From assembly GCF_964204645.1 (NCBI RefSeq), contig NC_134033.1, forward strand, positions 7,386,655 through 7,450,654: a stretch of 64,000 nt of DNA, given 5' to 3'. A program made the translations under genes and the position numbers. The number at the start of each line of letters is the position of its first letter. Positions within the stretch are counted from its first letter, which is position 1. Source of the stretch: Tubulanus polymorphus (taxonomy: Eukaryota > Animalia > Nemertea). Of this stretch, positions 1-64,000 are shown piece by piece. A model generated the notes under the pieces. It searched no databases, was not told where the DNA came from, and worked only from the letters and a program-made list of their open reading frames with translations.

Positions 1-936
1 TGGTTTAAATTAAAGCAATTTGGTTTAGATTTAATCAATCCAATATTCATATTAAAACCTAATGAATTGCATAATATATTTAATCCTGATATAGCAACTT
101 TTCCTTTTTGTGCAAAGGTTATCTTTTAATACTTAATAAATTTTTAGTACCATCTGCTGCGTAGAATCCAATGAAGAACCATTTTCTTAAATTATCTTTT
201 GCATTTAATACATAATCTGGAACTATCTTTTCTCTTGTTGAAGTATTACTTTTAACTATTGCATGAATATAGAATTCATCATTATATTTTATAGCAAAAT
301 CTTTAGGATTATTTACAAGTATTCTATAAACTGCTGATGATTTCATAACATCCATGATTCTAAATGTTTTATGTGAATAAACTTCTTCACAGAATTTCTT
401 AATTCTTTCTAATAATTTCAAGTCTTGATTGCATAAATACCAACAATATTTATTACCCCAAACATAATTATACACACCTGCTGAACCATCACCCATGAAA
501 AATCCTTTGATAAAATATTCTTTTTCTTCTAATGTTTCGGGTTCTATATTATAAATATTATCAATAATTTCATCAAATGACATATGATTCATTCTTTGGA
601 AAAATCTTTTATGTAATAATTCATCTCCAATTTTTATATCAGTTGGTTTTATTTCATCACCATTTCGTTTAATTAACTATGATCTTCTGTAACATCTACA
701 AACCCTAATTTAGTTCTAACTCTATAGATTTTCTTATTTGTTTTAACCCTAATAATATTCTTTAATTTTTTCCATCCATTTCTTGTCCAAACATCCATTA
801 ATCCATTTATTTGTATTAATTCTTTTTCACCATATGAAATATAACATTCATTTTGTTTTGGAATTATTTCTGAAATTCTTCTTATCAATATTTTATCATT
901 ACATTTTAATAATATTGGGGTGTCAGCTGTTACAGA
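1..936 (-). other. Intein with LAGLIDADG homing endonuclease (partial, frameshifted) in copy 1 PolB
   Basis: LYFD|SVTADTPILL at 936, block B VTEDHS, LAGLIDADG helices GFFMGDG and GFYAADG. Confidence 0.9.
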
Positions 937-3900
937 ATCAAAATATAATATTTCAATATGCTTTTCTCCAAAAAGTGGTTGTAAAACATTATAATAAAAA
1001 TCATACATTAATAATTTTGATACTTCTAAAACAGTTGAACCAATGAATATAGGTTTATTAAATTTCATTGACGTTCTTTTTAATTTAACTGCTGTTAAAT
1101 AATCTTCAAATCTTTTATTACCTAAATGTCTAGGGCTTGATTGTAGGTGTCTTAATCTTTCAGAATTATTTACTAATTCAATATCATTTCTATTTCTAAT
1201 ATTTTCACATGTTTTACCATAAAAACTATTATTCATTAATTTGAAGAAATCTTTTTCAAAATCTGTTTTTGATATGGTTCTCTGTTGAGTATTGAAATCT
1301 ATATATTTTTCTAACCACTTCGATTGATTAAATTCATAATATCTATGTAATTTCTTTAATTTCATTCCTTGTTTTAGATAAAATTTTAACATTCTATAAT
1401 GAACAATATAATTGTATTTATTATTTTGAGTAAGTATTATTTTTTCTGTAAAAACATGATCTTTCGGTTTTATTTTCTTCTGGTATTCACTTAAATAACT
1501 ATCATCTACAGTTAAATGTTCTGGGCAATAGGTAGGTTTCTTGTTTTAAACTTTATATTTTCAGGATATTCTAAATCAACTACAAAGAAATAACCAATTG
1601 GTGCTTCATCTTTTAAACTCGCAATTGCGCTTTCCCAATCAGTTTTATCATCATTTTCAACTTCTGTGAATATAAAATTTTTATATGGTTGAGGTTGCAT
1701 CATTGCCCAACCATATAAATTATTGGCGTCAATATATAATAATTTATATTCATCATTTGCTTTAAAATACCTATCTCCCATAACACCACTAATTCCACCT
1801 CTAATTGATTTTTCAAATAATAAAACCATATCTGGTTCTTTTAATAAATCTAATTCTACATTTGTATATTTTAAACCACATTGCCAGGTTAAACCAGGAC
1901 TAGAGTAGCAATAACAAGGATCAACATTAAAATGATTCAAATCAACTTCTCTAAATTTTTCAAATATGTCAGCCAATATCATAACATCTGATTTTAAATA
2001 TAAATCAACTAATTCACCATGATTTTTCATCTTAAAATGGTTCCAAATATTTAATGTTCTATTAAACACTTCGTCTTTCACATACTCGTCTTTTAATTGA
2101 TCATAAAATTGATCTTTTAATAATTCTGTTACATTAAAATCATTGTGTATTTTATAAAATGAATAAGGAATTGCGCCTTTATATCTCAATAATTTAAAAT
2201 CTTGGTCATTTGGATAATAATATCGAGTTATAACAAAATCATTATCAACTAAACTTTTTGATAAATTATCTAATGAACTTGCTAGAAATCCATAAGAATC
2301 TAAAAATCTAATGCAACCAAATTGAAATGAAATATAATTTTCAGATGTTTTAGCTAATAGTTTAAAATCATATTTTCTTACATTTACACCATTCATAGCA
2401 TTATATTCTTCTATTTCTTGATTAATTGAACCCAATTTCCTTGATAATTGTTTTATAAATAGATGGGTATCATAACCTGATAAATTATGAAATAATATTG
2501 GTACGAAACTAACTTTCTTAGCTTGTAAATTGCAATCTTCATGAGCAGCTCCACGATATTTTGAATTTAAATGATCATGATCTCTAACTTTTTTATCAAA
2601 TAAATAAAAACGTTTTTCACAATAACAACAATGAGTTGCATAATTAAAATCAATTTCATCTTCTTTTGTCATAACTATTCTTTTATTTTCGTTTAATAAT
2701 TTTGCAAAATCACTTTCTAATTCAAAATCCCCATAAATTACAAATGGAACAATATTTTTAAATTTATGATTAGTAAATTTCAATTTATAATCTTTTTCTG
2801 TTGGCATTATTAATTTGCAAAAATCTTTATTATCACATAATTCTTTATGTTTTAACAATGTATTCTCAGTCATAAATTTAGATAAACATTTTCTACATAG
2901 ATAAATTTTATTATGGTGATCACTTTCTGTTCTAAAGAATAAATCAATTTGTTTTAACCACATATAATGTTCATTTTCATCTTTTTTGTAATATAACAAA
3001 TCTATAGCATTTTCATCATCATAATATTCTGTTAAATATAAAGCTTCCAATGTATAATCTTTAATATTTTCACCTTTTGTCTTTGGTAATTGCATTAATT
3101 CAAATACATTTATTTTTAAATTATTAACTTTTTCTATTTTAGGAATCATTTTTATAGTTACTGGATATTGATCAATTTTATATAATGTTTCATATTTCCG
3201 GTAATTTGTTATTCTACAAACTTTTTCCTGTGTTGGATGTAAGCAACTAATAATTGACCATAGAAAACATTTATTATCTTCATTTTGAACATTTATTACT
3301 GCTTTTGTTGTAAATGGTAATTTAATATAAGATGATGCTTTAATATCCTTTTCTGTTGTAAAGTTTGAATCATTTTTAAACATTTTATTACTTTTTGATG
3401 TTTTATTCCTTTTTGTATTATAAACATTTAAATCTAAATATATAATTTCGTTCAATGTTAAGCCAGAACCCTCAAAATATCTTTCTTCAATATGACGTTT
3501 AAATTCATTAAATATTTTTTCTAACTTCTCTTTTATTTGTGTTTTTGAAATTATTTCTTCAGAGTGTGTTTGAATATTATAATTCATTTTTTCTTCTGAC
3601 TTTATAAAACTTACTTTCCCAGGGATACTAATTTTTGGATATTCAACATCTGTTATCAAATCTAGTATTTTTTCTATTATTTCATTAAATTTACTATAAT
3701 CTTCTATTGTTGTACCTTTAAGAAATCTAAATATAATAGCTGCAGGACCAATTTTACTACGTAATGTTTCTAATATTTCAATTGTATCTTTTATTTCTAG
3801 TGAATCAATATAATTTCTAACATTTTCCATGTAAGGTTTATTTGAAATGGATTTAGTTTTTGAAGTTGGTTTTTTTACTCTTTGAGGTTTATCATCAAAA

Positions 3901-4215
3901 TAATCTTTTCCTAAAACATTATTACTCAAATTTTGATGGTGTTTTTGTGATTCGAGATGTCTATTATAATTCCTTTTTACTATAAATTCATTACAAACTT
4001 ACACATTTTATTTCATCCACATTCATATTTTCTAATCTTTCTTTTCTTTCATTGGAATTTTCTGGAGTTTCAAAATCTATTACATTTTTTATATGATTTG
4101 CAGTTTTTTCATGTCGTGTTTTATTAGATGTATCGACGTATTTTTTACAATATTGGCAATAATATTGATTTTTATTAACATTATTATTTTCTGGCTGGTG
4201 TTCATTCTCTCCCAT
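1..4215 (-). pseudogene. polB: Protein-primed family B DNA polymerase (pPolB) with intein, frameshifted
   Basis: ORF pieces 3991-4215, 1512-3929, 673-1392 and 119-592 are collinear with copy 2 PolB. There are 1-nt frameshifts near 3995, 1530, 675 and 120, and an in-frame 264-nt deletion at ~2720. Motifs YIDANNLYG and KLMNNSFYGK are present. Confidence 0.92.
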
Positions 4216-7083
4216 TTATTAGGAAAAAAAATTACTTGTGGTGATGAGTGGTGTCTCGTCCTCTCGTCCTCTGATCTGAACCCCTGATATTCCAATTACT
4301 AGCAATGAAACAAAAATTCCAAAACGAAAAACCAAAATCCCTCATGCTAGTATCCCAAAAACGGGATGGATGAACATGGATGAACATGACATCGGAATTG
4401 AATATCCTTTAATCAATTGATTTCAGGCCATAATAAGGACCGCAATTGAAATCCATGGACTAACAGAAGAAAATTTTAAAACGAAAATTAAAGAAACAGT
4501 CGAAAGAGACAAAATTGAAAAATAAGCGTGATTACGAAAAGAGGTATAGAAATTCAAATCAAACTTTTTATTATCTCATGACAATGCAGTTAATTATTCT
4601 GATGTTCTTGTATATATAGAAAACAACGAAATTCACAAAAATCAAACGGAGATTACATAACACATGAAATTGAGCATGCGTTGGGGGTTATTGGAAGGTG
4701 TAAAGTTTTGAAGAAAAAAGGTATTGTAAAGAGTTTCAAACAATGTGATACTCATGATCATTAGAATTAATCAAGCCTTGATTCTTTGTCTTCAAACTGA
4801 TATTCTTGCGATATCAAATTGTTCGACGATAGATATTTGAAATTTAACCAACGTTTTCAGAGCAAACAACGCTAGTTATAATAACAACAAAAACGACATT
4901 CGGAGATAATTTGAAAATCTCTGCCGACTGGAAAGTAGGGAATCGACGATCCATACCAACAGGACTGATCAAGATCCAAGAATAAGGTATGAAATAGTAC
5001 CCTCACCTTGTTGAGTCAAGAAGATACACAATATCCGTGTAATATGGATGGCGACAAGAATCCCACAATGATTCAGTCACAGATGAAAAATTCTTGAATA
5101 GAAGAATACACATTTGAGCATAAGAGTTGAAGTTTCATCTTTCCCCCACCACTAAACTATGGCATTAGTTTTCATTTTTCCAAGTTTAACTATAAGATTT
5201 GATTTAATTTCTTCAATAATCTAATGCTCGGGACCAAATCTACAGAACAATATCGATATAAAATTGATAGATTTTGAGAATTAGTAATCTGAGTTTCTTC
5301 TTTCGAGTGTCATTGAAAACAATTAATATTCTCAGTGTTCCTATAGTAGGCCTAGTCACTGACAATATTTTGAGTGTTTTTGTTACACTCCATACGTGAA
5401 CGAGGTTGTCTTCAAATGATGTTGCTATGATTTCTTAATCTTAGTCGTATGAAAGATTTAATCAAGCTGCAGTGACGAAGCGTCCGTCACTTAGATTTCA
5501 TCTATTACATATTATAGCATAGGTTAGTCTAATAAATTCATAAAATTGTCTTTGAAATTGATTTGAAATTTCAGAAAGAAAACACAACATGGCTACTAAT
5601 TGAACGGAGTCAAATTTCCGATGTTTACGGCTCGACAGTGCCTTTATAACGTGGATCTATCAAAATTCCCATGCAGTATCTGGAGATTGAAGTGAGCTGA
5701 AGGATATCATACGGATTATATCGGCGACAGCGGTAAGGTAAGGAAGCCTTTACACTTTTAACAAAAACTGTGTGGAAAAGGGGAGAAAAAAAAATAAATA
5801 TAGCTGCGAAGCAGCGATAACGGGTTTTCTGAGCAGGCGTGCTATTCATAGTTTGAAAAGTGGATAATAGAAATATGTCAATACGGGATACGTATTTGAC
5901 GTGTCAAGTCACACCAATGCGGTTTAACATAACATAATTTATAGTTATAGTCAAATTGGGGGTTACTCGGGTCGTTTAGTTGTCTGCGGAGTCGAGTAGA
6001 TTGGTTACCCGTCTGTAACATTGGTTACGGAAACGACTCGTCAGCTTGATGAGTTGTATGTATTATGATTGTGCGCCACCTGCATTTTCCGAAATAATGT
6101 TCATATAATTATTTGAAGGGAGGATTGAAATCAATTATCAACGTACATCTGAATATGTAATAGTCCTTAGTAACTTTCTGTTGCAGAGGGCATAGAAAAG
6201 ATGTTGAAATTATTTAATTAAAATATAAATTTTATTTACGAAAAATAAATTATTATGGTCAGTACAAATTGAAAATTCATAGTGTATTTTTAAGAAGAAG
6301 CTTCCATAGCTTACAGAATACATCACGTACATTTGAATTTTATAAGTGATGGGTAAAAATCAACGTGTGACAGAAAAAAATTTAGTTAATTATTCAACAA
6401 TATCGAAATATGTGCTCTCTTATTAAACTAATGGAGTCATACGCAATTAATCACATGGCCTGTATTAAAAGATAGAACATACAAGTTGGATATTTATAAG
6501 TCGAAACATGTGAACAAAAACTAAAACTATGATGTCAGTATCGAATTACACAACGACAATTGGCTTTAAACTCAACAAACATTATTAAAGAATGTTTCAA
6601 ACAAAATGCTTTATATAACGACATGAATAAACTTGTTTTACAAAACAAGAAAGTACATTCTGAACTTTTGAATGGTCGAATCCCATTTATTCACAGTAAC
6701 CTGTGATGTGGCGATTCTTGGAGCCATCCTTCTTGATGACGTCACTAACAAGTGGTCACGGCCGTCGCGTGCACTCATTTCTTTGAAAATCTAGCTTCCT
6801 CGCGGAGCGGGACCTGGTGACGCTGCGCCCCGCCCCCTTCGCGCTGAGAAATATCTTATGTTCTAAAGATCATAGAGTGCATCGCTGGATGGTTTCCGCA
6901 TATATACATATGTATAATTGAATTTGAATTGGTGCGGTGGCGCTCGCAATGCGGAAGTTTTTGTGAATTTTTCAGTCGGCGACGGACGTTTATCGCTGTA
7001 AGTGATGTAATATGTAAAAAAATGCAGGGAAACCTATCTCAATTTGTTTTTAGCGATGCAGCGGAACTAATAAGGAACATTTT

Positions 7084-7277
7084 GGTAAGATTCGAGAATA
7101 GGGGACTAGTGGTTAGGATTAGGTTTAGAGATAGGTTTAGTTCCCTAATCATCATTAATTACTATATACATTACTATCATTATTATATATCATCATTATC
7201 AATTACTAATATTATTACTTAATTGATTACTATCACTACATATATATTGCTATAGTCCCCTATTCTTGAATTGCACC
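7084..7277. mobile_element. Small MITE-like element
   Basis: Inverted repeat TTCGAGAATAGGGGACTA ... TAGTCCCCTATTCTTGAA around low-complexity GGTTAG/ATT sequence. Confidence 0.5.
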
Positions 7278-10200
7278 CAATACCACGTGGAAAAAAGACC
7301 CAGTCAAAATTGTGCATCACGCTTTGACGAAGATATTGGTTCTAGGCTATACATTTTACGACTCAAACGAATCTTTTCCTCAGCAAAGCCGCTTTTAATT
7401 TGATGCAAAATGAAATTTGCTTTTAAAATGTGTAACTAGGCCTAATCAAAAGGATATTTCAAAAACAAACTTTGCCGGGCCAAGAGCCATATTGAATTCA
7501 ATTTTTTCCGAAGCATTATGCCTCTTTCATCATAACATTATTTATCCTATTTCAAGATCTGAGGCCTACAACTAGAGAGAGGGCCTACGTTGGGTTCAAA
7601 TCGGAATTTAAGATTTATTTCATTTAATTCCAGGTTTTCACTGTAGATTATCGAAGACATGTGGCGTTGTGGGAGTTCATAGTTGTTTGATAATCCATCA
7701 TTTGTAAGTGTAAGGCTATTTGAGGGATTCGAAACCGACATTTTGTAAATTTTGTAGCTTTATTACGTTTAATTCCAGATGTTTATCATGACACGTTTCA
7801 TTTTGGGGCTTTGTCAGCGAGTTGGTATGCTGTCGGCAGAAGTAGTTTGATAATTCGTTTAATGTAAGTAAACAGCTATTTGAAGGATTCGAAACCGAAA
7901 TCTGTATTGTGAATTTTTTAGTTGTATTACTGATTCAAGGTGAATAGGACATGATTCATTTTGGGAGTTTGTCCGCAAGTTTGTATACTGTCAAATGAAG
8001 TTTCTTCGTCAATTTGTCGTATGTAAGTATGAATCTATAGGTTATATATTAGGGATTCGATACAGAAATTTGGTGAATTCCTCAGATTTATTTTAATTTA
8101 TTCCAGGTTGTTGAAAATATGTACTTTATTTCATAGGTTGGTCTTTGATTGAAAACTAAAAATGGATGATAGTTCTAAATTTGATGTTGATTCACATGAC
8201 CAATCTAGTAAGTAAGGCTCACTCGTCTTTTAGAATAAGAGACCTATTGCATTAATCCTTCAATTCAAGTTGCTATACAACCTTTTATACAGATATTTAC
8301 CTTATCAATATAAACATGTATTTGCCATTAGCCATACAATTTAGTAAAACTTTTCCCGTCCAGATTTTGAAACATCATTTGACTCAATTTTTTCTCCTAG
8401 CAAATTGCTTTAGCTCATTCCAATGTTCGCAGTAAAAGCGAATTGTAGCATGTATGGTTCCCATCCATCAATTTTGTCTTGTTTCGTATCTTTAGCGAAA
8501 ATCTGTGAAAAAAAGCCGAGGCAGGTGGTGGCCAGAAAAAGATATATTCTTGGGAAATATTTAAAGACGCATGGCAAACACACTTATTGTTCACTTTTTT
8601 CCTATCCTTATTTTGAAATTGAAGTATTGTAATAAACTATTGATTTATTTTTGTTGATCAACGCAACTAGTTTTGTTGTTTTCTTTCTTAATTTACATTT
8701 GAATTGGATGGTCATCTTGCGTAGGAGTCAGTTTGTCATCGAAGCAATACAGTCTAACTTGTTGACGTCTCAGATGCAGCGGGGCAGGGCGGTCATTATA
8801 TTGTGGACTTATCCAAATTACACTTACACAGCCCAACGTGTTTCAGTGTGTAATCTCCGTCGTACTCGGCATTATAAGACAGTGAGGAATTGAGTTTTAG
8901 TCACCTGAGCCCTCGGCTTGATTCGACCAAAAAGACCTAAACTGACTTCACAGAATTTGATAATGAGTCAAGGATTTTCTAAATTTCTGAATGCTTTCTC
9001 TGGTTTTAAGATCAATTCAAATTCAATCTTCAAAATATTTTATTGAAAGAAATTCTACTGAAGACAGATTCTGAAATGAAGGATATATCCAGGCAAATAA
9101 TTACAGCAAAATCAACTGATGATCATCAAGGTGAAGTTTTCATTCATCTTCGGCTAATTTGTCTACCCCTGATGATTGAAGCATTTTGGTTACTCGTACC
9201 AATTAGTCAGCCACAGTCGATTTTCATGCCATCTGACCTCTTTCCATCCGTAATAAAGCAATCAAATGTAAGAATTACTTAGGTGAGGAGCGAAATACTA
9301 TATAGATATCTTAGGAGACTATTTGAAATCATGAGTTTGTTGTGAAAATCTATTACTACAGTCTCGTAGAGCATAGACACCAAGCCACGTGGCATTGGTA
9401 TTTTAAGGGCTACTAACTCAGTTTACTCCAAAACAAGTCAATGATTAACATTAAAAAAGCTTCATATCAAGGGTATGTCGCAGGACTCGTGACGCCCATG
9501 AATTATCATCCCATAATTACAATGAATCCAATTCTGCATGTTCGTTAGCACGACTGATTACTAATCCAAATATTGCATTACAAAAAAAAATTACGCAAAA
9601 CGTCAAGTACTTACAGCATCTGAGACAGTTGCGCTTAAGTTAGCGTGTTAAGTTACGTCTTTGGCTGTCAATGTCGAAAAAGCCTAATTTGAAACATACA
9701 TTTGCGCACTGTGGTTTAATATTCCTGCAAGAACCCGCAAAGGAATTGAAGACCGGTTCATTCCACGAATAATAGCTGGAAAGAAAGTAATCAAAATAAA
9801 TTGTCATGCACATTCAGTGTAAACCAGGCCATAACTAGCTGCTATTAAGGCATTCCACTGACTGGCTCTACCCATTATATTTAGGGCCTAAATCTATTCT
9901 AGGCGCATCCCCCAAAAAAGCTAGGCATTAAGTAAGTAGCCAACAATGATCATTGCTTCACCGAGTAGGCCTACTCATTTGCTACCATACTCATATTATT
10001 AAAGAAATCATTTAATACATTCCCTGGTTAACGGATTCTCACCTTAAAATACATAAACTCCGCTGTCGTTGTCATCGATCCGAGTCGTCAACTGAACGCG
10101 GAAGTAAAATTCCGTGTGAAAATTCCTACAATTTCTGTCCATATCACGTTGATTTGACCCCGAAATCTTCAGGAAATGTAGCCAACGTAAATTGATTTAC

Positions 10201-10366
10201 GAATAGAATTAATCAATTGACTCATTTTAGAAATCATGGTTTCGTGAAATTCATTAAAGTCCTAAAACTCGCGATAAATTTAAGCCGAAAATGATTTCAC
10301 CGATCCACCATGTTGTTTCATTAATAAAACAATTGTAGCGCGCCGGCGCTGTACTATGATAATGCA

Positions 10367-10438
10367 TGGTTTCACTAGGATTCGGTCCCTCGACCTCTCA
10401 GTTGGGAGTCAAACTCCTTATCCACCATGCCACAGGAC
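10367..10438 (-). repeat. tRNA-derived SINE-like head (Pol III A/B boxes)
   Basis: Reverse-complement copy of 59760-59830, with A box TGGCATGGTGG and a degenerate B box. Confidence 0.4.
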
Positions 10439-11282
10439 AGGACGCTGTTTTATCGTTAGTGGGAGTACCGGACGGGGCGAGTCGCGATTGCTACTATCAT
10501 CCGGTGTTATCTTCAGTAAGTAATCTTAAGTTTAAAATAGGACGGAGAGTGCATAGATATAATCTACGCGGAGCGAATGCGTGTTATATTACTATCAGAA
10601 TTCTACATTTCAATAAGAAGCAGTTAGTTGTCGAATCTGATAGAAGATGAATTTTATGTGCGAAAAAAAAGTGGAAAATATAGCTGCAAAGCAGCGATGA
10701 CGGGTTTTCTGTAAAGCCATTCAGAATGATGGGAATTGTAGTAAATTGAAATATCGATACATAGAATAAAATGCATTGACAGATTCGAACCTAATATGCA
10801 ACCACTGTGTAAACGTCAAATATGATTCAGCTTTGAAACTGAACATACGCGGACGTACAATCACAAATATTAATATATTTGACCAGGCATTTATTTTGGC
10901 ATTCAAACATCATGATACTGTATTATCACCATCCTTAAAAATGGATCTGTCCTATTAAGAACTCATCTTAAGCACCTGCTGAGCCGATAGATTGAGTTAA
11001 TTCACAGATAAGAACGTATTATGATTTAGAATAGATTTAAGAAGTTAATGTTTTTATTGAAATATTTAAATAAATACATATATTGTAGTGTAGATTCAAT
11101 CAATAAATTATGAATTGATTTGGTCTGGGTTTCCGGCTGATGTTGATTTTGGCTTTTATGGATTACAAATTCTATAGTGATAAACAATTGATACCTGTAA
11201 CATGTGTGTTAATCAAACCTATTCCACAAGTTGCGTGTGTTTCCTAATAAACGGGCGAGTCATTCTTGATCTGAGTTATTAG

Positions 11283-11842
11283 AACTATGGGTCCAGGGAC
11301 ACCATGCCCACTTGGGAAGTGGTTCCAAATGCTCAACAATCTAACAATTCAGGTATCAAAGGTATAAATCATCCCTTTTCAAAGAATGCCCATCACAAAC
11401 TGCAATGAGAAATGGCAAACTCAGAATTCGGGCCAAAATTGACATTTTTGGACACTAAAAAAAGGTCATAGGACGGCCATCTTGAGTCCGTATCCCAATT
11501 TTTGTTATGCTGATGGGCCCAGGGGGCATTCACATATATCCGAAAGATCAAGGTAATTGATCAAAGCATCTTCAAAATTTCCCTCAAAAAGTTCAAAAAT
11601 GTGTAAAAAGTGTTGATTTTGGCGAATAACAATGGCTGCCAGTCGGCCATCTTGATTCTGACAGCCAGTTTTTGGGCTGAAGATGTGTCTAGGGTAGATA
11701 CATGTGTAACCCAAATATCAAGACATTACATTGAAGCGTCTTCAAAACTTCCTAAAATAACTGATTTCCGATGACGGATGGACGACGGACGAAAAGTGAA
11801 CGCAATAGCCCGCTGGGACTAAAGTCCCAAGTGGGCTAAAAA
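11283..11842 (-). mobile_element. Short HINE/DINE-1-like (Helentron-derived) element
   Basis: 5' TTTTAGCCCACTTGGGACTTTAGTCCCAGCGGGC hairpin, (GTCC)n microsatellite, 3' subTIR CCAAGTGGGC. Other copies at 14402-14961 and 58326-58868. Confidence 0.65.
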
Positions 11843-12681
11843 TAATGTTCATTTAGTTATAGAAATTCATTGCCTTTTTGGAGTTTCTGTAATAATATTT
11901 GTTCTGCCCTAATTTTTATTACTGACCTAATTTTTATTACTGTATGAACCAATGATATGCTTTGTAAATATGATGTAATAAAATAAATTTGAATTAAATT
12001 TGAACATGAGAAACAAGCATAACTTGTGTTAACTTGTCTTACTTGTCTTTTGTTAACAGTTCCAAAGTTTCAATTACAATCAAATCCAAATTGGCTAATA
12101 AGTACATAGGACTAAATGAAATGAACGGTTAGTTACTGCAAACCTATTCCAGTGTTATGTCGATCGTGTTGAATCACTTTCCTTGAGTTAAAAGAATCAG
12201 ATCTTCTATGGTACAACATCGGTTGAAGAGAGATATCTTGGTGTTGAACATCTAACTTCATGCGTTTGACATTGGAATCAGCATCATACCCATTTGAACT
12301 GCAAAATATTCATACAACATGAAAACCTACAGTACATGTATACAGTAATCAAACTTTCACCGATGTTGGATATTTGAATGAACATTAGGTTTATTTCAGT
12401 ATTCTAAAGCAGGAAATAATAAGCCCAATCAATAGGCCCTATTCCCATTGGAACAATTGTATAATGCGTACAGCTGTACCGTACACTTATCAGTCAAGAA
12501 TGGAGAAATCGGTATACCAAACCTACGAACAGCAAAATGTACAGGCCTACAATGATTTCTGGTATACAAGCCGTGACCACATTGACTATTAATGTCAGCA
12601 GGTCAGAGAAGGCCTGGCCAAATTTAATCACATGGCTCAAATCAATTAGCCTTTCTGTGTGTGAATACTTCACTGTATTGT

Positions 12682-12843
12682 GGGATCATTCATTTATTAC
12701 GTACGCATTAGGGGAGGGGGAGGGGTCAGGGCAATTACGTACTGTAATGCTTAATGTACATGAAAAAATTGCTGATTTTGCGTACAGAGGGAGAGGGGGT
12801 TGAAATAATCAAATTTTATGCGTACGTAATAAATGAATATTCC
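12682..12843. mobile_element. 162-bp MITE (PIF/Harbinger-like), 3-bp TSD TGT
   Basis: TIR GGATCATTCATTTATTACGTACGCAT / ATGCGTACGTAATAAATGAATATTCC. Absent from the paralogous site at ~57535-57545, which has a single TGT. Confidence 0.8.
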
Positions 12844-14401
12844 TGTTTTTAAAATAGGCCTATCGAGTGAATTAGTACATAGACTGAATTAGACTTTAGA
12901 TTTGGCCAGGACTAATCATGCGCAGTGGTTTCCGCCGCATCAATACGGTCACAGGCAAAAGCGAAGCCGTTTCATCCCTTGTTATCTTAATATAGTAAGG
13001 TGTCGCGCCCGCTGATACTGATCCTTAACAGCCAATTGTTTATCAAAACTCTATAGTGGATAAATAAACAACATCAACACGAGGTATTTCTGTGATATTT
13101 TGAATTTATTTGCAGTTTAAATTTAGCGCCATTCTCGCGAGATTATCAACAACCCGGAAGTAAAATCCAAGCCAGTTTAAAAGCCCCTGTGCGATAATCA
13201 CCTGATACTTTTCTGTCGTTTGTTTTCTCTCTCTCTGAGACAAACGTAATTCTAATAGCCCTCCGCGACTCAACGACCTTGATTTAAACTTGATCAATTC
13301 AAAATCTGTTTATTGACGCTTTTGGTTACATGAACTGATCAGCAATATACTTAAATGAAATAACCCGAATAACAACAAATCAAAAATATTAAAGAGGTAA
13401 CCAACAAATGCCCGTAAACCTGTCAGACACGCGAACGCCGGACTCGTAAACTCTTGGACTCGGACCCGCTGAGCAATAAATTCATAAAATTGACTTTGAA
13501 ATTGATTGTGGAGAAGAGAGGGAATAATTCGATAGCTCTTCCTCATAAAGAAGAGAGAAATTTCGGAAAGAAAACACAACATGGCTACTAATTGAACGGG
13601 GCCAAATTTTCGATGTTTACGGCTCGACAGTGCCTTTATAACGTGGATTTATCAAAATTCCCATGCAGTATTTGGAGATTGAAGTGAGCTGAAGGATATC
13701 ATACGGATTGTATCGGCGACAGCGGTAAGGTAAGGAAGCCTTTACACTTTTAACAAAAACTATTTGGAAAAGGGAAAAAAAATAATACTAAATATAGCTG
13801 CAAAGCAGCGATGACGGGTTTTCTGAAAAGCTATTCAGAATGATGGGAATTGTAGTAAATTGAAATATCGATACATAGAATAAAATGCATTGACAGATTC
13901 GAACCTAATATGCAACCACTGTGTAAACGTCAAATATGATTCAGCTTTGAAACCGAACATACGTGGACGTACAATCACAAATATTAATATATTTGACCAG
14001 GCACTTATTTTGGCATTCAAACATCATGATACTGTATTATCACCATCCTTAAAAATGGATCTGTCCTATTAAGAACTCATCTTAAGCACCTGCCGAGCCG
14101 ATAGATTGAGTGAATTCACAGATAAGAACGTATTATGATTTAGAATAGATTAGATTTAAGAAGTTAATGTTTTTATTGAAATATTTGAATAAATACATAT
14201 ATCGTAGTGTAGATTCAATCAATAAATTATGAATTGATTTGGTCTGGGTTTCCGGCTGATGTCGATTTTGGCTTTTATGGATTACAAATTCTACAGTGAT
14301 AAACAATTGATACCTGCAACATGTGTGTAAATCAAACCTATTCCACTAGTTGCGTGTGTTTCCTAATAAACGGGAGAGTCACTCTTGATCTGAGTTATTA
14401 G

Positions 14402-14961
14402 AACTAGGGGTCCAGGGACACCATGCCCACTTGGGAAGTGGTTCCAAATGCTCAACAATCTAACAATTCAGGTATCAAAGGTATAAAACATCCCTTTTCA
14501 AAGAATACCCACCACAAATTGCAATGAGAAATGGCAAACTCAGAATTCGGGCCAAAATTGACATTTTTGGGCACTAAAAAAGGTCATAGGACGGCCATCT
14601 TGAGTCCGTGTCCCAATTTTTGTTATGCTGATGGGCCCAGGGGCATTCACATATATCGGAAAGATCAAGGTAATTGATCAAAGCATCTTCAAAATCTCCC
14701 TCAAAAAGTTCAAAAATGTGTAAAAAGTGTTGATTTTGGCGAACAACAATGGCTGCCAGTCGGCCATCTTGATTCTGACAGGGCCAGTTTTTGAGCTGAA
14801 GATGTGTCTAGGGTAGATACATGTGAAACCCAAATATCAAGACATTACATTGAAGCGTCTTCAAAACTTCCTAAAATAACTGATTTCCGTCTACGGACGG
14901 ACGACGGACGAAAAGTGAACGCAATAGCCCGCTGGGACTAAAGTCCCAAGTGGGCTAAAAA
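14402..14961 (-). mobile_element. Short HINE/DINE-1-like element, copy 2
   Basis: Near-identical to 11283-11842. Confidence 0.65.
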
Positions 14962-15709
14962 TAATGTTCATTTAGTCATAGAAATTCATTGCCTTTTTGG
15001 AGTTTCTGTAATAATATTTGTTCTGCCCTAATTTTTATTACTGTATGAACCAATGATATGCTTTGTAAATATGATGTAATAAAATAAATTTGAATTAAAT
15101 TTGAACATGAGAATCAAGCATAACTTGTGTTTTTTCAACTTGTCTTACTTGTCTTTTGTTAACAGTTCCAGAGTTTCAATTACAATCAAATCCAAATTGG
15201 CTAAAAAGTACATAGCACTCAATGAAATGAACGGTTAGTTACTGCAAACCTATTCCAGTGTTATGTCGATCGTGTTGAATCACTTTCCTTGAGTTGAAAG
15301 AATCAGATCTTCTATGGTACAACATCGGTCGAAGAGAGATATATCTTATATTAAATTATAATGGCACCAGTTATAGTAACATCACTGTAGGGCCGACGAG
15401 AGGGAAAAAGTTGTGTTTGTAGTACATAGGCATGGTAGGCTTGTCGTACTCACTTAATACTTAAAACGCTGTTGTTACCGGTACGTGACTGTACGGTGAT
15501 TTCTACAGGTTAGCCATATGTGAGTACGTTGACGCTCAGACTTGCAATATTGGGATTCGAAACCAAACGAAAAAAAAATCCAGTAGTAGTCCAGTGATTT
15601 ACCCACTGTGCCACAGAACGTAACTGGTGGGTGGATGAAATTTGATTTACAAATAGCCTAGCCTCACCTAACCCAAACTCTATTCTTTTACGCATGCGCG
15701 TTTGCAGAT

Positions 15710-16050
15710 TATAGGAACTCACGTACAGCGTTTTTAGGGAACTCACGTACGGTTAACCTGTGGATATCACCGTACAGTCACGTACGCGTTACAATTTCGT
15801 ACTTAAAATGGTATTGGCTACTAGGAACTCACGTACGGCGTAAGTAGGGAACTCACGTACGGTTAACCTGTGGATATCACCGTACAGTCTCGTACGCGTT
15901 ACAGTTTCGTACTTAAAATGGTATTGGCTACTAGGAACTCACGATTGGCATTATAGACTTAGTAGGGACCTCACGTACGCGGTTAACCTGTGGAGATCAC
16001 CGTACAGTCACGTGCGGTTAACAACTACGTACTTAAAATGGTATTGGCTT
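15710..16050. repeat. ~110-bp tandem repeat (~3 copies) inside element A
   Basis: Recurring GGAACTCACGTACGGTTAACCTGTGGATATCACCGTACAGTCACGTACGCG. Inverted copy at 56760-57100. Confidence 0.8.
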
Positions 16051-17044
16051 CTATATAATAGGCCTATAGACAAATAAATACCGGTAGGCTTTCTTATAAT
16101 CTTAGCTTCCACACTTCACAACCGAACCAACTGACCAACCAGTATATTTAGTCCCAGTACGCACCAACCGGCACAGGCCTAACACTGTTTGTCAACTGTG
16201 TGTACCGTTGTAGGCTATCGATAATCACCTGATACTTTTCTGTCGTTTGTTTTCTCTCTGAGACGAAGACGAACGTAATTCTAGTAGCCTTCCGCGACTC
16301 AACGACCTTGATTTAAACTTGATCAATTCAAAGTCTGTTTATTGACGCTTTTGGTTACATGAACTGATCGGCAATATACTTAAATAAAATAACCGGAATA
16401 ACAAGAAATCAAAAATATTAAAGAGGTAACAAACAAATGCCCGTAAACCTGTCAGACACGCGAACGCCGGACTCGTAAACTCTTGGACTCGGACCCGCTG
16501 AGCAATAAATTCATAAAATTGACTTTGAAATTGATTGTGGAGAAGAGAGGGAATAATTCGATAGCTCTTCCTCGAAAAGAAGAGAGAAATATCGGTAAGA
16601 AAACACAACATGGCTACTAATTGAATCGAGCCAAATTTCCGATGTTTACGGCTCGACAGTGCCTTTATAACGTGGATTTATCAAAATTCCCATGCAGTAT
16701 CTGGAGATTGAAGTGAGCTGAAGGACATCATACGGATTGTATCGGCGACAGCGGTAAGGTAAGGAAGCCTTTACACTTTTAACAAAAACTATGTGGAAAA
16801 GGGAAAAAAAATAATAATCATCACGCGAATTTCAATAGGGTTTTCTGTGAAGAAACAGAAAACCCTAATCACGCGAATTTCAATAGGGTTTTCTGTGAAG
16901 CAACAGAAAACCCTAAATATGTAAATGATAATAATAACAATCAACAGAATTACAAAAGGGTTTTCGACGAAAGTCAGAAAACCCTAATAATCACGCGAAT
17001 TTCAATAGGGTTTTCTGTGAAGAAACAGAAAACCCTAATAATGC

Positions 17045-19450
17045 TTTCCTCTCCTGATGCGATGGGAGATTTAGTTTTGTAGTTTTAGAACCATTAATAT
17101 GGGAAGTTAATGGTTCAGCTGAATTTATAGTTAATGAGGATTGAGGATTCAAAATTGACGATGTAGATTCAGGTGTAGATTCATTATTCGAAATCGGTGC
17201 AGATTCAGGTGTAGATTTTTATAGTCAAAATTGGTGCAGATTCACTCTTCGAAATTGTTGTAGATTCAGGTGTAGATTCATTAGTCAAAATTGGTGCAGA
17301 TTCACTATTCGAAATTGGTGTCGATTCAGGTGTTGATTCATTAGTCAAAATTGCTGCAGATTCATTATTCGAAATTGGTGTAGATTCAGGTGTTGATTCA
17401 TTATTCAAAATTGGCGTAGATTTAGATTTGGCTGTAGTTAAGACTGATTTGCTTTTTTTAGGGGCGATATGGGAGTCTGACATCTTTAATTTAGAACTAG
17501 CTAGTGTATTATTTGACTCAGTTGATCGTTTATGTCTCTGTCTGCGAGATAATCGTGATATCTTAGAGAAAGTAGTGCTATTAGCAGTAGGCCTAGGTTG
17601 AGATAACTTTGAGAAGAGTTGAGTAATATCAATTAGATGTTTCATAATCCAATTAATCAATATCAATCTAACAAAATCAGAATAGTAAGAAATGTTCTTA
17701 AGATAAGATAATTCATTGGGAGATGAAAATACACTTGAAATATCCTTTTCATAATAGGTTGCAATGCAAGCACCAATTAATGTAGCAGGGCCACAGACAG
17801 ATGAACATGTTTGGAGTGGGTAATAACTAGTACAATTATTACTACATACATGCACTAAATTTTCAGTAACAAAATGAGGATCATGGAGGTGGATATAAAC
17901 AGGATCAGCGCAATTCAAACCTTTCAAAACAGAGCTTAAATGATTTTTAAATTCCCTAGGACAACCCCATGCTAATGTATCAGCATAACACACTTTGTTA
18001 CTTTTTGGGTAAAAAACTACTAGTGCATAATGATTGGCAACAACATGTCCATAAGAATTTAGAAATACGAAATCATTTTGGGTGCCAACATGCAGGAAAA
18101 GAATTAGTTTATCACAACTTATGAGTGGATTAGGACCGAATCTTTTATATAAATTTGAAAAATATTTCTTAGCATCAAATGTAAGTGGCATCATAAATGC
18201 ATGAATATTACAGTACTGTTCATTTATCATAGATGCAAAAGCATTTAACACAGATCCTTCAAACTATTTTTTTAGTTATCGTTAGATATAGATTAGTCAT
18301 CGTCTGAAGTTCTGGTGCAGATACGCTATTATCATTACCAACAGGAAATTGTTGAGAGGGTTTTAAGGAAAAGAGCATATTTGAAAATGCTTGAATCTGT
18401 TCCCAATCGACTGAATCAATGGGGCGTAAAGGCTTACTATTTACCCAAAGATTCATGGCAAAAAGATCTTGTTGTTTGGTTTTAGCATAATGTAAGAAAA
18501 GAAACCTATTAATCTGATCAATAGAATAGCAGCCCGTATCGAGTCTCACATGGATATTAATGGAAGGGTCACGGACAATCCTTGACTGCATCTGTGGTTT
18601 TATGTCCTCCAACTGATTTTTGTGGGGCATAGTGGGGGCATCATCAGCCAAATGACATAAATTAGACATGTCACAAATTCTGAATGACGTGACCTTTGAT
18701 GGCATAGCAGTAGGATTTTTCAAAAACTGATAGTCATTGAGGCACATTTCTGTTGGATTGTAACTAAAATTTCTTCTACATACATGTTCATCATCAGAAT
18801 CATTCTCATCACTATCATCAATTATGATTGGTTCGATACTTCCACCACCTGCGATACTTAGCTGTTTTTTGTTTTCCATCCATCTATCTTTCTGCATCTT
18901 TAATCTTTCTATCCTTTCTTTCGAACTATCTTCCTGCATCTTTTCTTCTTCCTCTATCGTTCCTTCCGAGAAATTGTCACAAGCCGCAGCCTTTCCTTCT
19001 TCCTCCATTGTCCGCCTGAAATACGCATTATCAACTCACTTTTTTTAGACATATCAATAGATAGAGTATGAAATTACCCATATAGGCCTAACATAAAAAA
19101 CATGGGTATCTCTGAGTCATTTGCATTAAGTCATTTGCATTTGTAGGTACTAAGATAATTGAATTATGTTGTACTTACATTTCAGTGTGGTTTAAACTAA
19201 CATGGTCTAGAAGATCTTTCCAATTCATGAATTCAACTCCGCAAAAACATGTCGAGTCAGCAGGATCCGTCTGTGGATGAATAACCTAATGTAGAAGAGC
19301 ACATTAATCTGTTTTTGCTTCAACATCTATGCAAAAATGACAAAAATGAACCCGCGTCTCGCAGAAAGGGCATCAAACTTACATATTCCAGTGAATTCCT
19401 TTTTCTGTTAAATCTTTTAGTATTGTGACAACTTCTATTGTAGCATCCCT
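17045..19450 (-). pseudogene. Decayed spliced gene with C2H2-like zinc finger and Ulp1/C48-like cysteine protease domain, probably transposon-borne
   Basis: ORF 17205-18251 has NHYALVVF...YADTL...QTCSSVCG (His-Asp-Gln-Cys pattern of clan CE proteases). A TTCAG acceptor at ~19016 opens ORF 18259-19008. Small GT-AG exons at ~19179-19285 (CFCGVEFMNWKDLLDHVSLNH) and ~19383-19448. Frame break at ~18255. More exon-like segments extend toward ~22200. Confidence 0.5.
17160..17420 (-). repeat. Coding minisatellite (~60-bp unit, ESTPESTPISNSESAPILTN)
   Basis: Repeated TAGATTCAGGTGTAGATTCATTAGTCAAAATTGGTGC. Confidence 0.8.
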
Positions 19451-22400
19451 GAATATGAAAACAAAGCTTTACAGCATAAATCATACCAATACCAATGAAT
19501 TTCTATAATTTCATTTCGAGAAACATATTACTCACGTTCTTAGTCTAATAAAAAGGAGTTAATAATTTAGGCTTTAAACAAATACCAACACCAGCCACAT
19601 CAATTTTAGTCATGTACTGGAAAAAAAGACAGATCTATGCATGCAAAGCCTTAAGGTAATTGTGAAATAAAAGTGACCAAACTAATATTTCACTGAGAAC
19701 CTTAGTGTCAGTGGTATATCGCTAACGCGACCCCTGACACTAAGTCGCGGAAGCCATATACGCGGTGATTTAAAATTCTTTTTAATTCAACTCTAATTAT
19801 ATCATCACTACTCAGCTCTCATTCAACCGATTTCAAAAAATAAACCATTCTCAGGACTGGGTGAAACTAATATTAAATCATATGTTCTTGAGATGATATG
19901 TACCTGGTCGAATGTGAAAAAGGCTCTTTGATCTTCACAACAGAATTGTTTCCTTGTATGATGCGCAACGTCAAAACTGCTATACTGGATTGTAGGATAC
20001 AAAAAACTGTTAAAATGTATCTCCTAACTTTAAAGATAAATCATGTACAAATCACACTTAGGAAAACAACTTTACCACTATTGTTGAATCATCCCATGAT
20101 CTTGCTTGATCATTCTTCAACTTGTTTTTCGCTATCAGCTATCAATATGATTCATTAATTCAATGCAAGGATTTTGAATAAAGTGGTTTCGTATTCAAGT
20201 TATAAAAACCAATTGCAAATCATTCATTTTCTAGGATATCAATGCTAAATGATTACCTTTGGTCGATGGACTGCTCTACTTCTTTGCATCTTTTCTATCT
20301 CATATGGAAAGTATTGAGGGCACCTGATTAAGAATCATTCATTATTTCCAGTAATCATTAAATTTATGTAGTTTGTATACCTGGTAATTGGATAAAATAA
20401 TGCAATTCTACGTACATTTGATTTTCATTTTTCAATAGTAGTAGTTCGATTATTCTGTTATTGATGAACTGATTTCCCTTACGGCTGGGGTGTAACAAGT
20501 CAGTCCTAGATCACAAAATTTAGAAAAAAACAAGTTAGTTTAAATCGCGAAAAATGCTTATAACCTACTGGGCTTATTAAAATTAAACGATTACTTACGG
20601 TGAAAGGAGATCTCTTGAGAAGTGAAAATCAACAAACTTTACACCCAGTGTAAAGCATTCGCGGTGCAGCATTTCATTGTAATGAAAAATCTTTGTGTCA
20701 GCATCGAAACTTTACAAAAGAAAGAAATTTAAAAATCAATACATCGATCATAAATATAGTACTTCAAGAAAAATCTATTCTTGATACTTACTCATCACAT
20801 CGAGGAAAAAGAGCTGGTACAATGATGGTCCCAGTACATTTATAGAGCAACAAACGAATTAATTCAACGTGTCTTCGCAGAACAATCTCAAGCGGGACAT
20901 CACGCGTCATATTATTTGTTCCAACATTCAGCATCTTCACCTTTTTCAATTTTTTGTTATATAGGCCTACAACTAATCAGTAAGCCAATGAAAATGAACA
21001 ATATAAATCAGTACTGAACCGAGAAATTACCTTCCATCAATGTTTCGATGGTTTCTCCGGGGCACATCCTTGTCCATTCAAATAAGCCTACACCATCTAG
21101 CCCAGCATACTTTAAAATGCTGTTTGCTACGAGACCAATACGCTACAAAAAAAGATTATTTCCTGGTTGTAACTTCATGGTCAGTCTCAGGCCAAACTCC
21201 CTGTGACATTGGCAATGTCACAGGGAGGTGTGAGAAAGCACACTGGTTACAGTAAGACCCTACTATGCAAAAGAAGTGAAACATATATGTATATCAATGT
21301 GATAGAATTGATTGAAAAAATTGTGCATAATAGTAGCTAGTGGCCAAAAATAGAACATAGTGTTATTGAAGTGAAAATTTCTAAAATCCTCTGAAGCGGT
21401 GCTTATTTGGTAGCTACATAGGTATTCTTATTGAATAAGCATAAAGATAAGCGTGCACACACAGTAGCCTATACATAAACAAGGGCCAGTTTCACCTTCA
21501 CCTAAAAGTCCTGCAGTGTGAAGACTAACTTGTTCGCCTAAACCACCTGTACCAGGCTGTGGTAGGCCTAACATCAGGCACTAAATTAAAAAGATTCTTC
21601 TAAATCAAATTATCTATAAACACCCTCTTAATTGCAGGCAGACTGATTCAGGGAGGGGTGCAGCCGAAAATAGGGCATACGTACCACTATCATATATAAT
21701 TAAAAATCATAAGGGCACCAGATCATCAAAAAACATAATGCCTATATTTTGGAAGTACAGAGAACATGTTTTTGAATATAAGCTTTTTAAAAATACCTGT
21801 TGATATTTTTCATTTTCCTTTTAAATTTCAGTGCAACTTAAAAGTTTTAAGGGGAGTGCACCCCTGTATCCTCTCCTGATCTGCCCCTGAATTGCCAGTT
21901 AACAAAATTTCTCAGCTTAATTGTTGGCTAACTACCTCAGTGAAACTGGGACCAGACCTAATGCATACACCCTCGGTGGCCAGGGCCAGGATTGAACAGT
22001 TAGGCTATATAAATAAAAGAATGAAAAGTACTTATCCTGAAATTGGCTCTATCTGCAACAAGAAATACATTTTCATTGACTCTGAATGAATACAGGGACC
22101 TACCATTCTGATTCGAGGCCTTGAAATTTATTGTTTATTTTTTGTTGCTGGATTTGGAATGGTTGTTGAAATATTCCCGTCAATAGCTTCCCTGTAAAAA
22201 CATACTAGCCAGCACTAGCTTGGCCGGAAAACCCGCCAGAAAATTGCGACTTTGAGACCTAGCGGTGGCGCCCTCCACCGGAAACCGCCATCTTTTTTTC
22301 ACTGGCGAGAACGCACAATGTGTTCGTTTATCAATGGTCGGAAAATCGTGAATAATCTACGCTATAGACGTGTGTATGTCGGCTTTGTGTTGACTAACAA

Positions 22401-22759
22401 ACGAACAATAAGCAGTGGAATCGGGTGATTCATCGATCGGCCCGCGGTGAGATCGTTCTCTTATCAATTTCTAATCCGAAATTTTTCGATTTCTCGATTT
22501 CATAAAAAATTTCCTCCCGGTCGTGCCATCGTTTTCTAAACATTAAATTATATTGAGTACACGCTACCTCCCGGGGTTTCACAGCCTTCGGTCCTAACTT
22601 ATATTCCGTGGTGTTTTTTTATCGTCGTTTTCATCGATTCCGTTTTTTTTCATAATAATGAAAAATAAAAAATACACTTCGTTTATAACTTAAGTTTTAG
22701 CGTACTTCAGTTTTCAGTACAATGTCGGACAGAGGTTCTGTCCCTAAGGGGCAGAAGCG

Positions 22760-25700
22760 TTGTGCGGGAGCTTCGTGCTCAAAAATAAGATATCGACATA
22801 CAAGGCAGTATGTCTCCGTTACAGCATCATCAAAATCTACCCTGCTCAAAGGAACGGTCGTCAATCGACAATACCGACGAACTTGAGTCTGAGATGGAAA
22901 AACCAATTTCTACTGACTGACGTACTGAACTGAACTAGCCATGCAGCAGAGGCCACGACACCGGCAATTTGTTTGTTCACTTTAAAGATGACTGATTTAT
23001 AATGCTGAATGAATGTGACACTAGATATAAGCAGTCAATTCAGTGGTAGAAAATTATTAGCCTATATGACAGGTAACTTTACTTACTTCACTTCAACTTC
23101 AATGTCTTTTAAAACTTGTGAACAGTAAATGAATACTTATTTACAAATATTCTGTTGATTGTCTATTGTAGGTCATTGTGTGTGTTCTGGTGTTGATTTT
23201 CTGAGATACAACTCAGGTTTTCTTAAGAATTAGAAGTAATACGCATTAAATTGAATGAGCTCAACATGCACAGAATGAATTGTTGTCTCATGGTAAGTTT
23301 GAAAAACGGATGAAACATGAATTGAAAAGTCAATCCAGGTTTAATTGTTAGTATATGTATATCGGTTTAATTTCAGAAAGTAACCTCAATCACGAATCAA
23401 AAAGATTAACGAATCCAGCATTAATCATCATGAAATTAATAACAAGTGGTGAAACTCCTCGATTCTGATATAGTGATGAGGTTTAAAGAGCTGGAATTTA
23501 TTAATAACTACACGAGCAAGCATGCAATTGGAACTGGGATTGGATTTAGGCCTACTTTCTGTTAAAGACTTGGTCTTTGTGATTCGAGTTAAGTTAGAGA
23601 TATCAGTGTCATTCTGTTGTCACACAATTTGCCATGTTACTAAATACGTATGTCACCATCTTGTCAGGCAGTCTGTATATTGAATAAGATTTTGTACTAG
23701 AAAGTGGATAATAAATATAAATAAGAGTTTGTCGTGATGGATTTTATACTCAATTTCTAGCGAAAATCATGTATGGTCCATGAGGAGAGGAAAATAATGC
23801 AAATATCCAGTTGATCTGAATTACAGTCTAGCCCAACTTGCTGTCTGTATCATCAGGAATATATGTAGCGATGCCGCGTTGGATCCAAATATCTGTTATC
23901 AAAAAACTGACAGGGAGTTTAACTATTGTAAACTTTATTCAGACTTTAGTCATTTTCACATCATCAGAAACACAACAATTGAGTGAATATATTTTACATA
24001 TGGTTGACAAAGAAACCATGTCGCCCTTCAGCCAAGTTCCCTCAGAATGACTATCACAGCTGATCCCTTTTCCTTACCTACAAAATTAATAAGTATCAAT
24101 TCAGTAGTGGCTATATTTGAATTCCGAGTAATATCAGCAGTTTAATTCGATACTCACAGCAATTAATGCCTTTTATTCGGTCTTTAAATTTCCGTTTGTT
24201 TGCTGATTACATTTATGATTCATAGATTATCAGCTGCCTTACTGTAATCAATCATTCCAGTGCGATTTTGATATTACTCTTAGTTTCGCTTATTCGATGA
24301 GACGCCCGGAAGTAAATCGATACTGACATGTTTGACATGCATCGAAAATGTGGGATGGGATCAACCGGTCTCTAACTGAAGGTAGAGACCGGCAACCAGT
24401 CTACAATTGAATGGGACAGGCAACCAGTCTACACATGAGTCATTCTGCAGATTAGACTGGTCGCCTGTCCAATTCTGCGCCACCCGCATTCGCAGTCAGA
24501 ATAGGACTTAGAGAATAGGTTTAACCCGTCCGCCATCTTCCGCAGAATATACGGATCCAATCAGATTTCAGTATTTCATCACGTGAACAATGTAACATGG
24601 ACGCCTCCAGAGTGTCTCGATTTACGTTCCACGGACCTCTTATAAGTCGATTTTTACATCAATGGAAGAAAGAAACTCGACCAAAACTATCAGGTAACGC
24701 TTCTACGAGAACCTGTACTGCGTGTGGCCTCGAAGATATCGGCATACAAGGCAGTACGTCTCCGTTACAGTACCATCAAAATCTACCCTGCTCGAAGGAA
24801 CGGTCGTCAATCGACAACAATACCGACGAACTTGAGAAATGGAAAACCAATTTCTACTGACTGACTTACTAAACTGAACCAGCCATGCAGCAGAGGCCAC
24901 GACACCGGCAATTTGTTTGTTCACTTAAGATGACTGATTGATTATGCTGAATTTGACACTAGAGGTGAAAATATTAGCCTATACGACAGGTACCTTCACT
25001 TCACTTCAATGTGTTTTAAAACTTGTGAACAATAAATGAATACTTATTTACAAATATTCTGTTGATTGTCTATAGTAGGTCATTGTGTGTGTTCTGATGT
25101 TGATTTTCTGAGATACAACTCAGGTTTTCTTAAGAATTAGAAGTTATACGTATTAAATTGAATGAGCTCAACATGCACAGAATGAATTGTCGTTGTAGAT
25201 GGTAAGTTTGAAAAACGGATGAAACATGAATTGAAAAGTCAATCCAGGTTTAATTGTTAGTATATGTATATCGTTTTAATTTCAGAAAGTAACCTCAATC
25301 ACGAATCAAAGAGATTAACAAATCCCGCATTAATCATCATGAAATTAGATTCCAAATAACAAGTGGTGAAACTCCTAGATTCTGATACAGTGATGAAGTT
25401 TAAAGAGCTGGAATTTATCAATAACTCACGAGCGAGCATGCAATTGGAATTGAGATTGGATTTAGGCCTACTTTCTAGTCAAGACTTTGTCTTTGTGATT
25501 CGAGTTAAGTTAGAGATATCAGTGTCGTTCTGTTGTCACACAATTTGCTATGTCACAAAATACGTATGTCACCGTCTTGTCAGGCAGTCTGTATATTGAA
25601 TAAGATTTTGTACTAGAAAGTGGACAATAAATATAGAATTGCCAGTGAAAAAGAGTTTGTCGTGATGGATTTTATACTCAATTTCTAGCAAAAATCATGT

Positions 25701-25780
25701 ATAGTCCATGAGGAGAGGAAAATATTGCAAATATCCAGTTGATCTGAATTACTGGTCTATTCCAACTTGCTGTCTGTATC
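22760..25780 (+). repeat. Local tandem duplication (~1.5-kb unit); second unit continues at 42204-42637 after the Polinton insertion
   Basis: 22760-24282 aligns by eye with 24720-25780 plus 42204-42637. Confidence 0.85.
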
Positions 25781-25875
25781 AGTAATTGGAAGATGGCGTT
25801 TTCAGGCCAGAGGGCGTGAGGGCGAGACATCCCACTCATCACCACAAGTAATTTTTTTTCTTAATAAATGGGAGA
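25781..25875 (+). repeat. Left TIR (~95 bp, includes polB start codon)
   Basis: Reverse complement of 42109-42203 with few mismatches. Confidence 0.95.
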
Positions 25876-28800
25876 CAGTGAGTTCCAAACAGAAAACAAT
25901 AATGTCAATAAAAATCAATATTATTGCCAATATTGTAAAAAATACATCGATACATCTCATAAAACACGGCATGAAAAAACTGCAAATCATATAAAAAATG
26001 TAATAGATTTTGAAACTCCAGAAAATTCTAATGAAAGAAAAGAACGATTAGAAAATATGAATGTGGATGAAATAAAATGTGAAGTTTGTAATGAATTTAT
26101 AGTAAAAAGGAATTATAATAGACATCTCGAATCACAAAAACATTATAAAAATTTAAATAAAAATGTTTTAGGATTAGAATATTTTGATAATAAACCTCAA
26201 CAAGTAAAAGAATCAACTTCAAAAACAAAATCCATTTCAAATAAACCTTACATGGAAAATGTTAGAAATTATATTGATTCACTAGAAATAAAAGATACAA
26301 TTGAAATTTTAGAAACATTACATAGTAAAATTGGTCCTGCAGCTATTATATTTAGATTCTTTAAAGGTACAACAATAGAAGATTATAGTAAATTTAATGA
26401 AATAATAGAAAAAATACTAGATTTGATAACAGATGTTGAATATCCAAAAATTAGTATCTCTGGGAAAGTAAGTTTTATAAAGTCAGAAGAAAAAATGGAT
26501 TATAATATTCAAACACACTCTGAAGAAATAATTTCAAAAACACAAATAAAAGAGAAGTTAGAAAAAATATTTAATGAATTTAAACGTCATATTGAAGAAA
26601 GATATTTTGAGGGTTCTGGCTTAACATTGAATGAAATTATATATTTAGATTTAAATGTTTATAATACAAAAAGAAATAAAACATCAAAAAGTAATAAAAT
26701 GTTTAAAAATGATTCAAACTTTATAACAGAAAAAGATATGAAAGCATCAAGTTATATCAAATTACCATTTATAACAAAAGCAGTAATAAATATTCAAAAT
26801 GAAGATAATAAATGTTTTCTATGGTCAATTATTAGTTGCTTACATCCAACAGAAGAACATGTTGATAGAATAACAGATTACCGGAAATATGAAACATTAT
26901 ATAAAATTGATCAATATCCAGTAACTATAAAAATGATTCCTAAAATAGAAAAAGTTAATAATTTAAAAATAAATGTATTCGAATTAATGCAATTACCAAA
27001 GACAAAAGGTGAAAATATTAAAGATTATACATTGGAAGCTTTATATTTAACTGAATATTATGATGATGAAAATGCTATAGATTTGTTATATTACAAAAAA
27101 GATGAAAATGAACATTATATGTGGTTAAAACAAATTGATTTATTCTTTAGAACAGAAAGTGATTTTAACAGCCATAAAATTTATCTATGTAGAAAATGTT
27201 TATCTAAATTTAGAACTGAGAATACATTATTAAAACATAAAGAATTATGTGATAATAAAGATTTTTGTAAATTAATAATGCCAACAGAAAAAGATTATAA
27301 ATTGAAATTTACTAATCATAAATTTAAAAATATTGTTCCATTTGTAATTTATGGGGATTTTGAATCATTGAATAAAGAATTAACTGATCAAGATAGAAAA
27401 GAAATATATAACAAAAAGCAATTATTAAAATCAATGGATAAAGGAAGTGAATTAAATGAAGACATAATACAAGACCCACCAATTATAAATACAATTAAAA
27501 AAGTTCATCAAAGAGCTGCTGCTTATGGAATTTATATAAAATCAAATTATCCCGAATTATATGAAAGTCAATATATTTCCTTTAGAGGTGAAAATGTAGT
27601 TAATGATTTTTGTGATAAAATGATGGAATTAGAAAGTGATTTTGCAAAATTATTAAACAAAAATAAAAGAATAGTTATGACAAAAGAAGATGAAATTGAT
27701 TTTAATTATGCAACTCATTGTTGTTACTGTGAAAAACGTTTTTATTCATTTGATAAAAAAGTTAGAGATCATAATCATTTGAATGGAAAGTTTAGAGGCG
27801 CTGCACATGAGAATTGTAATTTGCAAGCAAAGAAAATCAATTTTGTCCCCATTATATTTCACAATTTATCGGGGTATGATACCCATCTATTTATAAAACA
27901 ATTATCGGGAAAATTGGGTGCAATTAATCAAGAAATAGAAGAATATAATGCTATGAATGAAGCAAATGTAAGAAAATATGATTTTAAACTATTAGCTAAA
28001 ACATCTGAAAATTATATTTCATTTCAATTTGGTTGCATTAGATTTATAGATTCATATAGATTTTTAAATAGTTCATTAGATAATTTATCAAAAAGTTTAG
28101 TTGATAATGATTTTATTATAACTCGATATTATTATCCAAATGACCAAGATTTTAAATTATTGAGATATAAAGGCGCAATTCCTTATTCATTTTATAAAAC
28201 ACACGATGATTTCAAAGAAACGAAATTATTAAAAGATCAATTTTATGATAAATTAAAAGAGGAGTATGTGAAAGACGAAGTTTTTAATAGAACATTAAAT
28301 ATTTGGAACCATTTTAAGATGAAAAATCATGGTGAATTAGTTGATTTATATTTAAAATCAGATGTTATGATATTGGCTGACATATTTGAAAAATTTAGAG
28401 AAGTTAATTTGAATCATTTTAATGTTGATCCTTGTTATTGCTACTCTAGTCCTGGTTTAACCTGGCAATGTGGTTTAAAATATACAAATGTAGAATTAGA
28501 TTTATTAAAAGAACCAGATATGGTTTTATTATTTGAAAAATCAATTAGAGGTGGAATTAGTGGTGTTATGGGAGATAGGTATTTTAAAGCAAATGATGAA
28601 TATAAATTATTATATATTGATGCCAATAATTAATATGGTTGGGCAATGATGCAACCTCAACCATATAAAAATTTTATATTAACAGAAGTTGAAAATGGTG
28701 ATAAAACTGATTGGGAAAGCGCAATTATGAGTTTAGAAGATGAAGCACCAATTGGTTATTTCTTTGTAGTTGATTTAGAATATCCTGAAAATATAAAGTT

Positions 28801-30934
28801 TAAAACAAGAAACTTACCTTATTGCCCAGAACATTTAACTGTAGATGATAGTTATTTAAGTGAATACCAGAAGAAAATAAAACCGAAAGATCATGTTTTT
28901 ACAGAAAAATTAATACTTACTCAAAATAATAAATACAATTATATTGTTCATTATAGAATGTTAAAATTTTATCTAAAACAAGGAATGAAATTAAAGAAAG
29001 TACATAGATATATTGAATTTAATCAATCGAAGTGGTTAGAAAAATATATAGATTTCAATACTCAACAGAGAACCATATCAAAAACAGATTTTGAAAAAGA
29101 TTTCTTCAAATTAATGAACAATAGTTTTTATGGTAAAACATGTGAAAATATTAGAAATAGAAATGATATTGAATTAGTAAATAATTCTGAAAGATTAAGA
29201 CATTTACAATCAAGCCCCAGACATTTACAAAATAAAAGATTTGAAGATTATTTAACAGCAGTAAAATTAAAAAGAACATCTATGAAATTTAATAAACCAA
29301 TATTTATAGGTTCAACTGTTTTAGAAGTTTCAAAGCTATTGATGTATGATTTTTATTACAATGTATTACAACCATTGTTTGGGGAAAAACATATAGAAAT
29401 TCTATACTTCGATTCTGTAACAGCTGACACCCCAATATTATTAAAATACAATAACCAAATATTAATTAGAAGAATTTCAGAAATAATTCCTAATCAAAAT
29501 AAATCTTATATTTCGTATGGTGAAAAAGAACTAATACAAATAAATGGATTAATGGATGTTTGGACAAGAAATGGATGGAAAAAATTATATAATATTATTA
29601 GACATAAAACAAATAAGAAAATCTATAGAGTTAGAACTAAATTAGGATTTGTAGATGTTACAGAAGATCATAGTTTAATTAAACGAAATGGTGATGAAAT
29701 AAAACCAACTGATATAAAAATTGGAGATGAATTATTACACAACAGATTTTACCCAAGAATGAATCATATGTCATTTGATGAAATAATTGATAATATTTAT
29801 AATATAGAACCCGAAACATTAGAAGAAAAAGAATATTTTATCAAAGGATTTTTCATGGGTGATGGTTCAGCAGGTGTGTATAATTATGTTAGTGGAACTA
29901 AATATTGTTGGTATTTATGCAATCAAGACTTAAAATTATTAGAAAGAATTAAGAAATTCTGTGAAGAAGTTTATTCAAATAAAACATTCAAAATCATAGA
30001 TGTTATGAAATCATCGCAATGTTATAGAATACATGTGAATAATCCTAAAGATTTTGCTACAAAATATAATGATGAATTCTATATTCATACAATAGTGAAA
30101 AGTAATACTTCAACAAAAGAAAAGATAGTTCCAGATTATGTATTGAATGCAAAAAATAATTTAAGAAAATGGTTCTTCATTGGATTCTATGCAGCAGATG
30201 GTACTAAAAGTTTCAAAAACCGCAAAACAATATCTTTAGCTCAAAAAGGAAAAGTTGCTATATCAGGATTAAATATATTATGCAATTCATTAGGTTTTAA
30301 TATGAATATTGGATTGATTAAATCTAAACCAAATTGCTTTAATTTAAGCCATGTAGAAAAAGATTTAACTGAAGAAGTTAAAGATTTATTTGAAATATAT
30401 AACCCAACTGACTATGTTTATGATTTATCAACAGATGATGGAACATTCAATTCTGGGTTCCCATTAATCCAAAAAAATACTGACGCCTACATATTAAAAA
30501 TCAAGACAAATGATATAACAAAAGACTTAAAAACATTGAAACATTATTTCGACTTTAGCAATTACCCTAAAGATCATGAATTGTTTAGTAATGATAATAA
30601 AAAGATTCCTGGTAAGTTTAAAGATGAATTAGGAGGTGATGAAATGATTGAATTTGTTGGGATAAGAAGTAAAATGTATAGTTATAGAACAAAAGATCAT
30701 GAAGCTAAAAAGTTAAAAGGAATAACAAAACATGTGGTTGATAAACATATAGAATTTCAAGATTATATAAAGTGTTTATATAAATCAATTGTAATGAAAC
30801 ACAAAATGAATTGTTTAAGATCAGAAGATCATGAGATGTACATTAATGAAGTTGAAAAAACTAGTTTAAATCCATTTGATGATAAAAGGCATATTTTAGA
30901 TGATGGTATAAAAACATTACCTTATGGCCATTAA
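25868..30934 (+). pseudogene. polB: pPolB (zinc fingers, OTU-like protease, exonuclease with EndoVII/HNH-like insert, polymerase, intein) with one premature stop
   Basis: Single frame with TAA at 28631-28633, where copy 1 has TTA in YIDANNLYG. OTU-like NEDNKCFLWS...HY, ExoI GDFE, EndoVII-like CCYC...RDHNH...AHENCN, motif B KLMNNSFYGK, motif C LYFD/TDA split by the intein. Confidence 0.95.
29414..30478 (+). other. 355-aa intein with LAGLIDADG homing endonuclease
   Basis: Starts SVTADTPILL after YFD, block B VTEDHSL, GFFMGDG and GFYAADG, block F YVYDLST, ends IQKN followed by Thr+1 (TDA). Confidence 0.95.
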
Positions 30935-32232
30935 AACATAAAATCAATATCATCATACTCGAAATCACTATTGGCTTCTTCATTTTCATTTAATTGTTCA
31001 GGTTCTTCTTCCATTCCATTTTTCTCATTTAAATAAAGTTCTATCTTGTTCCACATTTCATCTCGCTCTCTTTGTTTCTTTTTGTTTGTTAATTCATCAA
31101 ATGGAATTATAATATCTAGGTTTAAATAATTTACAATCTTATTTAAAAAGAATTCATAATTTATTGAATCTGTTATTCTATTTTCCAAATGATACATTAA
31201 TATTTGTTTAAATATTTTTTTTATATTTTCCATATCTTCTTCTGTTAATTTAGGTTTTTCATAATAATCGTTAAATAATAAATATAAATACATTTTCTTT
31301 TCTTTTGTGTTAAATGTTGGTGGAATAATTGTTTTTATAATATCTTTTTTAGTTATTTCACCATTTTTATTTTCTATTATTTTCATTTTTTCAAGCCATT
31401 GTATATATTCTGGTGTATGATCTTCTATAGAAAATATTTTAAAAATTTCATCAAGATAATTTAATTTTGGATCTATAAGAAAATTTCTAGTTTTTTCTTC
31501 ATCCCATAAATTCTTTTGCCATCCACAATCAACACAAAATAACACAGTACCTTCTTGTCTTAAGGTCGCATAACTACATTGTGGACATTTTCGTTTATAA
31601 TTTATTGGTAATAGATCTTCATTAAGCTCTTGGTATTTTCTTACGTTTTCTTTATGTTTTATTGTTCTATTATGTAGATTTGAATTACTTGTTGTAATAA
31701 TCAATTTACAATATTTACAATAATATGTTTTTCTTGTTAATTCATTATATTGTTTTTCTAACTTTTCAACTGTTTCTTCATTATCTGGTAACGTTTTCTC
31801 ATATTTTATTTTTTCTAATAAATTATTTTTTCTTTCATTGAATTCAGTTTCAAATTTATTAGAAATTTTATCTATATGTACTTTACGAAATTGATGATTC
31901 TCCCAATCTTCTATATTTTCAGGGCTATATTTTACTAGACAAGGCTCGCAGAAATGATCTTTTATATTATCCTTATCATAGAATAAGAAAGGTCTTTTCC
32001 AAATAACTTCAGGTTCAACTTCAGCAGAATTACTATCAACATTAGCCATTGCGCCATTAATTCTACACTTCTCTGAATGTTTTTTAACATAATTTCTTGA
32101 GAATAATTGATTACATTTTGGGCAGTTTATTTTAGGGGGTTTATAATTTTCATCATGTTTTTTCATATGTCGAGCCTTATTACTTTTTCTTAGAAGTTCA
32201 CCACAAATTTCACATGCTATCTTCTCTTCCAT
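30931..32232 (-). CDS. Multi-zinc-finger protein with C-terminal VLTF3-like (poxvirus/NCLDV late transcription factor 3) domain
   Basis: N-terminal CxxC...H fingers, zinc ribbon CPQC...CVDCG, C-terminal PKLTEE..IF..I...INYEFFLNKI...D.MWNKI resembling the remembered VLTF3 consensus. Confidence 0.6.
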   Translation of the reverse strand: MEEKIACEICGELLRKSNKARHMKKHDENYKPPKINCPKCNQLFSRNYVKKHSEKCRINGAMANVDSNSAEVEPEVIWKRPFLFYDKDNIKDHFCEPCLVKYSPENIEDWENHQFRKVHIDKISNKFETEFNERKNNLLEKIKYEKTLPDNEETVEKLEKQYNELTRKTYYCKYCKLIITTSNSNLHNRTIKHKENVRKYQELNEDLLPINYKRKCPQCSYATLRQEGTVLFCVDCGWQKNLWDEEKTRNFLIDPKLNYLDEIFKIFSIEDHTPEYIQWLEKMKIIENKNGEITKKDIIKTIIPPTFNTKEKKMYLYLLFNDYYEKPKLTEEDMENIKKIFKQILMYHLENRITDSINYEFFLNKIVNYLNLDIIIPFDELTNKKKQRERDEMWNKIELYLNEKNGMEEEPEQLNENEEANSDFEYDDIDFMF

Positions 32233-32300
32233 TTATTTAAGAAAAATTTTATTAAAATTAATTTTTAGTGATGAGCGGTAATTTCTTTATGTTATAAATA

Positions 32301-33059
32301 ATGGTAGAATTAAAAGAATACAGAATATTTATAGATTCTAGAAGGCTTACAAATTATAAATCACATAATTTACTAGTACAATTAGATAGAGAATTTAAGA
32401 ATTGTGTAGATTTAAAATTAGTTAATATAAGTTTATGTAATTCTTTTTACAATATATCGAATAAAACTATTGAACATAATACTTTTTTAATTCATATTAG
32501 AAGTATAAATAAATGGTTTAATCTATTTCTAAGACCAGGATTATATAATTTAGAAACATTATCTCAAGAAATTAATCGTAGAGCACGATTAAAACTAAAA
32601 AGTGAAGATAAATTTTTAATAAGAGTTATAAAAAGTGATAGTTCTGGTAAAATTAAAATAAAGTTAGATGATGAAAACAAACATGCATTTATGGTAAAAA
32701 AACCTATAGCTAAATTGCTAGGAATTGCACCAGATATTGTTACAGGAAACGTAGAAGGTATTTCAAATATAATACCTTTTACACACTTTTATATTTATTG
32801 CAATTTAATCGATCCTACAAAAACATTCGAAGCAACTTAAGATATAACTTGTAATTCTGGTTTACTAAACATTTTACCATTGAAGAATGTTAAAGAATTT
32901 GGAACGCAAATAAATTATAATTTAACAGAATGTGATTTCAAACCATGCATTCCTCGTTTTAATAATTTTAGATTAGAAATTAGAAATCATAATGGATACT
33001 TAATTGATTTAAATAATTTCCCTGTAATTTATGAATTAGTTATAAGATGTAAAGAGTAA
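32301..33059 (+). pseudogene. Minor capsid protein (penton, single jelly-roll) with in-frame stop at 32838-32840
   Basis: Motifs PGLYN..L..EIN, LLGI, IYCNLID. The frame continues after the TAA to ...LEIRNHNGYLIDLNNFPVIYELVI, typical of Polinton pentons. Confidence 0.7.
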
Positions 33060-33075
33060 TTTTTTTGATATATAA

Positions 33076-33417
33076 ATGAATATAACTGTTGGACCGAGTA
33101 TATGTTTTGGATTTGATTTTAAACATGCTAAAGAAATGAGAATTAAACTAAATGATGTAATTACTGATATAAAAAGTAAATCATTTAACAATGCATCAAT
33201 GATTGATAAAGAAAATTATAATATAGAAAAAGTAATTGATTTAATTAAATCACCTTTAGAATATTATGAATTAAATGAAGATGGAATTATTGATGATATC
33301 AAAAACATATTATCCAAAATATATGATAATCATAAAACTAGTAATGAAATAAATGTTGAATTAATCATAAATAAGTTAACTAAATATTTTGAAGATAGTA
33401 ATTTTTTTGATAAATAA
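33076..33417 (+). CDS. Polinton hypothetical protein (113 aa)
   Basis: ORF with the element-wide ATAAATG start context. Confidence 0.65.
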   Translation: MNITVGPSICFGFDFKHAKEMRIKLNDVITDIKSKSFNNASMIDKENYNIEKVIDLIKSPLEYYELNEDGIIDDIKNILSKIYDNHKTSNEINVELIINKLTKYFEDSNFFDK

Positions 33418-33639
33418 ATGAGTGATAATAAGTGGATAATAACTGGATTATATAATGGCGCATTACTATCAGTTGGAACTGTTGGTTATTCAATGGTATT
33501 AAAAAAAGTATTCAAAATGGGAAGTGTTAATGTTGATAGATTTGATATAAATGATATTTTAAAGTTAACATTAGCAGTTACTTTATCTAATTTAACTATT
33601 GATTATTTGGAAAAACAAAAATATATTCCTCCCATATAA
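33418..33639 (+). CDS. Small hydrophobic/membrane protein (73 aa)
   Basis: ATAAATG start, two hydrophobic segments. Confidence 0.65.
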   Translation: MSDNKWIITGLYNGALLSVGTVGYSMVLKKVFKMGSVNVDRFDINDILKLTLAVTLSNLTIDYLEKQKYIPPI

Positions 33640-33663
33640 ATGCGTAATTTTTTTGTTAAATAA

Positions 33664-34086
33664 ATGGCTTCTGCAATTATAACTATTATAGGATCGGCAA
33701 TTGTTAACGCTTTAGCATTTACTGGTGGTGGTTATTTATTTAAACATATTGATAAAAATAGTTCATTAGGAGAACAAAGAAGACATAATTTAGCGTTAGA
33801 GAAATATAATAAAGCTGCAGAAGAATATAGAGAAAAGAGACAAAACTATATGGATTACATCAATAAAGAATTATATGATCAGAAGATTTCACATAGAGAT
33901 TTTCAATCAGTTGACGATGCAATGAGTTTATATAACGCAGTAACAAATAAAGAAAAATTACATCTATACAAACCTAAATTATCAGATTATTATACCCCGA
34001 GTAAAGAACAACAGAAATATGAAATAATTTAGATTTTAGGTGGAACTGTTATTGTTATATTTGTTGCTTATAAGTTTACTAATTAG
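33664..34086 (+). CDS. Membrane-associated Polinton protein, probable premature TAG at 34030-34032
   Basis: N-terminal hydrophobic helix and coiled coil. The frame continues after the stop into a TM segment ILGGTVIVIFVAY. Confidence 0.6.
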
Positions 34087-34105
34087 TAATTTTTATTCTA
34101 AATAA

Positions 34106-34540
34106 ATGGAAGATAAAGTTGATAGTATTGATATTATTCCTCATGATATAAATAAAACTAAATTAAAAATATATTTAGAAAAACAAATATTAGAATTTGA
34201 AAGTGACTTAAAGATAAAAAAGAAAAAATATTTAAAAAGTAAAATTATATATTATTTGATTATAAGTGGTTCGGTTACAATTAGTTCTGTAATAACATTT
34301 CTAGCAATATTCAGTCCATTAACACCTTTAGCTATATCAATTGGTGTGTTAGGATTAAGTTCAAGTGTTTTAACTGGTATAAGTTCAAAATTAAATATCA
34401 AAAGTAATAAAGAAAAAATAAAATCTAATATAAAAGAAATTAATAAATTAAAGAACACACTAGATTATATAATAAGTTTAAATGGTCATATAACAGTTGA
34501 AGAACAAGATAAATTATTAAAAGAATTAATAAATTATTAA
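34106..34540 (+). CDS. Two-TM membrane protein (144 aa)
   Basis: Two adjacent hydrophobic helices flanked by coiled coils, ATAAATG start. Confidence 0.7.
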   Translation: MEDKVDSIDIIPHDINKTKLKIYLEKQILEFESDLKIKKKKYLKSKIIYYLIISGSVTISSVITFLAIFSPLTPLAISIGVLGLSSSVLTGISSKLNIKSNKEKIKSNIKEINKLKNTLDYIISLNGHITVEEQDKLLKELINY

Positions 34541-34556
34541 TTTTTTAATTATATAA

Positions 34557-35939
34557 ATGGTAGATAGTTTTCCAAAAGCTTTCCAATATAATAAATCAAT
34601 TAAATATAATATTCCAGCAATAGATTTTAATAAAGATATTACATATAGAAATGAAGTTTTAGATTCATTAACTAATTTAGAAATTTATGTTACTGAAACT
34701 AATAATTTTAATGCAAAGATGGAAAATATATTTCATGTATATTTGATTAATTTTAAAAAATTGAAAGATGAAAAACAATGGTTATTAAAATCTAATATGA
34801 AGTATTGGCAGAACCAATTAAATTTTGCTGTTTATTGTGCAACAACAGGATGTGGAATTAGTTGGAATGATCATTTGAATAATTCTAAATATAAACTAAT
34901 TCAAAGTTTATTTAGATTTCATACATACTTTCAAATCAGAATAATATTAAATGAATTAGAGTGTGCTTTACCAGGATCTAGGTATTTTAAAGAATTAGAT
35001 AATAATATTAATTTATCTAAGTTTTATAACATTTGCAATGAATTTAATATAGATATAAATAATTCTGATTTTAGAATAAAAATTGGAACAATAAGATCAC
35101 TTCCTTGCCCTAAAAAGATTGCAGAATGTTGTGCACTTCCCATACCATCTAATAGTTTTTATAATATCTATAATAAAAAATTAGGTAATGGTAAAATAGA
35201 AACAAAGGATTTAGAAACATTAAATTTCAATAAATTACCGAAATTTTATGATAATTTAAAACAAGAAAACAATAATGGTTGGGTTTATTTTATTTTAGAA
35301 AATAGTGAAGGTTTTACAAAATCAGGTATAGAAAGAATAAATCAATCTATTAGAACTTATTTGATATGTATTTTAGGCGCCCAAGTTGAAACAAGATCAC
35401 CGATAATTGGAAATGATAACACTTCATTCGATACACAAAAACAATTTAAAGTTTTATTTGAAGATTCAATTCATAATGATAAAAATAGATCGATTCCAGA
35501 AAACATTATAAGATATCAAAATTATTTAGATAAATCTCATGTAAGACTTTATTATTGTATAGGCCCTAATCTATTAATTATTTCTAATGATTTAGTATTA
35601 AAGATGGGAAACATAATTGGTTATAATAATCTAATTAAAACTGCAACAATAAATAATTCATTTGGATTGAATGATATAAATAAAAAGATTATTACTGCCC
35701 CAAAATTAATGGAAGGTGAAAAAAATAAAAAACATATTCAATCAACAGAAACTAAAACTAAGAATATTAAATTGGTTAATGATTCTAAAATAAAAGATTA
35801 CAATACATCAGAAAATAATAGAACTGATAAAATTCAACATGATATAATTAAACAAAATGATGATAATAAATCCCATGAAAATACTAAATTAGCTATAACT
35901 TGTATAGGAATTGTAATCGGAGGAATATTATATTTTTAA
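34557..35939 (+). CDS. Conserved Polinton hypothetical protein (460 aa) with C-terminal TM anchor
   Basis: Long ORF, WQNQLNFAVYCATTGCG motif, hydrophobic C-terminus. Confidence 0.75.
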   Translation: MVDSFPKAFQYNKSIKYNIPAIDFNKDITYRNEVLDSLTNLEIYVTETNNFNAKMENIFHVYLINFKKLKDEKQWLLKSNMKYWQNQLNFAVYCATTGCGISWNDHLNNSKYKLIQSLFRFHTYFQIRIILNELECALPGSRYFKELDNNINLSKFYNICNEFNIDINNSDFRIKIGTIRSLPCPKKIAECCALPIPSNSFYNIYNKKLGNGKIETKDLETLNFNKLPKFYDNLKQENNNGWVYFILENSEGFTKSGIERINQSIRTYLICILGAQVETRSPIIGNDNTSFDTQKQFKVLFEDSIHNDKNRSIPENIIRYQNYLDKSHVRLYYCIGPNLLIISNDLVLKMGNIIGYNNLIKTATINNSFGLNDINKKIITAPKLMEGEKNKKHIQSTETKTKNIKLVNDSKIKDYNTSENNRTDKIQHDIIKQNDDNKSHENTKLAITCIGIVIGGILYF

Positions 35940-35961
35940 TTTTAATTTTTTTATTATATAA

Positions 35962-37388
35962 ATGGAAGTAGAAGGTGTAGAAGATATTGGAATGGATCCT
36001 TTTGATGAACCTGGTATAACTGATGAACAACCACCTGATTTTGATGAAACAAGTTTTAATGATGGTAATGAAACAGCATATAATTCTAATTTAACTACAC
36101 CTCAATATATTGACAAAACACGTTCAAAGATAAGTATTGAAAATGAAGTACCAGAAATAACAGAAAAAGAATACAATTATAATGAAATTATTCATGAATT
36201 TAAACCAAGATTAAAAAGATCTGGTTTCAATATAACAAATAAAGGTATGGATTATTTAGTAAAAGATTTAAAATATTTAAATGGTGATTATTATTGGAAA
36301 TTGAAAGGCGACTATTATTTTAAGATTTCAAATCTTAAAAGTAGCGATAAAATAATAACACAATCAACTTTTAATTTATTTAAACCAGATAGAATTAAGA
36401 AAATCATTGATGATGTTACAACTGATGTTACACAAGAAGAAAGAGATGATAATATAAAAGAATTTAAACAAAGAAATGCTAAATTTTTTGATATAATTAA
36501 TGCAAATTTAAGACAAAAAAAAATTCCTAAAGAAGTTATTAATTCCAAAACTAGTAAACCTAATTCAAGAGAAGTTCAAACTGAAAAACTTTTACCAAAT
36601 GGATTACTTGATGCAACAAATCAACAATTAGAAGATTTAGATATATTTTCTGATAAAGCAATTAGAGAAATTATTAGTATAAGAAATGAAGCTGATAAAA
36701 TTGCGCATGATAAAAGTATAAGAGATCAAAAAATTAGAACTTTAGAAAAAGAATTAACTGATAAAAATAAAGAAATAGAACAATTAAAGTCTGATTTAGA
36801 TCATCAAGTAATTGATGAAATAGAATATAAGCAAAAAGAATTACGTTTAGAAAAAGAAATAGATGATTTAAAATATATAACATAGAATTACAAAAAAAAG
36901 AAATTAAATTATTATTAAAATCATATGATTATAATATTGATAGATTAAAAGATGTTTTTAAAAGATATCTAATAAAACCAGATTCTAGAATATCATTGAA
37001 AGATAGAATAAAATTATTATTTAAGTTTGAAGGAATAACAATTCTTTCAATTCTAACAGCTGTAACTATGTTATTTACAACAATTGGTTTAGCAATATCA
37101 AATGCTTTGAAATCTACTCCTACTCCCAATAAACCGGATAAACCTCCAGGTAATAATTCTATACAAGATAAAGTTAAAGATGGTTTAAAGAAATTAGCAA
37201 AATATTTATGGGAACTATCAAAGAAATCTGCTGCAGCTTTACCAGGAGTTATTGCTTCAATTGTTGGTTTTATATTGAAATCTGCAGGAAACATTATTAA
37301 CTTTGCTGCTGAACATATTATTTTATTTTTAATTACAGTTGTAAGTGCTATTATTTTTGGGTTAGTAAACATGATAAAAAATAAATAA
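35962..37388 (+). pseudogene. Coiled-coil protein with C-terminal TM segments, frameshift near 36880
   Basis: ORFs 35962-36885 and 36996-37388 join through a single frameshift. The second ORF has no ATG start context of its own. Confidence 0.65.
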
Positions 37389-37408
37389 TTAATTTTTTTG
37401 TTAAATAA

Positions 37409-38656
37409 ATGAGTGGGAGTTATATAAGTCCTTCTAAGATTTCTAGAATATCTAATGCTATTAAAGCAGAAAGATCACATCATATAATTACTCATAACCC
37501 TTCAAATATTAATCCTGATGAAACTTTATACGTTAGAATCCCTCGATTAACACAAAATACTTTTTATGTTCCAAATAGTATTTATTTATTTGCCGATATA
37601 AAAGTAACCGGTAATAATAATAATTATGTCGTTGATAATGTTGGAAGATATTTGATTAAAAAGTTAACAATAAAGATTGGTCCAGAAACAGTTTTCTCAT
37701 TAGATGATTATAATTTATTTATGCATTATAAAGATTTATGGTTAACTAAAGAAAACAGAAATAATATGATATTTCAAGGAATCCAATCAGAAAACCAAAA
37801 TAAATTAAGATCAGAAGCTAATAGCGCAATATTAACAAATGATGTAGATAAATTGATAAAAAGTATATATGGAAGCAAATATAAAATTCCATTAGACTTT
37901 GAATTGATAAATAATAATGCACCTTTATATAAATACGCAATTCAAGAAGATATTATATTCGAGATAACATTTGCTCCTGTAAATGAAATTGTAATATCTA
38001 GCGTTAATAAAGATATGAGTTATAAATTATCGAATATATGTTTAGAATATGATACAGTAACTGATGAAAATATTGCTAGAACAATTCAAACTCAATACAA
38101 TCAAGGATTTTCATTATTATATGATTATATTGATAAATTTAAAACTGTAACTATTAATGCAAATGATGAAATAATAAATGAGAATATTAACTTTCCTAGA
38201 AGATCTATTAAAGGTATATTAATATTTTTTACTATTGGAACGTATACTAATGGCGCAATAAATGTTGACAATTATTATAATCCTGAAATAACAAAAGTAG
38301 AAATAACTATCGAAGGTATAGCAAATAAAATATTTTGTCAAGGAATGAGAATGATTGATCAATGGGTAGAAATTAAAAAACATTTTATGAATGAAAAAGT
38401 AAAATCATTTGAAAATTGTAACATTAATCAAATTGATTATTATACCGGTAATAAATTTGCATTATGGGTAGATTTTAGAACAACTGAAGATAATTCATTA
38501 CATGGTTCTGGGAAAAAATTACAAAATACAAAAGATGGGATCCAATTATTTATGAAAAAGAAAAAGGGAATCAAAAATTTTAAAATGCATATTTATATTA
38601 TATCTGACGCACAATTAAATATTGTAAATTCACAATTAGATAGTATTCAATATTAG
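37409..38656 (+). CDS. Major capsid protein (double jelly-roll)
   Basis: 415 aa, beta-rich, placed before integrase/ATPase. THNPS.I.P.E.L.VR.P and LWVDFRT.ED..LHGSG motifs recalled from adintovirus-type MCPs. Confidence 0.75.
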   Translation: MSGSYISPSKISRISNAIKAERSHHIITHNPSNINPDETLYVRIPRLTQNTFYVPNSIYLFADIKVTGNNNNYVVDNVGRYLIKKLTIKIGPETVFSLDDYNLFMHYKDLWLTKENRNNMIFQGIQSENQNKLRSEANSAILTNDVDKLIKSIYGSKYKIPLDFELINNNAPLYKYAIQEDIIFEITFAPVNEIVISSVNKDMSYKLSNICLEYDTVTDENIARTIQTQYNQGFSLLYDYIDKFKTVTINANDEIINENINFPRRSIKGILIFFTIGTYTNGAINVDNYYNPEITKVEITIEGIANKIFCQGMRMIDQWVEIKKHFMNEKVKSFENCNINQIDYYTGNKFALWVDFRTTEDNSLHGSGKKLQNTKDGIQLFMKKKKGIKNFKMHIYIISDAQLNIVNSQLDSIQY

Positions 38657-38686
38657 AAATATAAAGTTAAAATTAAGGATATATAA

Positions 38687-39814
38687 ATGAGTGGTAAAAA
38701 AACTCCTAATACTAAAGAACAATATTTAAGAAATTTATATTACAACCCTGAGAGTTCGGTTGCTTATTCTTCTACTAAAAATATATGGCGTAAAGTAAAA
38801 CAAGATAAATTAGATAAGATAATCCCACAAAATTTAGTTAAATACAAAGATATAAATGAATTTATGTTAGAACAACCAACATATACAACACATAAAAAAA
38901 TTGTTAGAAAATATAAAACTCGTAAAACTATGGTAAGTTATGTAGATCAACAGTGGCAAGGAGATTTAATTGATATGAAAAATCTTAAAAAAGATAATAA
39001 TGATTATTGGTGGATATTGAATATAATTGATATTTTTAGTCGTTATGTATGGAGCTTCCCACTTTATAGAAAAGATGCTGCACAAACATCACATGTTTTA
39101 AGAAAATTTCTTTCAGGTGGTAAACTAAAACCAGAAAAAATTCAATTTGATGATGGAAAAGAATTTGATAATTCATTAGTTCATGGACTTTTAGATTTTC
39201 ATAATATTAAATATTTTTCAACAAAATCGGATAAAAAAGCAGCAGTTGTTGAACGATTTAATAGAACATTGAGAACAAGAATATCAAAATATTTCACAGC
39301 AAATAATACTTATAAATGGATTGATGTTTTACCAAAATTTATAGAAGGATATAATAATTCTTATCATTCTTCTATTGGAATGAAATCTATTGATGCTAGA
39401 AAACCTGAAAATGCTGAAATTGTTTGGAATAATTTATATGGAGCATTTCTTGTAGATGATTTTGGTGAACCTAAATTTAAAGTTGGTCAAAATGTTAGAA
39501 TTTCTAAGTATAAAAAGATATTTGACAAAGGATACGATCGAAATTTTACTAGAGAAATATATAAAATAAAAAAGGTAATAACAACAAAACCATATGTCTA
39601 TAAATTAGAAGATTTAGATGGTGAAGAAGTTGATGGATATTTTTATGAAGAAGAATTAAGTTTAACTACTGAAAATCTAGAACAAGAATATAAAATTGAA
39701 AAAGTACTAAAAACAAAAACTGTTAAAAGAAAAAAATATTCTTTAGTAAAATGGGTTGGATGGCCAGATAAATTTAATGAATGGATATTATCAAGTAAAA
39801 TTAAAAATATATAA
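38687..39814 (+). CDS. Retroviral-like (rve) integrase with C-terminal chromodomain
   Basis: DDE triad WQGDLID / FDDGKEF / VERFNRT, chromodomain YKIEKVL...LVKWVGWP..FNEW. Confidence 0.93.
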   Translation: MSGKKTPNTKEQYLRNLYYNPESSVAYSSTKNIWRKVKQDKLDKIIPQNLVKYKDINEFMLEQPTYTTHKKIVRKYKTRKTMVSYVDQQWQGDLIDMKNLKKDNNDYWWILNIIDIFSRYVWSFPLYRKDAAQTSHVLRKFLSGGKLKPEKIQFDDGKEFDNSLVHGLLDFHNIKYFSTKSDKKAAVVERFNRTLRTRISKYFTANNTYKWIDVLPKFIEGYNNSYHSSIGMKSIDARKPENAEIVWNNLYGAFLVDDFGEPKFKVGQNVRISKYKKIFDKGYDRNFTREIYKIKKVITTKPYVYKLEDLDGEEVDGYFYEEELSLTTENLEQEYKIEKVLKTKTVKRKKYSLVKWVGWPDKFNEWILSSKIKNI

Positions 39815-40423
39815 ATGAATAAGGAATTATTCATATTTGAGCCTCATAATATGTTAATTTCTGGTGTAACAAATTGTGGAAAAACTTATTTTATATTACA
39901 TTTATTAGAAACTGTTTATGAAAACTATTTTGATAATATAGTATTATTTTTTCCAACATATGAATTTAATCAAACTTATGATAGAAATATTACTAGAAAT
40001 AATAAATTTATTATATTAGATCCTAAAACAGTAAAAGAAAATTTAGATAATTGTATAAAAATAGCAATTGATATTTATAAAGGATCAAATACATTATTCA
40101 TTATAGATGATTGTGCTAATCTACATGATTCAAAAGTTAGAGAAAGTGAGTTATGTTATTTAGCTTTTTCTGGTAGACATTTTGGGATAACAACATGGGT
40201 TTTAAATCAAAAATATAATTCAATTGTTAAAGACTTTAGAGAAAACATTAGATTTCTAGTTTTATTCTACAATAAAGATAGAAAATCAATGAAAAATGCA
40301 CTTGAGGAAAATGATATTATTCCACATGATTTACATAATGAATATATGGATAAGTTGAAAAATATTAAAAGATCAAAATTACTATTTAGATTACAACACC
40401 CATTTAAATATGAATTTATTTAA
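39815..40423 (+). CDS. A32/FtsK-like DNA packaging ATPase
   Basis: Walker A GVTNCGKT, Walker B FIIDD, GRH and Q motifs. Confidence 0.92.
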   Translation: MNKELFIFEPHNMLISGVTNCGKTYFILHLLETVYENYFDNIVLFFPTYEFNQTYDRNITRNNKFIILDPKTVKENLDNCIKIAIDIYKGSNTLFIIDDCANLHDSKVRESELCYLAFSGRHFGITTWVLNQKYNSIVKDFRENIRFLVLFYNKDRKSMKNALEENDIIPHDLHNEYMDKLKNIKRSKLLFRLQHPFKYEFI

Positions 40424-40680
40424 ATTCAACTAGCTTGTTAATCTAGTTGAATTCTAGTTATTGGTAGTTGTAACAAAAATCAAATAGATTTAACAATATT
40501 TTAACTAGCTTGTTAATCTAGTTTAATTCTAGTTACATTCTAATTGAATTCTAGTTGTTAGTAGTTGAAACAAAAATCAACTAGATTTAACAAGAAATAA
40601 ACAAAAACACTAATATTTCAACTAGCTTGTTAATCTAGTTGAATTCTAGTTACATTCTAGTTAAATTCTAGTTGCAACAT
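40424..40680. repeat. Intergenic CTAG-rich repeat array with short hairpins
   Basis: Three copies of AACTAGCTTGTTAATCTAGTT plus many TTCTAGTT units. Confidence 0.8.
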
Positions 40681-40707
40681 CACACAATTAATTTTTTTGT
40701 TATATAA

Positions 40708-41313
40708 ATGGTAGGTGAAAAGAAAATAAAATCTAAAAATGGTGATGTTCCAATTGAAAAAACTTTAGATGATTTAGGAATAACAGAAACAAAATTAATT
40801 CCAGATGATGGTGCTTTAAATAATGTTACAACAAATAATAATTATGAATATTATCTTTATTGTAAACATCAATTAGAAATATTAATAGCATCTGGAAAAT
40901 GTAAAAATTTTGTTAGTAAAAATTTAACTTATAATGAATTAGACACAATGAAATCAGATGAAATTATTAGATTATTTAAGATTTATGAAGCCGCGAGAAC
41001 AGCTAGAATTAATGACGCGATATCAGAAAATGTAGTAAAAGGTTATAGTAAATTATGTAATTATATACTACCAATTGAAGATGAAAATAGATTATATTCT
41101 GATTTAAAAAATGATTATTTAGTTATGACTGAATTAAATAAATGGATTGGATATTTATCATTTCAATTAGGTGGATTTATGACATTATTATCAACTGGAG
41201 TTATAACATTTTCAAATATTGAAAGTAAAAATATTTCTATAATAAATGAGCGAGGTGAAAGAAGTGAAGGAATTAATTGTGAAGAAAAAACCGAGAACTC
41301 AGAAACAAATTGA
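40708..41313 (+). CDS. Polinton hypothetical protein (201 aa)
   Basis: ORF with TAATTTTTTTGTTATATAAATG start context. Confidence 0.7.
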   Translation: MVGEKKIKSKNGDVPIEKTLDDLGITETKLIPDDGALNNVTTNNNYEYYLYCKHQLEILIASGKCKNFVSKNLTYNELDTMKSDEIIRLFKIYEAARTARINDAISENVVKGYSKLCNYILPIEDENRLYSDLKNDYLVMTELNKWIGYLSFQLGGFMTLLSTGVITFSNIESKNISIINERGERSEGINCEEKTENSETN

Positions 41314-41623
41314 ATGGTCTCGACAATTAGGAATTAAATCACAAGAATATAAAAAAGCTGTAAAAGAAAAAATAAGTAGTAAAAATGTTAATAAAAATTG
41401 TGAAAATATTGTTATTTCTACTCCTTCTGATAGTAGAATATTTGATAAATATTTATATTTTACAGTTGGATTTGTAATTGTATTCATTTTGATTGGGTGT
41501 AATTGGTATAAGAAATCAAATAAAATTCATGATATTAGTAATTCTGAACCAACTGCTATCAAAAATGAAAGTACTTCTGAAATTTCAAAATTGACAATAA
41601 AAAAAAATGGATTAATATTTTAG
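41246..41623 (+). CDS. Basic single-TM protein (125 aa)
   Basis: ATAAATG start, TM segment YLYFTVGFVIVFILIGC. Confidence 0.65.
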   Translation: MSEVKEVKELIVKKKPRTQKQIEWSRQLGIKSQEYKKAVKEKISSKNVNKNCENIVISTPSDSRIFDKYLYFTVGFVIVFILIGCNWYKKSNKIHDISNSEPTAIKNESTSEISKLTIKKNGLIF

Positions 41624-41790
41624 AAAAAAAGCAAAAAAAAATAATTTTTTTTTAATTAATTGAATATTAATTGAATATTAATTGAATATCTCACTACTTT
41701 TGTCTATCTATGAGGAGCAATTAAATTGTCCAGATAAGTCATTTCGGATTCTAGATATTCATTATTTTTATTAATTTATTTTTTTTAAAC

Positions 41791-42116
41791 TTAATCAACA
41801 ATTTCTAAATCATGATGACCGTCTTCATTTTTTCCATGATAGATTATTTTAAATCCTTCTAAATCTTTTAATTCCTCTGTACTCAATGAAACCCATTTAT
41901 CAGGTAAAAATACTTTAAATTCTCGCGATGTACTAACATTACAGTAACTTAAATTAGCTGATACTTTCTCTCCATATTTAGTTTTTATCTTTTCTAATTT
42001 CAATATTTTATGTTCAATTTCTTTTGTAACATCAACTAACTTTTTTATTTCAAATTGTTTTTTGCTGGTTTTATTCTGTTATTTATTGTTGCTAAGAATG
42101 CTTTTCTATCTCCCAT
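41791..42116 (-). pseudogene. Small terminal gene starting inside the right TIR, frameshifted in an A-run near 42060
   Basis: MGDRKAFLATINNRIKPAK joins after one frameshift to QFEIKKL...KTKYGEKV...VFLPDKW (ORF 41791-42003). Confidence 0.6.
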
Positions 42117-42203
42117 TTATTAGGGAAAAAAATTACTTGTGGTGATGAGTGGGGTGTTTCGCCCTCACGCCCTCTGGCCTGAAAACGCCATCTTCCAATT
42201 ACT
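42109..42203 (-). repeat. Right TIR
   Basis: Inverted copy of 25781-25875. Confidence 0.95.
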
Positions 42204-42765
42204 TGTATCATCAGGAATATATGTAGAGATGCCGCGTTGGATCCAAATATTTGATATCAAAAAACTGACAAGGAGTTTAACTATTGTAAACTTTATTCAG
42301 ACTTAAATCATTTTCCCATCATCAGAAACACAACAATTGAGTGAATATATTTTGCATATGGTTGACAAAGAAACTATGTCGCCCTTCAGCCAAGTTCCCT
42401 CAGAATCACTATCACAGCTGATCCTTTTCCTTACCTACAAAATTAATAAGTATCAATTCAGTAGTGGCTATTTGAATTCCGAGTAATATCAGCGGATTAA
42501 TTCGATACTAACAGCAATTAATGTCTTTTCTTCGGTCTTTAAATTTCCGTTTGTTTGCTGATTACATTTATGATTCATAGATTATCAGCTGATTTACTGT
42601 AATCGATCATTCCAGTGCGATTTTGATATTACTCTTAAGGCGTTTTTATGAGCATGCGTACTCGATTCCGAGTACGTATTTCGATTACCTGCCGGGTAAG
42701 ACCGAGTACATACCCGGGTAGCCAGTTCCCATAAACGCACCTGAGTATGCACCCAGTGTTTCAAA

Positions 42766-44145
42766 ATGGCGGCAACTTCGCACGAGGAGAGGCAACGACA
42801 ACGAAGAAAATTAGCAGTTACTCTTGCACTTGATGTTTCACTCGAGAGCGGCATTCAACATGCAGTTAATTTATACGGGACAATTCAATCGAAAATGTTG
42901 AACGGATCGGAGGAAGCCTACCTTTATGATGAATTTATGAAATATGCCAAGGATCGAAATGTATGTCGAGTAGATATTTATTTAACAACAACAGTTCCAC
43001 GGTACTCGGACGAAGATTTCCGCAAGAGATTTCGTATGAACAGAGAGACTTTCCATCGTTTTTCAGAATACGTTTCTCCTAACATCGATACAGAAAATGA
43101 AATCAATGACTACAAAATAACTATACCAAAGGATACACAGTTGTAGGTGTTCATACATTATGCGGCAACAACGGACTCGTTGATCAGAATAGCTGATCTC
43201 TATGGGATATGCGAAGCGTCAGAATTCAACATCGTTGGTAAGTATTTTTAACAAATAGTCTAATATTATATTCAACCTATAAGCTGCTATTCCTAAATTT
43301 TTTTGGTTGAATTTTCAGGACTCATATCCACGATTTTGGTGAAGTATGTGATGGAAAAGGTAGTAACATGGCCCAAGGGAGAATATGCAGCTACAGTGAT
43401 GGAGGGTTTCGAACAGAAGAAAGGCTTTCCGAAAGTAATTGGCGCAGTTGAAGGTACCCATATTCCCATAAAGACACCAACAGATAGCCCGGAGGTTTAT
43501 ATCAACAGAAAAAAGTTTCATTCTTTGAATGTATGCGCCGTTTGCGATCATCAGTACAAATTTACGCAGGTTTATGTAGGATGGCCTGGTTCCAGCCACG
43601 ATGCCCGTGTCTTTAATAACTGCCCGATAAGCATTACTGCAGAGCGTCAGGATAATCGTCAAGCAATATTTCCGCAGAATTCGCATCTTCTCGGTGACTC
43701 GGCTTATGAACTCAGAGAATATGTAATGGTACCGTTCAAAGATACAGGTGGTTTAACAAGAAATCAAAAGGATTATAATTTCAAACACAGCGTTACTCGT
43801 GTTCCGATTGAAAATGCCTTTGGCATCTTGAAAGGGCGTTTAAGAAGACTGAAGTATGTTAATATGCACTATATGGAAAGACTTGTGACATTTGTTACTA
43901 GTTGTTTTGTTCTACACAACATCTGCCTCGAGACTGGCGATACATTAGAAGATCGGTTTTTAGAATTTGGAATGAATTTGCAACATAACCATGATATGCA
44001 TGAAATATATATCGCTAATATGGCTAACAGGCCATCAGCAGTAGGCAAGAGACAAGCACAATATCAGTTCTTTTGTCCACATTTGGCTAGGCTAAATTAT
44101 ATCATGCTTGAACAGTCTGTACAGAACCATTTTGTAGCATTTTAG
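42766..44145 (+). pseudogene. Harbinger (HARBI1-like) DDE transposase
   Basis: FRKRFRMNRETF, IGAVEGTHIP, GSSHDARV, LLGDSAY, RVPIENAFGILKGR. Phase-1 intron 43238-43318, in-frame TAG at 43144-43146. Confidence 0.88.
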
Positions 44146-45140
44146 CAGTATACAGCTGCCTCGAGTAAATTTGAAATATACATGTAGATCAGCAATGGAA
44201 ATCAGTGTTATGTTTTAGTCTTTAGGGATGGCGTTATAACAAACTCTATTGTATGAGATTTTAGTGAGTTTGATTAATCTAATACTGAGAGTAGAAATAC
44301 CAGTTTATGTGTAGTTAAATCTTTATCACTGACACTACAAACGGTAACAAAATATTCTAACCCATAGAATATTACTACGTACAAATTGAGATTATGTATA
44401 AGATATAGATTTAAGTTACCATTAGTCCCAAGTGGGCTAAAAATGATAAAACTTGACATATCCTGTCATAAGCAGTGAAATAAACTTTCAAAAACAGCTT
44501 GCTTCATAATAATAATTATAAGTGCTTCGCTAAATAAACAGATTTGCAGAGTAGAATATGCATTATCAAATGAGAAGACATTATAATTTGTTGATCAATT
44601 CTTTCAGTAATCCGATTTTTTCTTCCTCAGAATTTTCTAGAATCTCACGTTGCTTCCTCATTTCATCCAGTAATCTTTGATTTTCTAATCGACGTTGATT
44701 TTCATTTTCTCGGATCACTTTTAGTACTTCACTCTGTCTGTTGGAAAGACGCGGTTTTTTTCCTCTTTTGGAGGTACGTTTGTCCATACATTTATCAACC
44801 TCGCTCCCTTCATACGAGGATAGTTCTTGAAATGTTTGATTACGCGATGTCGATGTTTGATTACGCGATGTCGAGGTAGCTGCAGTATCACGATTCATGT
44901 CCGGTAACATTTACGCATAAAGGTCTCGAATTAGGTTTACAACCTAAATAACCATCCAATTCATCAAAATATGGACATGATTTTGGGTCCCTACCCGTAC
45001 TGTTGTTATGGTCCCGTACTTTTCTATACGCTTATAAAATGTTCCCCCATTTATTTTTTTATTTGCTCCCAGGTGAAGAAATATCCTGATTCACTAATTT
45101 CAATTGCAATCTGCTGCCACAATGTTTTTTCTTTGTTTTA

Positions 45141-45700
45141 TGTGAACGCCCTACTCCTCCACCGATCGTGAGGGGTAATCAGGGTTCGAACACGTAATTT
45201 TAATTATTCGATTCGACAGTCCGACGATTCGCTGGTATCTCGTCGCAGCGGCTTTGTTGGGGTGTACAGCCTTGGCTCCAACCACCAGTAGAAAAGAAAT
45301 TACTCCACGGCCTCTCCAACAACCTGCGACAAACAATATTTCATAAATAGCCAAATATTTATTCATTCATCAACAGTTAGGTAAGTTACCGCCATTCGCG
45401 GAATCAATACGATGAATGACCACACTTATACAACATATTCTTTTAACATCAATACACATTTAACAATGCATTCATACAAACAAGAACCCGACTCACCTGC
45501 GACAAACAATATTTCATAAATAGCCAAATATTTATTCATTCATCAACAGTTAGGTAAGTTACCGCCATTCGCGGAATCAATACGATGAATGACCACACAA
45601 ACCCACAACCAGAACATAACCGAGAGGGCGCCACAGGCTGGAGTGTCGTTCAGAAAACAAAAGATTACTCAACCAATGTCATCTATGAATGTCTGTCACA
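45141..45700 (-). repeat. 3' LTR
   Basis: Matches 52561-53120 with one mismatch seen. Contains an internal ~105-bp duplication. Confidence 0.97.
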
Positions 45701-45947
45701 TACTCCCCCAAGCCGTAAAATATCGTCCTCGATATCTCAAAGTGTATCTGAACAAATCGTACACGAACTGGGACAGCATAAGAAGAAGAATAAAATGTCA
45801 AGGCCAACAACAACTGATTTCAGCAGTCAACCACATGATACAATAAACGATACAACAACACGTTCCCTCCCCCCTTTTTTTTGATAGTTTTTTTAATTTT
45901 CTTCTTATATCATATTGCATATACTAAACGAGTTTACATGCTACACT

Positions 45948-48900
45948 CTACTCTATACCAGTCCGGATCATGTTGGCAAGCGCATCCAACAGTTTAGGAT
46001 TCTCTAAAACCTCCGGAATTTTCGCATATTCCAGGAACAATTCAATCCTCCTACGATCCGTCTGCATGTTGAACATTAGAAATTCACCCGAACGCTGCCA
46101 AGCCGGGGGTCGTCTCGTCCGCGGTCTTGGCACAGGTCGCTCCTCCGAACTAGGACTTGGCTCGTCAACATCCGGTGAAGTTGAAACAGAGGGTGAACTA
46201 GCTGGCACGCTATCCACCGACAAAGGGCTCAACGGAGGAGTCTCCACGTCAACCAGAACTGGATGCTCCACAGAATCGCTTGTTCCCTCAGCTCCCGGTG
46301 ATTCCGGAACGGAGGCCATTTCCGATCGCACAATCTCCTCAGAAATTGGAGCTGGAGAAACACTCTCAATGGAACTTCGAGATAACACGGTGTCCGCACC
46401 CGCAATCCCAGGCTCAACGACGGGAGGTCCCTCCGCAGTTTCCACTTCGCGTGAGACAAGTACCCAGTCTTCCTCGTCGGACCCATCGTCCGCTACTTCG
46501 GCAACTATTTCCTCTGGCATATTAGTATTACCAACAGCGACTTTCTCCGAAGTAACATGCTCCGGGTTTGCTTCCTTTACTCGGAATGATTCCTCACCGT
46601 CACGCAAAGGAGTAGCCAAAGGTAATAACTTGTTCCTATGCAGAATCCTCCTACCCCCATCTTCAATTCTTTTTACCTCGTAAACAGGTACATCTCCAGT
46701 TACCTTGCTTTCTACGATATAAGGCACCGATTCCCAGCGGTCAGCTAATTTATGTCGTTCCCTAAATCCTTCACGCTTGACCAACACCATATCACCGGGC
46801 GTTAATTCTGCACTCTTAGCTCTCCTGTCATATAACTCTTTCCGTCTATCCCCTTGCCTAGACAAGTGATCTGATGCCAAATTCCACGCCACTTCCAATT
46901 GATTTTCCATCTGCTTCACATACTCTGTTGTCGACGTCACACTTTCTTCATTACCCCAACCAAATTTCTTATCAACTGACAGTCTGGGTCTTCTTCCGAA
47001 CATAAGGTAGAATGGCTCAAAGCCTGTCGACTCGTGGGGCGTACAATTATACGCATACACCAATGCATTAATATGCCTCCGCCAGTTTCTCTTTTCCTCG
47101 GGCGGCAAACTACCCAGTAGTCGAATCAACGTACCATTAAACCGTTCCACAGCACCATTGCCCGCAGGGTGATACGGTGTAGTTCGGGTTTTCCTCATAC
47201 CGGTCAACTCGCATAACTCCTTGATCACACGACTTTCGAAGGCAGGCCCCTGATCCGAATGAAGTTGAACAGGCGCTCCGAATTTCAGCACCACTTCGTT
47301 GAATAAACACTTAGCCACCGTTCTAGCCGTCTCATTTTTAGTCGGAATAGCCATCGCAAACTTAGTGAAATGATCGGTCATAACAAGCACCTTTTCGAAA
47401 CCTTGACTCGGCTCCAATGTTAAAAAATCAATGCACAGTAACTCCATAGGGTACGATGTCTCAATGCTGACCAGCGGGGCAACTTGTGTAGGCGTCGAAG
47501 CCTTCAGCAGCACACAGCGCTTACAACTCTTCAAATATTCCTCGACATCGGATTTCATTCCGGGCCAATAACATCTTCGTCTCAATAACGCCAACGTTTT
47601 GTCACGGCCGGGATGCCCCAACCGATCGTGCAAACAGTCAAGCATCTCCGCCCTCTCCGAATAGGGCAACCAAACTTTCAGCTCTGACACTCTATTTTCA
47701 ACAACTCTGCGGTACAAAACATCATCCAGAAGTTCCAGCGACTTAAAAACCCGACAGATCCCGTACTCCGATGGCTTAGCTGGCCGGAATCTTGTCTTGG
47801 TCCTTAAACAAGAAACAACGCGTCGAATAGTCGGGTCTCGCTCCTGCAATTTCCGCATGTCTACCTCTGCTACCCCTCCGGCTTTCGTCACAGGGACTGA
47901 CGGACTTACGGTACAAATTGCTGCAAAGACGTCAGCAGTGATCCGATTTAATGGACTTCGACTCAGCGCGTCTGCATCCCGCATATTAGCGCCACTATGG
48001 TATTCGAGTTCCAAATCGTACACTGATAAAGCCTGTAGCCAGCGATGTCCCGTGGCATCCAGTTTCGCAGATTTCAACACATAAGACATGGGGTTCGAAT
48101 CAGTATGGACACAACATTTGTTACCATACAAGTAATCGTGGAACTTTTCCGTCGCCGCCCATTTCAGAGCCAGGAACTCAAGCTTGTGCGCAGGATACTT
48201 CTTCTCTGAAGCATTCAATCCTCTACTTGCGTAAGCGATTACCTTCTTTACTCCCTTTCCATCTGTTTGGTATAGGATCGCACCTAATCCATCATGAGCT
48301 GCATCCGTATGAAGCTCGAAGGGTCTATTAAAGTCTGCGAACCCTAAGATGGGGCTTGACGTCAACATCTCCTTCAACCTCGTGAATGCGTTTTCTTCAT
48401 CCTGTCCCCACTGTACCTCAATCCTCCGTTCCGCTGTCTTACGTTTCCCCTTAAGATTCGTGACTCCCGTTAACAATTTCGTTAACGGAGCAGCTACTCT
48501 GGCATAGTCCTTTATAAAGCGTCTATAATAGCCCGAAAACCCCAGGAATTGTCGCACTTCAGTTACGGTTCTAGGGGCCGGCCAATCCTTCACAGCACTT
48601 AATTTCACTGGATCGGGTTCAACTCCCTTTTCAGAGATCCTGTGCCCGAGGTAAACAACTGCTGACCGTAAAAACTCACATTTTGAGGGTTTCAACTTCA
48701 GTCCTGCAGCAGCAAGTCGATCCAACACATGCTCCAACCGCTCAACATGCTCCTCGAATGTGTCCGAAAAAATAAGTATGTCATCGATGAAAACCAGACA
48801 TTCACGGAGGTTTAAATCCGCCAGAGTCCTTTCCATTAAGCGCTGGAACGTTGACGGTGCATTTGTCAACCCGAAGGGCATCACGTTAAACTCCCAAAAT

Positions 48901-50187
48901 CCATAACCCGGCCCGACATTGAAGGCAGTTTTCGGCTTATCCTCCTCTTTCACTTCGACTTGCCAATATCCCGCCTTCAGGTCGAGAGTGGTGAAATACT
49001 TGGCACCGGCAACACTTTCAACTAATTCATCCGCGCGGGGAAGAGTCTGCCGATCTTTCACGGTCCTCCGATTGAGGGTCCGATAATCCACACAAAATCG
49101 AAGACCGCCATCCTTTTTCCGGACGAGAACTACCGGTGATGACCACGAACTAAAAGATGGACGGATGATTCCTGTGGACGCCATCATGTTAAGGTGATCC
49201 CTCACCTCGTTCACCATGGACGGAGGAACTCGTCGATACCTCTCCTTGAACGGTACATTATCAGTCAAATTGATCTCATGTCGAATCGCGGAAGCACGTC
49301 CAGTATCTTCATCAGCGACCGAAAAAATTCCTTTATGCTTCCGCAGAACGTCTTTCAACCGGAGAAGCTGCCCCGGAGTCGTCTCGCAACCTTCCCAGTT
49401 GAAAAAGTCAAAAAACTTATCATCTGCTCCTGACCCTATTGCACCACACTGTCGCTGCAGAGGAATCGCACTATTCATCAGCTTCGGCTCCACTCGACGC
49501 ACACCCTCAATGCTACACACCGGTGACCGAGCAGGAATGGTGACAGGCCGACATCCAATATTCCTTACCACCACGCTTATACGGTTACACTGCACCACCG
49601 CCATCTTACTTATGCGAGGTACCAACAGTAGGGTCCCAGGTAGGTTAACCTCTTCCGACGAGCAAGTCATCACCAAACTCGAATCCGTCGATACTCCACG
49701 TACCAGCCCATGCACGCTAAGTTGACTCAGGCGGTACAGTTATTTCCGTCGTCGTACGCACCTGCTCAGGTTTGGCTGACAAACATTGTTTCGCCAATCT
49801 AACAGCTCCCTTGTCATCGTGCAAATGCTGTAACACGTTAGTGCCCAACACTACAGGCACCGACTCACTGTAACTAGTATCTTCAACCACCAAAACCAAA
49901 ACATCGAGTATCTGGTGCTCCACTACCAACGTAACTTCTGCTCACCCATAATAGGGTAGTTCAGTTCCACCGGCGGTCTTCACATCCAAAAAATCATTGA
50001 CAGGAAACAGCTGCGTATCCACGAGTGAACTGAAGAAACTCTTTGAGACCGTTGTTACCTGAGCCCCCGTATCAATCAATGCTCGACAAGGCTGTTTATT
50101 GACGACAATATCCGATTCATTAGCTGGACCCACTAACGACGACTGGCCTGGCCCATGGGTCCGGGGCCAGGCTCCGACCGGTTTCCC
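45948..50187 (-). pseudogene. pol: Gypsy pol (protease, RT, RNase H, integrase), with a stop at 49942-49944 and a frameshift at ~49716
   Basis: ALIDTGA protease, RT LDLKAGYWQ/MPFGL/FIDD, RNase H TDAA, HHCC and DDE integrase. Confidence 0.93.
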
Positions 50188-51521
50188 GTCCGCCGACAAT
50201 CTCGCTGAAAATGGTCCAACCCCCCGCAGTTAAAACATCCTCTGCGACGGCCACGTGAAACTGGACGGTTATTATAACCTCGGCCGCGTATTGCTCCGCC
50301 TCTATCCATTCCTCGGCCCCGTGCCTGCGCGATGTCACCTTGATCGTGATAATCTGAGGTTCTTTCAATCTTCAATGCTGTTATCTCCCGTTTCAGTTCA
50401 TTAACGGTTTCCACCAATGATTCAACGGTCTTTACAAGTTGGCCCGAACCTTCAGCGTACATCTGGTGCTGCCTAGGCACCAGATTCCTTCCAAGGTTAG
50501 ATGCCTCTTTCCCAACGCTTGCTATCTTCCGACCTTCAGGTTGGAACCCAAACTCTTGCTCCAATTTCCTTGCCTCAACCACCATTTCCTGGTATGAATG
50601 AGATAACAACAGCGGACGCAGCCCAAGTTTAAGCTGCCTGTTAAACAATCCCTGCCAAAACTGCGTCTTCAGTTCCGCCTCATCAATCTGTCCAGGGGCG
50701 TGACCCCGTATCTCCTCCAACCGACACGCCCAGAGATTCACACTCTCATCCCTACCTTGCTCTGCTGTATAAAATTTTCCGTATACTTGCCTAGCAGTTA
50801 GAATCTCCCCAAACAGGGTATCCAGTCGATTGATCACCATGTTCAACGACAAGTCTGACCCGTACTCACCCTCAAGGTTCAACAAACAATCACGTGCTGT
50901 ACCCTTCAGTGACCTACGAATGAAATTCACCACTTGCGAATCCGAGTACACACCATCTGCCTGCAAACCCCGCACCTCACTCTTCCACTGCCGATACGAG
51001 ACATCAGTTTTATTCTCCTCACCGGAAAACGTACTGAGGCGTGATGGAGTGTTTATCACGACATTTTGTCTTCCTTTAGACGACTCAGCAAACTCCTTCG
51101 GCCTCGGATCCTCGAACGGTGCAAAACTGGGCGGAGTCACCGGTTCAAACCCCAATCGCTTCTGTGAAGTAGCGCCATCCCCGTAAGAAAATCTGTTTAC
51201 AACGGATCCACGTAAAGTAGGGTTTAACCCACCAAGGATCTCCTCTATACGCGCTTCAGCGATTTGTTGTTCTACATCCGATAACTGGTCCAACGGCACA
51301 ACCACTATCTGCACCACATTACCCTGAAATTCGATTTCTGCAGCAACTGCATTTTTAGCTGAGCTGGCGTTGACAAACACAACATATGCTGTCTGTCCAG
51401 ATACACAAACGAATTCAACCTCACCGAACCTGCGAAACTCCGCTCGAATAACCTCCCGGTCCAGACTCACTGAACCAATGAACCCAACCGAGACGACATG
51501 GCCAGCCCGCAACGACGACAT
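50133..51521 (-). CDS. gag: Gypsy Gag (PNMA-like; N-terminal RRM-like domain, CCHC knuckle)
   Basis: RRM-like FGEVEFV...TAYVVF, capsid LSTFSGE..YRQW, CFNCGGLDHFQRDC. Confidence 0.9.
   Translation of the reverse strand: MSSLRAGHVVSVGFIGSVSLDREVIRAEFRRFGEVEFVCVSGQTAYVVFVNASSAKNAVAAEIEFQGNVVQIVVVPLDQLSDVEQQIAEARIEEILGGLNPTLRGSVVNRFSYGDGATSQKRLGFEPVTPPSFAPFEDPRPKEFAESSKGRQNVVINTPSRLSTFSGEENKTDVSYRQWKSEVRGLQADGVYSDSQVVNFIRRSLKGTARDCLLNLEGEYGSDLSLNMVINRLDTLFGEILTARQVYGKFYTAEQGRDESVNLWACRLEEIRGHAPGQIDEAELKTQFWQGLFNRQLKLGLRPLLLSHSYQEMVVEARKLEQEFGFQPEGRKIASVGKEASNLGRNLVPRQHQMYAEGSGQLVKTVESLVETVNELKREITALKIERTSDYHDQGDIAQARGRGMDRGGAIRGRGYNNRPVSRGRRRGCFNCGGLDHFQRDCRRTGNRSEPGPGPMGQASRR
50140..50187 (-). 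promoter_or_regulatory. -1 ribosomal frameshift signal (G GGA AAC plus stem-loop)
   Basis: Heptamer at 50181-50187 in the gag frame. The -1 frame gives the protease ORF, and GCCTGGCCC...GGGCCAGGC forms a stem downstream. Confidence 0.8.
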
Positions 51522-52560
51522 AATTGGACTGAATTGGATTATCTGTATGAACTATCTGAGCTAACTACCCACAAATGAATTGGTTTGTACAACCCCAATT
51601 TCAAAAATGATAGCATTGATTCACATTACACAGGTACTCACCAACCTTGTTATAGCACTTACCACGCTTACACCCAAGAGAGGGAAACTCCAGTTATAAA
51701 ACTATTAATGTAACGTAGGTCAAATCATATAATAACCTGGAAGAACCCTCTTACAAATAAACAGTTTTCCGTTTTACAAAATGAAAAAAACTTAATTCAC
51801 CTCCTGGGTGTCAAGCAAGCAGTTAATTATCAATAACCAAGGAAACAACTAATTATGACTGTAATCGAGCAATCCTCTACGCATAAGCAAAATACTCCAA
51901 CTGAAATTTCAGCCACCCAAGCAACATAAGATTACAACATGCACTTGAATAATCATACAGTCAAGCAAATCAAAATAATCAAGTTTAATGCTACCAGCAT
52001 AAATCAAAATAAATCAAATTAAGCAAAAGAAATGAAGATAAAAAGAAAAGAGTCTCTGTCTCTACACCAAACGAACAATCCGCAAAACTAAAATCAGTCT
52101 CTTACACCACCATAAACAAAAAAAAAGAGTTTTGGTTTCACCATCCACGGATCTCCTCGCCCAGGACAGAACGAAACACACAAGCAATACTAAACTATAT
52201 AAATCACACGCCACATGCAATACACCGTCAAAGCACAATATGACGAACACACAATACACAACACAGGACAACACAGTATTATCACCGGTACCGGTTAACA
52301 CAAATAACTATAATAAGCTAGCTTCCACATTCGCCTCTCACTAGATTACCTTCGAGTGATCTTTAGAATTGACGACTTGACCATCAATATCACCAGTAAT
52401 CCACGTTTTGTAATTAGCGGCAACGTTGCTCCACTTCTCTCAATTTCGACTGTTGAATTCGCTTCGCACGATAATCAAGGTACGGAACTATAAGCAAATC
52501 TCTCGGATTTGAAGATCCTGATATGACTCGCAATTTCGAGATCCCATCGAGGGTGCCAAT

Positions 52561-53120
52561 TGTGAACGCCCTACTCCTCCACCGATCGTGAGGGGTAATC
52601 AGGGTTCGAACACGTAATTTTAATTATTCGATTCGACAGTCCGACGATTCGCTGGTATCTCGTCGCAGCGGCTTTGTTGGGGTGTACAGCCTTGGCTCCA
52701 ACCACCAGTAGAAAAGAAATTACTCCACGGCCTCTCCAACAACCTGCGACAAACAATATTTCATAAATAGCCAAATATTTATTCATTCATCAACAGTTAG
52801 GTAAGTTACCGCCATTCGCGGAATCAATACGATGAATGACCACACTTATACAACATATTCTTTTAACATCAATACACATTTAACAATGCATTCATACAAA
52901 CAAGAACCCGACTCACCTGCGACAAACAATATTTCATAAATAGCCAAATATTTATTCATTCATCAACAGTTAGGTAAGTTACCGCCATTCGCGGAATCAA
53001 TACGATGAATGACCACACAAACCCACAACCAGAACATAACCGAGAGGGCGCCACAGGTTGGAGTGTCGTTCAGAAAACAAAAGATTACTCAACCAATGTC
53101 ATCTATGAATGTCTGTCACA
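52561..53120 (-). repeat. 5' LTR
   Basis: Adjacent to the PBS, duplicate of 45141-45700. Confidence 0.97.
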
Positions 53121-53221
53121 TTTACTGTCCTCGAACTTTTCTCTCAGTTTCTGATGGCATTCTATGATCAGCTTTACGCGCCTTTCGACATCTCAACTGT
53201 ACCTTGTGGCCGTACTGTTTC

Positions 53222-53550
53222 ATCTGTAGAATCTCCTGCAGTAGAATACAATTTTCAAGTTAAAAAATAAATGTGTCCATATAAATAGCATTTTTCTAAT
53301 GAAACAGCACTTACCACTGGTGTGAGGGGACACCTTCGAGATTTCACTCGTGCCTTGTTGCCTTGATATCCCATCTGTAGAATCTCCTGTAATAGAATAC
53401 AATTTTCAAGTTAAAAAAAATGTGTCCATATCAATAGCATTTTTCTTATGAAACAACACTTACCACTGGTATGAGGGGACACCTTTAAGATTTCACTCGT
53501 GCCTTGTCGCCTTGATATCCCATCTGTAGAATCTCCTGCAATAGAATACA
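53222..53550 (-). repeat. ~150-bp tandem repeat, each unit an exon-intron cassette of the Myb gene
   Basis: Repeated CAG|GAGATTCTACAGATG...CCAGTG|GTAAGT on the minus strand. Confidence 0.65.
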
Positions 53551-54621
53551 TGGAATTATATACATTTATTTTACAAATATGTCCCCATATAGAATGTATT
53601 TATCTATTGAAAAATATATTTTCTACATGCTGAATACTATTGTACCTGATAGGTATAAAAATTCACAAATACAAAGTTACCACCAGTATGAGACACTTGT
53701 GTATTTTCAGATAACGAACCCTTAATTTCATTATAATTCCTCACTAACGTCTTTACCATTTCGGGATCTACAAGGAAGTGCATATTTTTTAGGTAAAGCA
53801 AAGCTTATTAAATAGTTAAACATGTTTTGTATCTCAAGGATTGTTCAGATAGGTTCTTCTGAAATCATTTTATTAGGGTTTTCTGTTATTTCACAGAAAA
53901 CCCTATTGATATCCGCGTGATTATTAGGGTTTCTGCTGCTTTCGCAGAAACCCTATTGTAATTCTGTTGATTATTATTATTATTATTAGGGTTTTCTGAC
54001 TTTCGTCGAAAACCCTTTTGTAATTAGGGTTTTCTGTTTCTTCACAGAAAACCCTATTGAAATTCGCGTGATTATTATTATTTTTTTTCCCTTTTCCACA
54101 TAGTTTTTGTTAAAAGTGTAAAGGCTTCCTTACCTTACCGCTGTCGCCGATACAATCCGTATGATGTCCTTCAGCTCACTTCAATCTCCAGATACTGCAT
54201 GGGAATTTTGATAAATCCACGTTATAAAGGCACTGTCGAGCCGTAAACATCAGAAATTTGGCTCCATTCAATTAGTAGCCATGTTGTGTTTTCTTACCGA
54301 TATTTCTCTCTTCTTTTCGAGGAAGAGCTATCGAATAATTCCCTCTCTTCTCCACAATCAATTTCAAAGTCAATTTTATGAATTTATTGCTCAGCGGGTC
54401 CGAGACCAAGAGTTTACGAGTCCGGCGTTCGCGTGTCTGACAGGTTTACGGGCATTTGTTTGTTACCTCTTTAATATTTTTGATTTCTTGTTATTCCGGT
54501 TATTTTATTTAAGTATATTGCTGATCAGTTCATGTAACCAAAAGCGTCAATAAACAGACTTTGAATTGATCACGTTTAAATCAAGGTCGTTGAGTCGCGG
54601 AAGGCTACTAGAATTACGTTC

Positions 54622-56533
54622 GAGCTCAGACCACTATTCCAAAATCTTCTATATCCTATAGTAAAAACAAGAAATTCGAGAGTTTAGTTCATATATAAGC
54701 GCGTAAATTCAGGAGAAATCCTGCTTATGGCTCATAGGCCAGCATCTTAGCTACGCATTGAAGTGGTTTTCGCCCCACGTACCCAACCTAACTTTTGAAA
54801 TAATCAAACCTTTAGAAAGGAGGGGTATCCCAGTACAGGTATGCCAGTACATCCGAGCCAAATATCTAAGGGAATCCCCCACCGTGTTTGGTACCCTTAC
54901 TCCAAGCAAAAAAAAGTCCAGGGAATCCCTTATTTCATCATCGATCTGTCTCTCATGATCAATGGATTTCATACATATAACCGAAATTCGTTACCTATCC
55001 CATTTGCAGAAATTATGGCAACATTTATGGGGGACCTCTTCTTCACTCTAGGTACTATTTTTGGGGTCCGGCCCTACGCATCTTCGAGCTACTAACCTAA
55101 TTGTGGTCTGATGCCTGACAAGTACCCAAACTTAAGAATAGCATTAGTTTTTGTACAGTTTTAGAAAGAGTGGAGACACCCTAGTTATACAACGCAATAC
55201 AATAGCTCTCGGCCAATTACACATGGAAATACATGCTAATGCACAAATCGCGCGTATGCGACAAAATCCAAGTTTTCTATCAATATCATCTAAGTCAAAC
55301 ATTCATTTCAAAATATGAATAAAACAATTATACAACATTTTCTGAATACTTGATAGATTTTTTTCACTGATGGATATAAATATATGGCTATGGATAAAAA
55401 TCAGAAACACAATCTTTAAGCATTTTTTGAAAAAAATGCCATTTTCATCATCGAATGGGCTGAAACCTTTAGATTTGGCGTTTTCTTGCGCTGAAGGCCT
55501 AATTCGAATGCACCCTACTGCGTCCACAGGCCTTCGGCCGGGACGAATTTTATATACCAAGCGTAGTTGTCACCAGTACTAGTTAGGAAAAATATCACAA
55601 CTGGCCTCTGACAATGTCCTTTCGGTTGCCATGGTTTCAACGAAAATATGCATTTCCCCTACCCCTTAAATTCCTGACAGTATCTGGCACCAAAAAGTCA
55701 GCCAAACTAGATAACTTAATCAAAGAAAGCTGAATTAATGTGATTATTCTGCATGGGCAAGGATGGCCTTTATGAAATAAATTTATGAGCATCGACCGAG
55801 CCTCCTACGAGAAAATATCTTACGGTTCATGCCTAAAAATTGACCGAAATCTGCGATTCTAGCCTTCTACAAGCAAAAATATTACCAAATCCTACCATGA
55901 AACTGATTAAAATCAGTGAATTAGGTCTCAATGAATGCCTCAAGACGACTTATATGTGCAAAAGATGTATAAGATAAAAATTATTTGTGAAATTTCGTCA
56001 AAACTTCAAAATTTGTTATTTTGGCTGTATTGGCTGTCAGAGCTCAGACCACTATTCCAAAATCTTCTATATCCTATAGTAAAAACAAGAAATTCGAGAG
56101 TTTAGTTCATATATAAGCGCGTAAATTCAGGAGAAATCCTGCTTATGGCTCATAGGCCAGCATCTTAGCTACGCATTGAAGTGGTTTTCGCCCCACGTAC
56201 CCAACCTAACTTTTGAAATAATCAAACCTTTAGAAAGGAGGGGTATCCCAGTACAGGTATGCCAGTACATCCGAGCCAAATATCTAAGGGAATCCCCCAC
56301 CGTGTTTGGTACCCTTACTCCAAGCAAAAAAAAGTCCAGGGAATCCCTTATTTCATCATCGATCTGTCTCTCAGGATCAATGGATTTCATACATATAACC
56401 GAAATTCGTTACCTATCCCATTTGCAGAAATTATGGCAACATTTATGGGGGACCTCTTCTTCACTCTAGGTACTATTTTTGGGGTCCGGCCCTACGCATC
56501 TTCGAGCTACTAACCTAATTGTGGTCTGATGCC
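54622..56533. mobile_element. Non-coding element with 494-bp terminal direct repeats, TSD GTTC
   Basis: Repeats at 54622-55115 and 56040-56533, each bounded by TCAGACCAC/GTGGTCTGA. Empty paralogous site at ~16270-16275. Confidence 0.85.
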
Positions 56534-58325
56534 GTTCGTCTTCGTCTCAGAGAGAAAACAAACGACAGAAAAGTATCAGGTGATTATCGATAGCCTACAA
56601 CGGTACACACAGTTGACAAACAGTGTTAGGCCTGTGCCGGTTGGTGCGTACTGGGACTAAATATACTGGTTGGTCAGTTGGTTCGGTTATGAAGTGTGGA
56701 AGCTAAGATTATAAGAAAGCCTACCGGTATTTATTTGTCTATAGGCCTATTATATAGAAGCCAATACCATTTTAAGTACGTAGTTGTTAACCGCACGTGA
56801 CTGTACGGTGATCTCCACAGGTTAACCGCGTACGTGAGGTCCCTACTAAGTATATAATGCCATACGTGAGTTCCTAGTAGCCAATACCATTTGTGAAATA
56901 CGAAATTGTAATGCGTACGTGACTGTACCGTGATATCCACAGGTTAACCGTACGTGAGTTCCCTACTAACGCTGTACGTGAGTTCCTAGTAGCCAATACC
57001 ATTTTAAGTACGAAATTATAACGCGTACGTGACTGTACGGTGATATCCACAGGTTAACCGTACGTGAGTTCCCTAAAAACGCTGTACGTGAGTTCCTATA
57101 ATCTGCAAACGCGCATGCGTAAAAGAATAGAGTTTGGGTTAGGTGAGGCTAGGTAGGCTATTTGTAAATCAAATTTCATCCACCCACCAGTTACCTTCTG
57201 TGGCACAGTGGGTAAATCACTGGACTACTACTGGATTTTTTTTTCGTTTGGTTTCGAATCCCAATATTGCAAGTCTGAGCGTCAACGTACTCACATATGG
57301 CTAACCTGTAGAAATCACCGTACAGTCACGTACAGGTAACAACAGCGTTTTAAGTATTAAGTGAGTACGACAAGCCTACCATGCATATGTACTACAAACA
57401 CAACTTTTTCCCTCTCGTCGGCCCTACAGTGATGTTACTATAACTGGTGCCATTATAATATGGATAGGATTTGGTCAGGACTAGCCTAAAGTCTAATTCA
57501 GTCTATATACTAATTCACTCCATAGGCCTATTTTTAAAACAATACAGTGAAATATTCACACGCAGAAAGGCTAATTGATTTGAGCCATGTGATTAAGTTT
57601 GGCCAGGCCTTCTCTGACCTGCTGACATTAATAGTCAAACCAAAACGTTCATATGGTCACGGCTTGTATTACCAGAAATCATTGTAGGCCTGTACATTTT
57701 GCTGTTCGTAAGTTTGGTATACCGATTTCTCCATTCTTGACTGATAAGTGTACGGTACAGCTGTACGCTGTATATAATTGTTCCAATGGGAATAGGGCCT
57801 ATTGATTGGGCTTATTATTTCCTGCTTTAGAGTACTGAAATAAACCTAATGTTCATTCAAATATCCAACATCGGTGAAAGTTTGATTAATACTGTATACA
57901 TGTACTGTAGGTTTTCATGTTGTATGAATATTTTGCAGTTCAAATGGGTATGATGCTGATTCCAATGTCAAACGCATGAAGTTAGATGGTCAAGGACAGT
58001 CAACACCAAGATATCTCTCTTCGACCGATGTTGAACCATAGAAGATCTGATTCTTTCAACTCAAGGAAAGTGATTCAACACAATCGACATAACACTGGAA
58101 TAGGTTTGCAGTAACTAACCGTTCATTTCATTTAGTCCTATGTACTTTTTAGCCAATTTGGATTTGATTGTAATTGAAACTCTGGAACTGTTAACAAAAG
58201 ACAAGTAAGACAAGTTGAAAAAACAAGTTATGCTTGATTCTCATGTTCAAATTTAATTCAAATTTATTTTATTACATCATATTTACAAAGCATATCATTG
58301 AATTTCTATGACTAAATGAACATTA

Positions 58326-58868
58326 TTTTTAGCCCACTTGGGACTTTAGTCCCAGCGGGCTATTGCGTTCACTTTTCGTCCGTCCGTAGACGGAAATCAG
58401 TTATTTTAGGAAGTTTTGAAGACGCTTCAATGTAATGTCTTGATATTTGGGTTTCACCCTAGACACATCTTCAGCTCAAAAACTGGCCCTGTCAGAATCA
58501 AGATGGCCGACTGGCAGCCATTGTTGTTCGCCAAAATCAACACTTTTTACACATTTTTGAACTTTTTGAGGGAAATTTTGAAGATGCTTTGATCAATTAC
58601 CTTGATCTTTCCGATATATGTGAATGCCCCTGGGCCCATCAGCATAACAAAAATTGGGATACGGACTCAAGATGGCCGTCCTATGACCTTTTTTAGTGCC
58701 CAAAAATGTCAATTTTGGCCCGAATTCTGAGTTTGCCATTTCTCATTGCAATTTGTGATGGGTATTCTTTGAAAAGGGATGTTTTATACCTTTGATACCT
58801 GAATTGTTAGATTGTTGAGCATTTGGAACCACTTCCCAAGTGGGCATGGTGTCCCTGGACCCCTAGTT
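58326..58868 (+). mobile_element. Short HINE/DINE-1-like element, copy 3
   Basis: Reverse complement of 14402-14961. Confidence 0.65.
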
Positions 58869-59759
58869 CTAATAACTCAGATCAAGAGTGACTCTCCCGT
58901 TTATTAGGAAACACACGCAACTAGTGGAATAGGTTTGATTTACACACATGTTGCGGGTATCAATTGTTTATCACTGTAGAATTTGTAATCCATAAAAGCC
59001 AAAATCGACATCAGCCGGAAACCCAGACCAAATCAATTCATAATTTATTGATTGAATCTACACTACGATATATGTATTTATTCAAATATTTCAGTAAAAA
59101 ATTAACTTCTTAAATCTAATCTATTCTAAATCATAATACGTTCTTATTTGTGAATTCACTCAATCTATCGGCTCAGCAGGTGCTTAAGATGAGTTCTTAA
59201 TAGGACAGATCCATTTTTAAGGATGGTGATAATACAGTATCATGATGTTTGAATGCCAAAATAAGTGCCTGGTCAAATATATTAATATATTAATATTTGT
59301 GATTGTACGTCCACGTATGTTCGGTTTCAAAGCTGAATCATATTTGACGTTTACACAGTGGTTGCATATTAGGTTCGAATCTGTCAATGCATTTTATTCT
59401 ATGTATCGATATTTCAATTTACTACAATTCCCATCATTCTGAATGGCTTTACAGAAAACCCGTCATCGCTGCTTTGCAGCTATATTTCTGTTGATTGTTA
59501 TTATTATTATTTATATATTTTCCACTTTTTTTTCGCACATAAAATTCATCTTCTATCAGATTCGACAACTAACTGCTTCTAATTGAAATGTAGAATTCTG
59601 ATAGTAATATAACACGCATTCGCTCCGCGTAGATTATACCTATGCACTCTCCGTCCTATTTTAAACTTAAAATTACTTACTGAAAGATAACACCGGATGA
59701 TAGTAGCAATCGCGACTCGCCCTGTCCGGTACTCCCACTAACGATAAAAACAGCGTCCT

Positions 59760-59830
59760 GTCCTGTGGCATGGTGGATAAGGTGTTTGACTCCCAACTGT
59801 GAGGTCGAGGGTTCGAATCCTAGTTAAACC
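59760..59830 (+). repeat. tRNA-derived SINE-like head
   Basis: A box TGGCATGGTGG and B box GGTTCGAATCC. No convincing acceptor stem. Confidence 0.45.
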
Positions 59831-60150
59831 ATGCGTTATCACAGTACAGCGCCGGCGCGCAACAATTGTTTTATTAATGAAACAACATGGTGGATGGTTG
59901 AAATCATTTTCGGCTTAAATTTATCGCGAGTTTTAGGACATTAATGAATTTCACGAAACCATGATTTCTAAAATGAGTCAATTGATTAATTCTATTCGTA
60001 AATCAATTTACGTTGGCTACATTTCCTGAAGATTTCGGGGTCAAATCAACGTGATATGGACAGAAATTGTAGGAATTTCCACACGGAATTTTACTTCCGC
60101 GTTCAGTTGACGACTCGTATCGATGACAACGACAGCGGAGTTTATGTATT

Positions 60151-60187
60151 CATAGAACTATAACGGATATTCCGTTATAGTTCTATG
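60151..60187. mobile_element. 37-bp palindromic insertion with 7-bp TSD (P-element-like footprint)
   Basis: CATAGAACTATAACGGA-TAT-TCCGTTATAGTTCTATG flanked by ATGTATT. The paralog at ~10048-10054 is empty. Confidence 0.8.
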
Positions 60188-62225
60188 ATGTATTTTAAGG
60201 TGAGAATCCGTTAACCAGGGAATGTATTAAATGATTTCTTTAATAATATGAGTATGGTAGCAAATGAGTAGGCCTACTCGGTGAAGCAATGATCATTGTT
60301 GGCTACTTACTTAATGCCAAGCTTTTTGGGGGGATGCGCCTAGAATAGATTTAGGCCCTAAATATAATGGGTAGAGCCAGTCAGTGGAATGCCTTAATAG
60401 CAGCTAGTTATGGCCTGGTTTACACTGAATGTGCATGACAATTTATTTTGATTACTTTCTTTCCAGCTATTATTCATGGAATGAACTGGGCACTACGGTC
60501 TTCAATTCCTTTGCGGATTCTTGCAGGAATATTAAACCACAGTGCGCAAATGTATGTTTCAAATTAGGCTTTTTCGACATTGACAGCCAAAGACGTAACT
60601 TAACACGCTAACTTAAGCGCAACTGTCTCAGATGCTGTAAGTACTTGACGTTTTGCGTAATTTTTTTTTTGTAATGCAATATTTGGATTAGTGATCAGTC
60701 GTGCTAACGTACATGCAGAATTGGATTCATTGTAATTATGGGATGATAATTCATGGGCGTCACGAGTCCTGCGACATACCCTTGATATGAAGCTTTTTTA
60801 ATGTTAATCATTGACTTGTTTTGGAGTAAACTGAATAGCCCTTAAAATACCAATGCCACGTGGCTTGGTGTCTATGCTCCACGAGACTGTAGTAATAGAT
60901 TTTCACAACAAACTCATGATTTCAAATAGTCTCCTAAGATATCTATATATTATTTCGCTCCTTACCTAAGTAATTCTTACATTTGATTGCTTAATTACAG
61001 ATGGAAAGAGGTCAGATGGCATGAAAATCGACTGTGGCTGACTAATTGGCACGAGTAACCAAAATGCTTCAATCATCAGGGGTAGACAAATTAGCCGAAG
61101 ATGAATGAAAACTTCACCTTGATGATCATCAGTTGATTTTGCTATAATTATTTGCCTGGATATATCCTTCATTTCAAAATCTGTCTTCAGTAGAATTTCT
61201 TTCAATAAAATATTTTGAAGATTGAATTTGAATTGATCTTAAAACCAGAGAAATTTAGAAAATCCTTGACTCATAATCAAATTCTGTGAAGTCAGTTAAG
61301 GTCTTTTTGGTCGAATCAAGCCGAGGGCTCAGGTGACTAAAACTCAATTCCTCACTGTCTTATAATGCCGAGTACGACGGAGTTTACACACTGAAACACG
61401 TTGGGCTGTGTAAGTGTAATTTGGATAAGTCCACAATATAATGACCGCTCTGCCCCGCTGCATCTGAGACGTCAACAAGTTAGACTGTATTGCTTCGATG
61501 ACAAACTGACTCCTACGCAAGATGACCATCCAATTCAAATGTAAATTAAGAAAGAAAACAACAAAACTAGTTGCGTTGATCAACAAAAATAAATCAATAG
61601 TTTATTACAATACTTCAATTTCAAAATAAGGATAGGAAAAAAGTGAACAATAAGTGTGTTTGCCATGCGTCTTTAAATATTTCCCAAGAATATGTCTTTG
61701 TCTGGCCACCACCTGCCTCGACGTCAGACTTTTTCGAGATTTTCGCTAAAAATACGAAACAAGACAAAATTGATGAATCATACATGCTACATTCACTTTT
61801 ACTGCGAACATTGAGCTAAAGCAATTTTCTAGGAGGAAAAATTGAGTCAAATGATGTTTCAAAATCTGGACGGGAACAGTTTTACTGAATTGTATGGCTA
61901 ATGGCAAATGCATGTTTATATTGATAAGGTAAATATCTGTATAAAAGGTTGTATAGCAACTTGAATTGAAGGATTAATGCAATAGGTCTCTTATTCTAAA
62001 AGACGAGTGAGCCATACTTACTAGATTGGTCATGTGAATCAACATCAAATTTAGAACTATCATCCATTTTTAGTTTTCAATCAAAGACCAACCTATGAAA
62101 TAAAGTACATATTTTTCTGATAACAACCTGGAATAAATTAAAATAAATCTGAGGAATTCACCAAATTTCTGTATCAAACCCCTAATAGGGCCTATATAAC
62201 CTATAGATTGATACTTACATACGAC

Positions 62226-62493
62226 AGTAATAGGGATAATGGGCTTTCAGGCCAAAGGTCGAACGGTCGAGCTCGTAAAAATGAAAAAACATAAAAATAA
62301 TAACAATTTCTACTTGAATTACTCGCAAAACTCATAAAAATGAAAAATAAATTCTCACACGCTCGAATTTATTTTTCATTTTCATGAGTTTCACTCCTAA
62401 TTCAAGTAGAAATTGTTATTATTTTTATGTTTTTTCATTTTTACTCACCCGCCCGTTCAACCTTTAGCCTGAAAGCCCATTATCCCTATTACT
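62226..62493. repeat. 268-bp imperfect palindrome (129-bp arms, 10-nt loop)
   Basis: Arms 62226-62354 and 62365-62493 are reverse complements with two bubbles and a few single mismatches. Confidence 0.95.
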
Positions 62494-62575
62494 CTTAAAA
62501 TATTCACATATATATGAATAACATTTAAATCATTGAACTTCTAAAATCAATTTTAATAAAAAATATAGTATTAAA

Positions 62576-64000
62576 ATGGAAGCAAATAAATACTACTGCC
62601 CAACATGTAATATCGATATAGACAAGTCTCAAAAAGCAAGACACAATAAAACTATAACACATTTAGAGAATAAATTGAAACTAGAGTATAAGGATGATAT
62701 ATTAGAAACTAAATTAGAAGAATTAAAGAATGAAAAAGAAACATACAAATGTGGTACATGTAATCAATCATTCAGTGATAAAAGATATTATAAAGAACAT
62801 TTAAAATCTATAAGTCATATTAGAAATAAGAATAATGATATTTTAGGTGAAGATTATTTTGATAATGACAATGATAAGAAACAGAAAACAATTAAAAGAA
62901 TAAAAAATAAATTAAACAATAAAAGACCATACATGGAAGATGTAAGAAATTATATTAATTCATTAGATAATAAAAAAGATATAGAGATAACCGAAGCATT
63001 TAAAAGTGATATTGGTCCAGCAGCTATCGAGTTTAAATTTCATAAAGGTAAAACAATAGAAGAAAATAAAAAACATTTAGAAAATATGAAAGAAATAATA
63101 AAAATAATTACAGATGTTGAATATCCTAAAATAAGTATATCTTCTAAAGTAAAGTTTATAAAATCTGAAGATAAACCAATATATAATATTAATTCTCATT
63201 CACAACATATTATATCTAAACAACATATAGATGATAAATTAAATAAATGTTATAATGAAATAAAAACTAAAATAGAAGAGAAATATTTTGAAGGATCTGG
63301 TTTAATATTTGATGAAATAATATTTATGACTTTACATGTTTATAACACAAAATATAATAAGTTAACTAAATCAAAACCAATTGATGAAAATAATTTATCA
63401 TATTATAAAGAACCAGATATTGAAGCATCAAGTTATATTAAACTACCATTTAAAACTAATGCTGTAATAAATATACAAAATGAAGATGATAAATGTTTTC
63501 TATGGGCTATAATAAGTTGTTTACATCCAGTTGAAGATTATAATAAACATACTTATAGATTAACTCATTATAAACAATTTGAAAATAATTATAAGATAGA
63601 TAAGTATCCTGTTAGAATTAAAAACATCCCCAAAATAGAAAGAGATAATAATTTAAAGATAAATGTATTTGATTTAATTAAATTACCAAATACAAAAGGA
63701 AATAATATTAAACATTATACATTAGAACCTTTATACCTATCAAAAGATTATGATTCAAACGATGTTATAGATATACTATATTATGAGAATCATTATATGT
63801 GGATTAAACAAATAGATTTATTTTTCAAATCAGAAAATGATCACCATAAAATATATCTATGTAGAAAATGTTTACATAAATTTAGTAATGAAAGTACATT
63901 ATTAAATCATAAACAACTATGTGATAATCATGATTATTGTAAATTAGTTTTACCAAATGAAAAAGATAAAATATTAGAATTCAAAAAATATGATTACAAA
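62576..64000 (+). CDS. polB: pPolB N-terminal part (zinc fingers, OTU-like domain), open to window end; absent from the ORF track
   Basis: MEANKYYCPTC...RPYMEDVRNYI...YFEGSGL...INIQNEDDKCFLWAI, homologous to copy 2 PolB. Confidence 0.9.
   Translation, partial: MEANKYYCPTCNIDIDKSQKARHNKTITHLENKLKLEYKDDILETKLEELKNEKETYKCGTCNQSFSDKRYYKEHLKSISHIRNKNNDILGEDYFDNDNDKKQKTIKRIKNKLNNKRPYMEDVRNYINSLDNKKDIEITEAFKSDIGPAAIEFKFHKGKTIEENKKHLENMKEIIKIITDVEYPKISISSKVKFIKSEDKPIYNINSHSQHIISKQHIDDKLNKCYNEIKTKIEEKYFEGSGLIFDEIIFMTLHVYNTKYNKLTKSKPIDENNLSYYKEPDIEASSYIKLPFKTNAVINIQNEDDKCFLWAIISCLHPVEDYNKHTYRLTHYKQFENNYKIDKYPVRIKNIPKIERDNNLKINVFDLIKLPNTKGNNIKHYTLEPLYLSKDYDSNDVIDILYYENHYMWIKQIDLFFKSENDHHKIYLCRKCLHKFSNESTLLNHKQLCDNHDYCKLVLPNEKDKILEFKKYDYK

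Follow-up and report, generated by a model that had tools for sequence, protein, structure and literature searches.

Is the element at positions 25781 to 42203 of the window (the whole 64,000-nucleotide stretch of Tubulanus polymorphus DNA that was analysed) transcribed by a large DNA virus, as originally predicted from a start motif on nearly all of its genes, a VLTF3-like ORF and a PolB intein? The element is bounded by terminal inverted repeats (TIRs) at 25781-25878 and 42106-42203, 98 nt long and complementary at 95%, and is flanked on both sides by the target-site duplication (TSD) TGTATC; TIRs with a 6-bp TSD are a Maverick/Polinton feature. An empty site was located within the window, where the flanking repeat recurs near 23,845 with a single TGTATC, and the joint 25774 to 42204 was observed in three of four read runs. 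Read depth indicates many nuclear copies of the family in the host genome. The element is a genuine Maverick/Polinton inserted into a former empty site and belongs to a multi-copy family. Its features are as follows.

25775-25780, plus strand: left TSD, TGTATC, present in single copy at the empty site
25781-25878, plus strand: left TIR, starting AGT; holds the T-tract and TAAATG start of pPolB
25868-30934, plus strand: pPolB with N-terminal zinc fingers; stop at 28631-28633; tblastn matches to Polinton-type loci
29414-30478, plus strand: LAGLIDADG intein at pPolB motif C, 355 aa
30931-32232, minus strand: 433-aa ORF with a VLTF3 (A2) domain joined to N-terminal zinc fingers
32301-33059, plus strand: candidate minor capsid protein (penton), interrupted by a stop at 32838-32840; sole gene start without TAAATG
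33076-34540, plus strand: four small ORFs (113, 73, 122 and 144 aa), all with a TAAATG start; stop at 34030-34032
34557-35939, plus strand: 460-aa ORF, conserved in related Polintons
35962-37388, plus strand: ORF of coiled-coil and membrane type, divided in two by the stop at 36883-36885
37409-38656, plus strand: major capsid protein (MCP), 415 aa
38687-39814, plus strand: rve integrase with C-terminal chromodomain (PF00665, E 1e-8)
39815-40423, plus strand: A32-type packaging ATPase (PF04665, E 2e-12)
40442-40674, no strand: non-coding stretch with short imperfect repeats (families D4 and D6)
40708-41623, plus strand: two ORFs (201 and 125 aa) with TAAATG starts, kept in relatives
41791-42116, minus strand: remnant of a right-end ORF under the TIR motif; reading frame interrupted near 42,057
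42106-42203, minus strand: right TIR, ending ACT; carries the same start motif as the left TIR
42204-42209, plus strand: right TSD, TGTATC

The core genes named originally were recovered: the integrase and ATPase by the Pfam matches listed, pPolB by tblastn and by its relative P0146 (PF03175, E 5e-17), and the MCP, which in Polintons is a double jelly-roll protein, by a weak Capsid_N match that falls below the cut-off, seen in 23 of the 30 relatives aligned. The candidate for the single jelly-roll minor capsid protein was picked by size and position and has a weak PDB match (E 0.07), the 144-aa ORF has a weak likeness to SLATT, and the 460-aa ORF matched no Pfam family. A virophage-like nature in the taxonomic sense found no backing, as neither a virophage-type MCP nor a maturation protease was recovered. 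Virophage capsids are represented in the PDB, and the MCP profile matched no PDB chain at E 1; a scan of 16 ORFs at E 0.1 detected no cysteine protease or other protease family. MCP searches of viral_contigs returned no relative. The element had been called complete, which holds for its anatomy (TIRs, TSD, empty site and core genes) and fails for the integrity of its genes, which carry five breaks, namely the four stops and the right-end frame break listed above. The stop at 34030-34032 cuts off the 122-aa ORF early, reads of other family copies differ at the pPolB stop, and in locus L003 the homologs of the minor capsid candidate and of the coiled-coil ORF are single frames of 254 aa (unbroken) and 485 aa, respectively. 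This copy is broken, and alone could not provide the inducible defence that had been suggested.

The claim of one start motif on nearly all genes was upheld and could be sharpened. Of 14 genes, 13 begin at TAAATG, a context shared by only 34 of the 631 remaining ATGs (binomial p 4e-16). Among the 13 gene starts, 12 have T at -10, all have AA at -15/-14, and 10 have TTT at -11 to -9, the last compared with 3 of 33 internal TAAATG occurrences (p 1.6e-5). A near-invariant TAA occupies -16 to -14, and the block from -16 to -7 has fixed spacing and is maintained at 44% GC. Same-strand intergenic gaps measure 0-30 nt in 8 of 12 cases, with little in them except the start motif. Vaccinia late promoters are described in a review (PMC11980589) as having TAAAT(G) overlapping the start codon and a conserved T 10 nt upstream, and the predicted promoters of the element have this vaccinia-late geometry. 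The anticipated likeness to a helper's late promoter is borne out in this form, as a match to the described vaccinia geometry and not to a helper's own sequence.

Among relatives, the two-part motif was found at 49 of 59 starts in the element's capsid clade (GC 0.19-0.44), at 21 of 23 in a second capsid clade, and at only 2 of 136 in motif-negative Polinton lineages; its distribution on the capsid tree is patchy, with at least five forced changes. AT-richness was ruled out as an explanation, since the null is 5% and the motif persists at 44% GC, as was stop-start coupling as a general cause, direct junctions being present at 2 of the 13 TAAATG starts only. Depletion of TTTTTNT (O/E 0.35 in clade A) was dropped as a marker of the motif clade because motif-negative Polintons are depleted too (0.59-0.68). 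When viral_contigs were scanned for the exact promoter, 19 matches were obtained, one of them at an ORF start (L100), and no helper surfaced. No RNA polymerase subunit family was found among 28 accessory ORFs of motif-bearing loci, including two from L003.

The similarity claimed for the VLTF3-like ORF is real. The whole 433-aa ORF gave no match in a Pfam scan; its region of residues about 205-415 (nt 30988-31620) matches PF04947 at E 5e-6 and 26.7 bits (cut-off 25), and the zinc ribbon, PF04947 domain and fold of the VLTF3/poxvirus A2 family are present. Atlas gave 0.93, with 27 of 30 matches being VLTF3, and a predicted model (pLDDT 79) returned cowpox and two entomopoxvirus VLTF3 proteins among its top four Foldseek matches; a single-sequence fold was poor (pLDDT 50), and VLTF3 ranks weak with it. 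A search of 1.84 billion representatives yielded four matches, three of them Polinton-like and the fourth a 226-aa A2-type protein with 63% identity to an entomopoxvirus-like locus. A word-index search with the VLTF3 region gave no match, and an alignment of pox-type VLTF3 found no relative in viral_contigs. A profile built from Polinton VLTF3 only scored pox-type proteins (n=2) at 43-51 bits and giant-virus VLTF3 (n=3) below zero, a comparison of two and three sequences by profile scores rather than by tree. By these scores and the predicted fold, the element's VLTF3 is classed as poxvirus-type and not giant-virus type.

The intein is also present as claimed and is intact: it interrupts motif C after YFD and before TD and has both LAGLIDADG motifs, and its Ser start, Asn end, Thr at +1 and block B His class it as a motif-C PolB intein. 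It is allelic to giant-virus PolB inteins, with 37% identity to that of mimivirus and 41% to that of giant-virus bin G003; these relatives belong to RNA-primed PolBs such as mimivirus, not to poxviruses. In the tree, Polinton inteins form one Polinton-only clade on a long stem, which argues that contact with giant viruses was ancient, and the intein is missing in 8 of 8 metagenome loci that cover the insertion site, TAAATG-bearing ones among them. The intein thus does not identify a helper and loses its place as an independent third trait. What stands of the original step from three traits to a large DNA virus is the promoter, which has vaccinia-late geometry, and the VLTF3, which is poxvirus-type rather than giant-virus type.

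In intact family members, transcription is likely, with about even confidence, to be carried out by a co-infecting poxvirus-type virus with its RNA polymerase and late factors; poxvirus-late-type starts on nearly all genes, together with a poxvirus-type VLTF3, make the element a likely parasite of such a virus. Having no RNA polymerase of its own and a single promoter class, which includes the polymerase, integrase and VLTF3 genes, the element would be silent until the helper's late phase, during which pPolB, capsid and ATPase would be made. Replication would then proceed by protein priming from the TIRs, followed by self-packaging and reinsertion via the rve integrase. More speculatively, the zinc-finger-fused VLTF3 might replace the factor of the helper itself or compete with it, and late transcription might be drawn to element promoters bearing the extra TAA at -16 to -14. 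The first encounter of a nuclear copy with a cytoplasmic polymerase would be a step outside this scheme. Precedents are the Polinton-like viruses (PLVs) found in entomopoxvirus occlusion bodies (PMC11296320) and promoter matching that predicts which endogenous virophages CroV reactivates (PMC10945749). Set against a helper are the patchy motif on the capsid tree, which would need repeated lifestyle switches, and the spread to many nuclear copies, which would not require one; against a poxvirus helper in particular, TAAATG starts are also frequent in a non-pox giant-virus bin (G002, 12 of 32), a small entomopoxvirus-like sample has T at -10 in only 2 of 5 TAAATG starts, and the relatives of the intein are not poxviral.

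Those G002 starts, which have AT-rich upstream runs, and the allelic giant-virus inteins favour a helper that is a non-pox member of the Nucleocytoviricota whose late genes also begin at TAAATG; another giant-virus bin has TAAATG at 6 of 32 starts. Fixed geometry is absent from the G002 starts, however (T at -10 in 5 of 12, TTT in 2 of 12), the element's VLTF3 fails to match giant-virus VLTF3 by sequence, and the long-stem intein clade places the contact in the distant past, making such a helper rather improbable. An unlikely, though slightly better placed, alternative dispenses with a helper: the VLTF3 would act in the manner of TFIIB and recruit host RNA polymerase II to the element promoter in the nucleus, factor and promoter style having been taken anciently from a poxvirus. 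The VLTF3 model consists of a zinc ribbon plus cyclin-like helices and has TFIIB as its top PDB match, a weak likeness (Z 6.5, rmsd 4.2, 93 aligned) that makes use with host polymerase II conceivable, and the gene is retained in several Polintons at 39-48% identity. Yet the VLTF3, pPolB and integrase genes all lie behind one promoter, leaving no early class to launch a cascade; the motif adjoins the ATG at a fixed distance with hardly any 5' leader left; no VLTF3 domain was found in 27 motif-bearing loci, all partial; and poxvirus VLTF3 acts together with further late factors and the RNA polymerase of the virus.

Under ordinary host transcription, TAAATG would be a habit of the lineage, arising from start-codon context, from overlap of a stop or poly(A) signal with the start that follows, or as the relic of a lost helper, and VLTF3 and intein would be passengers. 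The many nuclear copies, the two direct stop-start junctions and the form AATAAATG of 7 of the 13 starts would fit, and coral polintoviruses are known to carry VLTF3 as an accessory gene of patchy occurrence (PMC11131425). The other 6 starts are TATAAATG, however; the motif also precedes pPolB (in the TIR) and the VLTF3 gene, neither of which has an upstream same-strand gene; and the fixed -16 to -7 block survives at 44% GC. AATAAA lies near the stop of 0 of 10 long ORFs (2.6 expected), with 60 occurrences inside coding strands, and neither AATAAA depletion nor 3' AATAAA nor upstream TATA distinguishes motif-positive from motif-negative Polintons. Host transcription is held to be quite unlikely.

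The preferred reading, transcription by a poxvirus-type helper, can be extended, tentatively and with less confidence than is placed in it for this family, to a widespread group of Polinton lineages in animals that may be poxvirus virophages, with all their genes under a poxvirus late promoter and with a captured VLTF3, fused to zinc fingers, that redirects late transcription of the helper to the element. If so, promoter type would tell helper-dependent Polinton lineages from independent ones and would point to undiscovered poxviruses of invertebrates. A lineage-specific promoter of poxvirus-late geometry predicts the Polintons that infection should awaken and hints that poxvirus-like viruses exist in hosts from which none is known. 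VLTF3 in Polintons (PMC11131425, PMC8502044) and PLVs associated with entomopoxviruses (PMC11296320) are already published; no report of a poxvirus-late-type promoter in Polintons was found in the literature searched, the scope of which excluded Krupovic and Koonin 2016, the nematode Polinton homing-endonuclease paper and supplements.

Compared with Mavericks/Polintons (Polintoviricetes; 'adintoviruses', PMC8502044), the element shares AG...CT TIRs, a 6-bp TSD, pPolB, rve integrase, A32 ATPase, MCP and an animal-type host, and shares VLTF3 with a subset (PMC11131425; MELD viruses, a legend entry in PMC8502044). It differs in its single poxvirus-late-type promoter on nearly all genes, its poxvirus-type VLTF3 fused to zinc fingers and its full LAGLIDADG intein at motif C, and no cysteine protease was found (16 ORFs, E 0.1), whereas most Group 1 members have one of adenovirus type (10.64898/2026.06.19.733378). 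The entomopoxvirus-associated AHEV_PLV1/2 and CBEV_PLV1, for which a life as hyperparasites of poxviruses, exchanging genes with them, has been proposed, are likewise Polinton-type, but are about 12 kb, come from occlusion bodies and have a protease and a tyrosine recombinase or no detected integrase (PMC11296320, in whose main text 'promoter', 'VLTF' and 'intein' have zero occurrences); the element is integrated, of rve type and physically linked to no helper.

Mavirus and the EMALE04 endogenous virophages of Cafeteria (PMC10945749) resemble the element in pPolB, rve integrase, many integrated copies and a promoter motif matched to the helper's late promoter, as the element's matches vaccinia geometry; they differ in virophage capsid lineage, protist host, mimivirus-family helper and experimental proof, the element being known from sequence alone. 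The motif-C PolB inteins of mimivirus and other giant viruses agree with the element's in site, Ser start, Asn end, Thr at +1 and two LAGLIDADG motifs, whereas the element's resides in a protein-primed PolB and belongs to a separate Polinton clade. With the poxvirus late system (TAAATG promoter; A2/VLTF-3) the element shares TAAAT over the start codon, T at -10 and an A2-type domain; unlike that system, it encodes neither RNA polymerase nor any other late factor, and its promoters carry the extra TAA at -16 to -14.

The Maverick/Polinton at 25781-42203 is a real feature, a 16.4-kb island of 20-26% GC against ~35-40% in the surrounding DNA. Its ends are 98-nt terminal inverted repeats (TIRs; 95% complementary), and TGTATC is present on either side. 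A second copy of the flanking repeat (22787-24282) preserves the empty insertion site with a single TGTATC, and the element-free junction (25774 joined to 42204) was seen in three of four public read runs; the TGTATC duplication was therefore made by insertion, and the predicted bounds of the element held. Depth in read run X5 was ~170-1000 over the element (one bin 32) versus ~4 in the last flank bin, pointing to related copies in the tens to hundreds, with the reservation that the flank itself may not be single-copy. The surrounding context indicates a eukaryotic, animal-like host. Other features of the window, with pPolB denoting protein-primed PolB, were:

1-4300, minus strand: further member of the element's own Polinton family, intein present, ~94% identical
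42745-44145: PIF/Harbinger-type transposase (DDE_Tnp_4), adjoining the element's right side
45141-53121: LTR retrotransposon that looks intact, 561-bp repeats 99.8% identical, pol encoded on the minus strand
62226-62493: near-perfect 268-bp hairpin with Polinton-like AGT...ACT ends and 129-nt arms (90%)
62537-64000: pPolB of another family member directly after the hairpin, 73% identical, start at ~62,540 (TAAAATG)

The 1-4300 copy is frameshifted and internally deleted; its TIR differs in part but keeps the start motif. The retrotransposon encodes a gag with a zinc knuckle and a pol of 1263 aa.

Genes for pPolB, an rve integrase with chromodomain and an A32 ATPase were identified in the element, together with a major capsid protein (MCP) with weak Capsid_N support, one named relative of which is from a bivalve, and a penton as a candidate only; no protease family was found among its ORFs. 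The gene set of the "complete" element originally predicted was thus largely recovered, but its intactness was not: stops interrupt it at 28631, 32838, 34030 and 36883, a further frame is broken near 42,057, and this copy cannot be autonomous. In reads from other copies the sequence is different at the 28631, 34030 and ~42,057 breaks, and the related metagenome locus L003 has longer unbroken frames across the counterparts of the 32838, 34030 and 36883 stops, so the family is not uniformly broken.

TAAATG was found at 13 of 14 gene starts versus 34 of 631 other ATGs (p 4e-16), as had been predicted. The motif is two-part with fixed spacing, comprising TAA at -16..-14, a T-tract and then TAAATG; the AA of the upstream TAA is present in 13/13 starts and T at -10 in 12/13. 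It also occurs within both TIRs.

For comparison, 80 metagenome loci with related MCPs were collected. An MCP tree built by quick search took in the window and those loci whose MCP covered 190 aa or more, 58 rows in all. The motif label clusters on this tree (0/500 shuffles as low) and is patchy, with at least five forced changes. In locus groups that were hand-picked, mostly non-redundant and drawn after the counts and tree had been seen, TAAATG starts numbered 49/59 in the window's clade, 21/23 in a second set, which has the T-tract too, 8/11 in a third and 2/136 in negative lineages. The motif is kept at 40-44% GC (L006, L007) and at 7/8 starts of an unrelated protease-bearing element, L083. 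Because of this retention within clades and its rarity in the negatives, the trait is conserved and lineage-specific, and not routine across Polintons. By eye, L083:2740-4251 appears to fuse an integrase to an N-terminal cysteine-protease-like region. Two TAAATG-type relatives carry deoxynucleoside kinase genes (L003:10343-10981 and L007:2898-3380), which would suit replication apart from nuclear nucleotide pools.

The predicted homolog of the late transcription factor VLTF3 (poxvirus A2) was confirmed as a 433-aa ORF with N-terminal zinc fingers, a C-terminal 211 aa matching PF04947 above cut-off, and matches to VLTF3 clusters in the Atlas. A full protein search with the VLTF3 region returned four proteins. 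Three are of 281-697 aa (39-48% identity), and the longest contigs of two have the same lengths (16,883 and 12,994) as those of MCP homologs, which suggests that these two reside in related Polintons. The fourth, P0302, is a 226-aa protein that has PF04947 and an A2L zinc ribbon; it shares 63% identity with a gene of a 232-kb, 17%-GC virus contig that we take, from size and composition, to be an entomopoxvirus. The top four structural matches of an alignment-based model (pLDDT 79) were the VLTF3 of cowpox, two more from entomopoxviruses and one unnamed entry, with giant-virus VLTF3 ranked lower. Since P0302 was included in that alignment, a profile from Polinton sequences alone served as an independent check; it gave 51 and 43 bits to the two pox-type proteins and negative scores to three giant-virus VLTF3 proteins.

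The intein (29414-30478) lies at motif C of the polymerase, with splicing and endonuclease motifs intact. The best 120 of its 463 matches were RNA-primed PolBs in 116 cases, including mimivirus (37%), and Polinton-type polymerases in the other four (41-63%). In a 114-row tree (seven left out, their ends not being parsed), a branch with support 100 and a stem of 0.73 sets the four pPolB inteins apart from the rest. The intein is absent from 8/8 metagenome loci covering the site, including TAAATG-bearing L006, L037, L053 and L075. One relative's cluster has members of 1537 and 1191 aa, which differ by the length of its intein. The P0147 cluster (136 pPolB members) has lengths fitting intein-plus and intein-minus alleles, possibly through homing within one Polinton family. 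The intein reflects a single ancient exchange with polymerases of giant-virus type, followed by patchy spread among Polintons, and was therefore set aside as evidence on the present helper.

We consider it about an even chance that the element is transcribed by a poxvirus-type helper, whose RNA polymerase would act on all its genes through one promoter class. This fits because the element's only promoter class has poxvirus-late geometry, its late factor is of poxvirus type, and it encodes no RNA polymerase. The element's own VLTF3 could instead work with host Pol II, which we regard as unlikely; the best PDB match of the VLTF3 model was TFIIB, at a Z of 6.5 that lies within the chance range. 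A non-pox helper is distinctly improbable. TAAATG starts are not unique to poxviruses, occurring in giant-virus bins (the non-pox G002, with L100, L105 and L107, 12/32; G001, 6/32; G003, 2/32) as well as in entomopoxvirus-like L103 (5/13), and in none of these four sets does the motif come with the fixed geometry. Little weight is likewise given to plain host transcription or a relic. A poxvirus-type helper is more likely than a giant virus; the original idea of a virophage-like link to a large DNA virus is thus partly supported, through promoter geometry and VLTF3, with the intein no longer counted in its favour.

Several of these traits have precedents in the portions of the literature available to us: VLTF3 carried by some polintoviruses (PMC11131425; PMC8502044), PLVs associated with entomopoxviruses (PMC11296320), Polinton pPolB invaded by a homing endonuclease or intein (PMC11161782) and Polinton group definitions (10.64898/2026.06.19.733378). 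The literature search found no paper tying TAAATG promoters to Polintons, and the accessible parts of 10.1101/2024.03.23.586382, PMC12220804, 10.64898/2026.10.13.758929 and PMC4542343 describe no such promoter. Vaccinia and mpox late promoters, according to a review (PMC11980589), have TAAAT then G across the start codon and a conserved T 10 bases upstream among other Ts. Promoter matching is described for virophages in PMC10945749 and 10.1101/2025.10.09.676808. By analogy with EMALEs, a role in host defence is possible.

Follow-up and report, generated by a model that had tools for sequence, protein, structure and literature searches.

The window analysed here, a stretch of 64,000 nucleotides, contains a complete element of 16,423 bp (25781-42203) that breaks up a host repeat, an uninterrupted copy of which is found at about 23836-23865. 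As shown in Table 1, the element is bounded by terminal inverted repeats and a target-site duplication and carries a family B polymerase gene that is itself interrupted by an intein. Polinton/Maverick elements are typically 15-25 kb in length, with terminal inverted repeats and a 6-bp target duplication as hallmarks, and on these sequence features, together with its protein-primed polymerase, rve integrase and A32 ATPase, the element is assigned to the Polintons. The PF03175 profile had no match in the window polymerase itself, whereas its relatives P0003 and P0004 do match. For the capsid candidate, no Pfam match was found; its ESM Atlas feature score to viral clusters was 0.97-0.98, a score whose recognition value is low, and some of these clusters have Capsid_N or DJR families on 10-24% of their members. 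An adenovirus-type maturation protease was not found among the seven larger ORFs of the element that were scanned.

Table 1. Features of the element and its polymerase, with positions in the window (the slash marks the insertion point)
Feature	Position	Strand	Basis
Intein, 355 aa, with LAGLIDADG homing endonuclease, in polymerase motif C (LYFD/TDA)	29414..30478	+	
N-terminal splicing (Hint) region, Ser1 and block B Thr83/His86	29414..29758, end approximate	+	TIGR01445 residues 2-88; model beta-strands
Two-domain LAGLIDADG endonuclease, helices 136-150 and 248-262, Asp150/Asp262	29819..30352, ends approximate	+	profile, model, I-DmoI and PI-SceI structure matches
C-terminal splicing region: block F Asp337, terminal Lys354-Asn355, then Thr+1	30374..30478	+	
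Family B polymerase gene, 1688 codons, intein included	25868..30934	+	relatives with PF03175
In-frame stop in motif A, upstream of the intein	28631..28633	+	
Left terminal inverted repeat, 95 bp, with 4 mismatches against its right counterpart; holds the polymerase start codon	25781..25875	+	
Right terminal inverted repeat	42109..42203	-	
Target-site duplication TGTATC, 6 bp, left copy	25775..25780	+	
Target-site duplication TGTATC, 6 bp, right copy	42204..42209	+	
Probable double jelly-roll major capsid protein, 415 aa	37409..38656	+	ESM Atlas lead
Retroviral-like integrase with chromodomain	38687..39814	+	rve E=1.1e-8, Chromo E=2.3e-4
A32-type packaging ATPase	39815..40423	+	Pox_A32 E=1.7e-12
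Polymerase end of a second copy of the element, with the same intein; truncated at the window start	1..4300	-	

Each terminal repeat has an inward-facing start codon; the left one starts the polymerase, and the right one opens a stop-broken frame at about 41700-42116 on the minus strand. Within the polymerase, a weak endonuclease VII (HNH-like) match lies at 27689-27826 (residues 608-653, E=0.009) and is common in relatives; because of this match, which comes in addition to the intein, the window polymerase may carry two nuclease inserts. A third and more distant polymerase start (73% DNA identity), truncated where the window ends, is found at 62537-64000 on the plus strand and is preceded by a 268-bp self-complementary stretch (62226-62493, 87%). 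At this palindrome ends an inverted repeat of about 8-9 kb (8015-17041 versus 53870-62226), which is largely non-coding, 93-98% identical and internally duplicated. The remaining window holds a young Gypsy-type LTR retrotransposon whose gag and pol are intact and whose 561-bp LTRs are 99.8% identical (45141-53121, minus strand), a Harbinger-like transposase (DDE_Tnp_4) with an upstream ORF that adjoins the right end of the element (42766-44145, plus strand), and two unannotated ORFs of 341 and 249 aa, the first of which ends in a 12-residue repeat (17205-19035, minus strand).

The insert in motif C is open over all of its 355 residues, from SVTADTP at its start to PLIQKN at its end, and its flanks, LYFD and TDAY, are in frame with the polymerase gene. 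Since the three closest polymerases, which are 70-73% identical over N-extein residues 923-1182, read YFD-TDS with no insert, the boundaries of the intein are fixed. Under the established names of the splicing blocks, V82-H86 contains the TEDH of block B; GFFMGDG is found from residue 145, GFYAADG from 257 and VYDL from 335. The class 1 residue set is complete (Ser1, Thr83, His86, Asp337, Asn355 and Thr+1), and both LAGLIDADG helices end in an acidic residue (Asp150 and Asp262). The Pfam profile LAGLIDADG_3 (PF14528) matched the intein with E=3.8e-7 (30.7 bits, above the cut-off of 22.5) and TIGR01445 (intein_Nterm) with 31.4 bits (above the cut-off of 24.5), while Pfam Intein_splicing stayed below its cut-off of 35.8 (E=2.8e-6, 27.6 bits). 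An AlphaFold2 model built from a nine-row alignment had a pLDDT of 85.6, and its top structural match by Foldseek was the TliVMA homing intein (E=3.8e-17, TM 0.69); by phmmer, the intein matched PI-PkoII at 1.8e-7. The translation and the profiles bear out what the sequence-only reading had seen here, an open 355-aa insertion with Ser1, TEDH, two LAGLIDADG helices, a Lys-Asn end and Thr+1, and the search for Hint and LAGLIDADG profiles that it proposed gave matches above the cut-offs.

The penultimate residue is Lys354 in place of the usual His, the latter being described in a passage of PMC5874633 as an assisting residue in inteins. Among 122 members of the intein family, 54 end in Lys-Asn and 52 in His-Asn; judged from these sequences, the Lys-Asn ending is a family variant, and its interpretation as a sign of decay was rejected. 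A Hedgehog-type Hint domain was ruled out by the endonuclease and the Asn/Thr junction, and a chance ORF or an assembly artefact by the second copy, the reads and the relatives. Taken together, these sequence comparisons confirm a Hint and LAGLIDADG intein within a Polinton polymerase.

Two features of the locus go beyond the sequence-only reading, namely the in-frame stop in motif A and the second copy of the intein. Since the stop lies upstream of the intein, the window copy would make no full precursor. At the stop, 724 of 731 reads from the whole-genome run X6 (same species label, 12% read, 85% likeness) differ from the window, and the stop is private to the window copy or an assembly error. 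The polymerase and intein of the second copy are 94-95% identical to those of the first; this copy has several frameshifts and its own terminal repeat. Both window copies are thus broken, one by a stop and the other by frameshifts. In run X6, read depth is 150-260 over the intein and 270-600 over the polymerase flanks, with reads of diverged and mixed identity and depths uncalibrated for copy number; the intein-bearing polymerase is a multi-copy family in the species. Third codon positions hold 12 of 18 intein read variants (counted by hand, among 40 of 555 variant rows). Two contigs of run X1 depart from the window sequence exactly at 29413, and the letters that follow resemble, by eye, the start of the C-extein; these two contigs weakly suggest an empty allele in the same species.

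The named polymerase relatives are from Oculina (a coral) and Actinostola (an anemone), with one further label of Sulfurimonas, and for the Gypsy element nearby the cellular relatives that carry a name come from fish, amphibians and molluscs, alongside several bacterial-symbiont MAG labels. Judged by these relatives, the host of the Polinton is probably an animal. If the host were not an animal, or the window were a contaminant, the intein would add one case to those in endogenous viruses of protists or algae; the window yielded no identified host gene, and the published intein-bearing viral-like polymerases on nuclear scaffolds, in the passages of PMC10710043 that concern them, come from algae and a labyrinthulomycete. 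We consider this very improbable given the animal relatives of both the Gypsy element and the polymerase, bacterial labels notwithstanding, and given that the element interrupts a host repeat with target duplication. The sequence-only reading had set its finding against inteins in animal nuclear genes, a framing that does not hold, as the intein sits in an endogenous virus and not in a host gene.

We searched proteins with the intein and considered the best 120 of 306 matches, in proteins of 623-2000 residues. Ten of the 120 listed are protein-primed polymerases with an intein at the same site (P0003-7, 9, 11, 13, 43 and 90), at 41-63% identity to the window intein. Proteins of the P0004 cluster sit on contigs of up to 1 Mb, as would be expected of integrated copies. 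The RNA-primed type, marked by PF00136, accounts for 107 of the 120, with identities of up to 42% apart from short local matches; one of these is the Pol delta of Chloropicon primus (P0120). The other three are type II topoisomerases. Among 139 further representatives, 114 were RNA-primed by an extein test, one was window-type (P0305, 76%) and 24 were unassigned. Scans of viral and metagenome sequences (37 loci and at least 80 of 481 loci) gave two giant-virus MAG contigs, L001 and L002, as the best viral loci (42% to the intein). All 87 complete inteins in the 117 viral and metagenome loci occupy the YGD/TDS site, and none of these 117 intein loci has a protein-primed polymerase. These sequence matches support the assignment of the window intein to a family at YGD/TDS of RNA-primed, giant-virus-type polymerases. 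The family members in the topoisomerases (P0008, P0085 and P0113) lie at a D/xDG site that resembles the D/TD of the polymerases, which is a sign of non-allelic spread. Several RNA-primed-type polymerases carry two related inteins, one in motif B (N/SMYG) and one in motif C (P0302, P0303, P0308, P0310, P0314, P0319, P0324, P0334 and P0376).

Quick SH-aLRT trees were built from full-length inteins; 15 of 121 proteins that had no complete intein by pattern were left out, including the truncated P0043 and P0090, as was the frameshifted second window copy. The inteins of protein-primed polymerases form one clade in three trees (SH-aLRT 100, 99 and 99), and, with the tree rooted on five motif-B inteins, this clade nests in a starred group (97) of inteins from RNA-primed polymerases. 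The grouping with giant-virus-type polymerase inteins predicted by the sequence-only reading was therefore recovered. The sister of the Polinton clade varies, being either a giant-virus group that shares a C-terminal GFPL or P0014 (94). The window intein is 45% identical to that of P0017, a protein near-identical to the giant-virus MAG locus L001, while the exteins are 20-25% identical; for P0006, a different type of protein-primed polymerase, the values are 49% for the intein and 20-28% for the extein. Since intein identity far exceeds extein identity in both cases, at least two lateral moves are indicated, one between RNA-primed and protein-primed polymerases and one between types of protein-primed polymerase. 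Within the window-type polymerases, inteins and exteins show similar degrees of identity and their trees are largely congruent, which suggests that the first of these moves is old and that much of the pattern comes from descent with repeated loss.

One old transfer from giant viruses into Polintons is favoured by these sequence comparisons but not proven. The sequence-only reading had proposed such a transfer between the two polymerase families; the membership in the YGD/TDS family (107 of the 120 listed, with PF00136) upholds the relationship, while its direction is less firm. When the Polinton inteins are constrained to lie outside all 28 of the RNA-primed inteins, the tree loses 24 log-likelihood units but is not rejected (p-AU 0.065). 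Such a tree would fit a passage from Polintons to giant viruses, and the presence of the same intein family in the Chloropicon Pol delta (P0120; in a passage of PMC10710043) would fit an indirect route through a protist or algal nuclear polymerase, or through a protist Polinton-like virus, with no meeting in an animal cell. We judge a reverse or indirect route to be improbable: the intein family shows much greater diversity among RNA-primed polymerases (107 of 120 listed and 114 of 139 by the extein test), the best rooted tree nests the Polinton clade, and P0120 is distant from that clade. As an event of this particular element the transfer was rejected, because the nearest relatives are other protein-primed polymerases (up to 63%, in one clade) and the giant-virus ones reach only 42%. 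Homing across the two families, as the sequence-only reading had worded it, was not supported in that form either: the DNA around the window site matches giant-virus-type sites at a mean of 12 of 24 bases, and simple cross-family homing is for this reason not obvious.

Among Polintons, the intein is present in only 3 of the 120 best extein relatives (0 of the 117 others). We placed 12 occupied polymerases, which were chosen, and 47 empty ones, 43 of them top new matches, on an extein tree of 59 rows; intein presence changes 9 times on it, at least 7 of these being forced by starred branches, and these changes do not separate gain from loss. Two clusters at 90% contain both occupied and empty polymerases. 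In one comparison, the occupied P0140 and the empty P0143 are identical over 150 residues on each side of the site. In another, P0004 and three empty sisters disagree, on either side of the site, at 4 of the 10 nearest residues; farther out, 0-1 of the next 140 residues upstream and 8-9 of the next 140 downstream differ. The P0004 pattern is as expected if donor DNA had been co-converted with the intein, and mutational escape of the empty sites would resemble it. Four empty relatives of the P0004 group (P0131, P0129, P0168 and P0166) read DCDS instead of DTDS in motif C and may be variants that evade the endonuclease.

Between the two window copies, dN/dS was 0.31 for the intein (307 codons), 0.32 for the endonuclease (193 codons) and 0.22 for the N-extein, by simple counts on one pair with 23.5 synonymous and 33.5 non-synonymous differences in the intein. 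The patchy presence, the coexisting alleles and the endonuclease dN/dS fit homing among Polintons, as far as sequences can tell. The intein could instead be an old passenger that entered a Polinton ancestor once, was then inherited and repeatedly lost, and still splices but no longer homes. The similar identities of inteins and exteins in the window-type polymerases (53/46/45% to P0004 and 64/60/59% to P0003) and the broad agreement of the two trees would follow from such a history; P0140 and P0143 show no foreign flank, so that precise loss fits them as well as homing does; and some reads are frameshifted in the endonuclease part (12 of 142 at 30205). However, an endonuclease dN/dS of 0.32, with both catalytic aspartates kept across the Polinton intein clade, speaks against a nuclease that no longer homes, P0006 needs a lateral jump, the flank differences of P0004 resemble a donor tract, and the intein is confined to 3 of the 120 best extein relatives. 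On this evidence we think a passenger that no longer homes unlikely.

From the anatomy and site of the intein, the integrated element, the single clade, the patchiness, the alleles and the purifying selection, we infer with fair confidence that this is a homing intein in the catalytic motif of a Polinton protein-primed polymerase, predicted to splice, likely to home into intein-free copies and likely derived from one old transfer of giant-virus type. In the splicing reaction, Ser1 would form an ester, the N-extein would pass to Thr+1 as a branch, and Asn355 would cyclise, with the DTD catalytic motif restored; this route through Ser1, Thr+1 and Asn355 is established intein chemistry. Since the insert separates the residues of the DTD motif across the junction, splicing would have to happen, and with the motif split an intein-bearing element could not be expected to replicate without it. 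The endonuclease would cut empty alleles, and repair from an occupied copy would spread the intein when two Polinton genomes share a nucleus, in agreement with homing theory, in which an empty allele is cut and the occupied copy serves as repair template (in a passage of PMC10710043). The many Polinton copies per genome would offer the endonuclease a standing supply of targets. The first entry would probably have taken place in a cell with both virus types, through a tolerant endonuclease or microhomology at the conserved D/TD codons. A bolder proposal, which we put forward tentatively and hold to be less probable than its opposite, is that an intein lineage which Polintons took up from giant viruses continues to home among them in animal germlines, jumps between types of polymerase with only 20-28% identity, and bears witness that animal Polintons formerly replicated in one cell together with giant DNA viruses, as virophages do.

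These results bear on where inteins occur. Inteins are absent from multicellular organisms according to a passage of a review (PMC5874633), and eukaryotic inteins are mainly from unicellular hosts according to part of a 2023 survey (PMC10710043); a multi-copy intein under purifying selection in animal chromosomes, even one inside an endogenous virus, would change this distribution map. Homing requires that two genomes meet in a single cell; the intein would therefore also mark contacts of Polintons with one another and with giant viruses, and so bears on the viral life of Polintons. With occupied and empty alleles present in near-identical copies, homing can be tested directly on DNA. No complete intein in a Polinton polymerase was described in the literature that was searched, with supplements, subscription papers, InBase and Repbase outside its scope; as far as these searches show, this is the first complete intein in a protein-primed polymerase. 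In Green et al. (2018, PMC5784728), a word search turned up nothing on animals.

Compared with known systems, the window intein would represent a known intein family in a new kind of host, an intein carried in animal chromosomes within a Polinton. Inteins in animal viruses have a precedent, one being known from an insect iridovirus (in a passage of Ogata et al. 2005, PMC549080). The Mimivirus PolB intein, in the part of the same paper that describes it, is alike in length (351 versus 355 aa), Ser1, the block-B Thr/His pair, LAGLIDADG, the terminal Asn and Thr+1, and in a family B polymerase site shared with archaeal inteins; the two are likened by description only, and they differ in host, which in the window is a protein-primed polymerase encoded by an integrating element of 16 kb. 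The sequence-only reading had put the window intein close to that of Mimivirus; no named Mimivirus sequence appeared among the matches listed, and the closest relatives found outside Polintons are in polymerases of uncultured giant-virus MAGs (L001 and L002, 42%). TliVMA (7qsu), PI-PkoII (2cw7), PI-PfuI and PI-SceI share the Hint horseshoe and the two-domain LAGLIDADG fold (Foldseek E 3.8e-17 to 1e-10), but they are only 12-18% identical to the window intein and come from other host proteins and organisms. The inteins on nuclear scaffolds of Klebsormidium, Tetrabaena and Honda (in passages of Gallot-Lavallee et al. 2023, PMC10710043) likewise lie inside endogenous virus polymerases, and the Chloropicon Pol delta (P0120) has the same intein family at the same site as the window. 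The hosts in the passages seen of that survey are algae and protists, unlike the window, and the words 'Polinton', 'animal' and 'metazoa' are absent from its main text by word search, supplements aside. Nuclease domains inside Polinton protein-primed polymerases were also described by Jeong et al. (2023, PMC10748475), in whose main text 'Hint' and 'LAGLIDADG' have no occurrence by word search, and a passage of Krupovic et al. (2024, PMC11071308) suggested that such nuclease inserts stem from intein invasions. The window intein gives substance to this published guess: the inserts in the passages of Jeong et al. are HNH or VSR domains, whereas the window polymerase carries a complete intein in its catalytic motif.

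Follow-up and report, generated by a model that had tools for sequence, protein, structure and literature searches.

A VLTF3-family protein with four zinc fingers in a Maverick/Polinton element of Tubulanus polymorphus, and its possible bearing on helper dependence

Introduction

What does a late transcription factor of poxvirus type do in an integrating element that encodes no RNA polymerase? The question is raised by an open reading frame (ORF) in a stretch of 64,000 nucleotides from the nemertean Tubulanus polymorphus (NC_134033.1, positions 7,386,655 to 7,450,654 of the forward strand), referred to here as the window. The original prediction, made from the DNA letters, read this frame as a VLTF3-like factor fused to a zinc-finger array, and proposed that it might recruit or sequester the RNA polymerase of a helper virus. 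Both the identity of the protein and its possible function are considered below, together with the element that encodes it.

The Maverick/Polinton element and its copies

The gene lies in a complete Maverick/Polinton element of 16,423 bp (25781–42203), recognized by its inverted repeats, its target duplication and its gene set, with a GC content of 23% vs about 36% in the flanks. The terminal inverted repeats are 98 nt long and 95% identical. The left one (25781–25878, forward strand) contains the start motif and start codon of the gene for the protein-primed DNA polymerase B (pPolB), and in the right one (42106–42203, reverse strand) the frame after the same motif is just 23 codons long. Copies of the target-site duplication TGTATC flank the repeats at 25775–25780 and 42204–42209 (forward strand). 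Two sets of defining features of Mavericks/Polintons are present: terminal inverted repeats with a 6-bp target duplication, and the combination of pPolB, rve integrase, and A32 ATPase, the pPolB being interrupted in the present copy.

The rve integrase carries a chromodomain (38687–39814, forward strand; Pfam) and is followed by the A32-like packaging ATPase (39815–40423, forward strand; Pox_A32, E 1.7e-12). The ORF at 37409–38656 (forward strand) is probably the major capsid protein, as judged from a weak, below-cut-off match to Capsid_N (E 0.012) and, by inference, from its size and position. Among the element's genes, Pfam identified neither a penton nor an adenain protease, and this weak match was the only one for a double jelly-roll capsid protein; the capsid ORF has no relative among the viral contigs.

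Reads from three of four sequencing runs join 25774 to 42204, although the flank is itself a repeat and these reads may come from its other copies. Over the VLTF3 gene, read depth in one genomic run is about 150–320 fold, with reads mostly 90–99% alike; coverage in 30 of 30 bins indicates that the gene is a regular member of a multi-copy family. Differences among its copies (40 of 53 were listed, 3 of them outside the frame) never create a stop (0/37 listed in-frame differences). Synonymous changes account for 10 of these 37, vs 21% expected (p 0.23), and thus show no significant bias.

A VLTF3 homologue behind four zinc fingers

The gene (30931–32232, reverse strand) is an uninterrupted frame of 433 aa, identified by homology, Pfam, and fold. 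Its translation contains the signatures from which the original prediction started, namely CPQC...CVDCG, INYEFFLNKI (residues 357–366), and RDEMWNKI (390–397), with no stop. It had been described as antisense, and does run against pPolB: the two genes converge and overlap by 4 nt at the end of pPolB, and the VLTF3 frame is not nested in another gene. The several C2H2-like fingers that had been noticed are four in number. Fingers 1 (C2H2, aa 7–26) and 2 (C2HC, aa 37–56), at 32065–32214, are apparent in the sequence and in the family profile, which hits C2H2 arrays, CTCF among them (E 1e-7). Fingers 3 (aa 95–119) and 4 (aa 172–193, U1/matrin type), at 31654–31950, are longer C2H2 fingers. Finger 4 provides the sole above-cut-off Pfam match of the full-length protein (zf-U1, 28.9 bits vs a cut-off of 22). 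A C4 zinc ribbon (aa 216–236; 31525–31587), aligned with the A2L/VLTF3 ribbon, precedes a helical VLTF3 domain (approximately aa 247–404; 31021–31494), which was assigned by Pfam and by fold searches and in which the model predicts a cyclin/TFIIB-core-like helix arrangement. All these features are on the reverse strand, and an acidic tail ends the protein. The adintovirus label 'Oncoid' was considered and dropped, as the protein lacks an LxCxE motif.

On sequence grounds, the 433-aa protein is a diverged homologue of VLTF3 (vaccinia A2) behind four zinc fingers. The isolated domain (residues 205–411) matches Pox_VLTF3 (PF04947) with 26.8 bits vs a cut-off of 25 (E 4.8e-6). In Pfam, Pox_VLTF3 gave no match on the full-length protein or on its relatives P0002 to P0004, and A2L_zn_ribbon gave none in the 433-aa protein. 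A phmmer search of 1.84 billion proteins returned 10 matches: two near full length (P0002, 44% identical, and P0003, 33%), both of which have all five metal sites (four fingers and the ribbon), two C-terminal (P0004 and P0009), and six confined to fingers. P0009 (phmmer E 1.2e-4) is an entomopox-type VLTF3 with an A2L ribbon (Pox_VLTF3, E 1e-24), 60–63% identical to named entomopoxvirus VLTF3. In hhalign, a profile of three Maverick-type domains, with no known VLTF3 included, matched five entomopox proteins at 96.6% (E 5.6e-10, 178 columns) and 33 giant-virus VLTF3 at 93.1% (E 3.1e-7, 179 columns), the latter being a narrow set derived from one motif scan (120 loci, 72 usable, 33 kept). All four reversed controls stayed below 1%, and the entomopox and giant-virus VLTF3 profiles matched each other at only 26.6%. 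In other searches, an HMM of eight giant-virus VLTF3 placed P0001 at -16 bits, its positive control itself reaching just 3 bits; word-index searches returned no homologue for residues 205–415, and a profile retrieved P0003 alone; and the fusion gene had no relative in viral contigs.

A tree of 18 rows unites the three Maverick-type proteins (93/92), which form a deep branch outside the entomopox clade (98/97). As the tree comprises three groups and is unrooted, it names no donor. A metagenome scan for relatives of the gene gave two loci, L121 and L122. L121 has the same tail-to-tail layout, with a pPolB that is uninterrupted and free of inteins, and L122 holds the relative of the VLTF3 gene alone.

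Poxvirus VLTF3 (vaccinia A2; PF04947 and PF08792) and its entomopox members share with the present protein the C4 ribbon followed by the helical domain, and also TAAATG starts. By contrast, the present protein has approximately 200 additional N-terminal residues with the four fingers, as well as the acidic tail; it is only about 25% identical, branches deeply, and is encoded by an integrating element without an RNA polymerase. Such divergence from entomopox VLTF3 would also suit a decoy, namely a VLTF3 with dominant-negative action, which would occupy the polymerase of the helper or its partner factors and thereby reduce helper yield, while the element itself uses the helper's late factors. 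Of the three late factors listed for vaccinia, the element encodes just one, the other two having no Pfam match among its ORFs, and virophages are described as able to restrain their helpers. However, the four ribbon cysteines and the core residues are invariant across the 42 rows of the alignment, which suits a working factor as well. A decoy is in our view very unlikely, and the sequestering half of the original prediction gained no specific support.

A shared start motif resembling pox late promoters

The element's genes share a start motif, TAAATG, which the original prediction had overlooked. It is found at 12 of the 15 non-nested ORFs of at least 90 aa, vs 35 of the 629 other ATGs (p 2e-12). 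Of the three exceptions, one is the post-stop piece of pPolB and another an antisense shadow frame; the third, the gene at 32301, has TAAAT three bases further upstream. At the VLTF3 gene, the motif consists of a T run, a spacer, and TAAATG (32230–32252, reverse strand); the same motif precedes the ATGs at 25868, 33076, 33418, 33664, 34106, 34557, and 35962, and those at 37409, 38687, 39815, 40708, and 41246. Base positions were tabulated for 14 hand-chosen gene starts, 13 of them with TAAATG; the choice includes a 73-aa ORF but not the post-stop piece, the right repeat, the frame at 37068, or any antisense shadow frame. The 13 TAAATG starts have T at -11 (13/13), T at -10 (12/13), and AA at -15/-14 (13/13), whereas the 33 other TAAATG sites have T at -11 in 14 and at -10 in 10 cases. 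An origin of TAAATG in stop-start overlaps was rejected, the TAA being the stop of the upstream gene in only 2 of 13 cases.

Two reviews give the layout of vaccinia late promoters as a core with T residues, a spacer of 5–7 bp, and TAAAT(G), the 10th base upstream being T (PMC5294985, PMC11980589), and entomopoxvirus late genes have been called by TAAATG (PMC3061580). The T-rich motif with fixed spacing at nearly all genes of the element, a putative promoter, fits this layout. In the literature searched, mostly open-access, no report of a pox-late motif in Mavericks was found.

The motif is rare in other pPolB elements. Among 12 such controls from viral contigs, none of which gave a VLTF3 match, 11 have TAAATG at 6 of 115 ORF starts in total. 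The twelfth, L125, is the nearest control by integrase among the seven compared; all 6 of its ORFs start at TAAATG, with little T run, and its 9 kb contain no VLTF3, so the start motif need not accompany a VLTF3 gene. TAAATG begins 5 of 69 giant-virus VLTF3 genes and, at each of two entomopoxvirus loci, 4 of 11 ORFs; the VLTF3 genes of two entomopoxviruses start at TAAATG but lack T at -10. Closer to the present element, the VLTF3 relatives of L121 and L122 both begin at TAAATG, which is found at 2 of 2 starts in L121, with the T run, and at the single start of L122, with no T at -10. In a sister Maverick family elsewhere in the window, at 62,500, the pPolB start is TAAAATG. Tests for depletion of AATAAA, GTAAG, and T5NT did not separate the element from the control elements. 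A search with the exact consensus motif gave 22 viral loci; tblastn linked none of them to the element, and each had at most three TAAATG starts.

L125 also speaks for a reading in which TAAATG is a lineage-wide context for translation start, A-rich and with an in-frame stop as guard, and VLTF3 an accessory cargo, with for example a nucleic-acid-binding role in replication; finger 4 would suit this too, as it resembles the N-terminal finger of the element's own pPolB (15 of 35 residues identical). Yet conservation at a fixed distance, 10–16 bases upstream, exceeds what a start-codon context needs, and L121 has kept the ribbon, the core, the position, and the start motif of the gene at 44% protein identity. 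We regard this reading as very unlikely. The recruiting half of the original prediction, by contrast, gains independent support from the pox-late-like motif with which almost all genes begin, a feature that did not enter that prediction, although recruitment itself continues to be argued from sequence.

Predicted fold and a possible nuclear role

A model built from the 42-row alignment reached a pLDDT of 84, vs 38.6 for a single-sequence AlphaFold model. In BFVD, five of the eight matches with E of at most 0.001 are named VLTF3 or late factor, and the best ones are models of cowpox and entomopox VLTF3 (best TM 0.62); this agreement is partly circular, as 38 of the 42 alignment rows were VLTF3. 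Together with the isolated-domain Pfam match, phmmer, and hhalign, these results bear out the proposed VLTF3 likeness and its fusion to zinc fingers, and the profile and structure searches that had been named as a check returned significant VLTF3 matches. Among solved structures, the best match (Z 6.3) was chain M of a pre-initiation complex, which we take to be TFIIB, tied with cyclins; none reached Z 8, Foldseek gave no match with E <0.001 in the PDB, and a sequence search found no solved VLTF3 structure. The model is suggestive of a helical part like TFIIB-type cores or cyclins.

This likeness, of middling score, invites an explanation with no helper: the protein would be a self-encoded TFIIB-like factor of an autonomous nuclear switch, its fingers binding the shared motif and recruiting host RNA polymerase II. 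Several observations are in keeping with it. VLTF3 is retained in mriyaviruses and ariadnaviruses, which are described as lacking an RNA polymerase and as presumably nuclear (PMC11253617, 10.64898/2026.08.29.747986); the Maverick family is high-copy and integrating; and the title of a cited work has host TBP targeting vaccinia late promoters. However, the motif directly adjoins the start codon, as it does in late genes of poxviruses, which would leave no usual 5' UTR, the VLTF3 gene itself depends on the same motif, and the motif is missing from 11 of the 12 other pPolB elements. The nuclear explanation is rated as rather unlikely, yet it is the main rival of the reading favoured below.

An intein in the polymerase, with giant-virus relatives

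The pPolB gene, with N-terminal zinc fingers (25868–30934, forward strand), was delimited by Pfam, its ORFs, and its identity to the L121 pPolB. In the present copy it is broken by an in-frame stop (28631–28633), and the two pieces are 69% and 87% identical to the L121 protein. Within the YFD|TD motif of the polymerase lies a LAGLIDADG intein of 355 aa (29414–30478, forward strand), residues 257–611 of the second piece. Its relatives in viral contigs number 37, and the two closest, which share 42% identity along their full length, are in contigs named as giant-virus genomes; insertion was at the equivalent polymerase motif in the 20 of 37 that were inspected. The giant-virus contigs with related inteins have few TAAATG starts (0–3 among 1–9 ORFs) and in this are unlike a source of the start motif. 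Intein homing requires donor and recipient DNA in company. Given this requirement and the closeness to giant-virus inteins, the Maverick lineage probably shared a cell with a large DNA virus, and the intein suggests past co-replication with one. Nematode polinton pPolBs are reported to carry HNH or VSR insertions.

Relation to known systems

VLTF3 in polintoviruses is already published, and the gene alone is not new in kind. Krupovic and Koonin 2016 is the source cited for it and may describe the present lineage. A VLTF3 homologue is carried by coral polintoviruses (PMC11131425), stands in a figure key for MELD viruses (PMC8502044), and is given as an accessory gene of Zephyrvirus PLVs (10.64898/2026.06.19.733378). 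As in the present element, it is an accessory gene of a small bamfordvirus, but the available parts of these accounts, compared by description only, describe no zinc-finger fusion, promoter motif, or mechanism. On the same footing, the statement in PMC11253617 that VLTF3 is absent outside Nucleocytoviricota is too strong, as polintoviruses and PLVs have it. Mriyaviruses and ariadnaviruses resemble the present element in having VLTF3 without an RNA polymerase and, as described, differ from it in having VLTF2, in lacking a DNA polymerase, and in belonging to Nucleocytoviricota. Gene transfer from egoviruses to polintons has also been reported.

Mavirus, an endogenous virophage of CroV, is the model: like the present element, it combines pPolB, an rve integrase, and a capsid module, integrates, and bears ahead of its genes a motif resembling the late promoters of a large virus. 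Its promoters are described as matching CroV late promoters, with a late factor of the helper proposed as trigger (10.1101/068312). The motifs differ (TCTA in CroV, TAAATG here), mavirus is proposed to receive its activating factor from the helper, whereas the present element encodes one, and helper dependence is shown for mavirus and inferred for the present element. Another PLV is reported to use the early motif of its helper (10.1101/2022.07.28.501842). PLVs have been found in entomopoxvirus occlusion bodies, two of them without integrase (PMC11296320), and are thus Maverick-related elements tied to poxviruses, as proposed here; the main text and one supplement of that paper do not mention VLTF, motif, promoter, or intein.

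A helper-dependent reading of the element

From the observed homology, architecture, start motif, and rarity of that motif in other pPolB elements, we favour the reading in which the VLTF3-family factor aids, at the TAAATG starts, an RNA polymerase supplied by a co-infecting pox-like virus, the element being a mavirus-like endogenous parasite; its probability is roughly 0.5. The T-rich motif would then be a promoter recognized by a pox-type viral RNA polymerase, and the integrated element would stay mostly unexpressed until helper infection. As the VLTF3 gene is itself preceded by this motif, the helper would have to supply the late factors for its first transcripts, and positive feedback could then set in. 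The ribbon and helical domain would act on the polymerase in the manner of TFIIB, and the fingers, which entomopoxvirus VLTF3 lacks, may tether the factor to the element's DNA or RNA and bias the helper machinery to the element's genes. No single helper is indicated, given the deep branching outside the entomopox clade and an intein that points to giant viruses mostly without the motif. Counting against helper recruitment are the polymerase-less viruses with VLTF3, L125, the TAAAATG of the sister family, the absence of T at -10 from L122 and the two entomopoxvirus VLTF3 starts, and the lack of a significant synonymous bias in the differences among copies.

A broader claim can be made, more tentatively and at somewhat less than even odds: the chromosomal Maverick lineage would be an endogenous virophage of a pox-like virus, with pox-type late promoters at all its genes, its own finger-tethered late factor by which the helper's polymerase would be redirected, and an intein from a large-virus polymerase.

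Significance

Are chromosomal Mavericks viruses that live autonomously in the nucleus, or virophages that depend on a helper? The element bears on this question, and the motif, the intein, and the gene together make it a good test case for helper dependence. The intein is unusual for a chromosomal element, whichever reading of transcription is right. Should host polymerase II be the partner, the protein would show how VLTF3 acts in viruses without an RNA polymerase. A helper-type promoter at nearly every gene, combined with an encoded late factor, is moreover a sequence signature that can be screened for across genomes. Virophage-like immunity was raised merely as a possibility in a survey of vertebrate Mavericks (PMC8097293). 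If helper dependence is true of the present lineage, it would account for Maverick particles not being seen in uninfected hosts, and the many integrated copies would form an infection-triggered circuit, possibly an inherited antiviral defence.

The intein of the polymerase gene

The pPolB gene (encoding a DNA polymerase B of the protein-primed type) of the main Maverick contains a full-length LAGLIDADG intein (window 29414-30478), which lies within the catalytic motif of the polymerase. A second copy of the same family, truncated by the window (1-4300, minus strand; pPolB identity 94-95%), also carries this intein (86-95%), and its breaks differ from those of the main copy; the window edge falls before its VLTF3 gene. 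The pPolB of L121, a metagenome locus with a VLTF3 relative, has no intein. Relatives of the intein were found on viral contigs (n = 37), the top match showing 42% across 355 aa. All of the 20 inspected are inserted in long ORFs, at YGD|S in 18 and at VGD|S in 2, and these ORFs are, as assigned by motif, family B polymerases. Literature searches returned nothing beyond a general remark about polinton pPolBs having intein-like insertions.

Start contexts in other pPolB elements

A third Maverick, from a sister family (62450-64000, plus strand; pPolB identity 73%), has TAAAATG rather than TAAATG at its pPolB start. TAAATG precedes 6/6 ORFs of L125 (IMGVR_UViG_3300020002_000020, 1-9034), a polinton-like contig of 38% GC with no VLTF3 within 1-9034. 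The L125 integrase has a long N-terminal extension, which may be protease-like and which had no Pfam match. Three other pPolB elements (L126, L133 and L136) each seem to have their own common start context, A-rich and often TAAAAAATG.

Apparently broken genes and neighboring elements

The start motif within the right repeat of the main Maverick (42106-42203) points inward, and the frames downstream (41700-42110, minus strand) are stop-interrupted, possibly representing a decayed gene. The genes at 32301-33060 and 35962-37388 look broken in this copy, as their open frames run on beyond stops or in another frame. Immediately to the right of the Maverick lies a Harbinger-like transposase (42766-44145; DDE_Tnp_4, E 3e-33). 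An LTR retrotransposon of 50% GC (45141-52860) has a gag of 462 aa, a pol of 1240 aa and two end repeats that show no differences over the 300 nt reported. Two minus-strand ORFs of 341 and 249 aa (17205-19008), inside a tandem-repeat stretch, had no match in a Pfam search.

Possible genomic setting of L121

In the flank outside the L121 element, positions 6360-6508 look like a possible RhoGAP exon, which would put the L121 relative within a host gene.
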